A stretch of 64,000 nt of DNA, taken from IMG/VR virus record IMGVR_UViG_3300046463_000164. One strand, given 5' to 3'. The translations under genes and the position numbers were made by a program. The notes beneath the pieces were generated by a model, which made no database searches, was not told the origin of the DNA, and saw nothing but the letters and a program-made list of their open reading frames with translations. This document shows, one piece after another, positions 1 to 64,000 of this stretch. Source of the stretch: a virus. Positions within the stretch are counted from its first letter, which is position 1. Every line of letters starts with the position of its first letter.

Positions 1-10
1 AGGAAGCAAC

Positions 11-463
11 ATGAAACTCTCTATTCATCACTTTATTGATATTCAAAAATATCACAAGAACAATCTGATTCTAGCGCCTGCTGGCAACTTGGGCATTTCC
101 AGGAGCGACATGCCTCAGATTGATCGGGCGAATAGGGAGGATTTTATCAAGTGGCTTGAACTGCGTGGGATTAAAGTCCGTAATATAAGGATACCCGCGC
201 GATCCCTTAAACTAGCTCAGGGTGAATATAACCGCGATAAAGTAGGATCAATCATCGACAGCGGTCATGCCGGTGAAGACCCTATCTTTGTTAGCAAGGA
301 TGGATACGTTGTGGATGGTAACCACCGTCTCATTGCGCACCTCAACATGCCCGGCGCGAGTAAGTACATTCAGGTGACTGAGCTGGGACAAGATATTAAG
401 GGGTTGTTGGATGAGATTAGCCACTACCCTAATGTTCGGTACAGAAATCTGAACAACGTCTGA
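11..463 (+). CDS. ParB/Sulfiredoxin-like domain protein
   Basis: PIFVSKDGYVVDGNHRL matches the ParB-N IxDGxHR motif; AGGAAG RBS upstream. Confidence 0.75.
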   Translation: MKLSIHHFIDIQKYHKNNLILAPAGNLGISRSDMPQIDRANREDFIKWLELRGIKVRNIRIPARSLKLAQGEYNRDKVGSIIDSGHAGEDPIFVSKDGYVVDGNHRLIAHLNMPGASKYIQVTELGQDIKGLLDEISHYPNVRYRNLNNV

Positions 464-490
464 GTTTCATAACACTTCATAAAAAAGTTC

Positions 491-519
491 TTTACTTTCC
501 GAAACTGTTTTACTATACT
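491..519 (+). promoter_or_regulatory. Early sigma70-type promoter
   Basis: TTTACT-N17-TATACT; same architecture recurs many times in the window. Confidence 0.75.
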
Positions 520-646
520 TTAATCATAGGCGGTCGGAAAGAAACTGCCTAGGGAAGAAAGGTAAGGTTGTAGTAAAGGGAGGTTGGTCGGGCTACTCAT
601 AAGCCCTTGTGAGAAATACAATATATTATGAAGGAAGGGAACTGTC

Positions 647-1261
647 ATGCAAACTCAAAACGCCATCAAGATGATCGCCTCGTTCAACCGTGGCATCTTC
701 GTTCCTCTGATCGGAGCCCATCAGCAACCGGTCGCGGTGCACAACCTTCTTAAGGAGAAGGGTGCGCGAGTGAGCCTGGACCATGTCCGGGCAATGATGG
801 AAGGCCGCGAGAGCGAGTTCAAGGACTTCGAAGTTGTTCAGGTGATCGGCCATCACGCCGGGGCTCAACAAGCTCAGGCGCAACAACCGGCACCGGTTCG
901 TCGGAATCCGATGCCAAGTGGCCTACCGGGTCGCTTGGTGAATCCCGGAACCCAACAGACCAATTTGACATCGCCTGCTCCCGCACAAGCGCGTGGGCGC
1001 GGTCGTGAATACGCCCCGAGCGGCGTGATCAAACCGCTGAAGCGTAATACGACTTACGCAAAGCTCATGGAAATGCTCGTTAAGGGCGCGACCATGAAGG
1101 AGTTGCTTGCAGCAACGACGAATACGACCGCAGGCGGGGTCAATGACGTCTTGTCTTGGCAGATCAAGCAGCGTGGTTACGGCCTGCGCTTCGATCAAGG
1201 ATCGGGCAAGTATTTTCTTGTGATGCCGGAAGGTCACAAGGAGTTGAAGTACGCGGATTGA
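647..1261 (+). CDS. Putative DNA-binding protein with C-terminal DUF3489-like winged helix
   Basis: YAKLMEMLVKGATMKELLAAT...AGGVNDVLSWQIKQRGYGL resembles DUF3489; strongly biased codon use. Confidence 0.55.
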   Translation: MQTQNAIKMIASFNRGIFVPLIGAHQQPVAVHNLLKEKGARVSLDHVRAMMEGRESEFKDFEVVQVIGHHAGAQQAQAQQPAPVRRNPMPSGLPGRLVNPGTQQTNLTSPAPAQARGRGREYAPSGVIKPLKRNTTYAKLMEMLVKGATMKELLAATTNTTAGGVNDVLSWQIKQRGYGLRFDQGSGKYFLVMPEGHKELKYAD

Positions 1262-1277
1262 TATAGTCCGCTCAACC

Positions 1278-1305
1278 AAGGGGAGACATATTGTCTCCCC
1301 TTTTT
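1278..1305 (+). terminator. Rho-independent terminator
   Basis: AAGGGGAGACA-TAT-TGTCTCCCCTT followed by T run. Confidence 0.8.
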
Positions 1306-1323
1306 CATTTTATGGAGTCAATT

Positions 1324-1671
1324 ATGGCTAGGCCGCCGTTGAAGTCGATTGAGGAATACAACCAATCTGGAGGTTGGGCTTATCATAAGTTCCTTGATCA
1401 CACTGAGGCAATTCTGAATGACCCACTTCTTGCTAAAGTTGCTAAGTTTGAAGTGACCGATAACATTTTGTATTTGAGATCGGGTGGGGCGTTGTTAAGC
1501 TTCATGGTACAACAAGATGGCAGAGCCAAGGAATACTTGACTATAGTCAACGGAATCAACCGGCAAGAGTTGGTAGAATTCCACTTTTCCGCAAGATCGG
1601 AGGATATTATAAGATCAATTTACCACATCTTGGATGTAAAGGAGGAAACAAATGACAAGCAGTTGGATTGA
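1324..1671 (+). CDS. Hypothetical protein
   Basis: ORF; GGAG RBS supports ATG at 1324 rather than 1291. Confidence 0.6.
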   Translation: MARPPLKSIEEYNQSGGWAYHKFLDHTEAILNDPLLAKVAKFEVTDNILYLRSGGALLSFMVQQDGRAKEYLTIVNGINRQELVEFHFSARSEDIIRSIYHILDVKEETNDKQLD

Positions 1672-2245
1672 TCATCAGAGAGAACAGGCTTTTGCAATAT
1701 ATCGCCGATATATTGCGATGAGTTTGCACTTTAAGGAGGGATCAAACTATGACTACACAATATACAATGGGGCTTCTAAGGTCTCCCTGAAGAGTTTCTT
1801 GACCAAGCCGCGAGAGGTAACAAGCTTCATACAACTATCCAATCGCATCAAAGGCATTGTCCCTGAGGAATTTCTATTCGCTCAAGCAAGACATGGCAAC
1901 CTCTGCGTCAATAGGTTATTGGACAAAGACGCCATGAAGATTTACAATGAGTGGAAGGGAAAGTACGGCGACTCTGGCGTGTTCCTGGAGAACGCGAGCG
2001 CTGAGCTTAAACGGTTCTCGCTGCTGCCCCTAGAGGCTGCTGAGGCGGACGTTACCGATATACTAGCTAACCTGCTGGCGACCGGAGAGGACTGCTATAT
2101 AGAGCCTATCTCATGGATACTCCAGACGTATCCAAGCGTGGGGACGGATATTCGCATGAGAGTCGCAGACAACGTTCTTTACAAGATGATGCTGGATAAG
2201 GTAATCAAGATGCAACGTTTCTATTCCTACCTTTGCATTATCTAA
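1652..2245 (+). CDS. 59: T4 gp59-like helicase loader
   Basis: AFAIYRRYIAMSLHF..NYDYTIYNG..KVS resembles gp59 N-terminus (YxxYxxxKxHxxxxYDxxKYN); size ~200 aa. Confidence 0.7.
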   Translation: MTSSWIDHQREQAFAIYRRYIAMSLHFKEGSNYDYTIYNGASKVSLKSFLTKPREVTSFIQLSNRIKGIVPEEFLFAQARHGNLCVNRLLDKDAMKIYNEWKGKYGDSGVFLENASAELKRFSLLPLEAAEADVTDILANLLATGEDCYIEPISWILQTYPSVGTDIRMRVADNVLYKMMLDKVIKMQRFYSYLCII

Positions 2246-2247
2246 AG

Positions 2248-2278
2248 AAAAAGCCCCTCAGAATCTGAGGGGCTTTTT
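2248..2278. terminator. Bidirectional terminator
   Basis: AAAAAGCCCCTCAG-AAT-CTGAGGGGCTTTTT between convergent genes. Confidence 0.85.
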
Positions 2279-2279
2279 G

Positions 2280-2774
2280 TTATGTCGGTAGGTCAGCGTC
2301 ACGGTCGGTTTGATCAACAAAATCAAAACCGGTGAATGCAAACGTGGCTGTGCAGTGTACGTCCGTATCGCGTCCGTCTGTGTCGAATTCTAGACCTGAG
2401 AGCGCTATCGGAAACGCCTCATAAAATTCAACTTCAATTCCCTGGAACTTCTTGTCATTGCTCACCAGGTGCACGAAGATAGACTGATATTCTTCAATAC
2501 CTCTCTTGGCGTTATCCCTCATCCAGCTATACAACTTGATGTAGTTCAGTAGGTTCTCGTCTACAATAAACTCAAGCTCAAGGTTGTCATATTGAATATG
2601 ATCACCCGAAGTTTGCAATACGAACTCAGTGCGGTTTCCGATAGCAGTTGGGTTAGCAGACACAGCAGGGAGCTCAAACTTTGTGAGCTTCATAACCAGT
2701 TCTTCTTGGCCTTGGATGAATGCAATCCAGTTAGAACTGCCAATATTATTGATTGTCGGAGTAGAAATATTCAT
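2280..2774 (-). CDS. 3: T4 gp3-like tail completion / tail-tube terminator
   Basis: SGDHIQYDNLELEFIVDENLLNYIKLYSWM and FYEAFPIALSGLEF are typical of the gp3/gp19 fold family. Confidence 0.8.
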   Translation of the reverse strand: MNISTPTINNIGSSNWIAFIQGQEELVMKLTKFELPAVSANPTAIGNRTEFVLQTSGDHIQYDNLELEFIVDENLLNYIKLYSWMRDNAKRGIEEYQSIFVHLVSNDKKFQGIEVEFYEAFPIALSGLEFDTDGRDTDVHCTATFAFTGFDFVDQTDRDADLPT

Positions 2775-2784
2775 ACGATGGGCC

Positions 2785-2813
2785 TTTACTTAGTATGTGT
2801 ACATAGGTATAAT
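2785..2813 (+). promoter_or_regulatory. Early promoter
   Basis: TTTACT-N17-TATAAT. Confidence 0.75.
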
Positions 2814-2815
2814 TA

Positions 2816-2822
2816 TATTTAG
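2816..2822 (-). promoter_or_regulatory. Late promoter (CTAAATA, variant of T4 TATAAATA)
   Basis: CTAAATA ~40 nt upstream of gp3; same motif precedes other virion genes. Confidence 0.6.
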
Positions 2823-2874
2823 AGTAGATGTGATAAAGAATGTGTTCGGTACTAACCCTTGAAGTGAGAAATTG

Positions 2875-3585
2875 ATGTCGTCCCTGCGCGAAGCCCTGAA
2901 ATCTGTGAAAAGCAATATCCGTGTAATGCCTGCTGCTCCGAAGAAGCCGGTGCCGACGCGCCAGGCGTCCAAGCCGAAGGCTGAAGTGATCCCCATTAGG
3001 CCGAAGCAATATATCTCCGGCCATGAAGTTCGTTGGACCGACTATGAAGGTAATAGCGGCAAAGTTCCTTTTATCTCTCATCAAGAAGATGAGGTTGGCT
3101 TCTATATAGCTTACCCGTCGAAGCGGGAAGACATCAAGTTGCCTGAAGGTACGGTGCGGGCATCGTATAACTTCGCCAAGAAGCAAGTTGAGTATTTTAA
3201 GAAAGGCTCCAATGAGCCGATTCGTTTCGTGCGGAACGCGCGCCATGAGCCGCTGCCGGTTCCCTCGTATTTCGGTGAGTTGGAGAAGATTGAGGAAGTG
3301 TTCGATATCAACCTGGAAACCGGTGAGATCACTGAAGAGATTCGTGTTGATGTATTGCCGGAAGGCGTGCACTGGAAGCTGCGTCTTCAAGAGTTTGAGA
3401 ATCAACAGATCAAGGCGGGTGTTAGCGCAAAAGCGATTACTTTCCGTCTGCAACGGTATCTGAAGAACCTGGAAGCAATGCGCGGAGTGACGGTTGAAAT
3501 GATTGCTCAACCGATCCCAGAAGCGATTGTTACTGCCATTCAATATGCAGAACAGAAGCGCCTCCAAATGGCATCCGGCGCGTAA
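2875..3585 (+). CDS. Hypothetical protein
   Basis: Long ORF behind an early promoter with biased codon use. Confidence 0.7.
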   Translation: MSSLREALKSVKSNIRVMPAAPKKPVPTRQASKPKAEVIPIRPKQYISGHEVRWTDYEGNSGKVPFISHQEDEVGFYIAYPSKREDIKLPEGTVRASYNFAKKQVEYFKKGSNEPIRFVRNARHEPLPVPSYFGELEKIEEVFDINLETGEITEEIRVDVLPEGVHWKLRLQEFENQQIKAGVSAKAITFRLQRYLKNLEAMRGVTVEMIAQPIPEAIVTAIQYAEQKRLQMASGA

Positions 3586-3623
3586 TGATATATCTTAACC
3601 CATTTTTAGTAAAGGAAGCGGAA

Positions 3624-4037
3624 ATGTCTGAGCTTGTAAAGATCAAGTTGACCAAAGAAAATGCGCCGGGTCAATTTGCGATTATTCAGGATCGAAACCG
3701 TGAAATTGCATCTGCGGTCCAAAAGCATCTATTCCATGAGTTTGATGCGGTTTGGGCATTTGGTGGACCCCTCGTAAAATACCTGGAAGAGGAAGTGTTG
3801 TATGTCAGTCCGTCATCCGATGGAGGCTATGTATTGGCTTATAGCACTTTGGATTACTACAACACCGGAGATCGGCGAGAACGCTTTCCAGAAATGTCGA
3901 TTGAGGTAGAGGCGGTATATACCGTGTCGATATACAACAATGTTCGCGCGGTGAAGATCGGAGGTAAGATGTATAACGAATCTGATATCATCCAGATTCT
4001 GAAATCCAACCCGCTCACTATTCCGGAGATTGCGTAA
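3624..4037 (+). CDS. Hypothetical protein
   Basis: ORF; AAGGAAG RBS supports ATG at 3624 (alternative start 3585). Confidence 0.6.
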   Translation: MSELVKIKLTKENAPGQFAIIQDRNREIASAVQKHLFHEFDAVWAFGGPLVKYLEEEVLYVSPSSDGGYVLAYSTLDYYNTGDRRERFPEMSIEVEAVYTVSIYNNVRAVKIGGKMYNESDIIQILKSNPLTIPEIA

Positions 4038-4048
4038 CCAAGTAAAAT

Positions 4049-4078
4049 AAAAGGCCCAAGAATTTCTTGGGCCTTTTT
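4049..4078. terminator. Bidirectional terminator
   Basis: AAAAGGCCCAAGA-ATT-TCTTGGGCCTTTTT. Confidence 0.85.
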
Positions 4079-4081
4079 GCT

Positions 4082-4852
4082 TTATATCATTGCCAATATC
4101 TTGCCGGTGATGGTAAGGTTATTGGATAGTGTATTAACCACAAGATAGACGTTGTTCGGGTCAATCGAAGTGGTGAGGTTGAATAGACTCTGAGAGTTGC
4201 CTACCTCATTATATACTGAGATGTAGGTGTCTGTCCCTACATATGTAATCAATACTTCTTGAATTTGTCTGTTTGCTCCAGCAGCGTCGCAGACAGCAAT
4301 CAGGCATTTCATCGCGGTGTATCGGGCGATTCTGAATGAAAATAGATTAGTTGCCCCGGCAGATGCGATTACTTGAGGCTTGGTTCCGCCAGCATTGTAA
4401 AGCTGAATCTTCTTCCAGCTTCCCGTAGGAACGTCCCAACGAGAAAGTTCTGATAGGTTATCCCCTGATCCATCATCTTGAATGAAGGTCAGTTCATTTC
4501 CAAAGTAGTTAGAATACTCATTTGAGATCGCGGCATCCCGATCAGCAGCGTTATTGAATACGCCTCTAAATGAAGTGGCACGACCTAGAAAGTTGAATTT
4601 AGAGTATTCCGCATCGGTTAGGACATGAGAATCAGGGATGGACGTCAGCTGAGCTCTGATATTCGCCGGTTGGTTATTGGCGATGATATTGTTATTCAGA
4701 ATCTTGGCAAGCTCAGCAGAAGCAACCTTACCGGTTCCTCCAGAGAAGTCATTAACAATAAGCTGGGCGCTCAGGGCGCTGCGCATTTCGGAAATTGCCT
4801 GGTCGATTTCTTGTCCTGTATAGACAGAACGATATACTGAATTGGTAGTCAT
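4082..4852 (-). CDS. Probable virion structural protein
   Basis: C-terminal FRIARYTAMKCLIAV..QIQEVLITYVGTDTYISVYNEVG resembles a beta-domain repeated in T4-like cyanophage structural proteins; late motif at 4914-4920. Confidence 0.55.
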   Translation of the reverse strand: MTTNSVYRSVYTGQEIDQAISEMRSALSAQLIVNDFSGGTGKVASAELAKILNNNIIANNQPANIRAQLTSIPDSHVLTDAEYSKFNFLGRATSFRGVFNNAADRDAAISNEYSNYFGNELTFIQDDGSGDNLSELSRWDVPTGSWKKIQLYNAGGTKPQVIASAGATNLFSFRIARYTAMKCLIAVCDAAGANRQIQEVLITYVGTDTYISVYNEVGNSQSLFNLTTSIDPNNVYLVVNTLSNNLTITGKILAMI

Positions 4853-4913
4853 TTATATTCCTTTGTGAATGTGCCTTTCCATATCCAGGCAAATAAAGCA
4901 TACGATTTACTAA

Positions 4914-4920
4914 TATTTAG
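4914..4920 (-). promoter_or_regulatory. Late promoter CTAAATA
   Basis: Motif upstream of 4852 start. Confidence 0.55.
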
Positions 4921-4933
4921 TCAGAACACATAC

Positions 4934-4962
4934 TAGACTTAACATAGCCCATCGGCTATAAT
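4934..4962 (+). promoter_or_regulatory. Early promoter of the sugar operon
   Basis: TAGACT-N17-TATAAT. Confidence 0.7.
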
Positions 4963-4986
4963 AGGAAGGTTAATAAAGGAGAAAGA

Positions 4987-6180
4987 ATGAAGATTGCTGC
5001 AATTTATTGGCCCACATCTTCAGTGGGCGGCATTAACACGTTGTTTGAGTCTCTACGGAAAGCGGCCATTGCCCAGGGTGATGAGTTCGACGTCATCCGT
5101 TGCGGTAATCTGAAAACCATCAAACCCGAGAAGTTTGCTGAACCGAAGTTGATTCGCGGTGGGGATACTTTCATTACGGTTCATGGCGATTCGTCGCATC
5201 ACCCGGATCAGATCCAAGGCACGATCAAGTGGCTTGAAGAAAATTATGACGCGGTGTATTTCGGCTACTTGTGTCCGCACGAAAACAAGGCGTATGGCAG
5301 CGAGCCGGTATTCATGCCGATGTATACTGATCTGAAACTTCCAAAGGTATCGTGTATTGTTGATGCCTATTGGGATTCGTATGCAGATTGGGCAATTCCC
5401 TGCTTCCCTCATATTAAGCGGACTGTGGTATCGCAAATCGCCTACGCTGAACCGTTGGTGAAGATGGGTATGCCGGTAGAAGCGATCAAGGCTCCCATTA
5501 CTCCGAAGCTGAATATTCAATCCGTTCGCAGCGACGAATCTCTGACGGTCTGGACTTCCCAATGGAAGACGATCAAAGGTATTGACAAGCTGCTTCCTCA
5601 TATTCCGGCAATCTCGGAAGTCTCTAAGGTGGAGTTGTATTCCAATGGGATTCTGTACTATCAGATTCGGGAAGATGAAGAGTGGAAAGCTGCAGTCGGT
5701 AAGGATCACTTTAAGGAGTTCAACGGTTACGGAAAGGCTGAGTTCTTTGGGTATGTTTCAACAGATGAAATCCCGGAGATTCTGACCCGTTCTTGGTTTA
5801 TGATCGACCTTCAAGGTATTGGCAAGCCTAAGCATGAAGCATACCGGAATGGCGCTTACAACTATACGACCATCGAGGCGTTGCTGTATGGGTCTTGTCC
5901 TATCCTGCACGCTCAGGCGCTGAAGTCTATTATCCCCAAGGAATTCTTCTTGACGATTGAGCATCCGAAGGAAATTGCAGAACTGATTCGTACCAGCAAG
6001 GATTTTGCTCTTGATCCGGTCCGTCAGAAGAACGCGCGTGAATGGGTATTGGACATTCACTCGGATTCAGCGACGTATAACGTCATCAAGGAGTCGTTCG
6101 CGCTCCCTGATCCGGTTGTGGATATCTCTGGTTTCTTGAAGAAAGATGAGCCAGCTGATCTTTTCTCTATGTTTGGTTGA
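4987..6180 (+). CDS. GT-B fold glycosyltransferase
   Basis: N-terminal MKIAAIY..VGGINT, KGIDKLL, FFGYVS..EI, NYTTIEALLYGSCPI (GT-B donor-binding Ex7E-like region). Confidence 0.75.
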   Translation: MKIAAIYWPTSSVGGINTLFESLRKAAIAQGDEFDVIRCGNLKTIKPEKFAEPKLIRGGDTFITVHGDSSHHPDQIQGTIKWLEENYDAVYFGYLCPHENKAYGSEPVFMPMYTDLKLPKVSCIVDAYWDSYADWAIPCFPHIKRTVVSQIAYAEPLVKMGMPVEAIKAPITPKLNIQSVRSDESLTVWTSQWKTIKGIDKLLPHIPAISEVSKVELYSNGILYYQIREDEEWKAAVGKDHFKEFNGYGKAEFFGYVSTDEIPEILTRSWFMIDLQGIGKPKHEAYRNGAYNYTTIEALLYGSCPILHAQALKSIIPKEFFLTIEHPKEIAELIRTSKDFALDPVRQKNAREWVLDIHSDSATYNVIKESFALPDPVVDISGFLKKDEPADLFSMFG

Positions 6181-6191
6181 GGTTGCTAAGT

Positions 6192-6791
6192 ATGAGTGTG
6201 AATAAGAAGGTTGTAGTTCTAGTTGAACCCCACGCGGATGACATCTATCTCAGTTGTCATCAACATGCTGTAGATTGGGTGAAGGAAGGAAAGGTTGTAG
6301 TGATCGTCACCGTCTTTTCGGGAACCCGGAAACGGGCGCGCGACGGCACCAGCTACGCAGATGCAATCGGTGCTACCTGGATCGGCTTAGGGTTTGATGA
6401 GTTCGCTGAGCCTGATATCCGCAATGCGTATTTGAACACGCCGTTTGATCCCCTGCCGGGTAATCTCAGCCTGATCTATGAGGCTAGTGAGGTTCAGGTA
6501 GTTTCCCCGCTAGGTATCCAGAACCCCGATCACCAGGCTGTTCGTGAGTGGCTAAAGGCTTCTAATGACCAGTTGCGCTATTATGCGGAGATTCCGTATT
6601 ATACGAAGCTGAAGAATCAAGAAGAAGTCAACGGACTGATTGTTGGCAAGGTGATTGATAGTATCAAGAAGCCTAAGCACACAAAGGCTGACGAGAAGTA
6701 TTGGAAGTGTTTTAAGGATCAAGCGAAGTTTTTCCACTTTAACCCGCCGGAATCTTACAAGGATGTCCCGGAACTTTTGGTGACAGATTAA
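6192..6791 (+). CDS. PIG-L/LmbE family N-deacetylase
   Basis: EPHADD and NPDH metal-binding motifs; YYAEIPY. Confidence 0.8.
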   Translation: MSVNKKVVVLVEPHADDIYLSCHQHAVDWVKEGKVVVIVTVFSGTRKRARDGTSYADAIGATWIGLGFDEFAEPDIRNAYLNTPFDPLPGNLSLIYEASEVQVVSPLGIQNPDHQAVREWLKASNDQLRYYAEIPYYTKLKNQEEVNGLIVGKVIDSIKKPKHTKADEKYWKCFKDQAKFFHFNPPESYKDVPELLVTD

Positions 6792-7444
6792 TGGCTGTAG
6801 TCAAGCATATACATATCATCGGAGCAGGCGGTCATGCCAATGTGGTGTTGGATATTGTTGAAGAGTTGAGGAAATATGTAGGAATCAACATCTATGCCGA
6901 TTCCTATGATCCCGTAGCCAACAATAGATTTTGGGACTATCCTATCAAGGGATCGGCCACTGACTTCTTTTCAGAAGTCAAATACAACTGGAATCATGAC
7001 TATATTGTGGCCATCGGAGACAACTCCGCTCGCGGTAGGTTGTCGGAGAGTTTCAAGTTGGCGACTAAGCGTAAGCCCGTCACCCTCATCCATCCTAAAG
7101 CTATAGTGAGCGATAGGGCCAAGATTGGCCACGGCACGGTGATTATGGCAGGAGCAGTTGTTGGTCCTGGGGCTGTCATTGGCGATAATTGTATTATCAA
7201 TCACGGAGCAACGGTTGATCATGATTGTATGCTTGAAGATGCAGTTCATATCTGTCCTGGAGCGCATATTGCTGGTGCAGTCAAGGTCGGAAAGGGCGTT
7301 CAGGTCGGCATCGGTGCCAGTGTTATACAAGGCATAAGTATTGGTGAATATACCACCATCGGTGCCGGAGCAGCAGTTGTAAGTGATATCGCCGGTTGGG
7401 TAACAGCGGTCGGAGTCCCGGCCAAGGTAATTAAGGAATATTGA
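6791..7444 (+). CDS. UDP-4-amino-sugar N-acetyltransferase (Campylobacter PglD / NeuD family)
   Basis: IIGAGGHA, VAIGDN..R, hexapeptide left-handed beta-helix repeats, VDHDC, GVPAKVIK. Confidence 0.92.
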   Translation: MAVVKHIHIIGAGGHANVVLDIVEELRKYVGINIYADSYDPVANNRFWDYPIKGSATDFFSEVKYNWNHDYIVAIGDNSARGRLSESFKLATKRKPVTLIHPKAIVSDRAKIGHGTVIMAGAVVGPGAVIGDNCIINHGATVDHDCMLEDAVHICPGAHIAGAVKVGKGVQVGIGASVIQGISIGEYTTIGAGAAVVSDIAGWVTAVGVPAKVIKEY

Positions 7445-7445
7445 A

Positions 7446-8630
7446 ATGTTGAATGCAGGTATTAGTCCGTGGCCGTTTTATGCTCAAGATGAACGTGATG
7501 CGGTTCAGAACATATTGATTTCAGGCAAGGTGAATCAGTGGACGGGCACGGAAGTCAAGGAATTTGAGAAAGAGTTCGCAGAGTATATTGGGACATCATA
7601 TGCAGTAGCGGTATCAAACGGCACGGTGGCGTTGGATCTGATTCTCCAATATTGTTTGTTGGGTGCCATCGATGCAGAAGTTATTGTGACGTCCCGGACT
7701 TTTATTGCATCGGCTAGTTCCATTATCATGGCGGGAGCAAAGCCGGTATTTGTGGACGTTGATCCGAAGTCTGGCAATATCACTCCTGAAGCAATTCGAG
7801 CAGCGGTCACGGAGAATACTGTAGCAATCATCTGTGTTCACTTGGCTGGTTGGCCTTGTGATATGGACCCGATCATGGAGATTGCAGCTGATAATGGACT
7901 GTATGTAATCGAAGATTGTGCACAGGCTCATGGCGCGATCTATAAGGGTCGCAAGGTCGGTTCCATCGGTCACGCGTCTGCTTGGTCTTTCTGTCAAGAC
8001 AAGATCATGTCGACAGGCGGTGAAGGTGGTATGATCACAACCAACACGTCATTCATTTGGACCTATTGTTGGTCCAAGAAGGATCACGGCAAGAGTTATT
8101 TTGACGCCGTGATGCGTAAGGATCATGCTCCTGGTTTCCGTTGGTTGCATAGTAGTATCGGGTCGAATTACCGTATGACCGAAATTCAAGCCTCAATCGG
8201 TCGTATTCAGCTACGCAAGCTGGAAAGTTGGGTCAGCACCCGCAATTATATTGCGGACGAGTTGAATAAGGTGGCTTGGCCGCTTTCTGCTGTTCGTATT
8301 GAATGGTGCGACTTCCCCGATAGTCGCCATGCTAAGTACAAGCATTATATGTATGTAAATCCTGAAGGTCTCAATGAAGGTTGGGATCGGGAAAGAATAA
8401 TCAAGGAATTGATTGCCGAAGGAGTTCCCTGCTACCACGGTTCTTGTTCAGAAGTTTATCTGGAAAATGCGTTTGACGGACATTACAAAACTCTGCCGGT
8501 AGCAAAGGAGTTGGGTGAGACTAGCCTGATGTTCTTGGTTCATCCGACCATTAACATGATGGAAGTCCACAATATGACTGAAGGACTTCGCAAGGTGCTC
8601 ACAGCCGCTTCAAAATCTTGTAGAGAATGA
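7446..8630 (+). CDS. DegT/DnrJ PLP aminotransferase (Neisseria PglC / Campylobacter PglE type)
   Basis: SPWP..KVNQWTG.E.KEFEKEFA, EDCAQAHGA, WSFCQDKIMSTGGEGGM. Confidence 0.93.
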   Translation: MLNAGISPWPFYAQDERDAVQNILISGKVNQWTGTEVKEFEKEFAEYIGTSYAVAVSNGTVALDLILQYCLLGAIDAEVIVTSRTFIASASSIIMAGAKPVFVDVDPKSGNITPEAIRAAVTENTVAIICVHLAGWPCDMDPIMEIAADNGLYVIEDCAQAHGAIYKGRKVGSIGHASAWSFCQDKIMSTGGEGGMITTNTSFIWTYCWSKKDHGKSYFDAVMRKDHAPGFRWLHSSIGSNYRMTEIQASIGRIQLRKLESWVSTRNYIADELNKVAWPLSAVRIEWCDFPDSRHAKYKHYMYVNPEGLNEGWDRERIIKELIAEGVPCYHGSCSEVYLENAFDGHYKTLPVAKELGETSLMFLVHPTINMMEVHNMTEGLRKVLTAASKSCRE

Positions 8631-9748
8631 CGGATATAAGAATTAAGGACACTCCCAGCAATATTGCTGATATATTGATGGGACGTGATCCCGTTGAACC
8701 CGATGCAAAACTAATCCAAGAAAATATCAAAGACAAAGCAGTGTTGGTGACTGGCGCAGGTGGTTCCATCGGGTCAGAGATTTGTCGTCAAGTCGCCAAC
8801 CAAGGTCCGAGTGTATTGGTATTGTATGAGTTGAACGAGTTTGCTCTCTATACAATCCACGTCGAGCTAATGCGAACTCACCCGCACGTTAAGGTCATCC
8901 CCGCTTTGGGCTCGATCTTGAATTGTTCGCGGGTGTCGTATTTCCTCAGCAAGTTTAACATCAATACCATTTATCATGCGGCGGCGTATAAGCATGTTCC
9001 AATGGTAGAGTATAATATCACTGAGGGCGTATATAACAACTTTATTGGAACTGCTGCCTTGGTTACAACAGCAGACGGCAATGTAGATACTTTTGTGCTT
9101 GTGTCTACTGATAAGGCGGTTAGACCGACTAATGTGATGGGGGCAACTAAGCGTTTGTCTGAGATGTATGTTCAGGCCGTGCAGGAACGTCGTCATCGGA
9201 CTAAGACAACGTTCTCAATGGTTAGGTTCGGGAATGTTCTTGGGTCCTCAGGATCAGTGATTCCGTTGTTTCTAGAGCAGATTGCAAGGGGAGAACCTTT
9301 GACGGTCACCCATCCTGATATCACACGCTACTTCATGTCGATTCCTGAGGCTGCTCAGTTGGTTATTCAGGCAGGAGCAATGGCAACTGGCGGTGAAGTA
9401 TTCGTCCTGGATATGGGTGAGTCTGTGAAGATTGTAGATATGGCCAAGCGTTTGCTTCAACACTACAATCTACCTGAAAATCATTATGAGATCACTGGGT
9501 TGCGTCCCGGCGAGAAGCTGTATGAAGAGTTGTTGATTGGTGATTCGGTCGGAAACACATACCATCCTAGGATTATGAAAGCGAATGAATTTCATCCTTC
9601 ATATTCCCGTATGCTCGACATTTACGATATAATAGAAGAATGCTACCATAGTATGGATTTCAAGAGACTGTTTAACGTGCTAGAGCACAATGTTTCTGGA
9701 TTCAATCATTCCGGCGAGATAAAGGATCATTTGTATGAGCATAATTAA
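8627..9748 (+). CDS. UDP-GlcNAc 4,6-dehydratase (PglF/CapD family), soluble catalytic domain only
   Basis: TGAGGSIGSE, HAAAYKHVP, STDKAVRPTNVMGATKR, RFGNVLGSSGSV, GLRPGEKLYEEL; no N-terminal transmembrane region. Confidence 0.93.
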   Translation: MTDIRIKDTPSNIADILMGRDPVEPDAKLIQENIKDKAVLVTGAGGSIGSEICRQVANQGPSVLVLYELNEFALYTIHVELMRTHPHVKVIPALGSILNCSRVSYFLSKFNINTIYHAAAYKHVPMVEYNITEGVYNNFIGTAALVTTADGNVDTFVLVSTDKAVRPTNVMGATKRLSEMYVQAVQERRHRTKTTFSMVRFGNVLGSSGSVIPLFLEQIARGEPLTVTHPDITRYFMSIPEAAQLVIQAGAMATGGEVFVLDMGESVKIVDMAKRLLQHYNLPENHYEITGLRPGEKLYEELLIGDSVGNTYHPRIMKANEFHPSYSRMLDIYDIIEECYHSMDFKRLFNVLEHNVSGFNHSGEIKDHLYEHN

Positions 9749-10199
9749 GGCGGTAGACCGCGCCTACAAAACGATGAAAGAGCGTAATTGGAACACCATC
9801 TATTGGGCGGTGGACCTACACGGCGTGTGTCTGAAGTCGAATTATCAGCAAGGTGGATACAGTTGGATCAATATCCACGCGCGTCGAGTATTGAAGCTCA
9901 TCAGCCGACTTCCTGAAACTAAGATCATCTTGTGGTCGTCGGTGTATGATTTGGAGAAGGGAGATATCATCGACTTCTTTGAAGAACATGGTATTCATGT
10001 TTCAGACTTCAACAGCAATCTGAGCGAGGGCAATACTCACGTTTCTGATTTCTCGCAGAAGTTTTATTTCAGCGTCCTGTTGGACGACAAAGCGGGTTTC
10101 GATCCTGAAACCGATTGGTTGGCAATTGAAAACTATCTTTATGATAAAGGAATATTAAATGCAAACGAAGGAAAAGCCGGTAGTACATTACATTGGTGA
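9735..10199 (+). CDS. HAD-superfamily-like protein
   Basis: IYWAVDLHGV, ILWSS, K.YFSVLLDDKAG. Confidence 0.6.
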   Translation: MSIIKAVDRAYKTMKERNWNTIYWAVDLHGVCLKSNYQQGGYSWINIHARRVLKLISRLPETKIILWSSVYDLEKGDIIDFFEEHGIHVSDFNSNLSEGNTHVSDFSQKFYFSVLLDDKAGFDPETDWLAIENYLYDKGILNANEGKAGSTLHW

Positions 10200-10374
10200 A
10201 CTCTATAATATCAATCTAGGTCAGCGTTGCTGGCTTGATGAAGTTGTGGATCACCCGCATCTGGGCCGCTGTAAAGATGTGTCCACCAGCGGCGTTATTC
10301 GTATTGAGCCCAATACCGGAGTGTTTGAAACCTACAACACTATCTACAAACCCCTGATTCAATTGAACGGTTAA
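10159..10374 (+). CDS. Hypothetical protein
   Basis: ORF with AAGGA RBS; FETYNTIY motif seen in small phage proteins. Confidence 0.55.
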   Translation: MQTKEKPVVHYIGELYNINLGQRCWLDEVVDHPHLGRCKDVSTSGVIRIEPNTGVFETYNTIYKPLIQLNG

Positions 10375-10375
10375 T

Positions 10376-10621
10376 ATGGAACTGAAAGAACAAATTCGAG
10401 CATTGGGAATTCGCCGGGCGGCGCTTTCAGCCGAGGTTGAGGCGGTGGAAGAAAAGCTCAGCGTCATTGCAGCTGAAGCCAAAGCTATCAGCAAGGAAGC
10501 GCAACAGAAGCGCGAGAAACTCAATCATCTAGACTTCGCAATCAATAACTTGCGTACTGTGATTGAGTTGGAAGAACCCATCGCTGAAATTGTTGTGGTC
10601 GATCCTTGGGGTGAATCTTAA
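10376..10621 (+). CDS. Coiled-coil hypothetical protein
   Basis: Heptad-rich ORF in operon context. Confidence 0.55.
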   Translation: MELKEQIRALGIRRAALSAEVEAVEEKLSVIAAEAKAISKEAQQKREKLNHLDFAINNLRTVIELEEPIAEIVVVDPWGES

Positions 10622-10988
10622 TCTCCTGAGGTTCCACCGAAAAGCTAAAGTAATATATGACCGCGAGAATCTTAAAGACAATAGGCAGAGTGTGGTGGCC
10701 TTTGTTTTGGATTCTCGCGGTCGCATTCTTACTGAAGGTTGGAACTCGTACACCAAAACCCATCCCATACAGAAAAAGGCTGCCGACGAAGCTCAAGACC
10801 CGCATAAGTGTTTCTTGCATGCCGAAATCCACGCCCTTTCTCGTCTCAGCTATAAACAGCTATCAAAACAAGACACCATTGTCGTTCTGAGATTGGACGG
10901 TAAATATCGTCTCATGCCTAGCAAGCCTTGTCCTATCTGTCAAGACGTGATATGCCAGTACGGAATCAAGAATATTATCCACAGTTAG
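10611..10988 (+). CDS. Zn-dependent cytidine/dCMP deaminase-like protein
   Basis: HAE and PCPIC motifs; GTG at 10611 overlapping the previous gene (ORF open from 10563). Confidence 0.8.
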   Translation: MNLNLLRFHRKAKVIYDRENLKDNRQSVVAFVLDSRGRILTEGWNSYTKTHPIQKKAADEAQDPHKCFLHAEIHALSRLSYKQLSKQDTIVVLRLDGKYRLMPSKPCPICQDVICQYGIKNIIHS

Positions 10989-10995
10989 CTAAATA
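10989..10995 (+). promoter_or_regulatory. Late promoter CTAAATA
   Basis: Motif directly upstream of the 11005/11017 ORF. Confidence 0.5.
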
Positions 10996-11004
10996 AGGGT
11001 ATTA

Positions 11005-11268
11005 TTGGAGAATCCCATGAATCTTATTCAAGAGTATATTGACTATCTCACTGAGGTCAACCGTATTGTACAAGGACTATCGAAGCGCAGCGGAAAGCCC
11101 GCAGACCACGTCAATAGTATTTGGAGAGAAACGGACAAGGAAGTTGTTGGTAAGCACAAGTATGGAGTTACCGATAAACAAAAAGCTATTGCTAGGATTG
11201 TAAGTGCAAAGCTTGGAGTTAAGCCTGAACCCGACGAGGATGACGGCAAGGACGAACCACAAGAATAA
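11005..11268 (+). CDS. Hypothetical (late) protein
   Basis: ORF between late motif and terminator; likely ATG at 11017. Confidence 0.6.
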   Translation: MENPMNLIQEYIDYLTEVNRIVQGLSKRSGKPADHVNSIWRETDKEVVGKHKYGVTDKQKAIARIVSAKLGVKPEPDEDDGKDEPQE

Positions 11269-11269
11269 C

Positions 11270-11301
11270 AAAAAGCCTCTGGAGAAATCCAGAGGCTTTT
11301 T
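11270..11301 (+). terminator. Rho-independent terminator
   Basis: AAAAGCCTCTGGA-GAAA-TCCAGAGGCTTTTT. Confidence 0.85.
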
Positions 11302-11313
11302 CATATTATACGG

Positions 11314-11342
11314 TTTACTTTTCGTCTTACATCGTATATAAT
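11314..11342 (+). promoter_or_regulatory. Early promoter of the rII operon
   Basis: TTTACT-N17-TATAAT. Confidence 0.8.
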
Positions 11343-11392
11343 TCTTCTAACGGTTAACGAACCGTATGTAAACCTTAACACGGAGCTATATC

Positions 11393-11629
11393 ATGAAAAG
11401 TCTTCTGAGCGCAATCGCTACTGTCGTCACCGCGTATCTTCCCAGCAAACAAATTGACATGGGATGCATTGGTGGCGGGGATTTCAAACAAGAACATCCC
11501 AGCGTCGTTAAGGCGCGCGCCGAGGCAAAAGAGAAGATGAAGCAATGGGGTCGCAAGACGGTTCTTGAAGGCGGTGCATTCTCCCGCAACCACACCGTCT
11601 TACGAGCGGAACGAAAAACAATGAACTAA
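11393..11629 (+). CDS. Hypothetical protein
   Basis: GGAG RBS, first gene behind promoter. Confidence 0.55.
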   Translation: MKSLLSAIATVVTAYLPSKQIDMGCIGGGDFKQEHPSVVKARAEAKEKMKQWGRKTVLEGGAFSRNHTVLRAERKTMN

Positions 11630-11638
11630 GGATCACGG

Positions 11639-14098
11639 TTGGCGATTACACAAAGTAGCGCACGCGATATTCAGCGTGGTGGGTTGATGGGTGAGAGACA
11701 GTTTGGTATCGCTCTCACCCCGAAGATGTACAGTATGATGAGTGACCGATTGTACACTGACCGTGTTGGGTCAGTTGTGCGTGAGGTTTGCTCTAATGCC
11801 TGGGACGCTATGAAGATGCGATCTATCGCATCTGGTCTCCCTCAGGAACCCTTCAAGGTCACTCTCCCAACCGATCTTGAACCTCACTTCATTGTTGAGG
11901 ATACGGGCCCAGGTATGCCTGACGATGTCGCTCAGGATCTATATTCCACACTTGGTCTTTCCACAAAGGAAGATACCAACGATCAAATCGGTGCATTTGG
12001 TCTTGGTTCTAAATCCCCATTCGCGGTTACTGATACCTTCACGGTAGAGAATACCTATGACGGGGTCACACATCACTATTTGTGCTTCAAATCAGAAAGC
12101 GGGTTGCCTAGTATATTGAAGACTGGCGAAACCGTTGATGGTCGTCCGAATGGCGTGAAGGTTATGATTCCGGCCGCAGGTAATAAGTACGCGGAATACA
12201 AGCGTGCTCTAACCCGCCAGTTGATCGTCATGGAACCGAAGCCGATCATCAACAATATTGAGGACTTTGAATTCGTCCAAGCACATAAGCTGGTTGAAAC
12301 TGAGTATGGGTTCATTCTTGCTAACGCTCAAGACTTTGGTCTGAATACCAAGTCTGTCTATGCTCGTATGGGTATGGTGTTGTATCCGTTGGATGTTAAT
12401 CAAGTTAACATCGCGTATAACAACCGTCTGTATGAACGACTGAATAGCCAGGCAACTTTGATTCTGGGATTCAATATTGGTGACCTGGAACCGCTGCCGT
12501 CGCGTGAAGGTTTGACGTATGATCAGAAAACCGCAGAGCTAAGTCTGGAGCGCTATAACTTGTTCTCATCTGAGTATCGCAAGATGCTTAAGAAGCAAGT
12601 TGAAGAAGCACCCACGCCTCTTGACGCGTGGCGTAAGATGCGAGAACTGAAGACCAGCACCAACGTTGATTTATCGACTGAGCCTGTATATAATCTTGGT
12701 TTCGTAATTAATGATCGGGTGATTGATAACGCTTTCCCGTTCTTCGATTATGATTACAAGAAGAAAGTTACGACCATTCCTCCAGTCAAGTATGATGAAG
12801 ATGGTTATATCATCAATCAAGAGAATACGGTTGAGGAAGTAGATGCGACGATGAAAGTCTCGCAATTCTATATGGAGGAATTCGATAAGTCTGATTTGCG
12901 TCTGAATATCAAACGTGATGCTAAACCGATGATGGTTAATTGGGACTTCATCGGCAGTATTGATAATGAAACATACCGATTCCTGCTGATTGACGAGCTT
13001 GATCCTAAGCATCGTATTGGTCGTATGAAAGCAGCGTTGAATTCGATGCCGAGAGGTTGGAGCAGTCGTACTTTCGTTGTTAGGGTTGACCCGCGCTTTC
13101 AGGGTAGCCATACGGACTTCAGCGAGTTCATTAAGTGCTTTGAGGCTCTGCATCCTGGAATCACAAAGAAGAACGGCAGCGTTACTTTGTTCAGCTCAAT
13201 TCCGCGTCCCGATATTGTCAAGCGAGCGCGTGAGGAAGATAAGCAACTGGAAGGCGTGACGTATGTGGGCGGACGAAAGAATTTGGAAGTTAAATTCCGT
13301 TGGTCCGAATTAGATGAAATGTATTCGCCTGATTGCGATCTTGAGGACGATGATTACGAGGAACAAGCCGAGAAGGCCAAGATTGAATTCTCCAACAAAA
13401 CCTTCTATGTGACGGCTTTGCGTGATGAGTTGACGGACTATCCTGATATCAAGATGGATGTTTTGAAGAATTTTGCTGAAGCGTTTGGTTATAAGATGTT
13501 CATTGTCCGTAAGTCGGGTATGGGTCATCTGAAAGCATTGAAGGAATACGGCATCCGGGAATTCAAGGAAGTTGTCGCTGAGTTTCTGGACGGGTATGAG
13601 CCTAGTGATGATTACAAGAAGTATAACTCAGCGAAGAAAGTAGAGGCGAGTAATCCGCTTTGGTTCCGTTATTCTTTCAAGTCTCATGCCGAATCGCTGA
13701 TGAAGGAGCTTGAGAAGAATCAAGAATATGTGCATCCCTTCTTGAAGGAGCGTCAACTTGTAGAAAGGTTGGCTAGTTTCGATAATCTACAGGCTAGTAG
13801 CACACCGCAAACTAGAATGATTGATCGGCTTCGTGCTGATGGGGTTATCAAGTATTTCGACGGTTATGAATGGTCGAAAGTTCTTGAGATTGACGTCTCA
13901 GAAGAATTCGAAAAGCTGGAAAATGATTTTGGAGCATACTATCCCGCTTTCGAATTGTTGGCGCGTCATACCGTATATACTGATGGAGTTGCTCCAAATT
14001 TGTATCAATATGTAGTAGACTATAACGCCCTGCGGGGTAACGATGTTAAACCTGAAGAGTTTGTTGAAGAAAAGGAAATTGAAGATGAAGTCGTATGA
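11639..14098 (+). CDS. rIIA: RIIA lysis-inhibition/anti-exclusion protein
   Basis: GHKL ATPase motifs REVCSNAWDA, DTGPGM, STK, IGAFGLGSKSPF; PSREGL; followed by rIIB. Confidence 0.9.
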   Translation: MAITQSSARDIQRGGLMGERQFGIALTPKMYSMMSDRLYTDRVGSVVREVCSNAWDAMKMRSIASGLPQEPFKVTLPTDLEPHFIVEDTGPGMPDDVAQDLYSTLGLSTKEDTNDQIGAFGLGSKSPFAVTDTFTVENTYDGVTHHYLCFKSESGLPSILKTGETVDGRPNGVKVMIPAAGNKYAEYKRALTRQLIVMEPKPIINNIEDFEFVQAHKLVETEYGFILANAQDFGLNTKSVYARMGMVLYPLDVNQVNIAYNNRLYERLNSQATLILGFNIGDLEPLPSREGLTYDQKTAELSLERYNLFSSEYRKMLKKQVEEAPTPLDAWRKMRELKTSTNVDLSTEPVYNLGFVINDRVIDNAFPFFDYDYKKKVTTIPPVKYDEDGYIINQENTVEEVDATMKVSQFYMEEFDKSDLRLNIKRDAKPMMVNWDFIGSIDNETYRFLLIDELDPKHRIGRMKAALNSMPRGWSSRTFVVRVDPRFQGSHTDFSEFIKCFEALHPGITKKNGSVTLFSSIPRPDIVKRAREEDKQLEGVTYVGGRKNLEVKFRWSELDEMYSPDCDLEDDDYEEQAEKAKIEFSNKTFYVTALRDELTDYPDIKMDVLKNFAEAFGYKMFIVRKSGMGHLKALKEYGIREFKEVVAEFLDGYEPSDDYKKYNSAKKVEASNPLWFRYSFKSHAESLMKELEKNQEYVHPFLKERQLVERLASFDNLQASSTPQTRMIDRLRADGVIKYFDGYEWSKVLEIDVSEEFEKLENDFGAYYPAFELLARHTVYTDGVAPNLYQYVVDYNALRGNDVKPEEFVEEKEIEDEVV

Positions 14099-15275
14099 AA
14101 TCGTAGCAGCAATCGTAGCTCGTAACGCACTAGGCCGTCAACTGTCTTGGGCCGAACTTGGTGTTGTGTTTGAATTAAGCAAGGATGCGGTTCGTAGTCG
14201 CGTGATTCGCTTCAAAGAAAAATACAATATTGTTGATGCCGATATTGTTCCTGGTTGGAACCGTACTTTCCTTGCTGCCCATACTCCGGAAAACGAAAAG
14301 GCTGGTCTTACCGGTTTGCGTTTGTATCCTGGTGATGTTACGGTAGATGAATCGGGTAATAAGGTTGTTTATTACAATCCGGATATGGAAGCAATTTGGC
14401 TTAATAGCGATGATAAGGTAGTGTTTGGGTTCACAGACTCGTATGATGAGTACACAGAGGAATCCATCAAGTTTGAGGTCGCTGAAGCAGTCCAAGCTGC
14501 CACTAAGCAGATCATCGAACCGCTACAATATCTGATCACACCGGCAGTCTTGGTTGTGGTTCGTGACGGTAAGCCTTTGACTATCGATAAGACTCACAAG
14601 AACTTTGAAAAGATTCAGGCTTCGCTAGAGGCGGGTAATTGGCAAGACGTACTTGACTTCATCGACATGAAGAATACGCTTTCGCGCTATTCTAACGGGC
14701 GGGTGACGGTCGAGAACGGAAAGGTGACGCTAGATGGCGAGCCGGTCGCAGGTAAGGTCGTTCAGCGTCTAGTTAGCTCTCTATTAGAGGAAAATCTAGA
14801 GGCTCTAGAGGCGCTTTCTAGCTTCCTGGATAAGTGTGACGAAAACCCTGACCATCGCGTCGTTTCGCGGATTTACGACTTCATTAGCCACAACGACTTG
14901 CGTTTGGATAAGGAAGGTTACGTGCTGGCCTATAAGGTAGTGCAACACAACTACCTGGATAAGTACACCAGCACCATGGACAATAGTCCGGGTCAACTGG
15001 TTAAGATGAAGCGTAACAAGGTGAACCCGCTTGATCACGAAACTTGTTCGTTTGGTCTACACGTAGCGGCTAAGGCGTATATTCCGCAATATGGCTCGCC
15101 CAGCTTGCGTACGGGTGGTGATCGGGTTGTTCTGTGTCGGGTTAATCCTAAAGACTTCGTGTCGATTCCGACCGATTACAATAGCATGAAGGCTCGCGTT
15201 TGTGAGTACGTGGTATTGAAGGACGTCACTGAGCTGTTCGTTAACAACGAGCTAGATGAAGGCATCGAAGCCTAA
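14085..15275 (+). CDS. rIIB: RIIB protein
   Basis: GYVLAYKVV, NSPG..VKMKR..V, TCSFGLHV, VNPKDFVSIPTDYNSMKARVCEY. Confidence 0.92.
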   Translation: MKSYEIVAAIVARNALGRQLSWAELGVVFELSKDAVRSRVIRFKEKYNIVDADIVPGWNRTFLAAHTPENEKAGLTGLRLYPGDVTVDESGNKVVYYNPDMEAIWLNSDDKVVFGFTDSYDEYTEESIKFEVAEAVQAATKQIIEPLQYLITPAVLVVVRDGKPLTIDKTHKNFEKIQASLEAGNWQDVLDFIDMKNTLSRYSNGRVTVENGKVTLDGEPVAGKVVQRLVSSLLEENLEALEALSSFLDKCDENPDHRVVSRIYDFISHNDLRLDKEGYVLAYKVVQHNYLDKYTSTMDNSPGQLVKMKRNKVNPLDHETCSFGLHVAAKAYIPQYGSPSLRTGGDRVVLCRVNPKDFVSIPTDYNSMKARVCEYVVLKDVTELFVNNELDEGIEA

Positions 15276-15292
15276 AATCCCAAATTATCGGT

Positions 15293-15327
15293 AAAAGCGA
15301 CGGCGTATTTATTACCGTCGCTTTTTT
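15293..15327 (+). terminator. Rho-independent terminator
   Basis: AAAAGCGACGG...CCGTCGCTTTTTT. Confidence 0.8.
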
Positions 15328-15521
15328 ACTACTCATATAAAAATTCCTCCTTTTTACTTCCCTTTTAGCGTACTGAGAGTATAATATTACTTATCGGTTA
15401 GGGAGTAATTCGGGGGAAACGAGCCAGACTCTAATCGATCCCTGGACCGGGAGTTTTGGTTGACGCCTGAGGTAATAATTACCTAGGTTTAATTAACGCC
15501 TTTATATAAGGTATCAAGAAC

Positions 15522-15899
15522 ATGATCGCCGTCGAAAGCAAACAAAATGAAGTTGTTTCGGACGTTCAACAAAAGCAGACCAAGCAAGTATTCTTTGCTC
15601 AGATGATGGGCGTGTCGTTTGACCCCGACAACACCATCGCAAAAAACGCAGAATTGATCAACATCATGAAGGCGGTGCCCGAAGGGGACATCGTTAAGGA
15701 GCAGAATCTTACAAGTTTCAGCATTCACCATGCTGAGATGGGCTACCTTCTCCACAAGATTTACTGTAATACCCCTGAGGGTATGAAGTTGAATGTGGAG
15801 TACGATGGCATCTGGCCGTTTGAGGCCAAGGATGAAGACGGCAGCACCCGCGTTTTCAATGCGCAATTGATCACGATCAGCGAGCAACCGGTTCAATAA
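15522..15899 (+). CDS. Hypothetical protein
   Basis: ORF after TATAAT (15380) and a structured leader; ends at terminator. Confidence 0.6.
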   Translation: MIAVESKQNEVVSDVQQKQTKQVFFAQMMGVSFDPDNTIAKNAELINIMKAVPEGDIVKEQNLTSFSIHHAEMGYLLHKIYCNTPEGMKLNVEYDGIWPFEAKDEDGSTRVFNAQLITISEQPVQ

Positions 15900-15923
15900 A
15901 AATCCCCGAAGTTCCAGACAAAG

Positions 15924-15956
15924 AAAAACCCTCCAAGCAATGCTTGGAGGGTTTTT
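15924..15956. terminator. Bidirectional terminator
   Basis: AAAAACCCTCCAAGCA-A-TGCTTGGAGGGTTTTT. Confidence 0.85.
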
Positions 15957-15970
15957 GTCGTTTTAACTGC

Positions 15971-18166
15971 TTAAAAGTTGAGACCGTAGCCGTAAAGCGC
16001 TGAGGTGCTATCGTCGTTTCTAGTCTTCATCTTCTGATTGACTAGCGTCGTGGAGTTGGTCTTCACGCTGTTGTCGGCAACTACTACCGCCTTGGCGTTG
16101 CCGTCCTTTTTGCTGTTCACGTCATCCTTCAGGTCGTTCACCGTATTCGTCTTATCCGTCAAGACTGAAGACGCGCTAGGTGAATTGTTCGGAACGACAG
16201 TACCACTTCCACCGCCCTTCCCGTAAGCCTGAAGCGATTTGGCGGTATCTCCCATTCCTGGGATATAGCTCAGCAAGTCACCAATCCCACCTACAATCCC
16301 TCTGAATCCGTCAAGAATAGCGTCAAACAGCTTGACCGCGTTTTTCTTGAAGCTGCCTTCAAGATCAGAGTCGAAACCTAGCCAGCCCGCAACCGTATCG
16401 AAGATTCCAAGGATAGAACTAACCACGTTCACAAACCCGGAATAGATACGCTTGACATAATCGGAGTCAGAAACCTTCTCTCCAAACAGCGAAGATGCAT
16501 CATTAAAGCCTTCGATGAACTTCCAAACGCCGCCGATAATCGCAGCAACTCCAGCAATTACAGGTAGGAATTCCGCCGCACCCAGAATCATGCTACCGAT
16601 TCCCGAGAACGCACTAACGATTCCTGAGAATAGCGAACCGATCCCGGAGATAATACCCGAGATAGACGGTAGCATCGATAGAATACCCCCGCCTGGCCCC
16701 TGCGTCGATCCTCCACTAGGTCCGTTAGAGGGTCCGTTGGCAGGCGCAGGAGCGGCCGAACTAGCCGCTGAGACGTGGGCTGCGTTATTCTGGTGAGCAA
16801 GCGCGGCTTTCTTCTCCTTCTTGTCCTTACGTCCATCCAATATACCCTTAACGCCCTTGAAAATCTGAACGCCCGCAGCTAGTACAGGATTGTCTTCGGC
16901 AGCACCTGATTTGATCAGATTCTTAAAATCCTCTCCGTGCTTCACAGACTTGGCCAATTTCTGGTCCTTGTCCTTCAACGCCTTCTTCAAGTTGTGCGCC
17001 CGGATGATGCTTTCTTCCTTGTACTGATCTGTAATCTTCTTCATACGCAACTTATGATCTTGTTGCATATCCCGAATCTTTTGGATACGAGTCTTGTTCT
17101 TCGCTAGTTGATCAGCCTTCTGTTGAGCGATACTGGCCTTGGCGTTTGCCATCTTGGTACGATGATCGTCGCGCAGGTCGTTCTTCAACTTCTTGATCTT
17201 CAAAGCAGCATCATCACGATCTTGTTTAATCTTAGCCCGATCAGCATCATTCTTCAACTTCTGATCAGCCTTCTCTTGATCCAGCTTGGCCTTTCTAGCG
17301 TCGTTCTGTTGCTTGAGTTGGGTCTTCAGATTGTCATAATTCTGCTTTTGCTTAAGCTTCAATGCAGCCAAGTCTTGCTTCTGCTGGACTACCTTAGCGT
17401 TGTGATCATCCTTTTGCTGCTTCAGCTTATCGCGTCTAGCCTGTAGATCAATCTTCCGATCTTCCTCACGCTTCTTCAAATCGTCTTTTTGTTGTTTCAG
17501 AGAGTCTTTCTGCTTCTGTAATTGCTGTCTTCCTTCTTCCATCTTAGCAATATACTTGGCCTTTCGTTCTTCTGAAAGCTGTTTCATCTTCTCATTGTGT
17601 TCAGCAAGCATCTGCTTAGACACCAATTGAGCATCGGATACGATCTGTTTAGCTTTCGCCAGAGATTCTGCCTCTTGAGTCTTTTGGGCTTCCTTCAGCT
17701 TGAGCTTCTCGGCAGTCACTTCCCGCTTAGCAGCTTCCTTGATATTCTTAGCTTGGGTTTGAGCAACACTAAGAAGCATCATAGTTGCATTCTTAGTGTC
17801 TAGCGCAACACCATCAATATCAGCAAGCAACTTGGTTCTACGCAGTTCTGTTACTTTGTCTGTTTTCTCAACAAAGTTACGAAATTCAAGTAGAGCCTTA
17901 GTTGCTTCCCGCTTGAAGGCAGCAGAATCTGACTTCTGAGACTTAGCGACTAGCTTCAAAGTATCCTTAGCAAACGCTGTGATGTCCTTTGAGGTCTCAG
18001 GTGAGTTCTTAGCGCTGAGAGCCTTAGCCAACTCTCTCAGCCCCTTCGCCTCAGCCGTTTCGGTCTTGGGAGTTGCCTGAGGGGTTCCCTTCTTACTTTC
18101 TTTAGGAGTCTCTGATATGCGATTACCTGCTGACTTTGTGGACTTCTTTTCTAATACTTCTGCCAT
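15971..18166 (-). CDS. Tape-measure-like (gp29-like) protein
   Basis: Long K/Q/D coiled coil, then Gly-rich hydrophobic amphipathic region; lies downstream of baseplate hub gene. Confidence 0.6.
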   Translation of the reverse strand: MAEVLEKKSTKSAGNRISETPKESKKGTPQATPKTETAEAKGLRELAKALSAKNSPETSKDITAFAKDTLKLVAKSQKSDSAAFKREATKALLEFRNFVEKTDKVTELRRTKLLADIDGVALDTKNATMMLLSVAQTQAKNIKEAAKREVTAEKLKLKEAQKTQEAESLAKAKQIVSDAQLVSKQMLAEHNEKMKQLSEERKAKYIAKMEEGRQQLQKQKDSLKQQKDDLKKREEDRKIDLQARRDKLKQQKDDHNAKVVQQKQDLAALKLKQKQNYDNLKTQLKQQNDARKAKLDQEKADQKLKNDADRAKIKQDRDDAALKIKKLKNDLRDDHRTKMANAKASIAQQKADQLAKNKTRIQKIRDMQQDHKLRMKKITDQYKEESIIRAHNLKKALKDKDQKLAKSVKHGEDFKNLIKSGAAEDNPVLAAGVQIFKGVKGILDGRKDKKEKKAALAHQNNAAHVSAASSAAPAPANGPSNGPSGGSTQGPGGGILSMLPSISGIISGIGSLFSGIVSAFSGIGSMILGAAEFLPVIAGVAAIIGGVWKFIEGFNDASSLFGEKVSDSDYVKRIYSGFVNVVSSILGIFDTVAGWLGFDSDLEGSFKKNAVKLFDAILDGFRGIVGGIGDLLSYIPGMGDTAKSLQAYGKGGGSGTVVPNNSPSASSVLTDKTNTVNDLKDDVNSKKDGNAKAVVVADNSVKTNSTTLVNQKMKTRNDDSTSALYGYGLNF

Positions 18167-18177
18167 TTATTTTCTCC

Positions 18178-19395
18178 TTACATTGCCGTAACGTCGGCAT
18201 CGAAACTGTCCTTGGTCAGTTCACAAGTCATAGAATAGGTAGTCTTGGTGATCAGATGCTTAATTGATACCATAAGCCACTTACCTGAAGAGTATTTCTC
18301 AATATCCACACCCAAACCTGACCTGGAGGGAATCTCCATCCAAACGACATCGCCGGTCTTCACCGCGCTATCTCCAGGAATGTTGACCAATATCTTCAGG
18401 TTGGCCATCATACTCAGATTAGCTTTTCTCGTGTATCCGTTCAAGTGGGATTGGTCTGCTCTCCAAGGAATATACCCGGTTAATGATCTATTGTCCTTCA
18501 TAGGATCATTCAAGGGATATTTATTCAGCTTGATATCCTTGGCGCTGAAGACGTCATCATAGGTGTTAACCGATTTACTAATGCGCTTGTTATTCAGATC
18601 AACCGAGTAGTTATTTGCACCAAAGGCATTATCTGAATATTGTTGCAATCGGTTATTGCCTGATTCATAATCGAAATCATATACCGTGTTGAACATTCTA
18701 TCAGGATCGCCCTGATCTGCCTGATTACGGCTTCCAATATAAAGAATCTTGTTATAGTCGGCCCGGTACAGTTCCTTCAGACTCTTAAACTGATACCCCA
18801 TCGGAGTCTCCCAAAAGAACATTGGGGACATCGACTGACTATTGGCTCTACCTGCGCAAAACTTCAGAGCCTTGAATATATTACAAGAAGGAGCAACGTA
18901 GGTAACAACCCCTACAGAAGTTTCCTTGGTTAGAGTCTTTTTGGTGCCGGTTGACTTTATGATACGTTCGATGATATCAGAATAGGTTCCATTGTAACCC
19001 GCTGAAGCGTCGTTGTTAGCTGCCCACCAGACTTCAGGAGTGCAGAGCTTCAGGTGACTTACCTGAATGTTGCTGGTATCGTTCTCTAAGCCTCTATCGC
19101 CAATTCCATATACAATGAAGTCCAAAGATATGACTTCTGTGTAGATCGGGGTCTTGTATGTGATGCTGACAGTCTCTCCGCCAACAATCGGAAACGTACC
19201 AACAAGGTTAATCTGGTCAGTTATGATAAGGTCGGCAGATAGAGCAGTCTGGAACAAGTCTTCATAAATGATGAGCTGCCCCAGTAAAGCCGATATATCC
19301 ACAACTGTACCGGCAGGCTTCTTTAGCGTTAGAGTCTGAATCTCAATTTGATTTCCAGAATCATAAAGCGCTCCAGCCGTTTTAGTTGTAGCCAT
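18178..19395 (-). CDS. Baseplate hub (gp27-like) protein
   Basis: LIIYEDLF..LSADLIITD..NL...FPIVGGE, FFWET..GYQFKSL, IPGDS..GD, SGKWL...IKH. Confidence 0.7.
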   Translation of the reverse strand: MATTKTAGALYDSGNQIEIQTLTLKKPAGTVVDISALLGQLIIYEDLFQTALSADLIITDQINLVGTFPIVGGETVSITYKTPIYTEVISLDFIVYGIGDRGLENDTSNIQVSHLKLCTPEVWWAANNDASAGYNGTYSDIIERIIKSTGTKKTLTKETSVGVVTYVAPSCNIFKALKFCAGRANSQSMSPMFFWETPMGYQFKSLKELYRADYNKILYIGSRNQADQGDPDRMFNTVYDFDYESGNNRLQQYSDNAFGANNYSVDLNNKRISKSVNTYDDVFSAKDIKLNKYPLNDPMKDNRSLTGYIPWRADQSHLNGYTRKANLSMMANLKILVNIPGDSAVKTGDVVWMEIPSRSGLGVDIEKYSSGKWLMVSIKHLITKTTYSMTCELTKDSFDADVTAM

Positions 19396-19397
19396 GT

Positions 19398-19946
19398 TTA
19401 TGCCCCTTGCATTGCTGCTTCGAATTGTGTTTGTACTGTACTAATAAAATCAGGATCAACAAGCTTGATATTACGTTTCTGCTCGTTCAATCCGAACTCA
19501 AAATCTTGAATGGTAATGGGTTCAAGACCGCCCAGATCGATAGCCTGACTATCGTCCGTCACCCCTAGAGCAATCCGGGTTGATAGCAGATCAGCCACCA
19601 TTCCATCGCCGTTGACGTAGTGATGAACGTCCGTCACTGGATTGCTATTAGGATACTTCACGGCGATGTAGTCATTCAGTTGCTCATAACTACGCGGCCA
19701 TTGATTATCAAAATCATAGATGTTATTCATCATAAGGATGGTCCACCAATACTCTACCGAACCATACAAACGATATGAAATCATATGAGGGAGTTCGCCA
19801 TCACGGACTGTATAAGGAATTTGGACTGTTGCGTCTTTCCTCCAAGCATCCGTGATATCAGCAAACGCCGTTAGATCGTTCATCAGGATGGTCGATCCAT
19901 CAGGTTGATTCACCCAGACGTTGCCTAAAAATTTGAAGAATGCCAT
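19398..19946 (-). CDS. 53: Baseplate wedge subunit gp53
   Basis: LysM-like YTVRDGELPHMISYRLYGSVEYWWTIL..NNIYD..WP; NEQKRNIKL. Confidence 0.88.
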   Translation of the reverse strand: MAFFKFLGNVWVNQPDGSTILMNDLTAFADITDAWRKDATVQIPYTVRDGELPHMISYRLYGSVEYWWTILMMNNIYDFDNQWPRSYEQLNDYIAVKYPNSNPVTDVHHYVNGDGMVADLLSTRIALGVTDDSQAIDLGGLEPITIQDFEFGLNEQKRNIKLVDPDFISTVQTQFEAAMQGA

Positions 19947-19958
19947 TGTCGTTTATCC

Positions 19959-20933
19959 TTAAAATGTGGAACCCGTATTGTTTGCATCCGTGCCCACAAG
20001 GTCTTTGTGTAGAACAGTAAGTTCATTGAATTGTAGATCCAACGTGTAAGAGTTAGGTGAGCCGCCGGTTGTTTTGATGTATGAACCGTTAGGCGTGTAG
20101 TTGGTTCTAACATTAGTTAGCGCGCAGGTACTGATACGCGGAATGTAACGGTTAGGCGCTCCATCCTGCCAAAACACAATATCGAAGCTAGATGGATACA
20201 ATAGATAAGCATTACCGTTACCCACATCCTTGCGGAACTCAGGAAGCATGTGGAATCTAAACAAGCGAAGCATATTATCTAGTGCGTCGGCTTCACCTTG
20301 GTTTCTCGGAGTTAGAGTCCAGCTGAAGTGGAACGTGCGATTATCAACGTTCTTGAATAGAGTTTCTGCATAGTCATTAGCGACTGTAGCCGTTGCCAAT
20401 GAAGCCAACTCCTTGCCCTTGATCGCACCGCCTGCTAGCTTGGATGCAATCGAACCCACCGTTGAAATAGCCATCTGCTTTACCAATTCTACGCCGCCGC
20501 TCAAGCTCAAATCCTTCATATCGGTGGCTTGGTCAATCGCCATACCTAGCTGACCAAAATCCGTCTTAGACCAGTTGGACTGTAGCGTAAAGTCTAGATT
20601 GTGAGGAATCGGCAATGTGATAGATTGGTTACTACGAACGAATGTGTTGGAGAAAACCTTCGTGTTATTGCCGTTGTCTTTCTGTAGTCCGGTGGACACT
20701 TGAGAGATAACCGGCATCTCACCATAGGGAGATTTGATTGTATTCTTAGCGCTTGCGGTTCCGGTTTGGAACGTGACTTGAGATTTACTGTTCTTGATCG
20801 TATTGATGAAGAACGTCATTGACGCTCCATCCTGACCCGGATTCAATAGGTCTGACGGGAAAATCAAATTTGTTGGGGTGGAATTAGAATCGGTTCCGTT
20901 TAGTTTTGCGACTTTGCTTTGTGCCGTAGCCAT
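19959..20933 (-). CDS. 48: Baseplate tail-tube cap gp48
   Basis: ITLPIP, ETLFKNVDNRTFHFSWTLTPRN..EA, YPSSFDI, CALTNVRTNYTP; start taken at MATAQ (20933). Confidence 0.85.
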   Translation of the reverse strand: MATAQSKVAKLNGTDSNSTPTNLIFPSDLLNPGQDGASMTFFINTIKNSKSQVTFQTGTASAKNTIKSPYGEMPVISQVSTGLQKDNGNNTKVFSNTFVRSNQSITLPIPHNLDFTLQSNWSKTDFGQLGMAIDQATDMKDLSLSGGVELVKQMAISTVGSIASKLAGGAIKGKELASLATATVANDYAETLFKNVDNRTFHFSWTLTPRNQGEADALDNMLRLFRFHMLPEFRKDVGNGNAYLLYPSSFDIVFWQDGAPNRYIPRISTCALTNVRTNYTPNGSYIKTTGGSPNSYTLDLQFNELTVLHKDLVGTDANNTGSTF

Positions 20934-20943
20934 ACTCAATCCT

Positions 20944-20950
20944 TTAAATA
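20944..20950 (+). promoter_or_regulatory. Late promoter TTAAATA for gp4
   Basis: Motif ~40 nt upstream of the gp4 start. Confidence 0.5.
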
Positions 20951-20971
20951 AAAGGTGTATACAATATCTAA

Positions 20972-20978
20972 TATTTAG
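20972..20978 (-). promoter_or_regulatory. Late promoter CTAAATA for the gp48 operon
   Basis: Motif ~40 nt upstream of the gp48 start. Confidence 0.55.
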
Positions 20979-20987
20979 AGGAAACCA

Positions 20988-21470
20988 ATGAACAAGTGGC
21001 TGAAGGGCAAATTCACCTGCCAAAACCCCAAGAAATATAAAGGTGACGCGGGCAACATCACATACCGTTCTTCATGGGAGCGAACGTTCATGGTGTGGTG
21101 CGATACTGAGCCTGATATTCTGGCTTGGGGCTCTGAGGAAATTGCGATTTGGTATTTTGATCCGATTCAAAATAAGAAACGGAAATACATGGTAGACTTC
21201 CAGATAGTAACACGTAAGCCGGATGGTCAATATAAGGTCACGATGATTGAGATCAAACCGTATAAGCAGACGGTCAAGCCTAGAGCAACACGAGCTAAGT
21301 CTGAAAAGACGATTCTCAGCGAACAGACTACTTGGTTGACCAATCAGGCTAAATGGCGAGCCGCCATCGAATTCGCCAATCAGAAAGGGTGGTGCTTTAA
21401 GATTATCACTGAGCGGGAGTTATTCGGCGGAATAGATCGCGGATTTAAGCCGCAGAAACCCTCTAAATGA
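20988..21470 (+). CDS. 4: Head completion nuclease gp4
   Basis: NPKKYKGD..ITYRSSWE..FM.WCD, W.SEE, Y.VDF, IEIKP.KQT, NQAKW.AA, FKIITE. Confidence 0.93.
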   Translation: MNKWLKGKFTCQNPKKYKGDAGNITYRSSWERTFMVWCDTEPDILAWGSEEIAIWYFDPIQNKKRKYMVDFQIVTRKPDGQYKVTMIEIKPYKQTVKPRATRAKSEKTILSEQTTWLTNQAKWRAAIEFANQKGWCFKIITERELFGGIDRGFKPQKPSK

Positions 21471-21484
21471 GCTGCTAGAGCGTT

Positions 21485-21518
21485 AAAAAGCCCCGTCCAT
21501 CTAAGGATCGGGGCTTTT
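21485..21518. terminator. Bidirectional terminator
   Basis: AAAAAGCCCCG...CGGGGCTTTT between convergent genes. Confidence 0.75.
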
Positions 21519-21545
21519 ATTATTAGAGGCTTAGAGGCTCATCTA

Positions 21546-22091
21546 TCACTCAGCGTCTTTACCGTTGACTTGAACTCTCAGAGTTGAGTAGAAGTTAATC
21601 CACCCATTCACTTGCTGTTGGCACTGGTAGAAACGTTTGTAATTACCGGTGATGACTTTGATTGCGTCGCCCGTAGTAACTGGAGGTTGCCCGGCACTAC
21701 CATCAGCTGAGCTGGAGCTTCCGGCAATCGCGTCTTGATCGTAGGAACTGGCGGCACTGTCGTGCAAGCGCACAAACTCAGGATCAAGCCCAGTAGAAGA
21801 ATTTTTGTCTTGTTGAACATAATGATTTACGTCCTGGTTAATGGTTTTGTATTTCGTGATGATACGGTCTCTATACACGATAACTTGGGAAGCAGATTTA
21901 TCCGCTGTGGCTTGGAGGCTATCATTTTGTTTGACAACCTTATCATCCGCCTTGATGACGGCTACTGCCTGAACTTGCTTCTGATGATCAATACCTTTCT
22001 CATATGAGAAGAAGGCGGTGGCCAACAAGGCAGCAATAGCGATAGCCCCGATGACCAAATACTTCCTAATGGAAGCGAGGAATAGTAACAT
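21546..22091 (-). CDS. Inner-membrane spanin (Rz-like)
   Basis: N-terminal TM helix, coiled periplasmic domain, LDPEFVRLHD motif, embedded lipoprotein ORF. Confidence 0.8.
   Translation of the reverse strand: MLLFLASIRKYLVIGAIAIAALLATAFFSYEKGIDHQKQVQAVAVIKADDKVVKQNDSLQATADKSASQVIVYRDRIITKYKTINQDVNHYVQQDKNSSTGLDPEFVRLHDSAASSYDQDAIAGSSSSADGSAGQPPVTTGDAIKVITGNYKRFYQCQQQVNGWINFYSTLRVQVNGKDAE
21608..21820 (-). CDS. Outer-membrane spanin lipoprotein (Rz1-like), embedded
   Basis: Signal peptide with lipobox (LCAC), Pro-rich LPEAPAQLMVVP; lies wholly inside the Rz-like gene in another frame. Confidence 0.75.
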   Translation of the reverse strand: MFNKTKILLLGLILSLCACTTVPPVPTIKTRLPEAPAQLMVVPGNLQLLRATQSKSSPVITNVSTSANSK

Positions 22092-22102
22092 TTGATTCTC
22101 CT

Positions 22103-23110
22103 TTACTTACTGGGATACTTAGAGAAACCACGAACATCAGTCTTCAAACTCCCCAGCTGATTCTTGGTGTCATTAAGAACTCCGACGACTTCATTACGAA
22201 CGTCCTGAGGAACGTGAGCCAAGGATTTGAAGTCTTTCACGACTCCGTTGATTGTCTTAACGCCATCCAATACCTGCATCTTAGCATCACGTACTTGCTG
22301 CCTAACGTCATTAGCTACAGCCAGCGCTCCTTGTAGTTGTCCTCTGAATTCCTTGATAGTTCCAACCGCAGTCTGAACCGCTGAAGAGAAACTATCCAAT
22401 CCAGGAATCGGCAATAGACGGTTCTTACCAGACCCAACCCCAGGAATAGCCGAAACCGGAACGCCTGAACCTGCCGTTGGATCTCCCGTACCGCGAGCAT
22501 CATCACCATAAACGATTCTATGGAAGGCCCAATTGATATCTAGCAGAGTTTGTTGATTCTGAGATGTTCTGTCCAATCTCAACGCTCCCATGGAGGTCGG
22601 ATAGGCTTCAAACAATGTGTACTTATAGACGATGTTGTCTTGATTATCTAGGCATTCTACAATAACGGTAGACACATAGTTATCATAAAACTCAACGGAA
22701 GTATTAGATTCCTGATGGATGATATTGAACCAAGCGTCAAATAGGCTTTTCTCGGCATACTTACCAGTTACCAAGAATGTGGTGCTGACGTCACCATATG
22801 TACGACCGTAAGCAATCTTACGGCTGTAGTTGCCGTATGCAAAGTCTGAGACGTTTTCTGATCTAGATGGGATATCGATCATCAGACAAGTAAGGCTGAT
22901 GTTATTGCCTGTGTCTGTAGTCTGAGCCTTTCCCATAGTGTTCTTGGCATCGCCAATAATTTGCATATAGGATTCGCCGGGACTCAAGCTGGAAGCAGGC
23001 GCAGTCGTCAACGCCGATGGTAGGTTGAAAGTCACCTTGAATCGGTTGTTTTTAGCGATTCCAGTTTTCTTCACCAAATTAATGAAATCGCTTAGGGTAT
23101 TTGTAGCCAT
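22103..23110 (-). CDS. 54: Baseplate tail-tube initiator gp54-like
   Basis: GIAKNNRFKV, IDIPSR, KIAYGRTY.DV..TF, FDAW, FYDNYVS, LFEAYPT; start at MATNT (23110). Confidence 0.8.
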   Translation of the reverse strand: MATNTLSDFINLVKKTGIAKNNRFKVTFNLPSALTTAPASSLSPGESYMQIIGDAKNTMGKAQTTDTGNNISLTCLMIDIPSRSENVSDFAYGNYSRKIAYGRTYGDVSTTFLVTGKYAEKSLFDAWFNIIHQESNTSVEFYDNYVSTVIVECLDNQDNIVYKYTLFEAYPTSMGALRLDRTSQNQQTLLDINWAFHRIVYGDDARGTGDPTAGSGVPVSAIPGVGSGKNRLLPIPGLDSFSSAVQTAVGTIKEFRGQLQGALAVANDVRQQVRDAKMQVLDGVKTINGVVKDFKSLAHVPQDVRNEVVGVLNDTKNQLGSLKTDVRGFSKYPSK

Positions 23111-23121
23111 GGAATCTCCGG

Positions 23122-23128
23122 TTAAATA
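23122..23128 (+). promoter_or_regulatory. Late promoter TTAAATA for gp2
   Basis: Motif upstream of gp2. Confidence 0.5.
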
Positions 23129-23145
23129 ATGATGACCATTTATAT

Positions 23146-23152
23146 TATTTAG
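23146..23152 (-). promoter_or_regulatory. Late promoter CTAAATA for gp54-spanin
   Basis: Motif upstream of gp54. Confidence 0.55.
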
Positions 23153-23161
23153 GAACAAGAC

Positions 23162-23866
23162 ATGGCTAGCAGTATTGACATTGATGATGAAGATTATATT
23201 CGTCCTGAAATTATACAATCATTCACAGACAAATTTGCTGTAGCTTCTCAGAACGGGGCTGTAATGCAAAGACACAGCCGTGAAAGTCTTGACTGGTTCC
23301 GTAAGACCGTAATCAAGAACACCCGCTATAATCGCAAGCGTATCATTAAGGGTAATGGGGATTACAAGATCAGAAAGGGTCGTGAAGGTAGAACGACTCT
23401 GGTTGGCCGACTCTATTATTTTGAGTACGACGCACAGGAAGCAGGTGATCGTGAGCTGGGAGTTTACGACCGATACCCTATGGTATTCGTCTTCAACACA
23501 TCGGTTTCTAAGGAAGGGCATAAGCTGGTACATGCTATCAATATGCACTATCTTGTCCCTAGAGAACGCGCCCTAGTCTATCTGAAACTGATGAAGATTA
23601 GGAACAAGAAGGGATGGACTAACGCGACGAAGCTGAAAGCTAGTTGGGCTATATTGAAGCAAGTTGCCCAACATTCGCTATTGAAACGAGCCGTCCACAC
23701 CTATCGGGTTGACCGGGTGGTGGGAAGCCGTATGGTGGAGATTCACGCCTATGACTGGGAAATTGCAATTTTCCTACAGTTGGCGCAATGGGTCAAACCG
23801 GGCAATCAGGAAACCGATCAGAGATCAGTCAAAGAGACTCACGCACGTAGAGCAAGAGCTACATAA
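23162..23866 (+). CDS. 2: DNA end protector gp2
   Basis: SLDWF, GRLYYFEYDA, YDRYPMVF, INMHYL.PRER, VHTY, DWEIAIFL. Confidence 0.88.
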   Translation: MASSIDIDDEDYIRPEIIQSFTDKFAVASQNGAVMQRHSRESLDWFRKTVIKNTRYNRKRIIKGNGDYKIRKGREGRTTLVGRLYYFEYDAQEAGDRELGVYDRYPMVFVFNTSVSKEGHKLVHAINMHYLVPRERALVYLKLMKIRNKKGWTNATKLKASWAILKQVAQHSLLKRAVHTYRVDRVVGSRMVEIHAYDWEIAIFLQLAQWVKPGNQETDQRSVKETHARRARAT

Positions 23867-23867
23867 G

Positions 23868-23897
23868 AAAAGCCCGACTCATTGAGTCGGGCTTTTT
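23868..23897. terminator. Bidirectional terminator
   Basis: AAAAGCCCGACTCA-T-TGAGTCGGGCTTTTT. Confidence 0.85.
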
Positions 23898-24496
23898 CAT
23901 TTCTTCTTAGTGATCCAATCATGCGCTCGCTCAAAAATCCTTGGAGGGCAATTCCACTTAAGCAGAACATCTTCAGAGTTGATATCGATCACCGGGTGGA
24001 GACCGCCTTCCAATATCAGTGCGTTATATGCTCTGGGTCGAATGATACTCAACAAATCCGGGTTGGTAACAAACAGCCGGAAAATCTCAGCGAACCATTC
24101 CATCGTATTGGGAGCATACGAAGTGATGGGCTTCTCTCCAGATATCTTGCGAATCCGGTCTGAAAAGAAGTCGCCTGACTTGTTGCGGTAGACATCCAAA
24201 CCAGACTTCACTTCATCCACATGGTGACCCAACTCGTGTTGAATCACCCCATACGGAGTCCGGTCTGAGATGAAGCCCGGCCAACTGTAGTTCGGATTGC
24301 CGAAAGCACAGGCAGGAATCGACACATGAATATTGTTGCGCCGATAATATCCGCAGGTTCCGACTGCCTTGATCTTCTTGGATTCAGGATGATCGGCTTC
24401 CCGATAAATGTGAAACGCTGGAACCGCAATGTTGTTCTTCGCGCAAAACATGCGAGCTATCAACAATCCAGTATCGGCCAGATGATTCTTATCCAT
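23897..24496 (-). CDS. Zincin-like metallopeptidase
   Basis: HELGHHVD plus downstream SYA..EWFAE; start at MDKNH (24496). Confidence 0.7.
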   Translation of the reverse strand: MDKNHLADTGLLIARMFCAKNNIAVPAFHIYREADHPESKKIKAVGTCGYYRRNNIHVSIPACAFGNPNYSWPGFISDRTPYGVIQHELGHHVDEVKSGLDVYRNKSGDFFSDRIRKISGEKPITSYAPNTMEWFAEIFRLFVTNPDLLSIIRPRAYNALILEGGLHPVIDINSEDVLLKWNCPPRIFERAHDWITKKK

Positions 24497-24546
24497 AGCA
24501 TTCTCCGTCAGTATGCTAGTTATTATACGCCATATTACATAAAAAG

Positions 24547-24575
24547 AAAAGCCCTCATTTCTGAGGGCTTTTTTC
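24547..24575. terminator. Terminator
   Basis: AAAAGCCCTCA-TTTC-TGAGGGCTTTTTT. Confidence 0.75.
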
Positions 24576-24829
24576 ACATATAGACTAGGAACATCGCCAA
24601 GAGTCCTATCACCACCGAAGCACCAAACTGCTGAAACGCTTCGATTGACTTGCTACCGGCACACAGAAACCGGACGAACATCACGATCCAAACAATAAAG
24701 ATAAGGAGTGACATCAACCAAACCTCTTCACGACATTACCGCTGATCAGATAGCTCTTACCGAAGAATCGAACACATGTCTTGCCGGTGATGATACCAGT
24801 AAGAACAATTGCGTGATACTTAATCCATT

Positions 24830-25024
24830 TCATCTTGAGTTGAATCTCTCCGTTAGGTCAAAGGCGCGGGCAGCGCCGCAGCTATATGAAATCTTATGTT
24901 CCAATCCTTGGTGATGGCACATCGAATGAGTCGGGTCTTTATCATTCGCAAAGGCGCATCCAGCACGAAACGGACATACCGTATGGGGAGGAATATTTCC
25001 ATTCCTCAATTTGCTATTGTTCAA
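24830..25024 (-). CDS. Small Cys/His-rich hypothetical protein
   Basis: ORF in a tightly packed minus-strand array. Confidence 0.5.
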   Translation of the reverse strand: MNNSKLRNGNIPPHTVCPFRAGCAFANDKDPTHSMCHHQGLEHKISYSCGAARAFDLTERFNSR

Positions 25025-25318
25025 TCAGAACCCCGATTTATAGGGTTGACGGCGTTCATAGGGCATCTGCGACGAGATTGCGGAGTAGTGATCCATGATA
25101 TCCTTCGCATCCTTCAGACCCAGAGACTCCTTATACTTCTCTTGATGCCACTCGCGCAGGAACTTAATGAACGAAACCCTGTCCGCAGCATAACCGGCTT
25201 TCGCCGCGACATCGAACGTCTTGATCATGATCGTGCCGATATAATACGGGACTTCAACAATCGACGCGCCATCCGACAACTGAAAGCGATCATACTGGTT
25301 ATCTACCAAAACTGCCAT
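25025..25318 (-). CDS. Hypothetical protein
   Basis: RBS; IKFLRE..GLKDAKD resembles ribosomal L7/L12 C-terminal-like motif. Confidence 0.55.
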   Translation of the reverse strand: MAVLVDNQYDRFQLSDGASIVEVPYYIGTIMIKTFDVAAKAGYAADRVSFIKFLREWHQEKYKESLGLKDAKDIMDHYSAISSQMPYERRQPYKSGF

Positions 25319-25330
25319 TTTCTTCTTCCT

Positions 25331-25639
25331 TTAAGTTGCGAGCCAATAGCCCAAATCGTCCAAAATTCCGCGTTTCTTCAGTTCATCCACAAACTCTTGC
25401 CCGGACAGAACTGCGATCGCCATATGACCCAAGTCTTCAGGCTTCGTGCCGCAAACGACATCCGGCCATTCCTTGTTGATATCCACAATCGCAGCTTCAC
25501 GAGTCGGATAACCAGCAAACGATCCGGCCAAGGAGCCGCTGTCGCCGAAGCCATAGAACAAGTGCATTTCAACTTCAGCACCAGAGGTTTCATCCTTGAA
25601 CCGGTTAGTCATTTTATACCTCTTTGACTCGATACTCAC
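25331..25639 (-). CDS. Hypothetical protein
   Basis: ORF in array; true start may be 25612. Confidence 0.55.
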   Translation of the reverse strand: MSIESKRYKMTNRFKDETSGAEVEMHLFYGFGDSGSLAGSFAGYPTREAAIVDINKEWPDVVCGTKPEDLGHMAIAVLSGQEFVDELKKRGILDDLGYWLAT

Positions 25640-25847
25640 CTTGTTTCATCATCCCCATCGCGTCTACTGCATTTGCATATGAGGAAACGGGCGGAATCAC
25701 ATCAAACCAGACTCCATCATAACTCTCTTGTACAACATATCGGGATTGTTTGGCCGGCACAGCCGCCATCATCGAAACTTTCTTGCCCATCGTCACACGT
25801 CCACGATTCTGGACCAAACGACTCCAACCAGTATTCAGCATCGACAC
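25614..25847 (-). CDS. Hypothetical protein
   Basis: ORF in array; start uncertain. Confidence 0.45.
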   Translation of the reverse strand: MSMLNTGWSRLVQNRGRVTMGKKVSMMAAVPAKQSRYVVQESYDGVWFDVIPPVSSYANAVDAMGMMKQGEYRVKEV

Positions 25848-25892
25848 AATAACTCCAATATTAATGAAAGCGGGGGAAACCCCGCCAACCGA

Positions 25893-26429
25893 TTACACGT
25901 TGACCGTGAAGGACTTCATGACGTTTTCGTGGAGATCACCGAACAGTTGCTCTGCTTTGATGATCAACACTGCATCTTCTGCGTCGCCTTCTTCAAACGC
26001 GGTATGCACACGGCCCTTATGAAGGAAAATACGCGAGCGGATGAACGATTCGAACCATTGAGTCGACATCGTGCCGGCGATATCACGCCCAGCGATCTCA
26101 GCCAGCTTGGAGATCAGGATGATACGTGCGGCGGGCGTCAGCGTTGAGAAGTTCAGCGAGGGAATGCCAGCAGCCAACGCGATAGAAGCCAGTTCGGCTG
26201 CGGTATACACTTCAAGCGGAAGCAGGTTCACAAGATTGTGACCAGCGACATCACGGCCATGCGACTTCACGAAGTTGTCGTTGCTATGGCACAGAGCGGG
26301 ATGACCGATGATCAGATCGCCGTTTTCTTCAACCTTCCAAGCGACAGTAGCACCGCCCTTTTGTTCGTAGTGGCCGGTTGCCTTGTTGATATCGCGCAGA
26401 TGAATGAAGTAAATCTTACCAATTTGCAT
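25893..26429 (-). CDS. Hypothetical protein
   Basis: KGGATVA, ALCHSNDNF.K..GR motif seen in phage proteins; behind early promoter. Confidence 0.65.
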   Translation of the reverse strand: MQIGKIYFIHLRDINKATGHYEQKGGATVAWKVEENGDLIIGHPALCHSNDNFVKSHGRDVAGHNLVNLLPLEVYTAAELASIALAAGIPSLNFSTLTPAARIILISKLAEIAGRDIAGTMSTQWFESFIRSRIFLHKGRVHTAFEEGDAEDAVLIIKAEQLFGDLHENVMKSFTVNV

Positions 26430-26479
26430 TTAAATTTCCAGTTCGTTTCGGGTTAATCGATTCGCTATCGATACATAGT

Positions 26480-26507
26480 ATTATACGCTGACTATGCTAA
26501 AAGTAAA
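26480..26507 (-). promoter_or_regulatory. Early promoter
   Basis: TTTACT-N16-TATAAT. Confidence 0.6.
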
Positions 26508-26587
26508 GATGTCTTATATGAATTATGCGATATTCATATGTAAACAGCTAACTGCAGCGGTCAACAAAATCGACAAGATAATGAGTT

Positions 26588-27124
26588 TCATTTTTCACCT
26601 AAGAGTGCCCTTGCTTTAATATAAGCTTGGAAGGTTAATCCATCATAACAATCGCATTTGACGTGGTAGTCTCCATACGGAGCAATATCAGAATCATCAT
26701 CCAGGATAATAAACATCTTGGTGATGAGATCGTTTCGCTTGAGCCAATCCTTGATCTCAGCCCCACGACGATTGTCCGGATCAGAGTAATTGCGTAAACT
26801 CTGAGCCGTTCTCCATTCTGTATCTGACCTTAGAACATAAGAACCAAGATTTGGACAGGCCGCATTTAGGATCGATGCAAACGATAGATAGTTGATATCA
26901 CCCAAACGCCAGGTTGAAGAGATAACCAACTTACAATCGAAGTCTTCACAGAGTCGCCGTAGCAGCAAACAAGCGATTGGATCTAGATACGACCAGCATC
27001 CAAAATTACCCGAAGCGATGCAGGCGCGTGGGGTACATAATACCCCGTCCATGTCCAGGAAGATGATATTGCTTGCAGTTTGATATTGGGCAAGATTAAT
27101 TGCCTCTACTAATTCTTCTCGCAA
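26588..27124 (-). CDS. HAD domain protein (Swiss Army Knife RNA-repair-like)
   Basis: IIFLDMDGVL, LVISSTWR, RGAEI..WL, IILDDD, DGLT. Confidence 0.85.
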   Translation of the reverse strand: MREELVEAINLAQYQTASNIIFLDMDGVLCTPRACIASGNFGCWSYLDPIACLLLRRLCEDFDCKLVISSTWRLGDINYLSFASILNAACPNLGSYVLRSDTEWRTAQSLRNYSDPDNRRGAEIKDWLKRNDLITKMFIILDDDSDIAPYGDYHVKCDCYDGLTFQAYIKARALLGEK

Positions 27125-27363
27125 GTATATTCCTTACAAAATGCGTCTTTTTCTTCTTGAGTGGTGTATCTGGAAGCATCGCAAATCACGTCTTCATAAT
27201 ACATTGGTTGGAGGACGATAGTTGCGGTGTTTCCATTCATCACCGTGATCGGAACTAATTGTAGACCGGATTCGTGATGGCTCCTGATACATACCGTCTC
27301 AGGCGGGTGTCGAGCACAACCCGCCATAACAAGTAGTATCAGAACGGTTAGCATTTTCTTCAC
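27109..27363 (-). CDS. Putative lipoprotein
   Basis: MKKML..LLVMAGC lipobox. Confidence 0.6.
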   Translation of the reverse strand: MKKMLTVLILLVMAGCARHPPETVCIRSHHESGLQLVPITVMNGNTATIVLQPMYYEDVICDASRYTTQEEKDAFCKEYTCEKN

Positions 27364-27581
27364 TTCAGGAATTCCTTCATTTGAATATCAGTAAGAGAAT
27401 TGAGATGCTCTCTGATATTGTCCGTGTATCCGGCATGAGGGTGGATGAACGACTTTGTCTTGCCGGTCTGGGCGTCACGCAAAACCGACCTGAAGTCATC
27501 ATCAACCAAAAGGAAATAAAACGAATACCGATCAGAAGATTGTTTAATCATGGTTTCCACAACCAGCTCAATAGACCCCAA
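27360..27581 (-). CDS. Hypothetical protein
   Basis: ORF in array; start uncertain. Confidence 0.5.
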   Translation of the reverse strand: MGSIELVVETMIKQSSDRYSFYFLLVDDDFRSVLRDAQTGKTKSFIHPHAGYTDNIREHLNSLTDIQMKEFLK

Positions 27582-27823
27582 AGGGTTTGATTTCCGGTGT
27601 AATATGTATTGTAATAATAGATATCACCGATGCCGATACCAACAATGGACAACATCATAATCCAAACGATTATACCTGCCACAAAGATATCCTGCAAGTC
27701 ACCCTCGCGGACAATCAAGGTCATTATCCCGATGAAAATGCATACCAGAAAAATCGCCTGAGTCAAAAGACTGCACTTGATACCAATGACGACGCACAAC
27801 AAGATAATTGGAATCATCAACAT
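27548..27823 (-). CDS. Membrane protein
   Basis: Several hydrophobic segments; AAGGAG RBS. Confidence 0.6.
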   Translation of the reverse strand: MLMIPIILLCVVIGIKCSLLTQAIFLVCIFIGIMTLIVREGDLQDIFVAGIIVWIMMLSIVGIGIGDIYYYNTYYTGNQTLWGLLSWLWKP

Positions 27824-27835
27824 TTCATTTCTCCT

Positions 27836-28030
27836 TTAGCGGCTCAGCACGTGCTGGCAATACATCCATGAATGATCTTGGCGACACTCGTGCCAGATGT
27901 CGATGTCGTAGCTGATGCTGAGGTAGACTATGGTGAATGTTGCTAGCAACACCAAACCCACAGCCAGCCACCCAATAAGTTTGTCCATCAACGAACGCTT
28001 ACGTTTAACTTGTCTCATCATTTGCTCCAC
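27836..28030 (-). CDS. Small membrane protein
   Basis: One TM helix. Confidence 0.5.
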   Translation of the reverse strand: MEQMMRQVKRKRSLMDKLIGWLAVGLVLLATFTIVYLSISYDIDIWHECRQDHSWMYCQHVLSR

Positions 28031-29157
28031 GAAAGCATTTCGGTTTTCATTTCATTCCGCAGAACATCGATTCGATTCGAAGCCTCAATACGTTCTTGAT
28101 GGCCCTTCTCTTGGATGTCCTTCACGGCATGGACGCTGTCGATCAGAGTCTTTTGCATGAACTCCAGGGTATCCATATCCACAACCGAGCGTTCGGATGC
28201 TTGGGCCACAGCGATTGCATTCTGGCCGTTCAGCTCAGCCGCCTTACGGAAGAATTCGTTTGTCTTGTCGTCCACTTGTGTGCTCAGTTCCGCATTTTCC
28301 TTCTGCTTGATCTTCAGAATTGTCATAGACAATTGCTTTTTCCAAGCAGGGATAGTTGTATTAACCAGATCGCTGAACTTCTGATACAGCGCCGTATTAC
28401 CGGATTGAATCTGGCGAATTTCTGGTGCAGTCAGGAGAGCAATCTGTTGAAGCCGCTTCAGACGGTCAACTTGCTTATCCCACAGCTTAATCCGCTGTTC
28501 AAGCTCATTGACTTCCTGGATGAAGAACTGATCGGTTGACTTCTCAGCTTCAACCTTCTTGATCGCGTGTTCTTGACCGAGAACTTGAATCTCAGCTTCG
28601 ATTTCAGCGATTGCTTTCTCAAGCCCGCGATATTCTTCCAGATTGGCGTCATACAGCTTATCCAGAAACTCATTATCCTGCTCCATCGTCTTGCTGCGAC
28701 TGGTTAGATCAGTGGCAACTTTGTCGATGGAGGTGCTGGTGTTCTCGAATTGAGCCAGAACTTCAACCCTTTTCTTCTTGAAGAAAGAAGTCACCCCGCC
28801 AAACCAACCGCCCTTCTTGTCTACATTCAGATCAGCAACGTTGACCTGTGACGTCAGGGAAAGAATCTGGGTGATGCCATCCCCAAAGTCGCCCATCTTG
28901 CCGGTCGTAGTTTTCTTCACAACGACATCGGCCAGTTCAGCAATCTTCTTACCGTGCTCAGTGCCATACTCGCTGATCTTCATCGAACTCTTGATGCCAT
29001 TCGACTTCACGAGAGCCGTCTGACGAACCTGAACCAACTGCTGATTGGTCGGAATGTCTTGCACAAACTGAACGTTATGCGGGTTGGTTCCTGTAACCGT
29101 TCCGGTCATAACAGGCTTGGTCTTAGGCACATCTTCAAACAAATTACCGTAACTCAT
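28018..29157 (-). CDS. telA: Toxic anion (tellurite) resistance protein TelA
   Basis: ISEYG, DNEFLDKLY..N..Y, APEIRQIQ..N..L, TTIPAWKKQL, VVDMDTL. Confidence 0.85.
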   Translation of the reverse strand: MSYGNLFEDVPKTKPVMTGTVTGTNPHNVQFVQDIPTNQQLVQVRQTALVKSNGIKSSMKISEYGTEHGKKIAELADVVVKKTTTGKMGDFGDGITQILSLTSQVNVADLNVDKKGGWFGGVTSFFKKKRVEVLAQFENTSTSIDKVATDLTSRSKTMEQDNEFLDKLYDANLEEYRGLEKAIAEIEAEIQVLGQEHAIKKVEAEKSTDQFFIQEVNELEQRIKLWDKQVDRLKRLQQIALLTAPEIRQIQSGNTALYQKFSDLVNTTIPAWKKQLSMTILKIKQKENAELSTQVDDKTNEFFRKAAELNGQNAIAVAQASERSVVDMDTLEFMQKTLIDSVHAVKDIQEKGHQERIEASNRIDVLRNEMKTEMLSWSK

Positions 29158-29166
29158 ATGTTTCCT

Positions 29167-29397
29167 TTAACCGCCTATAGGCACAAGCTTCAGTTGTTGC
29201 TTGGGCGGGAGATTGTCAATATACTGGTGATCCTTCAACCAGGTCTGAATGAGGATAATCGACTTCGCGTCATCCGCATAGAACAAATCAGGCCACGTAA
29301 CCTTGGGGATATAATAGACGATGAAGCGTTGCCCCATCCTCAAATGATCTCCCTTGTTCCGGTTATGCTCCTGCATGAAAAAGTTGAAGCTCTTCAC
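29167..29397 (-). CDS. Hypothetical protein
   Basis: RMGQ.F..WPDLFY motif of a small phage family. Confidence 0.55.
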   Translation of the reverse strand: MKSFNFFMQEHNRNKGDHLRMGQRFIVYYIPKVTWPDLFYADDAKSIILIQTWLKDHQYIDNLPPKQQLKLVPIGG

Positions 29398-30191
29398 AAA
29401 ATTCCTTTCAGTGCCGTAGAAATATCTTGCAATCCATCCTTTCCGCTGATAACCGCCGATCTGATAACATTCTCAATAATCGGGATGACGGTCGATTCTA
29501 GTTCTTCAATGAACGTCTGGTTCTGCTTACAGACTTTCTCCATATCATCCAATTGTCCCGCATTCAACTTCATCAGAGCGTAGGACTTCACAAACATCTG
29601 CTGACGTCTGATGACCAAATCCTTCAGGACTGGATCTTTACAACGATCCGTTAGATAATTCAGAGCAAAGATCGTATCGTTCAGATTGTTATCAATCCGC
29701 TCCATAATCCTCTTAGCTTCTCTCAACCCTTCGATGAAAGGGTTGAGTTGGTATTGCTCCTTAATGCGAAACATTTCCAGCGCTTTGGTCAATCTAATCT
29801 TGACCTCATCCCGGATTTCCGCTGGGCTGGAATGACGCTTAGGACGACGCAGGAAGCCGATAAACCCTTTAGCCTTACTATCTCCCTCGATCAGCGCTAG
29901 AGCCTCTAGGATCAGCATTTTAGGCGGTTCTAGCGCATCCTTTAGTGCTGCGAAGTCGGTGACTACCTGATCAACGCACTTATTCGCTTCAGTTGCTTCA
30001 GCAATATTGAAATCACCAATGACCCCAACATCGCTAGGCTTCAGATTGATCGGCTGAATCGAATTGAGAATGTAGTTGATTCGCTTCGCAGTCGTCTTAG
30101 TCGAAACGGCATTCAACCAATCCTTGATATCTGCTAGAGGATCAATAGGCGCAGATTCAGCGCCAAACATTCCACTATAACGGCTCATCAA
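29394..30191 (-). CDS. Helical protein, possibly a divergent TelA paralogue
   Basis: GFIGFL and TVIP at positions analogous to TelA GWFG and TTIP. Confidence 0.5.
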   Translation of the reverse strand: MMSRYSGMFGAESAPIDPLADIKDWLNAVSTKTTAKRINYILNSIQPINLKPSDVGVIGDFNIAEATEANKCVDQVVTDFAALKDALEPPKMLILEALALIEGDSKAKGFIGFLRRPKRHSSPAEIRDEVKIRLTKALEMFRIKEQYQLNPFIEGLREAKRIMERIDNNLNDTIFALNYLTDRCKDPVLKDLVIRRQQMFVKSYALMKLNAGQLDDMEKVCKQNQTFIEELESTVIPIIENVIRSAVISGKDGLQDISTALKGIL

Positions 30192-30385
30192 TACCTCTTA
30201 ACGTGAACCATATGACCGCAGGGCGGGCAGGTGATGAAATATTCGGTCTCGCTGCAGCCATCATAGTCCTTGTAGCGATGCTCTTGAATATCCTTCGGAA
30301 TATATTCCAACGTCACGCCACAGTTACGACAAACAACTTCCTTCACAACACTCGGATGCGGAGTTGTGGAAATAACCTTAACCAT
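30188..30385 (-). CDS. Zinc-ribbon protein
   Basis: CRNC...CPPC. Confidence 0.65.
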   Translation of the reverse strand: MVKVISTTPHPSVVKEVVCRNCGVTLEYIPKDIQEHRYKDYDGCSETEYFITCPPCGHMVHVKRY

Positions 30386-30632
30386 TTGCTTCCTGCTCCT
30401 TCTTGACTTCAGCCTGAGCCATATGATACAAGGTCGTCAGCTTACGCAGCGGTTTCTCTCCGCTGATCATCATACCCGGCACACCAATTTGCTTCAGAGT
30501 TTCAACTACTTGTTCAGCAAGGGTCATATCTACCACGTCTCCATAAAACGTAAATGCTTCGTTGCGAGTACCGCCTTGGCTTACATTCTTCATAGATTCA
30601 GCCATAGCCTTGAAATACGGTAAAGCGGACAT
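30378..30632 (-). CDS. Hypothetical protein
   Basis: GGAG RBS; first gene after TATAAT at 30657. Confidence 0.6.
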   Translation of the reverse strand: MSALPYFKAMAESMKNVSQGGTRNEAFTFYGDVVDMTLAEQVVETLKQIGVPGMMISGEKPLRKLTTLYHMAQAEVKKEQEANG

Positions 30633-30725
30633 ATTTTCTCCAGGGTAACTAAGGAAATTATACTATGGCGATGGATAAAAGAAAAGAGGCGACATAATGT
30701 CGCCTCTGATCCTAACTATGAAACT

Positions 30726-31769
30726 TTAACGTACCGCATCACACCAATACAGCACTGAGCTACCTTGGAACAGCTTACGGTTAGTCGAAGTCGATTGGAT
30801 GAAGATAGTGAACTTGCTGTGGTCACCAGGAACCAAGCGGACATCACCCGATTGCGGCAGACCCAAGAGATCACGAGCCGCTGCCCCGCCATACACAACC
30901 GCAGACTTCTTGTCCTTGATCACAATCTTCTTGTAATCTTGAACCCGGCGTTCAGTCTTGGTCAGCTCATAGAAAGCCGCACCCTTGACGTAAGGCTTGC
31001 CAGTGCGGGATTCAACAAACGGCATAATCTCCGTACCATCATCAGCAGCCAGAACCTTGTAGATATTCACTTGGTCCGAAATATCAGTCAGCGCCGCTTT
31101 CACGTCCTTGGTCTTAACATCAGACAAGTCTGTGTAGAACGTCGAAGTAGACTTGACGCCAGCTGAACGAGCCGCATAGAAGCCCTTCATTGCCTGAGTC
31201 GTAGCTGCGGTTGCAACTTCCACGCCCTTAGCCGTCTGATCCCATTCCAAGATATTGCCGCCAGGGATACCCAGCGCTTCCAGACGACGCTTGGAACCGC
31301 GCGGAACGCGGAACACGAACGTCCAACGATCAGTAGCTTGCAGTCGAACAATCTCGCGTCCGATGGTCGAACCCGAATAACGTTTGGACGAATTGTCATC
31401 ACCATCGGTAATGACCATCACGAGGAAAGAAACCGTCTCAAGATGAGCATCCGGCTGACGCTTAAATTGCTCGATCAGATCACCAACCGAGTCAAAAAGA
31501 GGCGTCGAGCTACCATCCGCCTTATAGGCTTGCGGATCAAGCGTCTTCAGAGCCGTGACGCTGGCGAGCGTTGTTTCGAACACGTTACTTGCCGGGCGAC
31601 CAGTCCCACACTTAACTACGCTGACGATCGTGTCCTGACTGTAAGCAATTGCTTCTTCCTTAATGGTCGAGATATTGCTGTTATAGTCCTTAGCAGCCGC
31701 CGAAGCAATACCGCCCATCGAAGCCGAGTGATCACGGCTGATACCAATGTAATTCTTAATCTGCGACAT
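30726..31769 (-). CDS. von Willebrand factor A domain protein
   Basis: MIDAS DHSAS, G.TPLFDSVG, VITDG.DNSS; C-terminal FIQSTSTNRKL. Confidence 0.85.
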   Translation of the reverse strand: MSQIKNYIGISRDHSASMGGIASAAAKDYNSNISTIKEEAIAYSQDTIVSVVKCGTGRPASNVFETTLASVTALKTLDPQAYKADGSSTPLFDSVGDLIEQFKRQPDAHLETVSFLVMVITDGDDNSSKRYSGSTIGREIVRLQATDRWTFVFRVPRGSKRRLEALGIPGGNILEWDQTAKGVEVATAATTQAMKGFYAARSAGVKSTSTFYTDLSDVKTKDVKAALTDISDQVNIYKVLAADDGTEIMPFVESRTGKPYVKGAAFYELTKTERRVQDYKKIVIKDKKSAVVYGGAAARDLLGLPQSGDVRLVPGDHSKFTIFIQSTSTNRKLFQGSSVLYWCDAVR

Positions 31770-31772
31770 TTC

Positions 31773-31949
31773 TTATTCCTTGTTAAAAATTCGATATAAC
31801 CAACCAGATCCACTGTAGCCGTCATTGAAATAACGACGCTCGACGGCTTCCAACCAAATCCATTGATGATCTAGGGTTTTGATTGGAAACCAAGCATACC
31901 ATCTATTCCAGTGTTCTCTGATAATTGGAGGTTTTCCCTGCCATTGCAT
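31773..31949 (-). CDS. Small Trp-rich protein (58 aa, below ORF-track cutoff)
   Basis: MQWQGKPPIIREHWNRWYAWFPIKTLDHQWIWLEAVERR...; TAATG overlap with terD stop. Confidence 0.6.
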   Translation of the reverse strand: MQWQGKPPIIREHWNRWYAWFPIKTLDHQWIWLEAVERRYFNDGYSGSGWLYRIFNKE

Positions 31950-32557
31950 TAATAGCCCGGAACCTTGAACGCCGTGAAGAAGTCGCCCAGCGATTTGTTG
32001 AAACCTTCACCAACCGCTTGCATGACCCACTCGCCGCTGCCGTTCTTCTTGAACTCCACAAACATCATAGCCACTGCCGTCGATGCGTCGTCGCTCAGGT
32101 TGTAGACAGCCAGTTCCTTATCCTTGTCGTCATACACCTTGCAGTAAGCATCATCGACCTGACCGAAGTTTTGGCCGCGTGCAACTGCTTCGTGGATGGT
32201 CACAACGATAGCGACGCGCGAGGCTTCAGCCGGCATCGCACCAAAGTTGATATTGATTTGCTCATCATCGCTATCTGCGCTGCTGCCGCCAGTACGGTCG
32301 TCACCGGAGTGCTTCGCAACTCCGCCCGGCAGTTCTTGTTGACCATAAAAGCATACCCAACCGTCTTCAGCGCCAGGCAGTGTGATAACACGACCAAACG
32401 GACTCCCATCCTCTTTAAGAACGAACAACGAAGCATCCAGGTCAAAGTCGGCCTGAGTGTCAAACTTCTTAGGCTTCCAGCCCAGACCAACGATTGCTTG
32501 CTTGAGACCGAACTCTTTGCTCAGATTGAGCTTTTGACCCTTCGACAGATTCAACAT
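31949..32557 (-). CDS. terD: TerD family stress protein
   Basis: LSKGQKLNL, VGLGW, FDLDAS, HSGDDRTG, DDEQI, GQNFGQV, W..QAVGEG. Confidence 0.92.
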   Translation of the reverse strand: MLNLSKGQKLNLSKEFGLKQAIVGLGWKPKKFDTQADFDLDASLFVLKEDGSPFGRVITLPGAEDGWVCFYGQQELPGGVAKHSGDDRTGGSSADSDDEQININFGAMPAEASRVAIVVTIHEAVARGQNFGQVDDAYCKVYDDKDKELAVYNLSDDASTAVAMMFVEFKKNGSGEWVMQAVGEGFNKSLGDFFTAFKVPGY

Positions 32558-32572
32558 TTCTACAATTCCTTG

Positions 32573-32797
32573 TTACAAAAGTTTGTTGATACGATTAAAC
32601 AACTTGTTAGCATACTTCGTTTCGCCGTCACGAACGCCTTCATCATAAGCATTCATTACGCCATCTTGGAGATTTTCGTAAGGCGTGGGTTCATGATCTG
32701 GCCACGCGTCACTAATTACGTCCCTCAATAGACCCGTCAGTTCAACCGACAGGCCTAAAGAGCAGAGTTGAGCTTCTACTTCAGGCCGAATCCTCAC
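32573..32797 (-). CDS. Hypothetical protein
   Basis: ORF overlapping the DUF475 stop. Confidence 0.5.
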   Translation of the reverse strand: MRIRPEVEAQLCSLGLSVELTGLLRDVISDAWPDHEPTPYENLQDGVMNAYDEGVRDGETKYANKLFNRINKLL

Positions 32798-33822
32798 GCA
32801 GTTACTGCCTTTGCTTCAGCCTTATTGGCAATCAGAGAATGTACCACAGCGATGCCGAGAATGATTGCAGCCGACAACCCCGATACAACTTCAGGAATAT
32901 CGACAACCGTACCAGCGAACATCATAGCCGTCAATACACCAATCGACCAGAACGCGCCGTGTTCGAGATATGGCAGACCGCCAAGCGTGTCCTTTTCAAC
33001 CATATGAATGGTCATCGAGCGAACGAACATCGAACCGATACCAAGACCCAGACCGATCAGGATGATGCTATTCGATACCGCAAATGCGCCAACCACACCG
33101 TCGAACGAGAAAGTTGCATCCAATACATTTAGGTAGATGAACATACCCAGACCGGACTTTGCTGCAGTCGATACACCCGCCCCACCACCAAGCTTTTCGC
33201 CAAGATATTGAACCGCAAGCCAGGATGCTGTGCCGGCAGAGGAAGCAACCGCGAACTCAAATCCTTGGTCGACCGGAATAACAAGATACTGGACAACGAC
33301 TTCAATAATGCCAGCCAACAGAACGATACCCCAATTACCAAAACCGCTCAACTTACTCAGAAGCGTTTCGATGCCTGGAATCCAATGTTGCTCCTTTTCT
33401 TCATCCATCATAAAGGCCAGGAATACCATCAGCAAGAAAGAACCGCCAAAGCCAGCAATCTTCACATGAGCCACGCTAACCGTCGCTGCATATAATTGAG
33501 CATTCTCGAATGGGAGTGTCGCAGATTGCACTAGCGATAGAGAACTTGTACCCCATACAATCAGGATCGGGAACAGTACCCGAACGAAGAACACCGAGAA
33601 CACCATCCCCCAAGTCAAGAAGCGATGTCGCCAGGTATGATCCAGGTCTTTGAGAACTTTGGCGTTGACTACCGCATTGTCCAGAGACACCGAGGTTTCG
33701 AGAACCCCCAGAATTGCCGCAAGGAAAGCCCCTTGCAAGCCTGCGACTGCGTAACAGATCAGGATCGCAACAACCGTAAAGATGAAACTTCCAGTGTAAT
33801 ACTTCTTCAAAGTCGGAAACAT
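32794..33822 (-). CDS. TerC-like DUF475 integral membrane protein
   Basis: LETSVSLDNAVVNA, FLTWG, DATFSFDGVVGAFA, GLGIG.MFVRSMT, YLEHGAFW; ATG at 33822. Confidence 0.9.
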   Translation of the reverse strand: MFPTLKKYYTGSFIFTVVAILICYAVAGLQGAFLAAILGVLETSVSLDNAVVNAKVLKDLDHTWRHRFLTWGMVFSVFFVRVLFPILIVWGTSSLSLVQSATLPFENAQLYAATVSVAHVKIAGFGGSFLLMVFLAFMMDEEKEQHWIPGIETLLSKLSGFGNWGIVLLAGIIEVVVQYLVIPVDQGFEFAVASSAGTASWLAVQYLGEKLGGGAGVSTAAKSGLGMFIYLNVLDATFSFDGVVGAFAVSNSIILIGLGLGIGSMFVRSMTIHMVEKDTLGGLPYLEHGAFWSIGVLTAMMFAGTVVDIPEVVSGLSAAIILGIAVVHSLIANKAEAKAVTA

Positions 33823-33911
33823 TAGGTACAACTCCTACATAAAAGGATGATGAATATAAAGAGGGCAACAACCGTACCGAGGTCCATTGCCACCGCAAAC
33901 AGAGAGTCCAC
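33822..33911 (-). CDS. Possible 21-29 aa membrane micropeptide
   Basis: MDSLFAVAMDLGTVVALFIFIILLCRSCT; stop overlaps DUF475 ATG (TAATG). Confidence 0.4.
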   Translation of the reverse strand: MDSLFAVAMDLGTVVALFIFIILLCRSCT

Positions 33912-33928
33912 AAATGGGACTTCGGGAT

Positions 33929-34666
33929 TTATCGGGTCTTGATCCAATCGCACAATTCGTCGTTCAGAAGTGTCCCATACATGAACTCGTCCGAGATATT
34001 GGCCAAGTCCGGGAAGGTCACGAAGCCTACGTGATCATACTTGTCGGCCATCTTACGCAGGAACGCGAACTTGCTGTTACCCACACCAATGAGCTGAATG
34101 TACATGTTCATCGCGCCCAGATCGCGGATATGGGCTTCAGCTTCAACCGCACTGCCTTGATCATCACCGTCTGTGATGAACATCAGGAATGCAGGCGCTT
34201 GCTTGGGCTTCTCGACCGGAGCAGGCTTCTTGCCGAACAGACTCTTGAAGCTACCGATCAGGCCGGTTTGGGATGCCGTAGGGCCGGCAATAACTTCTTC
34301 CCAATCTTCCTTGACCTTCTCCAGCGCGATACCGTATTCAGTACCCGACCAAAGGTTGCCGCGACTGACTTGCTTCAAGAACTTCTTGTTCACATAGGAA
34401 CCGAAGTCCTTGGCGACGATATCTTCCACGCTCTCGACATTCGAGCCGAAAGCGTATGCTTCCAGAGCACCGTTGTCGTCAAAGCGCATCCCCACCGGGA
34501 TCAGGCGGTCCACCAGTTCTTGCATCGTGCCGTTATCGAACATCCACTTGATCGAACCGGAAACGTCCAGGACCAACTTCACTGCCATCACGATGTCGGT
34601 AGGCACGTTCCGCTTTTCCAGCGACAAACGCACAATCTCTTGTTTCTTCTCAAGACTCAAAGCCAT
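33929..34666 (-). CDS. vWA domain protein of TerF type
   Basis: SLEK, LVLDVSGS, FDDNG, GTEY, FITDG, IGVG, F.FL. Confidence 0.85.
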   Translation of the reverse strand: MALSLEKKQEIVRLSLEKRNVPTDIVMAVKLVLDVSGSIKWMFDNGTMQELVDRLIPVGMRFDDNGALEAYAFGSNVESVEDIVAKDFGSYVNKKFLKQVSRGNLWSGTEYGIALEKVKEDWEEVIAGPTASQTGLIGSFKSLFGKKPAPVEKPKQAPAFLMFITDGDDQGSAVEAEAHIRDLGAMNMYIQLIGVGNSKFAFLRKMADKYDHVGFVTFPDLANISDEFMYGTLLNDELCDWIKTR

Positions 34667-34693
34667 TACTTACTACTCCAGGTTGTAAAACGG

Positions 34694-35020
34694 TTATTGT
34701 TGTAATTCGGAGATAATGCCGCGAATCCACTTGACTCGCAATTCATTCCTTTCTTCTTGCGACATATCGTTGATCTGATTGTCAGTAAATTCATCCAGGC
34801 TAATCAGATAGTCGGTGTAGGTATAATGGCCACACAAGCGTTCTTCAATGCCTTTCTGGATACGATGAACGACGTAACGATTCACAATACCGAATTCATC
34901 GCCCATATCAATACGATCAAGACAATGACAAACGAACTCATAAATAGGGATCAATTCGATCACGCGTTCCAGAATCCGAATACCGGTTCGGATATCATAT
35001 CCATCCAAATCCTTGATCAT
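34694..35020 (-). CDS. Hypothetical protein (paralogue of the next gene)
   Basis: C..L, IEERL, R.KWI..II.EL. Confidence 0.6.
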   Translation of the reverse strand: MIKDLDGYDIRTGIRILERVIELIPIYEFVCHCLDRIDMGDEFGIVNRYVVHRIQKGIEERLCGHYTYTDYLISLDEFTDNQINDMSQEERNELRVKWIRGIISELQQ

Positions 35021-35394
35021 TGCAGTTCCTCAATCATAGAGTCGATCCAAGCCAAACGGTATTCACGTGATGTGAACGTTTTTTCGCTATACGCATCATC
35101 GCCCATCTCATTTTGAAGCCAAGACGTGACGAAAGCCTCATCACCCAGACGACGATCAATCTCATCAATCAAGACATCGCCGATGATATGAGTTTGTCGG
35201 GTCTGTCCGAAGTCACCGCGGTGTTCGATGTGGACCGGATTGCTTACAACTCCGATGGCCAGACACGTCCAGTGCTCCTTTCCGGAGTCGATCAGGGTAC
35301 GCGCATTTTGGAAGATGCTGATTGCCATCGATCTTTCTTCCGGGGTCTTGATGCCAAATGCTACGGTATGCACTTTCGGAAACTTCATTTTCAT
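35017..35394 (-). CDS. Hypothetical protein
   Basis: CLAI, IDRRL, RLAWIDSMIEEL. Confidence 0.6.
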   Translation of the reverse strand: MKMKFPKVHTVAFGIKTPEERSMAISIFQNARTLIDSGKEHWTCLAIGVVSNPVHIEHRGDFGQTRQTHIIGDVLIDEIDRRLGDEAFVTSWLQNEMGDDAYSEKTFTSREYRLAWIDSMIEELQ

Positions 35395-35423
35395 CCTCTA
35401 GGTCGTTTCGTTACGATAAGAAG

Positions 35424-35452
35424 ATTATACTGGAACATAGTATGGCCGTAAA
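35424..35452 (-). promoter_or_regulatory. Early promoter of the Ter cluster
   Basis: TTTACG-N17-TATAAT. Confidence 0.65.
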
Positions 35453-35501
35453 GCCCTTTCAGGAAATAAAAATGACTCCAGCTATGAACTGGAGTCATTG
35501 T

Positions 35502-35708
35502 TTATAGAATCGCTAGTTGAATTCCTGAGCGTAATACTTGGGTTCCATCTTCAAATTGTACCTGAACCTTGTTGTCGGTAAATCCTGTTACTTGAGCTAC
35601 TCTCAGACAGAATTTGAAGTCATCATGGATCGTAGCAACAAAGTGATACATCTGAATGACTCGATTTGCGCAATCCCTGAAGACGCGCGGTTGAACTTCA
35701 TCCGTCAT
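35502..35708 (-). CDS. Small SH3-like hypothetical protein
   Basis: VTGFTDNKVQV beta pattern; ATGA overlap. Confidence 0.5.
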   Translation of the reverse strand: MTDEVQPRVFRDCANRVIQMYHFVATIHDDFKFCLRVAQVTGFTDNKVQVQFEDGTQVLRSGIQLAIL

Positions 35709-36001
35709 TTAACAAGCACCCATTTGGTAGTAGTAACTTGTACTGGCCTTACTTCATAGCAGTAAGTATCGCCATACTCATAATCACTAAAATAGCTACC
35801 ACTACGGGTTTGACAAATAGAATAGTATTTCCCTTCATATTCAACGACAGTTTCTTTATTGTCATATTTACCCTCGCTGATCCATTCGCCCTTCTCCATG
35901 ACCTTCAGGGCGTCATCTTCTTCGTCCCAAAGTTCAAGAACCTTATCAATCGTTTCTTTATCAACCATCTTCATCTTCCAATTGTTTAATAAACATATCA
36001 A
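35705..36001 (-). CDS. Hypothetical protein
   Basis: GEWISEGKY...RSGSYFSDYEY...EV.PV motif of a common phage family; start probably near 35968. Confidence 0.65.
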   Translation of the reverse strand: MICLLNNWKMKMVDKETIDKVLELWDEEDDALKVMEKGEWISEGKYDNKETVVEYEGKYYSICQTRSGSYFSDYEYGDTYCYEVRPVQVTTTKWVLVK

Positions 36002-36153
36002 TATATGTTTCTATGATAGTTCTTGCTGCGGTATGTGTGATACCGACATTCATACCAACAATCCTTCGACACTCATCGACTTGATCTTCTGTTGGTGTGA
36101 TAGAAACCAGAACATACCCTTCTTTGTCTTCCCAAACAATCTTATGTTTCTTG

Positions 36154-36435
36154 TTAGACAAGGTCTTGGCCTTCCACACCCCTAGCAGTACGGTTCTTTG
36201 TACGTTCTTCAAGAGCCTGTTTAGCCATCACCAGTCCACATAGGGCACGGACATTCTCTGCACAACCAAACTTCTGGTTCAGGTTGTCGATACGATGGAT
36301 AAGAACCGCAATTAGTTCCTCATTAGTGGTACCATCATAGACCAGCTGACCATCTTGCTTCTTCATAAAGCGGACGTGTTGGTTACCTTCAAGCTTGTAG
36401 ATGTGTTGCGCATCAATAGAATCGTTGACTTTCAT
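36154..36435 (-). CDS. Tad1/Acb2-like cyclic-nucleotide sponge (anti-Thoeris/anti-CBASS)
   Basis: H.Y...F, GTTNEELIAVLIHR, F.C.EN..AL..L..A...L..R...R..RGVEG parallels the Tad1 hairpin. Confidence 0.7.
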   Translation of the reverse strand: MKVNDSIDAQHIYKLEGNQHVRFMKKQDGQLVYDGTTNEELIAVLIHRIDNLNQKFGCAENVRALCGLVMAKQALEERTKNRTARGVEGQDLV

Positions 36436-36438
36436 TGC

Positions 36439-36657
36439 TTACCTCAGGTTGAGTTTTACTTCAATGGTTTTGTAGAAATAGATTCCGTTATCGTTGATAA
36501 CGTCACCGCGTTGTGTGAGGGCATAGACTTGATCTAGGAAGTCTAGGGATTCAACAATGTTAAGCTCGATCAGGCCGATCTTTTTGTTGAACTCCTGAGC
36601 ACAAGCAATCTGATGCTCAATCTCCCAGATTACGTCAGATTCATAGATTACGTTCAT
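36439..36657 (-). CDS. Hypothetical protein
   Basis: ORF in array. Confidence 0.5.
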   Translation of the reverse strand: MNVIYESDVIWEIEHQIACAQEFNKKIGLIELNIVESLDFLDQVYALTQRGDVINDNGIYFYKTIEVKLNLR

Positions 36658-36830
36658 GGATTAAACCTCTGTCTAGCTTTGATGTATGCCAACTCATTCC
36701 GCAACGCAGTGATTTCAGAGCGAGCAGCGAAGATATCTGCCTGAAGTCGTTTAACTTCAAACGTTAATTCCGTATTAGTGAATACCTTATAGACATCTGC
36801 ACCCGACTGAGGCTGTTCAATATCAATCAT
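36654..36830 (-). CDS. Small coiled-coil protein
   Basis: TAATG overlap with helicase stop. Confidence 0.5.
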   Translation of the reverse strand: MIDIEQPQSGADVYKVFTNTELTFEVKRLQADIFAARSEITALRNELAYIKARQRFNP

Positions 36831-38242
36831 TATCCAAAATTCCAATTGTTAATAGGGGATTCATCGCCTACACGACGACTAATCTGTTGTGCCGCTTGTT
36901 GAGGTTGAGGAATTTCGTTAGACATACCCAAAGCGGATAGTTCATCCTCACTCAGACCGGCAGCTTGACTGTCTACCTCGTAGTATTTTTGCTTATCTGG
37001 ATTCAATCCTAACACAAACTTACCTTTGTAACTGGCGTATCGATTCTTAATGATCTTACCAATCACCATTCCTCTTGCTACCATTTCCTCAGGAAGCAGA
37101 ATCGCGTACATAAAGTCAGCCGTTGCTGCAATACCAATAGCCAACGAGATATTACCCAAACCTGCATCGCTTGCTCCTTGTGTTGCTCTATCGAACTGAA
37201 CTGCGGTCCAGATAGGAACACCCTGCTCTTGAGCGAACGCACGCAACTCTTCAGCAACGCTCGTGAAGTAGGTATTTGTGTTACCCTTGGCAGAAGCCGG
37301 CAGCTTGGAAGATGCACAGATCGTCAGATAGTCGATACAGATCAGCTTCGGAACAAACTTCTTCTTAATCTTCAGTTCTTGAAGAAGATGTCGGAAGTTA
37401 CCAACGTGGGCCGATCCAGCCGGGAATTCCTTAACGATCAGACGACCATTTGTCTTCTTACGCAACTCGTTCACCCGGTTCATATACTGAACCTTCTGAA
37501 GAGCAAAGACCTGATCGAACGTCATATCCATTGCTGCAACGTCGATACGCTCACGACAAGTGCTCTCGTCCATTTCCATGGAGATATAGAGAACATCTTC
37601 ACCGCGAGTCAACCAATCGGCTGCTTGCTGAATCAAGTGGATAGATTTGCCGCCGTTAATCGGGGCTAGAACAACGTTCAACGTCTTGTCTTTGATCCCT
37701 CCCTTTGTGACCTTATTCAGAATCGGGAGACTAAACGGATGACGCGCTTGATCGGAGTGGAGTTGATCGTAATGATGCTCTGCATCTTCCCAGTAATCGT
37801 GACCTATGTGTGAGTCGAAACTCACAGACAATGCCTCCATAATCATACCAGGGATTGTATTCTGATCTACGTCCTTGATGTTCCCTTCAGCGATGTCGAT
37901 TGCTTTGTACATTGCATTGAAAAGCGCCGAACGCTTACAATGCTCTTCAGTCTGATCGACTAGCCATTGAAAAGAGGTTCCTTCAGGATCAGGCTCAAGC
38001 CCTTTGATGACCCCGATGACTTCGTCAAAAAACCCTTCATGAAGGTTGCTGTTGCTGACCGAAATAGCAAGCGCCTCTTTGGTTGGGGGCACGCTGTAGG
38101 TTGAGACAAAATTCTTAATTTCCTTGAAAACGTGTTTTTCAGATTCGCTGCTAAAATACTCTTCAGCAAGAAACGGTAGTACAGTGCGGAGATACTTCTC
38201 ATTATGTATGAGATTGCTGATGATAATTCTTTCAATCGCCAC
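36830..38242 (-). CDS. 41: Replicative DNA helicase gp41 (DnaB-like)
   Basis: SFDSHIGHDY, LNKVTKGG, Walker A APINGGKS, YISMEM, LIVKEFP, IDYL, AEELRA, KNRY; GTG start 38242. Confidence 0.95.
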   Translation of the reverse strand: MAIERIIISNLIHNEKYLRTVLPFLAEEYFSSESEKHVFKEIKNFVSTYSVPPTKEALAISVSNSNLHEGFFDEVIGVIKGLEPDPEGTSFQWLVDQTEEHCKRSALFNAMYKAIDIAEGNIKDVDQNTIPGMIMEALSVSFDSHIGHDYWEDAEHHYDQLHSDQARHPFSLPILNKVTKGGIKDKTLNVVLAPINGGKSIHLIQQAADWLTRGEDVLYISMEMDESTCRERIDVAAMDMTFDQVFALQKVQYMNRVNELRKKTNGRLIVKEFPAGSAHVGNFRHLLQELKIKKKFVPKLICIDYLTICASSKLPASAKGNTNTYFTSVAEELRAFAQEQGVPIWTAVQFDRATQGASDAGLGNISLAIGIAATADFMYAILLPEEMVARGMVIGKIIKNRYASYKGKFVLGLNPDKQKYYEVDSQAAGLSEDELSALGMSNEIPQPQQAAQQISRRVGDESPINNWNFG

Positions 38243-38546
38243 TCTTACTGCTCGCTTTTTGATACTTGTTAAACACCAACAGTTCCTCAAGATTCGTCAT
38301 GAGGATATGTCCTACATAATCTACAAACTTATCTGACCTGGTATCCAGAAATCGCGGATTTTCAAAAACTTCATATTCGAACTTGACTCTGAGCTGTTCA
38401 TCTTCTTCCAGAAGTTGAACCATACCGTATTGGTATATAACTCCAGCATACGGCGAATCTCCTTTCAATATGATATGGTGAAAGTTCTCTTCACCCTTGT
38501 CGATGATATCATATTCATCGTCTGAAATCTTTTGTAGCTTCGTCAT
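38232..38546 (-). CDS. gp40-like head vertex assembly chaperone
   Basis: Located between uvsX and 41 as in T4; PYAGVIYQYG.V, F..YVG.IL. Confidence 0.55.
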   Translation of the reverse strand: MTKLQKISDDEYDIIDKGEENFHHIILKGDSPYAGVIYQYGMVQLLEEDEQLRVKFEYEVFENPRFLDTRSDKFVDYVGHILMTNLEELLVFNKYQKASSKSGD

Positions 38547-38608
38547 TTATTCTCCATAATGCCGGGTTATCTATTATAACCCGGCTATGTGTTGTTTAGA
38601 AGCGCGTA

Positions 38609-38911
38609 TCAGCCGTTAGAGCGTTCTGTTACTGTAACCTTAACGGAGTATAGATCCATAGGAGAATACCCGCCATAGCCATCGTCGCCACCGCAACACT
38701 CAAATACGATGCTCAAGCTAGCACCAACCGGCACTTCGATTTGATTTTTGATCAATTCCTTAAGTTGGTCCTTAGTGATAGTGTAAGAAGTTTCCTTCTT
38801 CACATCAGCCTTGAAAGGTTTGGTAGACTTACTAGCCCCAAAGGGCTGATAGATAGACTCACTAGCCCCGAAGGGCTGATAAGTTTGTCCTTCAATAATC
38901 CGTCTTTCCAT
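38609..38911 (-). CDS. Hypothetical protein with duplicated YQPFGAS
   Basis: ORF immediately after uvsX. Confidence 0.55.
   Translation of the reverse strand: MERRIIEGQTYQPFGASESIYQPFGASKSTKPFKADVKKETSYTITKDQLKELIKNQIEVPVGASLSIVFECCGGDDGYGGYSPMDLYSVKVTVTERSNG
38824..38883. repeat. 2 x 30-bp tandem repeat, each with an AGCCC-N4-GGGCT hairpin
   Basis: TAGACTTACTAGCCCCAAAGGGCTGATAGA / TAGACTCACTAGCCCCGAAGGGCTGATAAG. Confidence 0.9.
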
Positions 38912-38913
38912 GA

Positions 38914-39999
38914 TTATAGAATCTCTCCAGTTTCGCTATCAACTACCATAGAAGCCTCACCTTCACCACGTTCGTTGGGTCCGCCAAGCATATACATATC
39001 CTTCACCAATTTCTTGAATTGGTCGTTCTTCAACAGATCATCAAAGAACTTAGTATAGTTGGCTTCAATGTCCTTACGACGATACGACTTACCATCAACC
39101 CAACCATCTAGATTGAATTGGTAGAAACCTTGCTTTTCTGATTTCAGAAAGCCTGTTTCCATTGCCCATTCGAACATACCGGAGTATTTGAAGATGCCGC
39201 CTTCATACGTCACTAGAATGCTGAACTTGGATTTCTCCTGTACATAGCGCGACTTCATTGCGCTGTAGTTGAAGCTCCAACCCAACAGTTCCTTTTCTTC
39301 CTTAACTTGCGAACGAGTGACCATCAGCACAACGTCAGACGACAGGAATGCTTGCTTACCGCCCTTAACCGTAGCCTCAGCGTATTGGTTAACAATCGAA
39401 TCGTAGTAAGAATTGATGAAGAAACAAGGAATCTTCTTCAACATCAGTTTTGGAGTAACAATACGGAAGAATGAGTTGAGTTCACGAGCGCGAGTCAAGT
39501 CAGCTGCTGCGTTCTCATTCAAAGCATTCTCTACTTCCTTCTTGGAAGCCAACTGCGACACCGAGTCGATGAAGATCATTACCTTACCTTCACCCAACTG
39601 AATTTCGTCTAGCGCTTGAGCCATCTTGAACTTCAGGTCTTCAATATTCTCCATCGCGTAGTGGATAATACGTGACTTATCTACCTTGAAGGAGTTAAAG
39701 CTACTCTTGGAGCCAAACTCAGAGTCGAAGAACAATACAACGTGTTCCGGGTCTTCATTCAAGAAGTCATCCACCAATGATACACAGAAATTGGTCTTAA
39801 ATGTACGGGAATCGCCAACCACTTGATAAAGACCGGGAGTTACACCGCCGTCAAAATCCCCTGCCAGCATCATATTGATTGCTGGAGTGATTGAGCGGAA
39901 AATAACATCCTTATCGAAAAAGTGGGATTCGCTCAGTACCGAAATCTTATCATCCTTGCCCGCCTTTTTCAATAGACGAGACATCAAACTACTTGCCAT
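38914..39999 (-). CDS. uvsX: UvsX RecA-like recombinase
   Basis: GDSRTFKT, FFDSEFG, IDSV.QLASKKE.E.AL, DLTRA, FRIVTP, GG, KSRYV.EKSK. Confidence 0.95.
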   Translation of the reverse strand: MASSLMSRLLKKAGKDDKISVLSESHFFDKDVIFRSITPAINMMLAGDFDGGVTPGLYQVVGDSRTFKTNFCVSLVDDFLNEDPEHVVLFFDSEFGSKSSFNSFKVDKSRIIHYAMENIEDLKFKMAQALDEIQLGEGKVMIFIDSVSQLASKKEVENALNENAAADLTRARELNSFFRIVTPKLMLKKIPCFFINSYYDSIVNQYAEATVKGGKQAFLSSDVVLMVTRSQVKEEKELLGWSFNYSAMKSRYVQEKSKFSILVTYEGGIFKYSGMFEWAMETGFLKSEKQGFYQFNLDGWVDGKSYRRKDIEANYTKFFDDLLKNDQFKKLVKDMYMLGGPNERGEGEASMVVDSETGEIL

Positions 40000-40066
40000 T
40001 TTATTTCCTTTGTTTCAAATTTTAGGGTTTGGTAGGAAAATAACATTGACCTACCTCAACGTCACA

Positions 40067-40663
40067 TTAGTGAATCTTTACAGCTTGATAATCATCTAGG
40101 ATATCTGGATCAACTTCCTCAGCGATGCGCCTTACGGTATCAACCAAGCCGTTAACATTCAGATACGAATGAATATAGGCTTGTAGATTATCATAACGCA
40201 CCTTCATACCGGTTGATTGAGCTGTCGTGTCTGCACACAAGTCAATGAGCTGAGACATCTGAGCTTCAAGGATAGCGATGGAGCGGGTCTGTTCTTGTAC
40301 TTTGTTATGCAGATATTGGTTCATCTGCATAATGCCCAACGGCACTTCTTCATCGAACAGACTCACTTCATATCTAGCGTCGCCAAATACTTCTTCCAAC
40401 ACTTCTTCGGCATCTGGGACAAAACCCGCTTCGACTGAGTCTAGTTGAACTAGACAGTTATTTAACTTCTCATCCTCAACCACCAGACCGATGGTGCCGA
40501 TAGCATATGAACCTCTTGATCCATCAGTACCATTGATGAACTTCTCATCTGCATAATAGTAGGCAGAAACGTGATCCACATTATTCTGGACCAACGCGGC
40601 GTATTTGCTCACCCCCTCCAAATTGACGGCAGAGAATGTGATTTCAATCAGACTTTGTCTCAT
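40067..40663 (-). CDS. Hypothetical protein
   Basis: AAGGA RBS; 198-aa ORF with C-terminal coiled coil. Confidence 0.65.
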   Translation of the reverse strand: MRQSLIEITFSAVNLEGVSKYAALVQNNVDHVSAYYYADEKFINGTDGSRGSYAIGTIGLVVEDEKLNNCLVQLDSVEAGFVPDAEEVLEEVFGDARYEVSLFDEEVPLGIMQMNQYLHNKVQEQTRSIAILEAQMSQLIDLCADTTAQSTGMKVRYDNLQAYIHSYLNVNGLVDTVRRIAEEVDPDILDDYQAVKIH

Positions 40664-40672
40664 TGTTGTTCC

Positions 40673-41278
40673 TTACTTTAGTTGTTCCAATAGCTTGAGC
40701 TCAGCTTCTCTAGACTTATCATAAGTCCCTTGAAGTTGACCTCCTTCTACCCGCTTTGCATTCAGCTTATTCTTCATCCCATAAGCAACGAACAAATCTC
40801 CGGAATTCAAACCGCCAATCAACCAGCCGCCGGATTCAATAACATCCAATAGCATACTAATCGCCACTCGACAGTTGAAATTTACTCCCTTCAAGAAGTT
40901 AGCAACCGAATCCGAGAAATTGTCATGCGGGTCTCCCTGATAAACCTTCACAGAGGCTTCAGGTGGAATCCGTCGATTAATCTCTTGAATAATTTCCTCA
41001 GGAGAATATTGATGCAGGATCAACAAAAGTCCGAAGTGGATAGCATCGATCAGCTCAAAGATTGCCTTGTCTCTATCAATCGTCTTGGCTTGAGCCTTAC
41101 CGGACCACCACTTCCAGGTAGGTTCCAGTTCACGAGCAAACTCAGATACCTCGTCCAGAAAGGCAATCTTTGCCTTCCCGCGAGATACTTGATCCCGCCA
41201 ATCCTTTCCATTATATTTCTCGTTCAGTAACTCCTGAGCAAGAAACATATAAATCAACTCTTTACTGTTTACGAGCAT
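40673..41278 (-). CDS. Dimeric (all-alpha) dUTPase family protein, possible dUTP/dTTPase
   Basis: Q..LN, DEVSE, WKWW, ELIDAIHF, Y..KNKLN..R...GTY. Confidence 0.85.
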   Translation of the reverse strand: MLVNSKELIYMFLAQELLNEKYNGKDWRDQVSRGKAKIAFLDEVSEFARELEPTWKWWSGKAQAKTIDRDKAIFELIDAIHFGLLLILHQYSPEEIIQEINRRIPPEASVKVYQGDPHDNFSDSVANFLKGVNFNCRVAISMLLDVIESGGWLIGGLNSGDLFVAYGMKNKLNAKRVEGGQLQGTYDKSREAELKLLEQLK

Positions 41279-41822
41279 AATTGTCCTTAAACGCATTGAA
41301 GAACTCGTCAAACTCCGATGTTCCATTCATCGAGTTAAGGAAATAGGCGTCATAGTCTTGAAACTGACGAACATATTCCTCAAAGTCGCTAGGCGGCAGA
41401 TGACTACGATCTTCAAGCTCAATCTTGATTACGGGAATTCTCGCGGCTTTCAAAAAGTCCCATTCATTCGGGGTTCTGAAATCGGTGATGATATACAGAT
41501 TGTCTTTACGGAAACATTGATCCAAAATATGATCATGGGTTTCAATGAACTGATTGACAAAGAAGTTTGGATCCACATCGCGAACCTTTCCTGCTACCAA
41601 CCAAATATCCCTAGGCGTCAGGTTATTCGGATTGTTTGGATGCGTGAAAGGCTGGTCTTTATTCTCAGGGCTGACATATACCGGCAACCAAGGAAAAAGC
41701 TGATTCGCAAGGACACGGACCTGATCGCTGAATGACAATCTAACCGCACCTTGCGTTTTGGCGAGATATTCTGCAAAGTAGTCTTTGCCAGACTTATACT
41801 CGCCCATAAACGCAAAAATCAT
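41262..41822 (-). CDS. Deoxynucleoside monophosphate kinase
   Basis: GEYKSGKD, LSFSD, TPRD, IITDFRTPNE. Confidence 0.85.
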   Translation of the reverse strand: MIFAFMGEYKSGKDYFAEYLAKTQGAVRLSFSDQVRVLANQLFPWLPVYVSPENKDQPFTHPNNPNNLTPRDIWLVAGKVRDVDPNFFVNQFIETHDHILDQCFRKDNLYIITDFRTPNEWDFLKAARIPVIKIELEDRSHLPPSDFEEYVRQFQDYDAYFLNSMNGTSEFDEFFNAFKDNYARKQ

Positions 41823-42908
41823 TTACACCTCTACGTCAAACTTACGGAAACTCGACTCATAGATCGAACGGGAAAGCTCAGCAGACAGTCCGGTGAGGTC
41901 TATCGCCGTAGTTAGTACGGTTCCCCGCTTAGAAGCGATGTAGTGAGCTACTAGCTGTGCGTACAGCCACAAAAGATTACCTTCCAGAGGCACGTTGAAG
42001 TTAATAAACAGATGACCCAGGTTATGGATCATTGTGCCTAGAACAAAGTCAGGTTCATCAGTTGTAATGCCTTCCGTCAGCATCGCTACAATAGCACTGA
42101 AGAAACTCTTCCAATGAAGAATATCAGGACCGATGATCGGCATATGATTTTCTTCAGTTGATGTCAGATAATTGCTTTTGTTCGCAATCGCCGCATCAGC
42201 CTGCTCCCTGGAAAAGTCGTACAGGTGAGCATTGGTGACGTGCCAACGATACGGACCAAGTTTCAAACCTGGGTAGTTCTTCTTGATCTCGTTGAACATC
42301 AACTCATGCAGGAATGAGAATTCGAACGGATTGATAGAACCGGTACCAAAGATGATATCGCCTGAGCGCTGGATGACCTTGGTGCAGAACTTATCTTCGC
42401 CTTCAACATAGAAGTTGATACCCAGGTTGCAAGGTCGATCCTTACCTAGTTCCCCATAACCAAAACGGTCTTCAATCGCTTCAGTCGAATCCTTATGGAT
42501 ATCGTGAATCGATACAAACGCGCGGCGAGTGTAGAGACTATCACGGCGGAATAGATCAGGCATAGATACAATCTGACGTTGGTCATAGAAACGCGGACCA
42601 TAAGCGCCAGACCAAGTCACACCGTCATCTGAATACTGGGGCGCGCGTGGCAGGAAGAAGGACAGATAAGGGTTCACACGATCATCGCCCGCCATAACCC
42701 AAAAGGTTTCAGCGATCAAAGCGAAGATATTAGATTTGCGACCTGCGAGAGAAAGGTGACGCGAGCGGGGATTTGTTACTTCAAAGGTTGTATCGAAAAT
42801 TGAAGTGCAACCGCCGTTACGGGATGGCCGATAATGGCCTTCATGGATGATTTTGTTGAAACCTGCGAGTACTACACTTGAAACGCTACTACCAGAAACC
42901 AAATGCAT
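41823..42908 (-). CDS. Thymidylate-synthase-fold dUMP hydroxymethylase
   Basis: SRNG, AETFW, YSDDG..W.GAYGPR, RR, KD.PCN catalytic Cys, QRSGDIIFG..INPFEF, HLY. Confidence 0.75.
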   Translation of the reverse strand: MHLVSGSSVSSVVLAGFNKIIHEGHYRPSRNGGCTSIFDTTFEVTNPRSRHLSLAGRKSNIFALIAETFWVMAGDDRVNPYLSFFLPRAPQYSDDGVTWSGAYGPRFYDQRQIVSMPDLFRRDSLYTRRAFVSIHDIHKDSTEAIEDRFGYGELGKDRPCNLGINFYVEGEDKFCTKVIQRSGDIIFGTGSINPFEFSFLHELMFNEIKKNYPGLKLGPYRWHVTNAHLYDFSREQADAAIANKSNYLTSTEENHMPIIGPDILHWKSFFSAIVAMLTEGITTDEPDFVLGTMIHNLGHLFINFNVPLEGNLLWLYAQLVAHYIASKRGTVLTTAIDLTGLSAELSRSIYESSFRKFDVEV

Positions 42909-42947
42909 AGAACTGCTTAAGCCCCTATATGGAATGTAAGGAGGGTA

Positions 42948-42976
42948 ATTATAGATGGAAAATGCGCTAAAGTCTA
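42948..42976 (-). promoter_or_regulatory. Early promoter of the nucleotide/replication operon
   Basis: TAGACT-N17-TATAAT. Confidence 0.7.
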
Positions 42977-43002
42977 GCGCATATTTATGATTTTCAGATC
43001 AG

Positions 43003-43254
43003 TTATTTCTTGACGATCAGCTCATCGCCCGGTTGGAATTCACGGATGAACTTGACGTGATCCTCGTTCAAGTAAGCCAAATCCGAATGACAGATCACCC
43101 CGTCTGCGCTGAACCAAATTGCACGGTTGTCGCTGATGATCACAACCGAAACCTCTTTGTCATCCGTGTCCATGAAGATGAGCGGCTTCAGGTTAGGATA
43201 TTCATGGTTGGTAACCTTGTCGCCTAATTGGGGCACTGTAATATTGTATTCCAC
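43003..43254 (-). CDS. Hypothetical protein (paralogue of 43450-43731)
   Basis: IWF..DG.I..SDL.Y.NE...IR...PGD.L. Confidence 0.6.
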   Translation of the reverse strand: MEYNITVPQLGDKVTNHEYPNLKPLIFMDTDDKEVSVVIISDNRAIWFSADGVICHSDLAYLNEDHVKFIREFQPGDELIVKK

Positions 43255-43443
43255 TTACTTGCTTTCCTTTAACATATATCGCACTTTGGCGAGTTTGAAT
43301 GCATCAATTTTACGAGCGCAACGTTGAACCCGGTCCCAGACGATGACTTCATCGGTAGAATAGACGTATCCCGTTACGACCAATTCCCCTCTTGAGCCGT
43401 CAGCCGGAACATATACTTGATCTAATTCAAGTCCATATTTCAT
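43255..43443 (-). CDS. Hypothetical protein
   Basis: Y..ADGS...IDAFKLAKVRY small phage family. Confidence 0.55.
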   Translation of the reverse strand: MKYGLELDQVYVPADGSRGELVVTGYVYSTDEVIVWDRVQRCARKIDAFKLAKVRYMLKESK

Positions 43444-43449
43444 TAGCTG

Positions 43450-43731
43450 TTACTCTACCGCCCTGATCACAAGGGCATCGCCTGGACCGTATTGGCGAAT
43501 CACCACATGGCGAGATTCGTTGAAATATTCCAGATCGGATTCACCAATATAACCATCTTCATCAAACCAGATAACCGATTTTTTGTCGCGGTTGATAAGC
43601 ACCGTGGTTCGTTCGTCCACTTCGGTATCCAGCACCAGAATAGGAGTGAAACAAGGCAGATCATCCTTGGCCGAAGTGTTGGCGTGGACAACCGGCATTT
43701 CAATCTTAAAATCTACAGAGCGACCCATCAA
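43450..43731 (-). CDS. Hypothetical protein
   Basis: Paralogue of 43003-43254. Confidence 0.6.
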   Translation of the reverse strand: MMGRSVDFKIEMPVVHANTSAKDDLPCFTPILVLDTEVDERTTVLINRDKKSVIWFDEDGYIGESDLEYFNESRHVVIRQYGPGDALVIRAVE

Positions 43732-43913
43732 TAATCATCCTCAAGATAAAATTCAACATAGGCATCCTCGTCCATTTCGAGAATTTGCTTTTGGTGCAGC
43801 GAATCAATATACGTCCCATCCGAGTCGTAAAGATTCAATTCAAAAACCCGCGTCCCATCAGAAAGACGTTTACCATACTGCGTTGCTAACTCTTTAGCTC
43901 GATCAACTTGCAT
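43728..43913 (-). CDS. Hypothetical protein
   Basis: ORF in array. Confidence 0.5.
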   Translation of the reverse strand: MQVDRAKELATQYGKRLSDGTRVFELNLYDSDGTYIDSLHQKQILEMDEDAYVEFYLEDDY

Positions 43914-43935
43914 TTGTAACTATGTAAATTAAAAC

Positions 43936-43965
43936 AAAGAAAAGGGCGCCAACTTCAGCGCCCTG
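43936..43965 (-). terminator. Terminator after the tRNA-like gene
   Basis: AGGGCGC-TGAAGTTG-GCGCCCT-TTTCTTT on the minus strand. Confidence 0.7.
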
Positions 43966-43984
43966 AGACACCTACGGTAAAACT

Positions 43985-44074
43985 TGGTGGAGGCGACGGG
44001 ACTTTAACCCGCACCCGGTCGTCCAAACGGACCGTGCATCATCACGTGGGTTGGCCCACCAATACTACGCCCCC
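43985..44074 (-). tRNA. Atypical tRNA-like RNA with alanine acceptor identity (G3-U70, A73, encoded CCA) and no canonical anticodon arm
   Basis: GGGGGCG...GCGGG-TTAAAGT-CCCGT-CGCCTCC-ACCA; 90 nt. Confidence 0.7.
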
Positions 44075-44081
44075 AATGACC

Positions 44082-44465
44082 TTACAGCGCTTTCCAAAGC
44101 ATAGCGATGAGAGAGCACAGACCATCCAAGAAGGATATCAGGCCGCTCTTGAAAGCATCGCCTTGAGCCGGGAAGTGCTTCTGGAACACTTCGCAGACTT
44201 TGAGCAGCAGATACGCCCCAGCAAATATCAGCAGATACGTCTTAATACTTCCGCCACTGTCCGAGTCGTCAGAACTGCTCGAATGAGCACTTGAACCGCT
44301 AGGATAATCGAAACTACCCGGCTCCAACCCTCGCTGGCGATAGAGCATGTCAATCTCAACCGCCTTCCAGTTATCGGTATTGTTGCTTGCGAGGATTTCT
44401 TGTTCGCGGCGCTTGATTTCGATTTGTTCTGGACGGCTCAACTTTCCATTGACGATCATGCTCAT
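44082..44465 (-). CDS. Membrane-associated hypothetical protein
   Basis: C-terminal hydrophobic helices; behind early promoter. Confidence 0.6.
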   Translation of the reverse strand: MSMIVNGKLSRPEQIEIKRREQEILASNNTDNWKAVEIDMLYRQRGLEPGSFDYPSGSSAHSSSSDDSDSGGSIKTYLLIFAGAYLLLKVCEVFQKHFPAQGDAFKSGLISFLDGLCSLIAMLWKAL

Positions 44466-44521
44466 GATATATCCCCTTGAAGGAGTTAGGTTTAGTCTGC
44501 TTTCGCTCGACCTTTATACAT

Positions 44522-44550
44522 ATTATAACCGATAACACATACCCAGTAAA
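44522..44550 (-). promoter_or_regulatory. Early promoter
   Basis: TTTACT-N17-TATAAT. Confidence 0.75.
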
Positions 44551-44575
44551 GAGGTTTATATGGAATTCATAAAAT

Positions 44576-44604
44576 AAAAAATGGGAGCCGAAGCTCCCAT
44601 TTTT
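44576..44604. terminator. Terminator
   Basis: AAAAATGGGAGC-CGAA-GCTCCCATTTTT. Confidence 0.85.
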
Positions 44605-44605
44605 G

Positions 44606-45331
44606 TTATGATGTCATCCAGCCTTGGATAGCACGCTTGATCGAAGTTGCGCCGCGTCCAGCAACCCTGTGGTATCTCTCCCATCCTGGAGTTCTCTTCA
44701 GAACGGTCTCAGCGTTGTGAGACATCTTCTGAGTCATACCAAAGATAGCGTCACAGGTTGAAATAGCCTTCACTTCGTCCGTTTTCTTGCCGTCTTCAAC
44801 GAACTTGAATTCGAACTGAGGGAATTGCATTTCCAACTCGTTGCCTTGTATCGGTAGCATTCCGATCACACCCACCTTGGTCTTGCGAGGCGTCGTTCCC
44901 CGATGATGCGAAACAACCGCATCGGATGGGGACTTATCGGTGTGACCCATCGCAAGCTGAATATATTCATCCAGCATAGGTTTGAGATGCTCGAAAACTT
45001 CCTTAGCCATCAATTCAGCCAAGGGAGCCAACACGCTTTTGACGTCGTTTTTCTGACTTAGCTCTTGCTGCTTTTGAGCTTCATCGTGAGATCGACGGTC
45101 ATAAGACTTGATGATGATCTTGAGGTTGGCCAATAATGTCGGCCGAGTCTGTGTCATGTTCATCGACACTCGCCAACGATCTGGCGACAAGGCTTTCTTC
45201 ATTGCGGCGAAGACATCATAATCCTTGATGCCCATGAGGGTACTTGATCGACATTCAATGGGGTGATTTTGGAAAAGCTGTTCACAAACTGCCATCCATT
45301 CATCATCTTTCCATTGGACACGAGTAGCCAT
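44606..45331 (-). CDS. Hypothetical protein with C-terminal DUF2325-like domain
   Basis: KVGVIG, CDAIFGMT.KMSH. Confidence 0.55.
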   Translation of the reverse strand: MATRVQWKDDEWMAVCEQLFQNHPIECRSSTLMGIKDYDVFAAMKKALSPDRWRVSMNMTQTRPTLLANLKIIIKSYDRRSHDEAQKQQELSQKNDVKSVLAPLAELMAKEVFEHLKPMLDEYIQLAMGHTDKSPSDAVVSHHRGTTPRKTKVGVIGMLPIQGNELEMQFPQFEFKFVEDGKKTDEVKAISTCDAIFGMTQKMSHNAETVLKRTPGWERYHRVAGRGATSIKRAIQGWMTS

Positions 45332-45400
45332 TGTTAGCCTCTATCTAGGGATTGTTAAAGATCGTACTACAGCCCCACTTTCCGTGAAGTGGTTAGTATT

Positions 45401-45429
45401 ATTATATCCTGAACTCTGAAGGAAGTAAA
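45401..45429 (-). promoter_or_regulatory. Early promoter
   Basis: TTTACT-N17-TATAAT. Confidence 0.75.
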
Positions 45430-45488
45430 GACTTTACTTATTACGTAAAACCTAATATCCCAAACCGCCATCAGCAGGTCAGTTGTTC

Positions 45489-45495
45489 CTAAATA
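45489..45495 (+). promoter_or_regulatory. Late promoter CTAAATA for the endonuclease
   Basis: Motif 30 nt upstream of ATG 45525. Confidence 0.5.
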
Positions 45496-45524
45496 GATAC
45501 AACACAAATCTATTTGGAGCAAGC

Positions 45525-46325
45525 ATGGACAGAACGCCTTACACTTATCTGATCGGTTGGTCGCATTTGAATCTTTGGTATTATGGGGTTAAGTACGCCG
45601 TGGGTTGTCACCCAGATCAGCTTTGGGTATCATATTTCACTAGCTCAAAATATGTTGCTGAAACCAGGGCTGAACACGGAGAACCTGACATTGTTGAAAT
45701 CCGTAAAGTATTTGATGATACCAAGTCAGCTAGATATTGGGAGAATACGGTTCTAAGGCGTTTGAAGGTAGTATATGACGATAAGTGGCTAAACAAGACA
45801 GACAATAAATCCATATCGCCTGAATGCTGTAGTCATCAAAAATGTCTTGGTCTTAAACGTTCCGAAGAATCAAGAGCTAAGATGAGAAAATCTTGGGAGA
45901 CTAGAGACCCAATTTCTGAAGATACGAGAGAGAAGTTAAGAGTTGCTGCTACATCTAAGCGCCATTCAGAAGAATCAAAAAAGAAAATTAGTGAAGGCAA
46001 TAAAGGCAAAACTCTAACCGAAGAACATAAAGATAAGGTTAGACAAGCTAGAATTGGGTCAAAGGCTAGTGATGAGACCAGAATAAAGATGTCTGAATCG
46101 GCAACAGGTAGAAAGATGTCAGCCGAATCTATTGAGAAAACTGCTGCTGCCCATAGAGGAAAATCTAAACCTAGCGAGAAAATCAAAGATCATGCTAGAA
46201 GGCTAGGTCAAATCAAAATGACGTGCCCTCATTGCAATAAAGAAGGATCAATGGCCAACATGAAACGTTGGCACTTCGATAATTGTAAATCTAAACCTTC
46301 TGATCTATTTGAACTGTTCGAATAA
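45525..46325 (+). mobile_element. Free-standing GIY-YIG-like homing endonuclease with NUMOD3 repeats
   Basis: PYTYLI...YYGV, YFTSS, WE, LN catalytic domain; repeated HSEESKKKIS-type motifs; CPHC; AT-richer and inverted relative to neighbours. Confidence 0.85.
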
Positions 46326-46697
46326 GTTGTTGGGTTCAACGTAAGTATATGGGTTATATACGAACACGGGTTTATTCAAGCTTTTCATAAACTTGATCAT
46401 ATGCTTCGTACCTCCCGATACTCCGTCATGTATCGCGCATAGGGCGTCCGCGTATCGACCCATTTCCTCATTACGCTCGAAACCCGCCAACTTGTTATAT
46501 ACACCTAGCGGATACCAATTAGGTCGGAAAGACTTAATGGCGATATTGTTTTGTCTAGCCCAAACCTTGCCTAATGTATCCACCCCTGTCGCTTCACCGC
46601 AGACCACTTCAGAAATAACAAAGCCCGCGAGAGAAATCCCAGTTTCAACATGTTTCATTTCTATAATTGATCTACTGCCCGCAATAATCACTTTCAT
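46305..46697 (-). CDS. DUF2493/YspA SLOG-family protein
   Basis: MKVIIAGSR, VVCGEA.GVD.LG..WA, AG..RN.EM..YADAL, DG.S.GT.HM. Confidence 0.88.
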   Translation of the reverse strand: MKVIIAGSRSIIEMKHVETGISLAGFVISEVVCGEATGVDTLGKVWARQNNIAIKSFRPNWYPLGVYNKLAGFERNEEMGRYADALCAIHDGVSGGTKHMIKFMKSLNKPVFVYNPYTYVEPNNLFEQFK

Positions 46698-46772
46698 CCA
46701 ATAGTTCCTTTCCTTTAGTTCGACGCTTTGAAGGGTGTTCGCTATATTGGCAATTCCGCCAAAGAAGCTAGA

Positions 46773-48179
46773 TCAATTCGTCTTGCCGTAAATGGCTCCC
46801 AGACTAATAGCAGCTTGTTCGATTTGTTGGATATTAACTAATGTATCCGCTTCATTCTTGTCTAGACGAATCTCAATAAATCGCGGCAGGAACAAGCTGA
46901 AGAATCCCCCGCCTTCGGGTGGCGGCGTAATACCGTTAGCCTTTACTGTAATAATCCCATCAAGCAACTGATCGCGATGCTGATGCATCCACAAGCGATC
47001 CTTGTCCTTAATACCTGAGACGCTTGCTTTCAACTTACCGCATTCACTTTCGGTTTCGATTGAACCAAACGTCTTAGCGTTCTTAGACTTAGGATCAGCG
47101 GCCTTGAAGCCCTTGATCCTCAGCTCGACCTGAATCTCCAACTTTAGTTTGATCTTGTGGACAGCGCTGTCGCTATCTTCCCAGATGCCATACGGGTCGC
47201 AGATAACCGTGCCTTCCAACCCGCGAGCCATTGCCTCTGCCGCGTGTGCGTAGGCTTCCTGAAGAGAATAGACCATCTTGTGTTCGATCACCCGGATAGC
47301 CGAATCTTCAGAGATACCCGCCAGAAGCGCCTTCAGACGTTCAACGCGAACCTTGTACGGCTCATTGAACTTATTCTTCGGCTTCGCTTCGCAAATCGGG
47401 ATCATGTCCCAAACGTCATAGACCGGAGTGTGTCCCGGCGGCAATTCGCCTTCCTGAAGCAGCGCGTTGAACAAGCCGTTCCCTTCAGCGCGGGACATGA
47501 TCTTGCCGTCTTTCAGCATCAGAAGCTCGCCGTGGGCCTGATACCCTTCGGGGATAAGCGCGCGAACGGCAGACACGACCTCTCCGAAGTATTCTAGAGG
47601 CATCGGTGAGCCTGACCGGCTTTCGATCGATACCGACCCACTACCCTGGTGATGTGAGACGTTAGCGAACTGCCCGTCAGCCTTGATCTCAGAGTAGACG
47701 CCTTCTTCCCAGGCCCAGGTAGAAAGATCCACCTTGTTGGCCAGATTACAACGCATGTACGGAACGTCCGTCACCAGACCGGGCCAAGCCTTGTTGATGG
47801 TACCTTTCGAGATACCGGCCTGGACATCGCGTTGGATCAGAAGCTGGAGCAACTCCTTGCTCCAGTCGCTGGTGAAGTTGTTATAGACACCGGACAACCA
47901 ACTGCGGGCTTCGTTGCCAGTCTTTTCCCGTTTGGCGAGAGTCGCGTAAACAACATCAAGATCGTTGCGTTCAAAGTCGCACTCAACGAATCCGCCGAAG
48001 ATACCCGGAGACATCTTGGGATCGACCTTGCTGATGTAGAAGTTCACGCGGGGTTCGTAGGTCAACCGCAGAAACTCCTTCAGGTCATCGTTGTCGCGGT
48101 TGGCCGTCAGAATTGCCAACTTCTCCTTGGAACTGGAGGTGGCCCGTAGCTGTTCGATAACATCAAATACTTTTTTCAT
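46773..48179 (-). CDS. 30: ATP-dependent DNA ligase (gp30-like)
   Basis: EIKADG (KxDG), SRSG, HGEL, VWD, GLEG, KLK, SLFLPRF..IR.DK. Confidence 0.95.
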   Translation of the reverse strand: MKKVFDVIEQLRATSSSKEKLAILTANRDNDDLKEFLRLTYEPRVNFYISKVDPKMSPGIFGGFVECDFERNDLDVVYATLAKREKTGNEARSWLSGVYNNFTSDWSKELLQLLIQRDVQAGISKGTINKAWPGLVTDVPYMRCNLANKVDLSTWAWEEGVYSEIKADGQFANVSHHQGSGSVSIESRSGSPMPLEYFGEVVSAVRALIPEGYQAHGELLMLKDGKIMSRAEGNGLFNALLQEGELPPGHTPVYDVWDMIPICEAKPKNKFNEPYKVRVERLKALLAGISEDSAIRVIEHKMVYSLQEAYAHAAEAMARGLEGTVICDPYGIWEDSDSAVHKIKLKLEIQVELRIKGFKAADPKSKNAKTFGSIETESECGKLKASVSGIKDKDRLWMHQHRDQLLDGIITVKANGITPPPEGGGFFSLFLPRFIEIRLDKNEADTLVNIQQIEQAAISLGAIYGKTN

Positions 48180-48181
48180 AA

Positions 48182-48358
48182 TTAAAAACTCTCGTTGAAA
48201 TTCAGGGCCAACGCCTTCTGATCGCGTTGATCTTCGTTGATCGCCTTGATTGCTCTTACGGCATCGATACGGTCGGTAAAATCAATCACCATTGTATTGA
48301 TATCGACATGATTGGTGCTGCGCGATGCAACCGTGGTGATCAAAACCTTGTAAATCAT
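48182..48358 (-). CDS. Small hypothetical protein (58 aa, below track cutoff)
   Basis: MIYKVLITTV...FNESF exactly fills the gap between neighbours. Confidence 0.5.
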   Translation of the reverse strand: MIYKVLITTVASRSTNHVDINTMVIDFTDRIDAVRAIKAINEDQRDQKALALNFNESF

Positions 48359-48360
48359 GA

Positions 48361-48591
48361 TCAGTCAGCCTTATGGAGTGTGTGGATTGCCCGGACAAGC
48401 TCGACAAACTCTTTCTTCTTCAGTTGTCGAAACCGGTTATAGAGTTCAAACGCTTCGATCCCAATGAACCATTTGGAATTGGAGCCATACCGGCTGTGCT
48501 CTCGTACCCAGATATAGAAATCTGTGGGTTCGCCAATGACGGCATAGTGACAAGGCGTCTTATAACTTCCTACCTCTAACATCGTAGCCAT
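48361..48591 (-). CDS. Hypothetical protein
   Basis: ORF with GAGG RBS. Confidence 0.5.
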   Translation of the reverse strand: MATMLEVGSYKTPCHYAVIGEPTDFYIWVREHSRYGSNSKWFIGIEAFELYNRFRQLKKKEFVELVRAIHTLHKAD

Positions 48592-48627
48592 ATTATACCT
48601 CGCTATATGTAAAAAGGAAAGATTATT

Positions 48628-49011
48628 TTATGGCTGAAGCAGGGCGGGTCTTGGTCGCGTAGAGTCCGCAATGAGCCGCGCCTCCCAATCATCATTCCAC
48701 TCTTGTAAGGCTTGATGGAAGTTAGCCATAGCCTTATCGCGCCGGTAATTATCCCCAAACACCATTGAGCCTGAGCGTTCTGCGCGTTCTTCGTTAGACG
48801 CGCCCCAGAGCCAAATTCTTTCGGATTGGATATCCATCACCGAACGGGAGATAACCTCATAACCGTTGGTAGCTCTGAACGTGTGATAATCGCCGTCATC
48901 ATCACCATCCCAAATGGTCATTTCGTTTTGCATAAGGATATCGAACGTCAGACGTTTTGTCGTCGGTATCAATACATAGTGTATCAGATCAAGCTTTATT
49001 ATTTCATTCAT
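48628..49011 (-). CDS. Hypothetical protein
   Basis: 127-aa ORF. Confidence 0.6.
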   Translation of the reverse strand: MNEIIKLDLIHYVLIPTTKRLTFDILMQNEMTIWDGDDDGDYHTFRATNGYEVISRSVMDIQSERIWLWGASNEERAERSGSMVFGDNYRRDKAMANFHQALQEWNDDWEARLIADSTRPRPALLQP

Positions 49012-49024
49012 ATGTAAGTTAGAT

Positions 49025-49233
49025 CAAAGAAAGAGCCTCCAAGAATCTGGAGGCTCAAAGGCGTTTAACACTCGCTTAATGCCAAACGCTATCCCAGAGG
49101 ATGAGATTCACAACGTGCCGCAATAGTAGCCCGTAGGTGTGGTGAGTTTTAAGCGGGGTTCGTAAGCCTAGGTAAGGAACTGACCGGGGCAGCTCATCCT
49201 AAGCCACAGGAACCCGCTTAAAACTCAGGAGAC
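49025..49233 (-). ncRNA. Putative structured non-coding RNA (~210 nt)
   Basis: Own promoter (49240-49269), four hairpins with G-U pairs on the minus strand, terminator 49033-49056, no ORF of 60 aa or more. Confidence 0.6.
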
Positions 49234-49239
49234 AGAGCT

Positions 49240-49269
49240 ATTATAACCTAAAGAATTCTCCGGAGTCTA
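49240..49269 (-). promoter_or_regulatory. Early promoter
   Basis: TAGACT-N18-TATAAT. Confidence 0.55.
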
Positions 49270-49276
49270 GCCCTAA

Positions 49277-49816
49277 TCAGAACCAGTGCGGTATAGGCGT
49301 ATCTGTCCAAGTAGCAATGCTTCTCTTACCTTTCGAGTAGTAGTTGCGGTAAGAACGCACTACGTCACCGGGAACCTTGTACTCATCAGGCATACAAAGC
49401 GGCGGCATTGTAAAGCCAATATCTTTCTGATTAGAAGGTGCCTGAGATAACACCGCAGACAATCTACAAATTGTCTCGTGATCCCTCTCCTTTCGGTATC
49501 GCCTCACGAACTCATTGTTGAGTTCTAACATTAGCTCGTAGAGCCAATAGTAATTCTGAGCCGATTCTCTAACCCAGACAGCACAACCGTGATTCACATG
49601 GGTTGAGGTATAGAGGGTTTGGTCCAGCGATCTATCGGAATGCACAAACAACTTTCTCTGTCGCCCGTTGATTACTAAACTCTGCTCCTTACCATCCAAT
49701 ACCCGATGTGCGGTACACAATAATTGGGCCGACTCCAATATCATTTTTATAGTGTGTTTGTCGCAATGATATTCAGCCGCCCTAATAGGACTTTCGTCCA
49801 AAATGAATACGTTCAT
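49277..49816 (-). CDS. Pyrimidine-dimer DNA glycosylase/endonuclease V-like family protein
   Basis: MN.F.LD..P..AA..HCDKH..KMILESAQLL, H.NH.C..W, E...RY, MP.EY, V.SYR.YY. Confidence 0.8.
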   Translation of the reverse strand: MNVFILDESPIRAAEYHCDKHTIKMILESAQLLCTAHRVLDGKEQSLVINGRQRKLFVHSDRSLDQTLYTSTHVNHGCAVWVRESAQNYYWLYELMLELNNEFVRRYRKERDHETICRLSAVLSQAPSNQKDIGFTMPPLCMPDEYKVPGDVVRSYRNYYSKGKRSIATWTDTPIPHWF

Positions 49817-50166
49817 TGTAGATCATATACCTCTACGATTTGGCCGGTCTGGTTCACCACAATATAGAAGTGCGAGGCAAAAACCTGCTTACCGCTTGTG
49901 GTCTCAACCATCATATCCACCTGTATTGCTTTTACCTGCCAGCCTTTATATTCTAACCAATCCGATCTGAGCCGGAACGTCGCGTCAATGATCAACTCAC
50001 ACTTTCTATAAGTCGGATTATGACGGACGTAACTAATAACAACTCCAATGCGTCTCAGTATTTCCTTGAATACACCACGATTACTACATTTGCGGATTAT
50101 CTCAATTGTCCTGTCGCTATCCATCACATCGGCAGTACCTACCATATCCCAAAAGCTAGTCATCAA
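49813..50166 (-). CDS. Hypothetical protein
   Basis: ATGA overlap with next gene. Confidence 0.55.
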   Translation of the reverse strand: MMTSFWDMVGTADVMDSDRTIEIIRKCSNRGVFKEILRRIGVVISYVRHNPTYRKCELIIDATFRLRSDWLEYKGWQVKAIQVDMMVETTSGKQVFASHFYIVVNQTGQIVEVYDLQ

Positions 50167-50257
50167 GTGGTCCTCAGTTGGAATAAAAAGAAGGGGAGAC
50201 AGCGCCGGGTCAACGCTGAATCCCCTATGAATGGCCGCCTAACGAAGCTGCCGCAAA

Positions 50258-50533
50258 TTATTTGATCGCTCGCAAAATCTTCTTAACTGCCCGGGCTTCC
50301 GGTCCCTTCCAATGACCCAGATTCATGAGCAGATACGTGATATTCGTTTTGATACCCTCGATCCCAAACTCTTGATAGGCGCGCATCATACCGTGAGCAT
50401 AGGACTTGGCGTAATGATCAACCCACGAGTTTCTCATGGCCAACCTCAACGCCTCTATTTGTGCCTCAGTGAAGCCCGATTCCCCGAGAGCCTTACTGAG
50501 CCAAAGCGGCATTTCGATACCTTCCATTTCCAA
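50258..50533 (-). CDS. Hypothetical protein
   Basis: YAKSY...YLL.NL.HWKG.EAR.VK small phage family. Confidence 0.6.
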   Translation of the reverse strand: MEMEGIEMPLWLSKALGESGFTEAQIEALRLAMRNSWVDHYAKSYAHGMMRAYQEFGIEGIKTNITYLLMNLGHWKGPEARAVKKILRAIK

Positions 50534-50712
50534 CTCCCTGATTGCCTGCCGCCTTCAGTCCTATTATACCTAAAGGCGGCTTTAGCGTCTATACTTCCGA
50601 GAGAATTTCTTCCCTCTCCTTGTCCTTACGGCGCTTTCCGGTTTCCCGTTTATCGCTCTTGTGCTTCTCAGGTTTGACCCTCGCTAGAATCTCGAAAAGC
50701 TCGTTGCGAGGC

Positions 50713-50949
50713 TTACTTGGTTTCTTCTTGTTCTTTCCCACTCTCAGTCCCCACATAATTACGTTCAACACAAAACATTCCCGCCTCGGTATTGGCTTCC
50801 ATCACTTTCAGCATAAACTCGGCAGGAACCGATCTTGGCGCAACCCGTTTCACCCGATAGATGCCGTCACGTTGGTAAATCTTCGGCTTCAGTTCCATCG
50901 GAATCTTTTTCTTTTCCAATCTCGGAAAGCGTAGGACTGACATAATCAA
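50713..50949 (-). CDS. Hypothetical protein
   Basis: ORF in array. Confidence 0.45.
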   Translation of the reverse strand: MIMSVLRFPRLEKKKIPMELKPKIYQRDGIYRVKRVAPRSVPAEFMLKVMEANTEAGMFCVERNYVGTESGKEQEETK

Positions 50950-51275
50950 TCTCCAAATAGTTTCGCAATAACGAAAGGTTCAGCCTGGTCGAACAACTGG
51001 ATACAACCGGTCTGAATGACGTGATAATCTTCACTCTCATAGAACCAAGTGTAGTTATCACCACCGTAGTTCATCCCGAACTTACCAAAAGGTTTGTCGT
51101 CCCGGTCGTAACACTTACCAGACGAATCGACCTTCATCAGGATATTGTCTTCCAAATCCCGATAGATGGCGGTGTCCGTGGACAAATCCATTTGTTGCAC
51201 GAAGCGGAAATTACCTTTCTTGATATACTTGGTATACATATTAATTTGTTTTGGTGTAGTTGGGATCGGGCTCAT
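50946..51275 (-). CDS. Hypothetical protein
   Basis: ORF in array; start may be at MYTKY. Confidence 0.55.
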   Translation of the reverse strand: MSPIPTTPKQINMYTKYIKKGNFRFVQQMDLSTDTAIYRDLEDNILMKVDSSGKCYDRDDKPFGKFGMNYGGDNYTWFYESEDYHVIQTGCIQLFDQAEPFVIAKLFGD

Positions 51276-51453
51276 GAAGACGAGAGCCTAGCATTGGATC
51301 AATCCAGCAATATTGCGGTAAGACTTTATGAATGCTGTCATACCAATGCGTTCCGTCAGTCTGCTCAATAAATCTACCACAAAAGACGCAGTGCGACGTT
51401 GGCGCTTTATCTTTAACCATATCTTCTCCAAATGGCCGAAGCCCTGTTATCAA
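51241..51453 (-). CDS. Small CxxC-containing protein
   Basis: CVFCG...C...H. Confidence 0.45.
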   Translation of the reverse strand: MITGLRPFGEDMVKDKAPTSHCVFCGRFIEQTDGTHWYDSIHKVLPQYCWIDPMLGSRLHEPDPNYTKTN

Positions 51454-52613
51454 AATACGCTACAGCGCGTAATAACGGTTTGCTTAATACCATGGAACTC
51501 GTCATGCTTCTTGACGGTTCCTCGCAGATTCAGAACCTTACCGGGCTCACCCACATTCCGGCTTGCGAACCAGGTGTAGTGATTACCAAACTCGTCCACC
51601 AAACCGAAGATGTAAGTTGCGCCCCAGGTGCCTTCAGACACGCTTCTACGGGTGATCTTAAGCCCTTTGATGCTTAGCCGTTCTCCTACTACGCCGACCC
51701 AGTCACCAGCCTTGCCTGAGGCTGCTACGCGCTTCTCTTCACCATCCTTCATCCATACATTAACCGCCGCAGCAACGTAGCCGTACAACTTATGGCGGAT
51801 GACTTCCGATTGCAGGGCCAACTGGACGTTGTGGATGAAGTCGTTGCCGGTCGCATCCTTAGCAAGCATATGCTCCTTGAAGCCTTTCAATTCATCTTCC
51901 AAGTCTTGGACAAGAACATCCTTGTACAACTCTTCACGACGCTTACGCGACGGATTGATGTCGTGGGAAGTCGGTTCAATACCCCGCTCTTCAGCTTTCG
52001 CCTTAGAGACAAACCCATGCTTCTTGATCGAAACATAGGCGTCCATAATCGCTTCGTCAAGATAGTACGCCCACGCGGCACGCGGCACATCCATGTCCCA
52101 ACCTTCGTCGTCGTTGACCGACCCCAGGTTGTTCATGTAGGCGATCAGGTCTTCAACGTTGACCGTAGGCAAGAAGTCCTTCAGGCAAGTCGCGCCGACC
52201 ATCATTTGGCGACCATCCTCGTGCTGGATCAAGTAAGCCGTTTTCTTCAGGCGCTTGGTCTGGCAGTGATCGCAGAACATCGGGCAAGTACGCAGACGCG
52301 GGATGGGTGCGTGATTGGCGGTTGTGAAGACAAAGTTCTGACCCTTGACGTCGCTGGGCTGGATCTTGGAGTGAATCGACCAACCGCCCAAGCGAGGGAC
52401 TTCACCTTGAATCTCTACGCGAACCGCCTCAACCTGTATCGACTTGAGAACCGGATTACCAAACTGATCCTCGCCATCCGGCACGCGACGCGTATCCAAG
52501 AACCTTTCGGTGACTTGGTACTTGATCTCAGGCAACTCCCAGCGGACCGCTTTTTTGTTGAACTTGGCGATCTTTGCTTCAAACTCCGGGAGGCGATACG
52601 CGAGAATTTTCAT
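51450..52613 (-). CDS. Hypothetical protein with Zn motif and C-terminal OB-fold
   Basis: CDHC..R, VG.TCL.DF; VG.VGER, WFAS, GTVKKH.EF.G.KQTVITR. Confidence 0.7.
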   Translation of the reverse strand: MKILAYRLPEFEAKIAKFNKKAVRWELPEIKYQVTERFLDTRRVPDGEDQFGNPVLKSIQVEAVRVEIQGEVPRLGGWSIHSKIQPSDVKGQNFVFTTANHAPIPRLRTCPMFCDHCQTKRLKKTAYLIQHEDGRQMMVGATCLKDFLPTVNVEDLIAYMNNLGSVNDDEGWDMDVPRAAWAYYLDEAIMDAYVSIKKHGFVSKAKAEERGIEPTSHDINPSRKRREELYKDVLVQDLEDELKGFKEHMLAKDATGNDFIHNVQLALQSEVIRHKLYGYVAAAVNVWMKDGEEKRVAASGKAGDWVGVVGERLSIKGLKITRRSVSEGTWGATYIFGLVDEFGNHYTWFASRNVGEPGKVLNLRGTVKKHDEFHGIKQTVITRCSVF

Positions 52614-52655
52614 TTTAGCTCTTCAAAGAAGTTATCCGGCCTACATATGTAAATA

Positions 52656-52684
52656 ATTATAGTCGGTCCCTTCATAAAAGTAAA
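52656..52684 (-). promoter_or_regulatory. Early promoter
   Basis: TTTACT-N17-TATAAT. Confidence 0.8.
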
Positions 52685-52752
52685 GGTTTTTATGAATTAT
52701 TTCACCTAAAAATAAAGCCCGCGTATAGCGGGCTTGATCTTGTCTTCCATGG

Positions 52753-52941
52753 CTACTTGGCCGTTGGAGTTGTTTGAGGACACGGCGGTGCTTCAGGCCC
52801 GGTGGTCTCGCAGGCCCGTAAGACAACTTGTCCGCCAGCGGTAGCATTGGGCTTCATAACTGCCCCACCGCTGCCGTCGTCACCGCCTCCACCGCAAGCG
52901 GCAAGTAAGACGGCGAGAAAGATTGTGATGATAGTTTTCAT
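52753..52941 (-). CDS. Putative lipoprotein
   Basis: LLAACGGGGDD lipobox. Confidence 0.65.
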   Translation of the reverse strand: MKTIITIFLAVLLAACGGGGDDGSGGAVMKPNATAGGQVVLRACETTGPEAPPCPQTTPTAK

Positions 52942-52953
52942 CGCGGCCCCAAC

Positions 52954-53241
52954 TTAGTGGTTGGAACCGTGACCGCCGTTGCCAGCGCCGCGACCACCCG
53001 AAGAACCACCGCAATTGCAACCGGCCATTGCCGCGCTGTGACCGTGATTGGCCGTAGCCTTTGCACCACCGACGCCAGCGGACGAAGTTGCCGCGCCTTC
53101 GCCACGACCGCCTTGTCCATACGTTTCTTCAGGACTCCAAACGCTGTGGTAGTTAGCGTTGATGTGTTCCGTGAACGAGGCGCAGCCCGAAGTTGCGATG
53201 GTGATGCCGACTGCTGCCAGAATTGCGATGATCTTCTTCAT
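52954..53241 (-). CDS. Putative Gly-rich lipoprotein
   Basis: MKKII...TSGC lipobox. Confidence 0.6.
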   Translation of the reverse strand: MKKIIAILAAVGITIATSGCASFTEHINANYHSVWSPEETYGQGGRGEGAATSSAGVGGAKATANHGHSAAMAGCNCGGSSGGRGAGNGGHGSNH

Positions 53242-53280
53242 GGTAAACCCCCCAGGTATGTACTACGTTTATATGTTATT

Positions 53281-53309
53281 AGTATAGTATGGCTTACATA
53301 GAAAGTAAA
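53281..53309 (-). promoter_or_regulatory. Early promoter
   Basis: TTTACT-N17-TATACT. Confidence 0.75.
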
Positions 53310-53325
53310 GCCATATTTCACTTTT

Positions 53326-53847
53326 TTATGAATTATTTTTAGAGCCGTTCTTGTTCCATTCGATGGAGCCCGCAATCTTGCTCTTAGCATCGAACGCTTC
53401 CAGAAGCTCAGAGCCAATCAAAGCAGCTTGTCGGGCGCGCTCGGCATCTTCCCGTCGCTTTAGTTCATCCCAACAATAGAATTTGAAGTGGTCATCAACT
53501 TGGTCCACCAGCTTCTTGATCCTCCACCATTCGCCTTCGAATTCGAAGTTGACCCTGCGATTAGTTGGATTACCGCGTAAAGAGTCCCCATCCCAAATCT
53601 CAAGGGTCAAACGCCCAACCTCATCCAATGACACTTCGATACAATCTTGATAGGTTACGGTTGACTTTGTATCTTCAAATTCGTAGTTGCGCCAGCCGTC
53701 GAAATTAACCGTTTTGACCAACTTCAACTTTCCCTCTCCTACCAACTGGCGAACCGCCAAAGCTAGGTTGTAGCCTCTACAGTAAGTGTTGCCTACAATC
53801 GCCAGCTTCTTCTGAATCTCAAGCATTACTTTACCTCCAATAGCCAT
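53326..53847 (-). CDS. Hypothetical protein
   Basis: ORF; probable start 53826 (TAATG). Confidence 0.6.
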   Translation of the reverse strand: MAIGGKVMLEIQKKLAIVGNTYCRGYNLALAVRQLVGEGKLKLVKTVNFDGWRNYEFEDTKSTVTYQDCIEVSLDEVGRLTLEIWDGDSLRGNPTNRRVNFEFEGEWWRIKKLVDQVDDHFKFYCWDELKRREDAERARQAALIGSELLEAFDAKSKIAGSIEWNKNGSKNNS

Positions 53848-54377
53848 GACTCCGCGCTATCCATCGCCTGAGCAAGATCAAAGAACTTCTCCCTTGGCTT
53901 AGCATCGCCTTGTACGTTGGCGGAGTAGTAGAATACCATGTAAGCGTCGTGGGTGATACAATTTAAATCCTGCATCACCAACGCCGACTTATCGCAGCAC
54001 ATCAAAGCGTAATCGGTCCCGCGTTCCTCTACCACTAAACGCTCCTTCAGAATCTTCTTCTTTAGGGCGTCTATTCGCACCTGCAGGGCGTCTAGAAAGA
54101 CGCCATAAGAATCCCTAGCCTTAAGCCCTAGCTCTGCGGCCATGAGAACGCGGGCCGATTTACCGGTGCGAATGCCATCCCGCTCCAATCGAATCTTGGC
54201 CTTCATAGCCGCCAAACGATATAGAGCAATACCGTCAGCCGTGTCAAATACGTGTCCGGTATCTTTTGGTTTCATGATCAGGCAATCCTTCTGAGGCGGG
54301 TGAAAGTGATAGTGTTGCTCTTCCAATTTACTACAGCACGGTATCCCCGATACTTGGACCTCTTGGTAAAATACCAA
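53826..54377 (-). CDS. Hypothetical protein
   Basis: ORF; probable start near MKPKD (54275). Confidence 0.55.
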   Translation of the reverse strand: MVFYQEVQVSGIPCCSKLEEQHYHFHPPQKDCLIMKPKDTGHVFDTADGIALYRLAAMKAKIRLERDGIRTGKSARVLMAAELGLKARDSYGVFLDALQVRIDALKKKILKERLVVEERGTDYALMCCDKSALVMQDLNCITHDAYMVFYYSANVQGDAKPREKFFDLAQAMDSAESWLLEVK

Positions 54378-54483
54378 ATGTCCATCTCAGGGGCATCCTC
54401 GCGCCATCCGTTGTTATGATCCATCAACTTTCTGATGACGCTGGTTTGCAATTTCATACTGTCTCCGGGATGAATACTACTTG

Positions 54484-55245
54484 TTAACTGATGAGACCTG
54501 CCACAGGCGCGGCTTGTTCGGTGGAGCCGTTGATCTGATTCGACAGATTGATCTTGTCGCCGAATTCACGACCGGCCGCAGCCGCGCGTTGGCTCTTATT
54601 AGCCAACTTGACGGTTGTCTTCTTCAGGTCTTTAATGCCGAGAATATTCACAACGTAATTCTCGTTGGCTGCCTTTTCGGTTTCGTAAAGGTTAGCCAGT
54701 ACAAGGGCCGTGCCGGGCGATTCAACTTGGTGTTCGGCTTCGGCTTCGGCGCGCAGTTCTTCGCAACGCTCAGCGATACGCTTGCTGGCTGCGTTACGGA
54801 ACGTTGTAGCGAGAGCTTGAGCTTGACCCGGAGCACGACCGTACAGCTTGATACTTTCGTCCAAGACGCTCTTGATCAGATACAGCGTCATTTCCTTGGT
54901 CGTCATGATGTTCGACTCCAGGCCGACAAAGTGGAACAAGAACTTCTGCTTGTTCGGCACCTTCTCATGGAAGAACTTGCTGAAATACAACTGCGAGATT
55001 GCGTGAGCAATCACCTTACGATACGGACACGGGAATTGTTCGATAGTGATCGATTCCCGATCTTCCTTGTCTTCGATAGCGACATCGGCCATCGTCAGAT
55101 TGTGTTTGGCCAGCAACTTGAGGGCCATCCGCATCGCGTTGTCGCGTTCGTGTTCACTGCCGGCCGCGTTGTCGTTCGCGTGGCTCAACAGCTTGCGAAT
55201 CTTATCGATTGCTTTTTCTTCTTGGGTTTTTGCTTGTGCGTTCAT
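54484..55245 (-). CDS. DUF2786-domain protein
   Basis: DKIRKLL..A....EHE...A...A.KLLAKHNL. Confidence 0.8.
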   Translation of the reverse strand: MNAQAKTQEEKAIDKIRKLLSHANDNAAGSEHERDNAMRMALKLLAKHNLTMADVAIEDKEDRESITIEQFPCPYRKVIAHAISQLYFSKFFHEKVPNKQKFLFHFVGLESNIMTTKEMTLYLIKSVLDESIKLYGRAPGQAQALATTFRNAASKRIAERCEELRAEAEAEHQVESPGTALVLANLYETEKAANENYVVNILGIKDLKKTTVKLANKSQRAAAAGREFGDKINLSNQINGSTEQAAPVAGLIS

Positions 55246-55301
55246 TGCTGGGCTCCTTCGGTGCGGTTAGGTTTCAGCCAGTACATTCTAGCTATGGAAG
55301 A

Positions 55302-55330
55302 ATCATATATCCATATACATAGAAAGTAAA
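55302..55330 (-). promoter_or_regulatory. Early promoter
   Basis: TTTACT-N17-TATGAT. Confidence 0.7.
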
Positions 55331-55579
55331 GCGAATTTTATGTAATTATTTTTCCCATCTATCGATCAAATCAAGAGCACTATAGCCCAATATGATAGAG
55401 ACTATCAGGCCGATGAATATTCCAAGAGGCCACCAGTTTGATGTATAACCGGATAGCCCCAATACGCCTAAGTATGCCATTAAGAAATTGAACATTGTTA
55501 AAGAGCAGGGGTGGGTTTCGTCGTCTAGTCTATACTAGGATTCATGAACCGTAAAGGAAAATCTTTCATAGAATAGGGC

Positions 55580-55608
55580 TTTACTTTTTACATACTAGCG
55601 GGTATAAT
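55580..55608 (+). promoter_or_regulatory. Early promoter driving an ORF-less region
   Basis: TTTACT-N17-TATAAT, opposite to all flanking genes. Confidence 0.8.
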
Positions 55609-55609
55609 A

Positions 55610-55926
55610 GCGGGTTGTAGTGGTCGGTATACAGACGGCAGCGCTACATAGTTGTATGGTCTACTGTGTATCGGACTAGACCAAACCCGCAAACTAGGCT
55701 TAGGCTGGCGTAACCAAGGGTGTCCGACAGATCAGGTTATTGATCTGCGTAAGTTGGTGGCTATTGAGAGGGATAACTCTAACTCTCAACCTTGATCGGC
55801 TCCGTATATTGGAACGATAGGATAATGGTTCTGTGCCTCTTAATTGAGGCATGGGCCAACTTATCCTTTCACTCACCGTGCTTGGGGTTAATAGAGAAAC
55901 CCCTTAGACGTTCCTCTAAGGGGTTC
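55610..55926 (+). ncRNA. Putative multi-branched structured non-coding RNA (~300 nt)
   Basis: Consensus promoter, nested helices with G-U pairs on the plus strand, 3' hairpin, no ORF of 60 aa or more. Confidence 0.65.
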
Positions 55927-55937
55927 TAGGAGATAGG

Positions 55938-56297
55938 TTAGATAGCCCTAGCCGTCTGCGATAGCTCGTGACGTAGCGCCTCTACCCGTACTAGATTACG
56001 CTCGATGATACGGAAGTTCTCTTTACGTTCGGCTTTCTGATCGTCCGAAATACCAAACATAATCTCCATCATATCCAATATTGCATTGGCCTGAGAGTGG
56101 TAGATAACTGACTCCGCGTAATGGATCTTGGCATCTTTCAACTGCCGGGAATTCAGATGATCTTCAAACTGTTCTTGATGGACGTAGGCGTTGACCTTCA
56201 GTTCATCATATCTGGCTTGAATAACCTCTTGAAGACTACCAATCATATTGGTGTTCATTTGAATCTCCTTAATCAGAATATCGTTCGATCCGATCAA
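55938..56297 (-). CDS. Hypothetical protein
   Basis: ORF; AAGGAG RBS supports start at MNTNM (56258). Confidence 0.6.
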   Translation of the reverse strand: MIGSNDILIKEIQMNTNMIGSLQEVIQARYDELKVNAYVHQEQFEDHLNSRQLKDAKIHYAESVIYHSQANAILDMMEIMFGISDDQKAERKENFRIIERNLVRVEALRHELSQTARAI

Positions 56298-56682
56298 TTT
56301 TACAATCTTCTGTCCCGATAGAACCCCGATAGTGGTCGTTGGTTATTACGTCATACAAGTTAGTCACATAGCCTTCTCCTTTCAAGCTATCTGCGATTAA
56401 CACCCCATCAAATTGTTTACCTATACAACGTCTATACCAAAGACTTGAAGAGGCACAATTTGTTACCGTGATACGGACCCTCTGAAAGATAGCGCGGACT
56501 TGGAAAATGGTTTCCTCGTCCGCGTCTACCTCTTCAATATTAACAACATCACAAGTGTCAGGATAGCGCGTGAGAATGCGCGATCTGGCCAAAGCTTGAT
56601 CCGGTGCCGATACTAGCACCAAGATTGGATGCGTTTGCTGCGTCGTTTTCAGTAAGACTCTATATAGAGGCAACGGCGTCAT
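56269..56682 (-). CDS. Hypothetical protein
   Basis: GGAG RBS. Confidence 0.55.
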   Translation of the reverse strand: MTPLPLYRVLLKTTQQTHPILVLVSAPDQALARSRILTRYPDTCDVVNIEEVDADEETIFQVRAIFQRVRITVTNCASSSLWYRRCIGKQFDGVLIADSLKGEGYVTNLYDVITNDHYRGSIGTEDCKIDRIERYSD

Positions 56683-56797
56683 GAGTTTCTCCGGGGTTTA
56701 ACGCGTCTATAACAGGACCGCGTCAGACTAGTATATCCCGGAGTCAGAAAAAGAAAAACCCCGCTAGAGTTACCTAGCAGGGTTCTTAAGTTTGTTC

Positions 56798-57004
56798 CTA
56801 ACGCAAGACGCCACAAGGCGTCTTACCTTCGGGATTACCGGGTTGCCAATCGTTGAAGTAACCCCTGACCTCTCCGGTCTGCGACCTCACCGCTTGGTAG
56901 AAGTGATTATGCTTGGTTGTACTCACAAGTTTGACTACACAAGAGCCGTCTGCGTCGAACATCCAAGCGCTCAGTTCTGTGTATATTGTATCTTGGTCAT
57001 GCAT
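56798..57004 (-). CDS. Hypothetical protein
   Basis: AAGGAG RBS. Confidence 0.55.
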   Translation of the reverse strand: MHDQDTIYTELSAWMFDADGSCVVKLVSTTKHNHFYQAVRSQTGEVRGYFNDWQPGNPEGKTPCGVLR

Positions 57005-57014
57005 ATTACTCTCC

Positions 57015-57356
57015 TTAGAGTCGTACCCTCGCCAGACGGTCTACCAAACTGTTCCATGTAGTTGCGTTATAAAGGATAGCCGCCCCGTCTTGAGTGCGGC
57101 TAAACCAAACCATCTTGGTGACCTTAGCGTGGTCTTTATCCAAGACGCGGTTATCATAGATATTGTTAGCTACGATAACCCGGCCCCAGCCTTGCTTTTC
57201 GAACACCCGGATATTAAAGCTATTGTCCAAGCATTCAATCGCCCGGTAATCGAACATCTCAGGCTTGTAAGACACCTGAGTAAACCCACAACTCTTCAAG
57301 TAGTTGCAGATCAACTCGTGGGTGAATGACTTGGGCTTTTCGGTATCAGACATCAC
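57015..57356 (-). CDS. Hypothetical protein
   Basis: AGGAG RBS. Confidence 0.55.
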   Translation of the reverse strand: MMSDTEKPKSFTHELICNYLKSCGFTQVSYKPEMFDYRAIECLDNSFNIRVFEKQGWGRVIVANNIYDNRVLDKDHAKVTKMVWFSRTQDGAAILYNATTWNSLVDRLARVRL

Positions 57357-57413
57357 GGTAAATCTCCTATAGGGTAAGCCCCTGAGAAATTCTAGCGGGG
57401 CTTACCGGATAGT

Positions 57414-58403
57414 TTAACCGAAGTTAAACCCGGAGTTACGGATCATCGTAGCCTCTGCGATATCCTGCCAGCCTTGGGCATCGCCCTTCATAAAGGCCGA
57501 CAACTTCAAGATCGTACGCAGGGACAACTCGCGCAGGTTCTCGTAGTTATCCTCCAACCACTCCATCATCAGACCCTTCTGCACGCCGTCGATGCCGTGC
57601 ACGTCGAGCATCGTCGTGTGGTTAACGACTTGCTTGATGCGAGTCAGAATTTCCTTGTTCGTGTGGATGCCCAGATCCAAGTAGATCGAGCGGCTGATCA
57701 GAGCCTTGAAGTGCTCCGCCAGGTTAGTCCCGCGCTCCATCATCCGGTCAAAGTCCAGGTTGGTGATGAACACGCAAGCGCCTTCGAAGTCGAACGCTTG
57801 GTCAACTCCCTGCTCCGCCAGCCATTCGCTAGCAGTGAGCCAAACCAGGTGACGGACATCGCCGGTATCCAACGCGCCCTTCAGCAGGTTGAGGCTGGTC
57901 TCGTCCTGGAAGATCACGTCGATGTCGTCCAAGACAAGGATATCGCCCTTATTACGGTGCTCGAACAACTGGGCGAACAACGCGATGGCCGAGATTTTCC
58001 CTTTCAAGATCGTGAACTGATTGATCTCTTGGTTATCGATAGCCTGGTTCAACCGCTTCTCCAGGTTATAAGACTTCCCGATACCGGCCGCACCGGAGAT
58101 AATCAGCGAGCGGACATCGCCGCCCACGATCATATCCGTCAGTTGCGACATGATATCGAAACGGCGGCTGATCAGCGCGTCCAACTTATCTTCGGGACTG
58201 ACGGAAACTGCGGTGCTCGTGTCCTCCACGATCTTGTAATCGGCACGGTTGACGTGCACGTTGACTTCTTTTCCGTTCCGGATGATACGCAAGTACATCT
58301 CACGCTTGCAACTCGCATCGCCGTCTTTGGTCGAAACGAGCGGGAAGTTGCCGTGCAGGTTCTTACCGTAGTGTAGGCCGTCTTTGATGTTTACGATTTG
58401 CAT
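57414..58403 (-). CDS. AAA-type P-loop ATPase
   Basis: Walker A GAAGIGKS, Walker B ILVLDDID, LKGALD, FITN, ALISRS. Confidence 0.85.
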   Translation of the reverse strand: MQIVNIKDGLHYGKNLHGNFPLVSTKDGDASCKREMYLRIIRNGKEVNVHVNRADYKIVEDTSTAVSVSPEDKLDALISRRFDIMSQLTDMIVGGDVRSLIISGAAGIGKSYNLEKRLNQAIDNQEINQFTILKGKISAIALFAQLFEHRNKGDILVLDDIDVIFQDETSLNLLKGALDTGDVRHLVWLTASEWLAEQGVDQAFDFEGACVFITNLDFDRMMERGTNLAEHFKALISRSIYLDLGIHTNKEILTRIKQVVNHTTMLDVHGIDGVQKGLMMEWLEDNYENLRELSLRTILKLSAFMKGDAQGWQDIAEATMIRNSGFNFG

Positions 58404-58467
58404 ATTCTTACTCCAGTTGGGATTGTTATTAAATCGCTTTCTTTTGTTCCGCGATTCGATAACAGAG

Positions 58468-58495
58468 AGTTTACGCCGTTCTAGCGGGAAGTAAA
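58468..58495 (-). promoter_or_regulatory. Early promoter
   Basis: TTTACT-N16-TAAACT. Confidence 0.5.
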
Positions 58496-58658
58496 GACTT
58501 TCATATAATAACCTTACATAATGTATGGTATTCTTGACGGCGCGTTTAGAGGCTCAGGGTGAGGTCGTGTCCGCTAGGGTTAACTATCCTAGCGGGGAGC
58601 TAAACGAAGCCCGCTAGAAAGCTAAAAACCCCTGCAGATCGCTCTACAGGGGTTTAGG

Positions 58659-59249
58659 TTAGGTAGATTCTGCTTCGGTTTCTTCGGTATCGGGTTCAAC
58701 CGCTTGTTGCCGAGCCTCTTGGAGTTGCTCTCTAATAAATTTAATCGTTTTCAAAGCCGTGATAGGCTCGATTAATTCCGCGTGGCCGTTCTTCTCTAAC
58801 TTGGAGTTTTCGCGGTTTAGATACCCTTGGAACCTTACTTCTGGAGAGGCGTTCCGAAAGGTATGAACTAGTCTATTAGCGTAAGCCCTAGTCACGTCCT
58901 CAGCGGTCTTACAATCGGGGTTTCGCTTTAGAATCCCCATCAAAACCTTATCCGCCTGAGCGCTTCGCGCGACTCCGATTATATTCAAGAATTTCTTGAT
59001 GAATAAGCCTTGGTATTGAAGCCCTATCATCGTTTCCAGGCGGTCCACGTACCTTTGCACCAACGCGTCGATGTCAAGCGTAGGATAGCGCTGCTGTACC
59101 AAGTAGCGCTCATATACGGGCGGTGGGATATCCTTGTGTCTAGCCTTCATATGCAAGCGGAAGTCGGCCAGGGTTTTCGGCTTACCTTTCTTACTTTCCT
59201 CGCAATAAGGACAATCGAATTTGGCGCCTTTTCTATTTTCATACTGCAT
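58659..59249 (-). CDS. C2H2 zinc-finger-like protein
   Basis: F.CPYC...F..HMKARH. Confidence 0.6.
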   Translation of the reverse strand: MQYENRKGAKFDCPYCEESKKGKPKTLADFRLHMKARHKDIPPPVYERYLVQQRYPTLDIDALVQRYVDRLETMIGLQYQGLFIKKFLNIIGVARSAQADKVLMGILKRNPDCKTAEDVTRAYANRLVHTFRNASPEVRFQGYLNRENSKLEKNGHAELIEPITALKTIKFIREQLQEARQQAVEPDTEETEAEST

Positions 59250-59302
59250 AATTTGTATTTCCGTCTATCGGGGTTAGTCCTAATAGAAAAATTTAGAACG
59301 AC

Positions 59303-59334
59303 AAAAGCCCCTGCTAGAATCTAGCAGGGGCTTT
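59303..59334. terminator. Terminator
   Basis: AAAAGCCCCTGCTAGA-A-TCTAGCAGGGGCTTT. Confidence 0.8.
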
Positions 59335-59364
59335 GCATTTAACCCCTTTCGGGGTTTAGAAGCC

Positions 59365-60306
59365 TTACGCGGGCTTCTTGTTTGCGACGCGCTTCGTGAC
59401 GTTCGCTGCGCCGAGATTCGGCACCTGAGCGCGTTGCTCTTTCGTGACCTTCGGTGCCTTGGAGGCGTCCGCAGCCGCCGCAGCCTGAACCTTCGGTGCC
59501 TTCGGTTCTTTGGGAGCCTTCGGTGCCGGAGCAGCCTTGATCAGAATTTCTTCCGGGGCGTAGCGACGACCCGTACCAATTTCTGCCAGGTAGTAGTGCA
59601 GAACGCCTTCTTTCTTCTCCGAAGCCAAGAAGTAGCCCTTGGCCTTCGGTTCCCAGTGCAGGATACCCGACAAACCACCGGCGGACCACGTGAACTCGTC
59701 CATCATCTGCTTCTTGGTCAGGCCTGCCGGATCGCACAAGCGGACAAACAAGCGGTGCAGCATCGAGTCTTGCTTGATCGGTTGCGGCGTCTGCGGAAGA
59801 ACCTTGGTCCAGTCGGTTCCACGGAACGTCTGCTTGCCCGTAGCAGGATCGATCTTGCCGGTGAAGTTCGTGCCCGCCACCTTGGCCATCTTGCTGTCTG
59901 CCGTCGGCATCGCGTTTTCGACTTCAGCCGCAAGCTTCAGTTGCTCCGGCGTCAGCGTCTTGGCCGCAGCCTGCGCCGCTTCTTGGTTCATCTGAGCGAT
60001 GTTCACCGGTTGCGACGGTGCGTCGTCGGTCTTGGCTTCTTGATCGGCGCCGGCCAGTTCTTCTTTGGCCGTTTCGATTGCCTTGCCCGCTTCGGTATCT
60101 GCCGGACCTTCCACTTGAATCATTTGGAAGCCGCCAGCGGTTTCCTTCTTGCCGGTCATCAGTTGACCCAGCGAGGTAGAACCAAGCGTCAGGCCAGCCG
60201 CCTTGATTTCATCGAGAATCGCGGCATTCTTCTTGCCTTCGACCATCACTTGGAAGTCGCCGTCGATTTGCTTGAGGACGCGGATCAGGGTGTTGTTTGC
60301 GGTCAT
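59365..60306 (-). CDS. Putative nucleoid-associated protein: DUF3489-like winged helix plus K/A/P-rich tail
   Basis: PAGLTKKQMMDEFTWSAGGLSGILHW..KAKGY.L.SEK; KAPKEPKAPK tail; start at MTANN. Confidence 0.6.
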   Translation of the reverse strand: MTANNTLIRVLKQIDGDFQVMVEGKKNAAILDEIKAAGLTLGSTSLGQLMTGKKETAGGFQMIQVEGPADTEAGKAIETAKEELAGADQEAKTDDAPSQPVNIAQMNQEAAQAAAKTLTPEQLKLAAEVENAMPTADSKMAKVAGTNFTGKIDPATGKQTFRGTDWTKVLPQTPQPIKQDSMLHRLFVRLCDPAGLTKKQMMDEFTWSAGGLSGILHWEPKAKGYFLASEKKEGVLHYYLAEIGTGRRYAPEEILIKAAPAPKAPKEPKAPKVQAAAAADASKAPKVTKEQRAQVPNLGAANVTKRVANKKPA

Positions 60307-60392
60307 GATAAAGCTCCAAATTAGGGATAGGTTTGTTTCGTTAGGTCTTACGCTTCTGATTCCGGTTAGTTTTCTTACCAACCTTAGAATCT

Positions 60393-60421
60393 ATTCTACT
60401 TTGAATCTTTCGGAAAGTCTA
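60393..60421 (-). promoter_or_regulatory. Early promoter
   Basis: TAGACT-N17-TAGAAT. Confidence 0.65.
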
Positions 60422-60492
60422 GCGATTTTTCATTTATTTCACTTCGCTTTCCGCTTATTCCGCTTCGTCTTTAAGGCGTCGCGTTAGATAGA

Positions 60493-60521
60493 ACTATAGA
60501 CCAAACAGACCTGCGAGTAAA
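60493..60521 (-). promoter_or_regulatory. Second tandem early promoter
   Basis: TTTACT-N17-TATAGT. Confidence 0.65.
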
Positions 60522-60726
60522 GCCTTATTTTGACTATTTTTACTAGGACAAACCCTACCATCTACACGTTTTCGGGCTTCTATATAGGCTATCGAAACGG
60601 GGTAAAAGCCAGTAAATCCGCGCTAATCGGGCGTATAGGCTCATAGTGAGATTCAACCTGACGGGGTATGTCTTAGCCTAGACTATGTAAGCGCAGCCCG
60701 CTAGAGGCTCATCTAACGATCAAAGG

Positions 60727-60882
60727 TTTTCGCTATCGGTTTTTGTTTCTGATAGAAAATTGAAAGTCATTCAGGAATTGGTGGCTTAGTCGATCAACCC
60801 AGTGCTACCGATGACTCTATCATACTATGGAGTATGGATAAAAGTAAAGCCCCTTTCGGGGCTTTTTGGTAGGGTTAAACCC
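60727..60882 (-). repeat. Copy 1 of ~155-bp terminator-promoter-hairpin cassette
   Basis: Imperfect direct repeat of 63167-63320; shared AGTAAAGCCCCTTTCGGGGCTTTTTGGTAGGG. Confidence 0.85.
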
Positions 60883-61299
60883 TTAGAACGTTACGTGTGG
60901 CGTAACCAACTCGCAAAGCGCTTCCCACCGGCGAATAAGCGCCTGAAGAATATCCGTTTCGATACCGCGAATAACGCGCGGGCCGTTCCAACGAAGCGCT
61001 ACCTCTTCACCTTCGTTTTCCAAAACCGCGTTATAACGCGCGTTCCTTTCGTCCGAAGAAACGATTTCATCCCAATCGCCCATATTATATTGGCCGAAGT
61101 GGTACTCATTATACCTTTCGCCGTGATCGTAATAGCAACGGATTACGAGCGAATAGCTTTCGTTTTCTCCGCCAATCGGAACTTCAACGTGAAGGGCGTA
61201 GTGCTCCCGATCAACTACGTCGCGGGCTTCGGAGATATTAACCAAAGCCTTACGATGCGTAAGTTGCGGGTCCAACACGGTAATATCTCGAATTCTCAT
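60883..61299 (-). CDS. Early hypothetical protein
   Basis: GGAG RBS, own promoter. Confidence 0.65.
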   Translation of the reverse strand: MRIRDITVLDPQLTHRKALVNISEARDVVDREHYALHVEVPIGGENESYSLVIRCYYDHGERYNEYHFGQYNMGDWDEIVSSDERNARYNAVLENEGEEVALRWNGPRVIRGIETDILQALIRRWEALCELVTPHVTF

Positions 61300-61380
61300 T
61301 TTGCTACTCCGTTTCGTTAGGGTAGTTCTATTATAGCGGATTCGACAAGAAAGTCTATTGGAATCCGCTAGGTAGAAACC

Positions 61381-61632
61381 CTAGTAGCCGAATTCGCAAA
61401 CAGCGGTTGCGAGCGCCAGCGCGTTTTCGTAAATCGAAAGGTCGCCAACGCCGTAAGCCGTAAGCGCTTCGGGTTCCGGACAATTTTGAAGATCGAACGC
61501 CGCCGTGCTAGGGTTATCGTTTTCGAACGCCGCCCAACCCGCTTCGGAGATATACCCCTCAACATCTAAAGCCTGCATGAAAGCCGGGGCTTTCTTGAAA
61601 AGTTCCCAATATTGTTCGGAAGAAAGTTGCAC
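61381..61632 (-). CDS. Early hypothetical protein
   Basis: AGGAG RBS, GTG start. Confidence 0.55.
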   Translation of the reverse strand: MQLSSEQYWELFKKAPAFMQALDVEGYISEAGWAAFENDNPSTAAFDLQNCPEPEALTAYGVGDLSIYENALALATAVCEFGY

Positions 61633-61633
61633 T

Positions 61634-61963
61634 TCAAACTCCTGGCATTAAGGTAATAATTCCCGAACGGTTGACGGGCGTTCCTTCTACGTCCGATCCC
61701 CGATTGAAATGAATTCCGCCGAAAACGAACGCGATTTTGAGAACGTCGTTTTCGTAAGAAACGAATTCAAAATCCATATCGTCCCAACTAGACCAATTAC
61801 TGACGCGGGTTCCGATAAAATCCGTTACGAAAACGGTAAGTTGGGAAAGATCGAAAGAATTGTTATAAAGGCTGACCGCGACCCGTTGAAGATCGGTATC
61901 AATTTCCTTATCCTTCCAACCGGACGAAAGCCGGTTAGAGTCTACTTTAACTTGAACTTTCAC
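61634..61963 (-). CDS. Early hypothetical protein
   Basis: GGAG RBS, own promoter. Confidence 0.6.
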   Translation of the reverse strand: MKVQVKVDSNRLSSGWKDKEIDTDLQRVAVSLYNNSFDLSQLTVFVTDFIGTRVSNWSSWDDMDFEFVSYENDVLKIAFVFGGIHFNRGSDVEGTPVNRSGIITLMPGV

Positions 61964-61970
61964 TTCCTAC

Positions 61971-62037
61971 TCCGTTTCGTTTCGATACAAAGAATTATAC
62001 TTGAATCCTAGCGAAAACAAAATTAATTCTTTCTATC
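61971..62037 (-). repeat. Copy 1 of ~67-bp promoter-leader cassette
   Basis: Imperfect repeat of 63559-63624 (TATAAT then TATCGAAACGAA.CGGAG leader). Confidence 0.75.
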
Positions 62038-62152
62038 GCTTTTCGCGTTACCCCTAAGAAAAGCTATCAGAGGGACGTAAAAAGAGGGTGCGGATTTGGA
62101 GGAGAAGCGCCGCACCCCTAGAAAATACCTTGCCCAGTCGGCCAGCCTAGCC

Positions 62153-62506
62153 TTAAAGCAAGGTATGAGATTTGATAGTAACCCAACGCCCGCCTTCGCG
62201 GTAAGTTTGGATATTAATGGTGGAACCGGCCGGCAGAGCTTCCAAATGCTGGATAAAGCGCTCCCCGCCCGTTTTCCACTGCTCGTTGGCTAAAGACTCC
62301 GCGACGAGACACCCGGTCCGGTTTTCAGTACCGGGCCAAATAATCTCGCCGTTCGCTACAATCCGGTCACCCTCACAACGGGCCCAATAAACGGACTCCC
62401 GTAAAACGCGGGCGTTGTACGCCTCTTTCATTTTGTTTTCCGGCAAACGGCCTGAATACAAAACTTGAATAACTGGCTCCTTGGCCGTACTAGCAATCGA
62501 CAGCAT
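62153..62506 (-). CDS. Early hypothetical protein
   Basis: GGAG RBS. Confidence 0.6.
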   Translation of the reverse strand: MLSIASTAKEPVIQVLYSGRLPENKMKEAYNARVLRESVYWARCEGDRIVANGEIIWPGTENRTGCLVAESLANEQWKTGGERFIQHLEALPAGSTINIQTYREGGRWVTIKSHTLL

Positions 62507-62650
62507 TTCTCTTACTCCAAAAATCGGGTTGGGATGATGCGAGGGACTGGCTGGTATCGTTTAAGGAACGGGACACCAGAACTAACTCTAACGGGCTTTA
62601 CCGGAAAAGTCTACCGGATAAATTAAAAAGCCCGTAGGGGTTAGACCTGA

Positions 62651-62914
62651 TTAGATAAAGCTACTCACTAACCTTTCGGTTTGGAAAGCTTCAACCGATT
62701 CGAACGGCCCAACGTAGTCGTTGGAGACTTCCCAGCGACCTTCAAAATCCGTTTGAAAATCGACGGCGTAAAACTCGCCGGAGTCTTTAAAGAGAATCGC
62801 GTACCAATCGTAAGCCGAACGGGTAGCCACCGCGGTTTCCAGCGGTTTAGCAAAACCGTAATCTTCGTAAGCCTTGACGATATTAGCGGGGATCAAAATC
62901 CCATTAATCTTCAC
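62651..62914 (-). CDS. Early hypothetical protein
   Basis: GAGG RBS, GTG start. Confidence 0.6.
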   Translation of the reverse strand: MKINGILIPANIVKAYEDYGFAKPLETAVATRSAYDWYAILFKDSGEFYAVDFQTDFEGRWEVSNDYVGPFESVEAFQTERLVSSFI

Positions 62915-63166
62915 TTTGAACCTCTCGTTTAGTTTCGATATAGGGATTCTACCGTAACTATACAGAAAAGCTACTATGGATTTTATATCAAAATTACAGA
63001 TTCCATATAGTTTGGTAATATAGACTCTAGACCGTTATCTGCTTAAGCCCCGTTTCTCTAGGGTATTTCCGCTAGTAGCGCGTTAGATGAGCCGCTATGA
63101 GGTTTTGGTATAGGTCGTTGGGTATAATATAGGGATTAATTCAAGCCCGTTATACGCTCATCGAGC

Positions 63167-63320
63167 TTTTCTCTATCAGAATTGATTACTGATAGAAAAT
63201 CCCATAATTGACGGGGTCTGGTGCCTTAGTCGATCTGCCCAATGCAACCGATAAGTCAATTATACCCTCTTTTGGAAAAAAGTAAAGCCCCTTTCGGGGC
63301 TTTTTGGTAGGGATAAACCC
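63167..63320 (-). repeat. Copy 2 of terminator-promoter-hairpin cassette
   Basis: Imperfect direct repeat of 60727-60882. Confidence 0.85.
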
Positions 63321-63321
63321 T

Positions 63322-63549
63322 TTATTCCGGTTCGATTACTTCCGAACGGAAAGCGAAGGCAACGAGTTCTTCGCCGTCCTTATTCGAAAGGTAGCACTCA
63401 ACGCGGTTATCCGTTCGCGTAATCCGCGCCGTTACCCCTTCGGGTAGATTACCGTATTGCCGCTGCATCTCGCTTACGGCTTGATCTGCGGTCCGAAAGA
63501 CGAGATTATACCCCGCGTTACAATCGTCATAGCAAAATACGGTATTCAT
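63322..63549 (-). CDS. Early hypothetical protein
   Basis: GGAG RBS, own promoter. Confidence 0.6.
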   Translation of the reverse strand: MNTVFCYDDCNAGYNLVFRTADQAVSEMQRQYGNLPEGVTARITRTDNRVECYLSNKDGEELVAFAFRSEVIEPE

Positions 63550-63558
63550 TTTTCGTTC

Positions 63559-63624
63559 TCCGCTTCGTTTCGATAAAGGAATTATACCGGAAACCTAGAG
63601 AAAACAAAATTGTAATTTTCTATC
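63559..63624 (-). repeat. Copy 2 of promoter-leader cassette
   Basis: Imperfect repeat of 61971-62037. Confidence 0.75.
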
Positions 63625-63666
63625 AAGAATTGTTTCCAATAGATTTTGACTATCACGCAGACAAAT

Positions 63667-63688
63667 AAAAAGCCCCGAAAGGGGCTTT
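63667..63688 (-). terminator. Terminator
   Basis: AAAGCCCC-TTTC-GGGGCTTTTT on the minus strand. Confidence 0.8.
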
Positions 63689-63690
63689 AC

Positions 63691-63996
63691 TTACTCCGCG
63701 ATTTCCGCGTTATCTACCGTATAACGCGAGAAAACTATCCAACGACCACGGTTCCGGTCGATATTACGAAACGTGTGAATTTCTACTTTCGCGCCGTCGA
63801 TTAGTAGCGCGTCTAGTTTCTTTTCGAATCGAGCGCCGCTTTTCTCGTATTTCTCCCGGATAAGGGTCCACTGAAAATCGTGAAGACCCGAACGGTTCCC
63901 TAGACCCATCCAAACGTTCTTACCGTCGATAACGATTCTATCGCCTTCGTTTTTCGCGTAATCGATAATAACCCGCTTAAGTTGAGCCGCTTTCAT
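63691..63996 (-). CDS. Early hypothetical protein
   Basis: 101-aa ORF ending at a terminator; upstream context cut by the window edge. Confidence 0.55.
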   Translation of the reverse strand: MKAAQLKRVIIDYAKNEGDRIVIDGKNVWMGLGNRSGLHDFQWTLIREKYEKSGARFEKKLDALLIDGAKVEIHTFRNIDRNRGRWIVFSRYTVDNAEIAE

Positions 63997-64000
63997 TTTT

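Follow-up and report, generated by a model that had tools for sequence, protein, structure and literature searches.

A conserved alanine-type tRNA-like RNA, probably non-decoding, in a protein-gene cassette of a large phage

Organisation of the locus

The window analyzed here is a 64,000-nt stretch of DNA from a large phage (IMG/VR virus record IMGVR_UViG_3300046463_000164). The element of interest is a 90-nt tRNA-like RNA gene on the minus strand (43985..44074), whose neighbours encode an ATP-dependent ligase, a thymidylate-synthase-like enzyme, a dNMP kinase and a MazG/dUTPase-like protein. T4-like tail-tube genes, a UvsX-like recombinase, a DnaB-like helicase and sugar-modification enzymes are found elsewhere in the window. 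Megablast and blastn searches against GenBank phages returned no close relative. The sole GenBank match was a terminator hairpin at 44564-44600, which over 37 nt shares 97% identity with an unannotated terminator lying between genes of Vibrio Thalassavirus (T5-like) phages; the likeness probably reflects convergence or a terminator module common to both. A NUMOD3 homing-endonuclease-like ORF (45483-46325, plus strand), some 1.4 kb away from the element, is also present in locus L049 and missing in the otherwise identical L050, and is thus a mobile-gene polymorphism.

As predicted from sequence, the element belongs to a cassette in the order promoter, 127-aa ORF, 7 nt, tRNA-like RNA and terminator, all on the minus strand. 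The putative sigma-70-type promoter, TTTACT-N17-TATAAT (44522..44550; 10/12 matches), follows an upstream terminator at 44604..44577. The 127-aa ORF (44082..44465) contains one predicted membrane helix, matches no known family and is predicted to be co-transcribed with the RNA. Between its stop codon and G1 of the RNA lies a 7-nt spacer (44075..44081) that would be the RNase P leader. Beyond the RNA, a predicted intrinsic terminator with a 9-bp stem and a T tract (43935..43964) is kept in all relatives, so that the terminator noted in the preliminary description is borne out; at 43964..43943, it begins about 20 nt past the 3′ end of the RNA. With its own promoter, ORF, tRNA-like RNA and terminator, the cassette would thus be closed. 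The encoded CCA of the element is followed by AGUUU, and (A)GUUU likewise lies 3′ of the genuine tRNA genes of a relative.

The sequence as originally described is exact (window 44074..43985, minus strand), and the gene assignment draws on this sequence, a tRNA-model match, a three-copy alignment, covariation and the element's own covariance model. Neither ARAGORN at default settings, which called no tRNA or tmRNA, nor Rfam at gathering scores, which called no family, reported anything within the 64-kb window. The Rfam tRNA model RF00005 nevertheless matched the element over the full model length at 26.5 bits, below its gathering score of 29, aligning confidently along the acceptor stem and T arm but poorly over the D and anticodon regions; the E-value of 0.0016 applies to 351 nt and becomes about 0.3 when scaled to the whole window. 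Rfam tmRNA-clan models gave no match at E up to 10, and the best match within the clan was tRNA. The predicted fold of the window copy is not more stable than that of shuffled sequences (z-score −0.47), so a single sequence offers no proof of a structured RNA.

Fold and conservation of the RNA

We aligned the three distinct copies of the element, that of the window and those of loci L047 and L062, which was done without difficulty. The consensus is a cloverleaf with an acceptor stem (1-7/80-86), a hairpin (10-39), a short stem (41-44/56-59) and a T arm (63-67/75-79), and RNAalifold recovered the same helices independently. The predicted minimum-energy folds of the L047 and L062 copies differ in part from this consensus. 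All 27 modelled pairs are kept in each of the three copies, and 81/81 pair cells are standard. When partners were slid, 45-53% of cells paired as against 100% for the real partners, a control which on three sequences is not a probability.

The acceptor stem comprises seven pairs, kept in 3/3 copies, between its 5′ strand (44068..44074; positions 1-7) and a 3′ strand that continues into the discriminator A73 and the encoded CCA (43985..43995; sequence and three-copy alignment). Thus the acceptor features first noted from the single sequence, a 7-bp stem (1-7/66-72 by tRNA position) with G3:U70, A73 and CCA, are borne out. The one change in this stem, at pair 5:68, converts G-C to G-U in L062. 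In place of a D arm there is a long irregular hairpin (44036..44065; positions 10-39) with an inner helix at 16-20/25-29, an invariant CCAA loop and a bulged G30. Its pairs 17:28, 18:27 and 19:26 are compensatory, and two further one-sided changes keep pairing. At the junction the pairing is ambiguous and could be either 10-11/38-39 or 7-9/37-39. A separate middle hairpin, GTG/CAC, had been proposed from the window copy; its third pair is broken in two of the three copies, and its bases belong to the hairpin of positions 10-39.

The next helix occupies the place of the anticodon arm (44016..44034; positions 41-59) and has a conserved 4-bp stem and, in the window, a 9-nt loop. Pair 44:56 changes from U-A to C-G. 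The preliminary description was correct that no 5-bp/7-nt decoding arm exists, but went too far in describing the anticodon arm as absent, as the window copy has 5 bp and a 9-nt loop, the relatives have 4 bp and a 10-nt loop, and one pair is compensatory. The T arm (43996..44012) has 5 bp and the 7-nt loop UUAAAGU, keeps G53-C61, U54, U55 and A58, and shows a C-G to U-A exchange at pair 50:64 in L062. The reported lack of TTC in this loop also holds, C56 being replaced by A in the window copy and by G in L047. The same UUAAAGU loop with A56 occurs in genuine-looking phage tRNAs from IMG/VR (L002, L004, L006, L007, L008 and L009), several of them in tRNA clusters, and one IMG/VR pattern scan returned only ordinary phage tRNAs with this T loop. 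From the tRNAs of these six loci, a T loop without C56 appears to be a recurring phage tRNA trait.

In total, both partners have changed in five pairs, of which three belong to the inner hairpin and one each to the short stem and the T stem, and none is broken in the three copies, which is the result of the covariation check among related phages that had been suggested earlier. L047 and L062 illustrate the pattern most clearly. Their flanking DNA is 63-80% identical whereas the element is 91% identical, and of the eight differences within it six fall in compensated pairs, one is the G-C to G-U change and one is position 56 of the T loop. This pattern is what selection produces and, at the level of sequence, indicates an RNA fold under purifying selection, the opposite of a decaying pseudogene. 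Because the fold was kept by compensatory mutations in three diverged lineages, it points to a selected tRNA mimic and not a decayed tRNA. Invariant in the three copies are G1-C72, G2-C71, G3:U70, G4-C69, A73, CCA, the CCAA tetraloop and the junction bases, together with the T-loop core (G53-C61, U54, U55 and A58). Three distinct copies put the invariance of G3:U70 to a weak test only, and the conservation could look stronger than it is if the element moved between lineages recently.

The anticodon-like arm exists as two alleles. L047 and L062, although they are the carriers furthest apart, have the same 16-nt arm letter for letter, whereas the arm of the window phage differs at 12/17 positions even though its flanks are closest to L047. 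The loops, 9 nt in the window and 10 nt in the relatives, are unrelated in sequence. These observations suggest that the function of the loop depends on its sequence and that the module was recently replaced in the window phage, as judged from the alignment. A search for antisense targets of the loop, covering the window and the carriers' loci, gave no significant complementary site. In the window copy a UUGG/CCAA loop-loop pairing is possible; it is absent from L047 and L062.

Several positions that serve the tRNA elbow are variable. Position 8 is U, C and C across the three copies, and the D-loop motif corresponding to G18G19 is GG in the window copy and AG in both L047 and L062. Relaxed ARAGORN reported a different "anticodon" for each copy. 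The view that the RNA does not decode is therefore supported at the sequence level by the lack of a conserved anticodon loop, U8 and G18G19, by the missing C56 and by the inconsistent ARAGORN anticodons.

Distribution among related phages

Homologous loci were obtained via the flanking proteins. An identical element is present at five JGI contig loci assigned to the same phage, L049-L053, two of these contigs being 146 and 173 kb in length, and a 151-kb Logan contig also encodes the same ORF. Two diverged copies lie at the same site: L047:1765-1853, preceded by an ORF with 82% amino-acid identity, and L062:1841-1929, where the upstream ORF is 43-48% identical and an upstream 241-aa protein is 57-58% identical. 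The distance from the ORF stop to G1 is 7 nt in the window and in L047 and 11 nt in L062. Logan assemblies of L047-type phages (L044, L045, L046 and L048) break at element position 30 or 34, both of which differ between alleles; these breaks suggest co-occurring variants or recombinants within single samples.

Homologues of the 127-aa ORF are found in all relatives, element carriers and non-carriers alike, and a distinctive C-terminal motif, HFPAQGDAF, is common to the carriers. At least eight related lineages lack the element (L010, L056/57, L059/60, the P0009 contig, L063, L064-66, L068/69 and L058), and in these the stop codon is separated from the terminator by 60-85 nt. Since the stop codon leads directly to the terminator in these lineages, the element is a clean indel right after the stop codon, and its absence from most relatives indicates that it is dispensable. 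The carriers are mutual nearest relatives in the 241-aa protein, for which the simplest history is that the element was gained once, long ago, and then retained. In L054/L055 an unrelated insert of about 150 nt without an ORF occupies the same spot between stop and terminator (L054:1779-1965), for which neither a match in Rfam nor a significant fold was obtained. Insertions into the 3′ UTR may thus be frequent at this site.

A normal tRNA at this site in relatives, of which the window copy would be a decayed version, was looked for and was not found among the relatives examined, which carry the aberrant fold with its compensatory changes or else lack the RNA altogether. No further copy of the element was recovered by IMG/VR pattern scans, a protein-based IMG/VR scan or a GTDB genome scan; one of the pattern scans yielded mostly chance matches and short tmRNA-like genes. 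A metagenome scan with the thymidylate-synthase-like protein returned distant relatives only, all without the element.

A syntenic IMG/VR relative with a complete genome of 170,684 bp has 24 ARAGORN-called tRNA genes in a cluster about 85-90 kb from the locus. Two RNAs in the tRNA cluster of this relative, G001 (IMGVR_UViG_3300046501_000132), lie at 52283-52355 and 50254-50346. These are, respectively, a well-formed tRNA with the anticodon CUA (amber-suppressor type), called tRNA-Pyl by ARAGORN, and a 93-nt tRNA-like RNA with two consecutive T-arm-like hairpins, which scores 19.3 bits with the tRNA model and part of which ARAGORN calls tRNA-Ser(cga).

Nature and possible roles of the RNA

The element shares with tRNA-Ala and with phage tRNA genes a cloverleaf with 2-, 1- and 3-nt linkers, a 7-bp acceptor stem and a 5-bp T stem. 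It further resembles tRNA-Ala in G53-C61, U54, U55 and A58, in the alanine identity set and in CCA followed by (A)GUUU. Unlike tRNA-Ala, it has no 7-nt anticodon loop, no conserved G18G19 and no C56, carries C8 in two copies and places an arm of about 11 bp with a tetraloop where the D arm should be; unlike phage tRNA genes, it sits in a protein-gene cassette, about 90 kb from the tRNA cluster. The element's own covariance model, built from the three-copy alignment, scores ordinary phage tRNAs at 20-35 bits. Together with the linker pattern, the tRNA-model match and the CCA + (A)GUUU flank, this capacity to find phage tRNAs argues for tRNA ancestry. T4 stable RNAs C and D are also tRNA-like and not decoding, and are larger and located inside a tRNA cluster. 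The tRNA-Other of Bacillus cereus (PMC3399842) is likewise tRNA-like, not for decoding and of regulatory or unknown role.

We propose, at roughly even confidence, that the element is a tRNA-derived RNA which is excised, probably alanylated and non-decoding, which mimics tRNA and acts in trans, and which represents a new small family. Transcription would start at the cassette's own promoter, placing the RNA behind the membrane-protein ORF of 127 aa. By analogy with the real tRNA genes of the phage, RNase P would then cut at G1 and the 3′ trailer would be trimmed to the encoded CCA. The freed 90-nt RNA would probably be charged by the host AlaRS. Minihelices with G3:U70 suffice for alanylation, and the relevant identity rules have been reviewed (PMC9976931). 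The AlaRS-substrate elements G3:U70, G2-C71, G4-C69 and A73 are all present, with a free CCA end that depends on the inferred processing. Because the acceptor/T minihelix is kept with the full alanine identity set, AlaRS probably charges the RNA. The anticodon-like loop would serve as the contact surface for a partner, a role made likely by its being conserved, sequence-specific and swappable, and with such a contact the RNA would most likely act in trans by binding or titrating a tRNA-binding factor.

A more specific form of this proposal, which we offer tentatively and regard as rather unlikely as it stands, is an alanine-chargeable decoy in which the loop arm is a specificity module and which neutralizes a tRNA-directed host factor. 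Candidate targets would include a tRNA-targeting defence nuclease or modifier, or the trans-translation machinery. Among the 30 larger ORFs of the window that were scanned, we found neither a partner nor a tRNA-acting enzyme; Pfam or PHROGs gave no aminoacyl-transferase, tRNA repair enzyme, synthetase or SmpB-like protein among these 30.

The alternative that survives best, although we consider it improbable, is that the element is a cis-acting processing signal. A cloverleaf 7-11 nt past the stop codon would recruit RNase P, set the 3′ end of the ORF mRNA, detach the terminator hairpin and tune stability, with the released RNA as a by-product. This fits the location of the element, which in all three lineages is always directly between the stop of the same ORF and the terminator, and fits the relatives, which differ exactly by a 3′ UTR insert and, in L054/L055, have another insert in the same spot. 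A comparable tRNA-like cis element is mascRNA at the MALAT1 3′ end. The t-elements of plant mitochondria are cloverleaves of non-canonical form that guide RNase P to cut at the 3′ ends of mRNAs (PMC1920247), and the element likewise combines such a cloverleaf, immediately 3′ of a longer transcript, with the character of a likely RNase P substrate. However, t-elements and mascRNA need no aminoacylation identity, whereas the element conserves the alanine set, CCA and a sequence-specific loop. For processing, an acceptor/T minihelix shape would suffice, and this explanation leaves unaccounted for the invariant alanine set with its CCA, the selected hairpin with its CCAA loop and the 16-nt arm that is identical despite 20-37% flank divergence. 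Common descent would equally account for the position that the copies share.

We regard as doubtful, and more so than processing in cis, the suggestion that the element is a mini-tmRNA consisting of the tRNA-like domain (TLD) only, as in mycobacteriophage DS6A, which would bind SmpB and inhibit trans-translation. DS6A encodes little beyond the tRNA-like domain of tmRNA, and its RNA, when expressed in E. coli, has an inhibitory effect on tmRNA that may come from titration of SmpB (PMC4131195, PMC11915505). Thus a phage precedent exists, and the DS6A RNA (JN698994 28478-28560) is in the same size class (about 83-90 nt), phage-encoded and without a coding or decoding part, with the same Ala-type ends (G3:U70 and A73) and a T arm. 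It begins 11 nt past an ORF stop, as compared with 7-11 nt for the element, and is the best foreign match of the element's model at 39.1 bits. However, this model gives other short tmRNA-like phage RNAs no higher scores than ordinary tRNAs, and the Rfam tmRNA model, which matches DS6A (34.7 bits) and IMG/VR L132 (28.8 bits), does not match the element. DS6A has the tmRNA D-loop motif, a P2a helix, a canonical T loop and no encoded CCA, whereas the element is a four-helix cloverleaf with a covarying hairpin at the D position, a helix at the anticodon position and a T loop without C56. The D-loop GG is not conserved, the covariation there being that of a hairpin, and a conserved helix fills the anticodon-arm position that on tmRNA is occupied by SmpB (PMC4131195). 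As family membership, the mini-tmRNA assignment of the preliminary description does not stand, given that the best match within the Rfam clan is tRNA and none is tmRNA, whereas the tmRNA model does recognize the RNA of DS6A, a true TLD-only tmRNA. By analogy, the element perhaps works like a TLD-only tmRNA without being a member of that family.

Separately, we observed short genes (84-99 nt) with tmRNA-type 5′ and 3′ ends and no coding part on many viral contigs of IMG/VR: L146:5751-5835, L081, L073, L132:1873-1959, L152:3486-3583, L076:2704-2792, L079:1893-1991, L128, L103, L126, L105 and L159. L132 adjoins a tRNA and is the locus that scores 28.8 bits with the Rfam tmRNA model. Matches in L113, L095 and L086 are parts of two-piece permuted tmRNAs (RF04321, 108.9 bits). 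The tmRNA database papers name DS6A only, and CDS-less tmRNAs of the DS6A type may be widespread in phages.

Decay offers a third and very improbable explanation, in which the element is a tRNA pseudogene or the neutral remnant of a translocated tRNA gene. It would account for scores below the thresholds of both tRNA finders (ARAGORN and Rfam), for the absence from most relatives and for the distance from the tRNA cluster, but not for five compensatory pairs with none broken in three copies, for an element more conserved than its flanks and with a conserved loop arm, or for a site at which no relative has a normal tRNA. Least probable of all, and barely credible, is a working tRNA with an expanded anticodon loop that delivers alanine at a special codon or causes frameshifting: the 9-nt loop on a 5-bp stem, with an alternative 7-nt reading that has a U33-like base and UUG, would allow it, but loop length and sequence vary between carriers with no shared anticodon, the elbow bases U8, G18G19 and C56 are missing or not constant, a D arm cannot be formed from the 11-bp hairpin and the ARAGORN readings disagree.

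Phage tRNA genes have been linked to evasion of tRNA-targeting defences (PMC10264068), and the sole described phage tmRNA with only a tRNA-like domain inhibits ribosome rescue (PMC4131195). The element is a conserved RNA that escapes standard tRNA finders and Rfam, and at 90 nt, with natural carrier and non-carrier relatives, it is a small and tractable object. If the reading as a decoy is true, an arms race would have left its trace in the loop swap of the window phage. A separate conserved family that combines the chargeable half of tRNA-Ala with a swappable loop would widen the range of RNA mimics that phages deploy against host translation or immunity.

Follow-up and report, generated by a model that had tools for sequence, protein, structure and literature searches.

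A predicted promoter-driven structured RNA gene in a phage genome, probably an enlarged and divergent relative of the Betaproteobacteria-1 RNA (RF02932)

The window analysed here, a 64,000-nt stretch of viral DNA (IMG/VR record IMGVR_UViG_3300046463_000164), contains a gap of 440 bp without a sizeable ORF between two minus-strand genes (55346-55495 and 55938-56297). The initial annotation had proposed that a TTTACT-N17-TATAAT promoter fires from this gap, against the direction of its neighbours, into ORF-free sequence, and the sequence features behind that description were confirmed. The promoter occupies 55580-55608 of the plus strand, both neighbours are minus-strand genes, and the gap ORFs of 47, 45, 58 and 34 aa are not kept in an orthologue with 75% identity. 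The pattern T[AGT][GT]ACT-N17-TA[GT]AAT occurred at nine sites in the window, compared with 0.12 expected (nine sites were reached in 0 of 100 shuffles), so TTTACT-N17-TATAAT belongs to the phage's own promoter class. The nine sites start at 2785, 4934, 11314, 42948, 44522, 45401, 52656, 55580 and 60393; across them (2785-60421) the spacer length and both hexamers are strictly kept, and the same class was found upstream of RNA copies in related contigs. The 5' end of the RNA is probably near 55613-55616. A 49-aa ORF (55346-55495, minus strand) sits between a DUF2786 gene and the RNA promoter, and among ORFs of ≥60 aa none was found at the matching position of the orthologous region. No relatives of the flanking 119-aa protein were found in viral contigs. 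The promoter and the predicted parts of the RNA are as follows.

55580-55608 (+): promoter, with the -35 element TTTACT at 55580-85, a 17-nt spacer and the -10 element TATAAT at 55603-08
55613-55930 (+): putative whole RNA gene, ~315 nt from promoter to terminal hairpin, placed by CM hits and covariation
55616-55648 (+): P1 hairpin, outer stem 55616-22/55642-48 enclosing the conserved UGGUCGG-N7-ACGGCAGCG
55638-55667 (+): predicted pseudoknot of GCAG (55638-41) with CUGU (55664-67), joining the two most conserved motifs
55658-55682 (+): P2 hairpin, stem 55658-63/55677-82 with ACUGUGUAUCGGAC in the loop
55671-55727 (+): long-range helices PKa (55671-76/55722-27) and PKb (55685-88/55718-21), with a small hairpin (55697-55706) inside
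55713-55758 (+): helix ACCAA (55713-17)/UUGGU (55754-58), the second predicted pseudoknot, which crosses PKa/PKb
55728-47 (+): H4 hairpin, enclosed by the helix 55713-17/55754-58
55764-55789 (+): H5 hairpin, stem 55764-70/55783-89
55798-55813 (+): GGCUCC (55798-55803) followed by R1, GUAUAUUGGA, with its core UUGG at 55809-12
55820-55866 (+): H6 long hairpin, conserved UGGUUC/GGGCCA in its middle
55873-55889 (+): UCACC (55873-77) followed by R2, GUGCUUGGGGUU, with its core UUGG at 55882-85
55897-55926 (+): terminal hairpin, with compensatory changes in the orthologue

The absence of a tmRNA, RNase P or group I intron signature, stated from the sequence at the outset, was confirmed: ARAGORN found no tmRNA or tRNA-like RNA at the site, and Rfam gave nothing at gathering scores. 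At permissive thresholds, Rfam gave two weak matches to the 5' third of the RNA. Apart from RF02932, the Rfam matches below gathering scores were at chance level; IMES-3 (RF02036) was rejected as one of these (24.8 bits versus a cut-off of 55), and its outer stem would need bases upstream of the likely start and clash with PKb. The model of RF02932 (Betaproteobacteria-1) matched 55613-55721 on the plus strand with 22.5 bits (E 0.054; gathering cut-off 49.4). This match is weak, although collinear and full-length. P1 carries the uGGuCGG...ACggCAGCg of RF02932 at 55616-55648, within a flanking stem that covaries, and the second RF02932 hairpin with its CUGuG loop has a counterpart at 55658-55682 (ACUGUG at 55663-68). 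The order UGGUCGG...ACGGCAGCG in P1, ACUGUG in the loop of the next hairpin and then GGGU(G) is common to both.

A motif scan of IMG/VR returned more than 120 loci, about half of which were chance matches in GC-rich coding sequence. Forty-nine distinct sequences also carried features absent from the search pattern, namely a covarying stem around the motif, an invariant GGCUCC, a hairpin and YCACC. GGCUCC sits 70 nt further on in the short form and 120-140 nt further on in the long form. In a scan of bacterial genomes, copies were found in Caballeronia, Methylocystis, Kordiimonas, Rubrivivax, Roseomonas, Glomeribacter and others, with six matches in one Methylocystis genome; a sample of 150 further Burkholderiales genomes, searched with stricter filters, gave no match. 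The short forms scored 76-108 bits with RF02932. This model spans no more than the first ~120 nt of them and misses both the long forms and the subfamily of the window. L052, L005, L114, L170, L177 and other short forms have a conserved 3' domain of 80-100 nt outside the RF02932 model, in the order GGCUCC, repeat, hairpin, YCACC, repeat. A covariance model of the 5' domain, made from 43 phage and prophage members with the subfamily of the window excluded (CM R2; CM R1 and CM R2 are models, not the repeats) scored 39.6 bits at 55608-55702 (E 5.6e-12), a score that partly reflects the search pattern, since the seeds were gathered with a pattern derived from the window. The window also has the 3' features of the superfamily, GGCUCC at 55798-55803, a hairpin at 55820-66 and UCACC at 55873-77, none of which was in the search pattern.

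We consider 55613-55930 (+) to be a stand-alone ncRNA gene of ~315 nt and a divergent, enlarged member of an RF02932-related superfamily, with a probability of about 0.7. Neither "orphan" nor "undescribed", the terms first applied to the RNA, can be kept, as it appears to be a divergent member of a large family with more than 60 phage and prophage loci whose short forms are Rfam RF02932. The superfamily has at least three size forms (short, long and large-phage). The Rfam model ends at ~120 nt and lacks GGCUCC, R1, the hairpin, YCACC and R2; the Betaproteobacteria-1 motif is the 5' part of a larger RNA. The RNA of the window differs further in being ~100 nt longer than the short forms, in a rearranged central domain with two predicted extra pseudoknot helices, and in its occurrence as two to three promoter-bearing paralogues in large phages, not in prophages of Betaproteobacteria. 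The RF02932 family itself reaches beyond Betaproteobacteria, for example into Methylocystis, Kordiimonas and Roseomonas, and the wider family is spread over phages and prophages well beyond that class. Betaproteobacteria-1 was described as a candidate sRNA without an assigned function (Weinberg et al. 2017, PMC5737381), and the motif is not discussed in the main text of that paper. No functional work on the Betaproteobacteria-1 RNA was found in the literature searched.

The closest relatives of the RNA were few. In viral scans, the window's variant of the motif was shared by only three viral contigs, and scans of metagenomes and viral sequences for further subfamily members returned the same three. 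CM R1 scored 145 bits at the RNA gene as its sole match, and the CM search found no paralogues elsewhere in the 64-kb window. The related contigs, of 117-171 kb, carry a syntenic orthologue and five paralogues, with two to three copies per genome, and most subfamily copies visibly have the same type of promoter. One of these contigs, IMGVR_UViG_3300046501_000132, is complete (170,684 bp, CheckV 100%) and contains three RNA copies (L279, L152 and L280); a second, of 116,826 bp, contains two. The 170,684-bp contig encodes an NrdC.10-like protein 80% identical to that of the window. The syntenic orthologue lies 1.5 kb from the NrdC.10-like gene and is 75% identical to the window RNA, with the same flanking genes, TAGACT-N17-TATAAT at the equivalent place and a terminal hairpin maintained via compensatory changes. 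TTTACT-N17-TATAAT promoters also precede the paralogues L280 and L285, each of which is followed by a clean hairpin-plus-U terminator. The proposal of a phage ncRNA with its own promoter was upheld, since the syntenic orthologue and the paralogues have kept the promoter, the fold and the terminator hairpin. The contigs show that phages of the window's type carry two to three predicted paralogous copies of the RNA. Neither the window copy nor two of the relatives had a match, by DNA similarity, among 50,697 isolated phages.

Folding better than shuffled sequence had been named as a check of the RNA, and this was observed, with z-scores of -3.55 on the plus strand and -3.96 on the minus strand; the strands were not told apart. 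Since both strands fold better than shuffles, folding energy alone says little. In a seven-sequence alignment, the proposed structure left 89.7% of the cells paired, compared with 73.3% in shuffles, and pair changes on both sides numbered 42 versus 21 (a level reached in 0 of 500 shuffles). When the helix partners were slid against each other, pairing in this alignment dropped to 36-46%. Many compensatory changes were found in P1 across sets of 7, 34 and 43 sequences. The four pairs of the GCAG:CUGU helix were 100% paired in the seven sequences, as GCAG:CUGU, GUAG:CUAU or GUGG:CCAC, with matching changes in one Caballeronia copy. P2 had double changes at three of six pairs, with 76% of cells paired. 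PKa, PKb and the small hairpin were 100% paired in all seven sequences (five compensatory columns), all five pairs of the helix 55713-17/55754-58 covaried (100% paired), and H5 showed changes on both sides at all seven pairs (100% paired). The base of H6 was 83% paired and its tip was variable in length. GGCUCC was invariant across all aligned members. Some covariation was also seen between R2 and 55664-70, a tentative pairing.

The supported helices and GCAG:CUGU together point to a double pseudoknot. The predicted core consists of P1, P2, GCAG:CUGU, PKa/PKb and 55713-17:55754-58 and is followed by three hairpins. Many G-U pairs of the covarying structure fit the plus strand only and place the RNA on that strand, as the initial annotation had argued. 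The helices drawn in that annotation fared unevenly. Its hairpins 55728-34/55741-47 and 55764-70/55783-89 are supported by covariation, and its final hairpin (55897-55926) is kept by compensatory changes in the orthologue. Its long hairpin, 55819-55867, holds at the base and in the middle but varies at the tip. The remaining three helices, all long-range, were no better supported than shuffled sequence and showed no covariation: 55625-34/55664-73 is incompatible with P1, which is found throughout the family, whereas in place of 55714-22/55874-85 and 55724-27/55796-99, 55713-17 pairs with 55754-58 and 55722-27 with 55671-76, both perfectly in 7/7 sequences. The terminal hairpin is likely a two-way terminator common to the RNA and the convergent gene 55938-56297 (minus strand).

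A direct repeat is found in the 3' part of the family. At least 26 distinct members repeat a stretch of 8-12 nt, which stands directly after GGCUCC(G/A) (R1) and again directly after YCACC(A) (R2), for example as GAGUCAAACU, AAAAGCUAUUAG or CCGGCAUG. Like GGCUCC and YCACC, the repeat had no place in the pattern used for searching. The repeated sequence is member-specific and changes in concert among close relatives. R1 and R2 are separated by 52-54 nt in short forms, by 72-74 nt in copies of the Caballeronia type and by 79-96 nt in long forms. In the window, only the 4-nt core UUGG is repeated; the cores of R1 and R2 agree in six of the seven subfamily sequences (UUGG, UGAG, CGAG twice, CUGG and UGGG), and the orthologue has a one-base difference between them (CUGG/CAGG). 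In the general family, R1/R2 had no complement in the RNA itself (G-U pairs allowed), in the surrounding locus (up to 14 kb) or in a phage genome of 34 kb that is 98% complete. Pairing of R1 with the CUGUG region was no better than in shuffles. Judging from the alignment, R1 of the short forms may occupy a closed hairpin loop. The fold is closed by a helix, GUGGG:YYCAC in the general family, and R2 comes after this helix. In a minority of members, 8 of 51, R2 has a pairing partner just downstream (z below -2). The repeat is missing from L220, and L292 lacks GGCUCC and YCACC. In L067 (8350-8385) and L105, R2 (CCGGCAUG...) forms the 5' side of a hairpin that is nearly a perfect palindrome, and includes the likely AUG of the next gene, without a Shine-Dalgarno sequence upstream. 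In the Caballeronia-type L234 (5014-5300), the sequence diverges from that of its relatives inside the 3' hairpin module, after ...GAGGCUCGAA, with loss of YCACC and the second repeat; the break may mark the end of a prophage or a site of recombination within the RNA gene.

The genomic neighbourhood of the family was dominated by replication functions among the annotated neighbours. DNA primase or replication-initiation/primosomal proteins were encoded immediately upstream in 8 of 28 cases, and in other members a primase/helicase, an O-like initiator or RNase H was encoded downstream. No protein neighbour was shared across the subgroups in an all-against-all BLAST of the neighbours within 3.5 kb. 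Most copies lie between same-strand genes with the next start 1-100 nt on; in most relatives, the next gene begins tens of nucleotides after R2, often fewer than 60. Unlike these operonic relatives, the large-phage copies are self-contained units. Readings as a retron, a DRT2-like system, an omega-RNA or a bridge RNA were dropped because no reverse transcriptase, TnpB/IscB or IS110 recombinase was found among the annotated neighbours. A split primase gene or intron was also rejected, as the missing half of the primase is not encoded downstream of the short forms.

As to function, we tentatively favour a conformational switch in which the conserved core would act in cis on its 3' flank; this reading is possible rather than probable. 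It is preferred because the CUGUG region has competing partners, R2 lies at the boundary to the next gene or terminator, and R2 can pair with the terminal hairpin in the window. The partners of CUGUG are GCAG in P1, R2 in the subfamily of the window and YYCAC in the general family. The core would display two short member-specific copies, R1 after GGCUCC and R2 after YCACC at the 3' edge of the fold, and the choice of partner by the CUGUG region and R2 would decide the downstream outcome. In the window, GGGGUU of R2 (55884-89) would pair with AACCCC (55898-55903) in the 5' arm of the terminal hairpin. Transcription could then read through, in antisense orientation to the minus-strand genes nearby. 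A single-sequence fold does pair the G-run of R2 with CCCC at 55900-55903, but covariation lends no support to R2-to-terminator pairing in the window. Additionally, the downstream genes are mutually unrelated, unlike those of a classical riboswitch, and a simple three-part switch does not explain the repeat, as no complement of R1/R2 exists in the general family. In this the RNA also differs from the immunity RNAs of phages P1/P7 (c4) and P4 (CI). Those are cut from operon transcripts and have two directly repeated targets, with the repeats complementary to a small RNA between them; the Rfam C4 model did not match.

Stand-alone copies with promoter and terminator, which count against a cis-acting switch, fit a trans-acting RNA equally well. 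Such an RNA would be a scaffold or decoy binding a phage or host protein, for instance a dimer reading two identical tags, or a replication or defence protein. We regard this as rather unlikely, even though promoter-to-terminator units in two to three diverged copies per genome and strongly conserved unpaired nucleotides would suit it. The RNA is also common to all of L032, L058 and L152, whose flanking genes have no homologues in the window. However, no neighbouring protein gene is conserved at BLAST level, and the tag varies from member to member, a variation that would be incompatible with a conserved host protein. Among large and elaborate phage or prophage ncRNAs, often independently transcribed, GOLLD (RF01998) and ROOL (RF03087) are comparable, and neither had a sequence or model match to the window RNA. 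GOLLD and ROOL are roughly 500-800 nt long, compared with 200-330 nt for the family described here, which in contrast adjoins replication genes, not tRNA genes, and carries the R1/R2 repeat.

Two further readings rest on the repeat. In one, R1 and R2 would be functional 'addresses', with R1, held by GGCUCC, having the same sequence as that just beyond the 3' edge; we think this improbable. Such a self-addressed RNA would exploit this identity to act on its own flank; it could be a large ribozyme that cuts or joins at the junctions of CC with the repeats, or could seed an R-loop at the template strand of R2 and so prime or mark the replication of phage DNA. The other, equally a long shot, is a large self-processing ribozyme that would cleave, or cleave and rejoin, at the CC/R1 and CC/R2 junctions and thereby set free or splice out either the 3' hairpin module or the mRNA that follows. 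Invariant nucleotides within a complex pseudoknotted core are in line with catalysis, as are the shared context of both sites (helix, CC, purine, same sequence) and the position between cistrons in phage operons, like that of many small self-cleaving ribozymes. A ribozyme is opposed by the lack of similarity to Rfam ribozyme families, by the members without the repeat (L220) or without GGCUCC and YCACC (L292), and by the subfamily of the window, in which only 4-5 nt are repeated.

The initial annotation had also raised an origin primer RNA. A persistent RNA-DNA hybrid at the 3' end would then prime phage DNA synthesis; R1, being the non-template sequence at R2, would pair with the template strand there. 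ColE1 RNA II and the phage T4 oriF/oriG transcripts mark RNA-primed, R-loop origins; in ColE1, the hybrid near the origin forms with the help of a segment located upstream in RNA II. The RNA of the window resembles them as a promoter-driven structured transcript near replication functions with an upstream segment that could pair with template DNA at the 3' end; it differs in being multi-copy, in the gene that usually follows directly and in having no homology to them. A DNA partner would explain why R1 equals R2 without an RNA partner, the promoter in the window is opposed to its neighbours, and relatives adjoin genes for DNA primase, DnaT-like or O-like initiators, primase/helicase and RNase H, but early genes are often replication genes anyway. 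With two to three copies per large phage genome, six matches in one bacterial genome and a gene directly after the RNA in most relatives, a primer role is quite doubtful. The GC-skew profile has no turn at 55-56 kb, and no AT-rich unwinding element or iteron array was noted in the sequence inspected. That there is no RNA gene, and that the gap instead holds small protein genes or a DNA element (iterons, a single-strand origin or a packaging site), is hardly credible: gap ORFs of 34-58 aa exist and both strands fold better than shuffles, but the ORFs are not conserved in the orthologue, length variation falls in hairpin tips, the compensatory changes with many G-U pairs are strand-specific and the promoter is conserved.

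The R1/R2 pair could not be matched to any RNA mechanism so far described. Should the repeats mark sites of cleavage, joining or DNA pairing, a new RNA mechanism in phage expression or replication would be at hand; if they do not, the RNA would represent one more large phage RNA family. The address reading, if true, would amount to a new kind of RNA device that addresses itself and occurs widely in phages. Concrete starting points for experiments are offered by the double pseudoknot, which covariation backs, and by the concertedly evolving repeats; phages of about 170 kb reach two to three promoter-bearing copies. As the gene order around the RNA is conserved, IMGVR_UViG_3300046501_000132 could serve as an annotation reference for the whole window. 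On a 49-kb viral contig, L005 has a tRNA gene at 3858-3928 (Rfam, 52.9 bits), ~2 kb upstream of its RNA.

Follow-up and report, generated by a model that had tools for sequence, protein, structure and literature searches.

Organization of the right end of the window

The stretch analysed here (the window) comprises 64,000 nucleotides of IMG/VR virus record IMGVR_UViG_3300046463_000164, which belongs to a PhiW-14-like T4-superfamily myovirus. Its right end, positions 60883-64000, carries seven small early genes on the minus strand. The features of this region, with those that provide its context, are as follows (CA+TG counts are observed against expected).

60307..60882 (no strand): long intergenic module at the downstream edge of the purged block, with promoter-like and terminator-like sites and three sequence blocks (repeats D2, D5 and D7) repeated at 62915-63321; CA O/E 0.64 and TG 0.52 over 60382-60882
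60883..61299 (-): early gene, 138 aa, no family match, moderately purged (28 against 52.8); orthologue in the NODE_43 phage, a relative, at 52% identity
61381..61632 (-): early gene, 83 aa, GTG start after GGAG (19 against 33.7)
61634..61963 (-): early gene, 109 aa (20 against 41.8)
62153..62506 (-): early gene, 117 aa, paralogue of 63691-63996 by alignment and the least purged gene of the stretch (34 against 45)
62651..62914 (-): early gene, 87 aa (16 against 28.3), with a homologue in the relative G001 at 45% identity
62915..63321 (no strand): second long intergenic module, with the same three repeated blocks, a CTATCAG...CTGATAG box and TTTACT-16-TATAAT; CA 0.52 and TG 0.61
63322..63549 (-): early gene, 75 aa (12 against 28.9)
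63669..63688 (-): terminator hairpin AAAGCCCC-GGGGCTTT, with identical copies at 63284-63303 and 60846-60865, one after each cassette
63691..63996 (-): early gene, 101 aa, the most purged gene in the window (11 against 36; CG 39), belonging to a small family found in related phages
58659..59249 (-): 196-aa gene downstream of the block with mild depletion (sense CA 0.61, TG 0.76; NCA 3 of 40)
57414..58403 (-): AAA+ ATPase (phrog_1250) with normal overall CA/TG but NCA in only 2 of 50 NCN codons, the far tail of the gradient
41823..42908 (-): thymidylate-synthase-family protein, a dUMP-hydroxymethylase homologue
4987..10199 (+): operon with a PIG-L-type deacetylase, PglD-type acetyltransferase, DegT aminotransferase and PglF-type dehydratase, behind a 397-aa protein with no family match

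None of the seven early proteins matched a Pfam or PHROG family, no tRNA or Rfam family was found in the window, and neither 58000-64000 nor 15971-19395 had a DNA match in the phage collection searched. A conserved promoter, ribosome-site and terminator cassette lies before and after each gene, and the region is a block of small early genes with host-type promoters. A fold of the two repeated intergenic leaders gave only a weak shared hairpin.

Depletion of the TG/CA step

The first-pass annotation had described strong avoidance of TG/CA with an excess of CG in these genes, and this observation is confirmed. Its hand counts were reproduced exactly: 63691-64000 has CA 6, TG 5 and CG 39, 63322-63549 has CA 8 and TG 4 (12 together), and the control line 7561-7620 has 8. 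Over 60883-64000, CA O/E is 0.53, TG 0.49 and CG 1.66 at a G+C of 0.467, the same G+C as the whole window, where the values are 1.02, 0.99 and 1.10, respectively. To exclude a composition effect, whose appearance under amino-acid and G+C controls had been named in advance as grounds for dropping the idea, we resampled synonymous codons from the window's own codon usage while keeping the protein sequences. This gave 266.5±10.5 CA+TG for the seven genes against 140 observed (z = -12.1), and 144±8 CG against 233 observed (z = +11.3). Shuffling each gene's own synonymous codons still gave 203.7±7.1 CA+TG (z = -9), indicating that codon order also avoids the step, whereas fourteen small genes elsewhere in the window gave z between -1.3 and +1.3. 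The depletion thus survives these controls, and a G+C or amino-acid artefact is rejected. GCA, TCA, ACA, GTG and CTG codons are avoided and NCG codons are raised.

The purge operates at the DNA level and affects coding and intergenic DNA (0.53/0.53 for CA/TG in the intergenic DNA of the stretch) and all three codon positions. The eight CA/TG-containing trinucleotide pairs are the eight most depleted of all 32. Avoidance of antisense promoters or start codons was considered and rejected, because CAA/TTG, which would carry the -35 core and a start codon, is the least depleted of these contexts, while CAG/CTG is among the most depleted. Avoidance of an ordinary restriction motif, an alternative raised beforehand, is likewise rejected, as is general palindrome avoidance: every context of the step is hit, while CGCG, CTAG, TCGA, AATT, GAATTC and TTCGAA are plentiful, and only GATC (1.54 per kb in the island against 6.05 in the rest of the window, four-fold down), GTAC and AGCT are somewhat low.

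The sharp onset is at about 60.2-60.3 kb, a milder dip covers 58.4-59.25 kb, and avoidance of NCA codons reaches back to the gene at 57414-58403, so the earlier remark that the effect is graded from about 56 kb is roughly right. The gradient continues to rise beyond the right end of the window. An identical metagenome contig, found with the exact protein of 63322-63549, shows that this stretch is only the shoulder of an island of about 11 kb, with a core at window-equivalent 64.4-70.4 kb. In this core, eight genes (973 codons) hold 32 CA+TG against about 300 expected, with sense CA 0.04, TG 0.13, CG 2.37 and TA 1.30 (raised from 0.73). Met, Cys, Trp, His and Gln each make up only 0.1-0.3% of the codons; the step is removed there almost completely, costing the proteins five amino acids.

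Conservation and strand pattern of the purged block

We next asked whether the block is kept in relatives. G001 (170,684 bp) has its only depleted region at the syntenic place, and NODE_27/NODE_43 and L075 show the same block. In the two of these three diverged relatives for which the head is available, the block begins after a non-coding stretch, and in all three the purge fades downstream. The head from which the purge fades follows a ~1.5 kb non-coding stretch. Orthologues at 35-52% identity are purged in both lineages, while relatives share only 45-57% identity in the few common early proteins. Within one protein family the purge follows position and not family, the values being 0.28 near the core, 0.79 farther away and 0.96 in an unrelated unpurged phage. 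IMG/VR scans with two neighbouring proteins returned only G001, and a metagenome scan with the neighbouring 313-aa protein gave only two short contigs.

At synonymous sites, the NCA share of NCN codons is 0.013-0.039 in all three phages compared, against about 0.19 in the rest of the genome. In G001, however, NTG codons are normal (0.44) and only sense-strand CA (template-strand TG) is purged, whereas sense TG is purged too in the present phage and in NODE_43. Template-strand TG is therefore the common target.

Candidate modification genes

The protein of 41823-42908 matches Pfam Thymidylat_synt (1.3e-9) and phrog_3676 (4e-84) and is 42% identical to PhiW-14 gp230, annotated deoxyuridylate hydroxymethyltransferase. 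This suggests 5-hydroxymethyluracil DNA, although the substrate (dUMP or dCMP) is inferred from that similarity only. A PF18723 (HMUDK_hel) protein is present in G001 (E 1e-63) and in many clade members on contigs of 168-177 kb, but the kinase domain family PF18748, found in ViI and M6, was not found in G001. The PF18723 gene of this very genome lies outside the window and was not examined, a 75%-identical protein lies on a different 13.6-kb contig, and a further protein, P0014, could not be tied to the contig; these observations do not settle whether the phage has a 5-hmdU DNA kinase. No transferase of the aGPT-Pplase/AADT type was detected, as tblastn with PhiW-14 gp37 and gp109 found no homologue in the window, in the sequences L001 and L009 or in whole G001. 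A PF00303 search missed even the homologue of G001 and therefore says nothing about F8, 14-1 or ECML-117. The operon at 4987-10199 may build a sugar for DNA; G001 shares its 397-aa, PIG-L and HAD genes but not the three sugar-pathway genes.

A possible mark-free immediate-early zone

The earlier interpretation, synonymous selection against one dinucleotide in what may be first-injected DNA, where depletion of a bulky thymine mark at TG would ease transcription by host RNA polymerase, is partly supported. Selection at synonymous sites against one step is supported; the link to a thymine mark is consistent with the data but not shown. Our best reading, to which we give a probability of about 0.45, is that the stretch is the downstream shoulder of an immediate-early block of about 20 small genes, each with its own host-type promoter, strong ribosome site and terminator, from which selection keeps out the TG/CA step. 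In this view, the phage would replace thymine by 5-hydroxymethyluracil and then turn those lying in 5'-TG-3' into a bulky hypermodified base, so that a gene without TG on either strand would stay unmarked in virion DNA. The incoming, fully marked chromosome would first have to be read by the unaltered host RNA polymerase, and marks in the template strand, or lesions made there by mark-seeking host enzymes, would slow or stop it. The genes needed first would thus have shed the target of the mark, template-strand TG (sense CA) first and, in this phage, sense TG too, with escape by the single transitions to CG and TA. The purge would cost nothing in restriction cover, because sites that contain TG would simply be absent here and marked elsewhere. 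Our data establish the purge itself, its strength, strand pattern, gradient and conservation, whereas the mark, its TG context in this phage and its effect on transcription are inferences.

Several lines of evidence favour this reading. CG and TA both rise, as expected from selection with escape by either transition, and the purge of only template-strand TG in G001 fits a transcription effect. Published work places thymine hypermodification at TG in M6, ViI, PhiW-14, SH-Ab 15599 and F8/14-1 (PMC6449724, PMC13458397, PMC12191111), enzymatic phosphorylation of 5hmU in a template switches bacterial RNA polymerase transcription off (PMC6457204), and host END nucleases attack T-hypermodified phages early in infection (PMC12191111). 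On the other hand, at least seven TG-modifying or kinase-family-carrying phages show no island: none exists in ViI, M6, PhiW-14, F8 or 14-1, whose marks have been studied, nor in TSW001, Vibrio 1.244.A or Kevin, which carry PF18723, so a TG mark does not by itself call for a purge. Virion DNA chemistry was not measured, and neither the mark nor its context has been mapped in this clade. In addition, replication genes that must also be read before replication are not purged, and TG/CA is retained in the conserved early promoter boxes; if these are marked, the mark cannot simply forbid polymerase binding. That the block is first-injected DNA was not tested, since genome ends and read depth were not examined; a 145.8-kb contig runs through the block, and G001 has no end repeats and a T4-type large terminase.

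Alternative explanations

The strongest alternative, although unlikely in our estimate, is that an unidentified host nuclease, sensor or silencer reads TG/CA on incoming or first-acting DNA, whatever the phage's own marks are. The early block would escape by lacking the step, and the rest of the genome would be protected later by early gene products or by the TG mark itself. The same signature (CA/TG down, CG and TA up) at 6.4-8.4 kb of the unrelated E. coli phage ECML-117, the scarcity of GATC in the island, the gradient from a fixed non-coding boundary, which suits an order-of-entry or order-of-use effect, and the choice of TG for marks by many unrelated phages, which would make sense if TG is what hosts read, are in line with this. 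However, no system that reads a two-base step is known, the strict strand asymmetry in G001 is not expected from a reader of double-stranded DNA, and the terminase of the relative is of the T4 headful type. Moreover, if marking TG protects the rest of the genome, the early block would be protected too unless the mark itself is harmful there, which leads back to the main reading. A bolder form, also unlikely but not excluded, is that this reader is a widespread host system, to which thymine hypermodification aimed at TG would be one answer and the near-total purging of first-acting genes, as here and in ECML-117, a second. In a sub-variant, the few TGs kept in the early promoter boxes would be the only marked bases of the block, acting as a switch that lets early promoters fire only on parental, fully marked DNA.

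The remaining alternatives fare worse. A regional mutation bias, in which modified thymine at TG mispairs or is mis-repaired where parental DNA is heavily transcribed, would explain why the CG excess (2.4-fold in the core) roughly mirrors the loss of TG/CA and would suit the template-strand bias in G001. It is nevertheless improbable, because TA rises as well, which T-to-C changes do not give, TG/CA is kept at fixed positions of the promoter cassettes, conserved proteins have lost five amino acids while remaining recognisable at 35-52% identity, and the rest of the genome has normal synonymous TG/CA. Twelve polymorphisms among four samples, too few to be informative, show no trend (one removes CA and one makes TG). 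Escape of early mRNAs from an endoribonuclease that cuts at CA-containing sites, either a host toxin or a phage shut-off enzyme, could account for the purge of only sense CA in G001 and for ACA being among the most depleted contexts, but is still less likely: all CA contexts are hit, the loss of sense TG in this phage and NODE_43 would need a second nuclease, no known RNase has CA alone as its target, and UA, the other labile step, is enriched. Finally, foreign origin, also raised beforehand, rests on a dinucleotide signature and codon usage that differ sharply from the rest of the window, but is rejected, because G+C equals that of the genome, the position is conserved in diverged relatives whose orthologues are purged too, the gradient is smooth without a sharp edge and the identical terminator hairpin recurs after each cassette through the block.

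Comparison with known systems

Motif avoidance in phages is known for restriction sites, but a regional, near-total purge of a single dinucleotide, strong enough to strip five amino acids from about a thousand codons and kept through deep divergence, is of another order, and our literature searches turned up no description of it. If the link to the mark holds, such voids would reveal the sequence context of an unknown mark, and the set of genes a phage needs first, directly from sequence, and hypermodification would carry a cost for gene expression that phages must engineer around. If it fails, something in bacteria reads a two-base step, which would be a new kind of defence or sensor. The strand-specific form in one relative and the both-strand form here offer a ready-made comparison for experiments.

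The dinucleotide purged here is exactly the context reported for the thymidine marks of the 5-hmdU pathway, but the mark of this clade may involve the amino-sugar operon in the window. Like the T5 first-step-transfer (pre-early) region and the SPO1 host-takeover module, the block consists of about 10 kb of small, individually promoted early genes of unknown function next to a repeat-dense non-coding stretch. Those regions lie in long terminal repeats at fixed ends, a location not assessed here, and T5's region is said to lack some restriction sites, whereas a dinucleotide is avoided here in every context. In animal RNA viruses, a two-base step is removed by synonymous recoding because something reads it (CpG against ZAP, UpA against RNase L; background in PMC8420353), but those cases are genome-wide, act at the RNA level and are far weaker, while the present purge is confined to one block of DNA. 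Base J (glucosyl-hydroxymethyluracil) in kinetoplastids, a bulky sugar on hydroxymethyluracil that halts an RNA polymerase, has the effect that the main reading assumes, but it acts on RNA polymerase II in a eukaryote to end transcription, whereas here the mark would be avoided to allow it. The signature is the same in Wifcevirus ECML-117, with CA/TG about 0.3, CG about 2 and raised TA over a few kb of early-type genes. By comparison, the present block is much larger (about 11 kb against about 2 kb), is graded, sits in a T4-superfamily phage with hydroxymethyluracil pathway genes and has a strictly strand-specific form in one relative.

Depletion of CA and TG in the right-end genes

We first re-examined the dinucleotide counts that had suggested avoidance of TG/CA and an excess of CG in the genes at the right end of the window, and found that the counts of the first-pass annotation are exact. 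The 310 nt at 63691-64000 hold 6 CA, 5 TG and 39 CG, the gene at 63322-63549 holds 12 CA+TG, and the 60-nt control line at 7561-7620 holds 8. Over 60883-64000, the observed/expected ratio (O/E) is 0.53 for CA, 0.49 for TG and 1.66 for CG, compared with 1.02, 0.99 and 1.10 for the whole window at the same G+C (0.467). A finer profile placed the sharp onset at about 60.2 kb, with a mild dip at 58.4-59.25 kb. Codon usage clearly revealed the mechanics of the depletion, as five codons containing the step are avoided whereas NCG codons are roughly doubled.

Share of codons in the stretch and elsewhere
Codon: stretch; elsewhere
GCA: 0.04; 0.21
TCA: 0.02; 0.14
ACA: 0; 0.16
GTG: 0.05; 0.22
CTG: 0.08; 0.24

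The depletion is equally strong at codon boundaries and in intergenic DNA (0.53/0.53), and the eight trinucleotide pairs that contain the step are the eight most depleted of 32. Disappearance of the depletion under amino-acid and G+C controls had been set out in advance as the outcome that would count against selection, and we therefore resampled the codons. With protein sequences held fixed and codons drawn from the usage of the window, the seven genes should hold 266.5±10.5 CA+TG but hold 140 (z = -12.1), and shuffling each gene's own codons gave 203.7±7.1 (z = -9), whereas fourteen control genes gave z within ±1.3. The effect therefore does not vanish after controlling for amino acids and G+C, and the original observation is solid.

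The depletion deepens beyond the window

The 75-aa protein of 63322-63549 is encoded on a 145,808-bp JGI metagenome contig (L001), which is identical to the window over their overlap with one mismatch; positions beyond the window end are given here as window-equivalent coordinates. Continuing rightwards, the depletion deepens. At 64.4-70.4 kb, CA O/E is 0.03-0.38, TG 0.05-0.34 and CG 1.7-2.5, and a 600-nt window there holds 4-22 CA+TG against about 75 expected. Composition returns to normal at about 71.9 kb, after a ~1.7-kb non-coding, repeat-rich stretch. This stretch at the head of the island (L001 1360-3040, window-equivalent about 70.5-72.2 kb) carries three copies of a ~45-nt unit and many CTAT/ATAG boxes, has a ~1.5-kb counterpart at 7224-8718 of sequence L073 in a relative, and is a candidate origin, packaging site or loading site.

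The eight core genes (973 codons) hold 32 CA+TG, although about 300 would be expected even for their own protein sequences, and Met, Cys, Trp, His and Gln each make up only 0.1-0.3% of residues. One 163-aa gene has a single TG, its TTG start codon. In a 168-aa core gene (L001 4823-5329, window-equivalent 68221-68727), all seven TG lie in the first 16 codons and none in the remaining ~150, and several other core genes also keep their few TG/CA just after the start codon. Along the direction of transcription, the per-gene counts rise from 1-7, to 6-16, to 19-34, and reach normal (115 of 118 expected) at the gene ending at 60306. The stretch first noted is thus the fading shoulder of an ~11-kb island, a phenomenon much larger than could be seen from the window alone.

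Of the 134 CA+TG left in the 6-kb core, 99 are intergenic and sit at fixed places in a conserved promoter/operator cassette. Within the window, two ~400-500-nt intergenic modules share three conserved blocks (60715-60835 and 63155-63275, minus strand), in which TTTACT-N16/18-TATAAT/TATGAT is followed by a conserved leader that ends in ...GATCGACTAAG(C/G)CACCA and then by a CTATCAG...CTGATAG inverted repeat. This element may be a small RNA or an operator; only a weak shared hairpin was predicted.

Purged early blocks in relatives

The window encodes rIIA/rIIB, T4-type tail and baseplate proteins, UvsX, a gp41-type helicase and a ligase, together with a thymidylate-synthase-family protein that is 42% identical to the annotated dUMP hydroxymethylase of Delftia phage PhiW-14. 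The gene order parallels that of PhiW-14. The window also holds an amino-sugar operon with a PIG-L-type deacetylase, a PglD-type acetyltransferase, a DegT aminotransferase and a PglF-type dehydratase.

We next examined three relatives. The IMG/VR contig G001 (170,684 bp, rated complete) is collinear with the window, and conserved proteins are mostly about 45-80% identical. Its only region with CA or TG below 0.6 is the syntenic early block at 158.5-166 kb, and there the purge is strand-specific. In the first seven genes, NCA codons are 5 of 218 NCN codons and codon junctions of C followed by A are 0.064, whereas NTG codons (0.44 of Leu+Val) and junctions of T followed by G (0.29) are normal. 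A second relative, NODE_27/NODE_43, from two ENA assemblies of 177 and 123 kb, shows normal DNA, then ~1.5 kb of non-coding DNA, and then a 133-aa gene that has no CA, one TG (its start codon) and none of the five amino acids, followed by a relaxation over ~11 kb. A third relative, L075, shows the shoulder only.

Gene content differs between the lineages, but some core genes are orthologous at 35-52% identity and are purged in both. In a single protein family, CA O/E is 0.28 in the copy near the core and 0.79 in the paralogue farther away, compared with 0.56-0.80 in copies from the early blocks of the relatives and 0.96 in an unrelated phage with no purge. The pressure is therefore local, long-lasting and positional, and is not inherited composition.

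Possible link to thymine modification

Previous studies offer a possible reason for avoiding this step. Restriction-resistant sites of phages M6, ViI and PhiW-14 are reported to share TG or TC, and the M6 kinase to act on TG (PMC6449724). Diaminopropyl-thymine in an Acinetobacter phage sits predominantly at TG (PMC13458397), and Pbunaviruses F8 and 14-1 carry sugar-derived thymines 'in a TG motif', with host END nucleases attacking such phages early in infection (PMC12191111). Moreover, enzymatic phosphorylation of 5hmU in a template switches bacterial RNA polymerase transcription off (PMC6457204). We found that G001 and many clade members carry a PF18723 (HMUDK_hel) protein. In this view, a block without TG would remain unmarked, and the template-strand bias in G001 fits a cost to transcription. 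Late transcription in this group is T4-like, since gp55 and gp33 are present in G001, and by analogy with T4 it would use newly replicated DNA, which would leave the parental marked DNA as the template mainly for the earliest genes.

However, a number of results speak against this link. Phages ViI, M6, PhiW-14 (through its gp72), TSW001, Vibrio phage 1.244.A and Kevin all carry PF18723, and F8 and 14-1 are TG-modified, yet none of these has a purged block. The kinase-domain family PF18748 is present in ViI and M6 but was not found in G001, and no PhiW-14-type transferase homologue was found in the sequences searched. In addition, replication genes are not purged, and the early promoters keep TG. 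Apart from these results, the relative with the weaker, one-strand purge, G001, lacks the amino-sugar pathway: of the genes at 4987-10199 of the window, it keeps the 397-aa protein, the PIG-L deacetylase and the HAD protein, but the PglD-type, DegT and PglF-type genes (6791-9748) are absent.

A further point against the link is that a purged block also exists in E. coli phage ECML-117 (Wifcevirus), whose marks are unknown. This ~2-kb block (positions 6400-8400 of the record, L085) has CA 0.28-0.37, TG 0.33-0.42 and CG 2.0-2.2, whereas Pseudomonas phages F8 and 14-1, which are grouped with Wifcevirus in Lindbergviridae although their records name only the genus, have none. Furthermore, GATC is about four-fold rarer in the purged island (60307-64000 of the window and L001 2700-13100, which covers the whole island; 1.54 per kb) than in the rest of the window (6.05 per kb). 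GTAC, AGCT and ACGT are also below their Markov expectation, while CGCG, CTAG, TCGA and GAATTC are plentiful.

Taken together, our analysis demonstrates synonymous and even non-synonymous selection against TG/CA in the early genes, whereas the tie to a TG-directed thymine mark is inferred by analogy; it is the best available reading, but a tentative one (probability about 0.45). The interpretation proposed in the first-pass annotation is thus supported only in part, and its suggestion that the block may be first-injected DNA is untested. A host reader of TG/CA on first-acting DNA is less likely but stays a serious rival. Regional mutation bias and an RNA-level cause fit less well and are unlikely, and foreign origin is very improbable. 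Our literature searches found no description of such a purge.

Other features of the genome

Two further differences and similarities between the window and G001 emerged from the comparison:
11639-15275, rIIA and rIIB homologues, with no tblastn match anywhere in the otherwise collinear G001
28018-29157 and 32794-33831, TelA-family and TerC/DUF475-family membrane proteins (tellurite-resistance type), both conserved in G001
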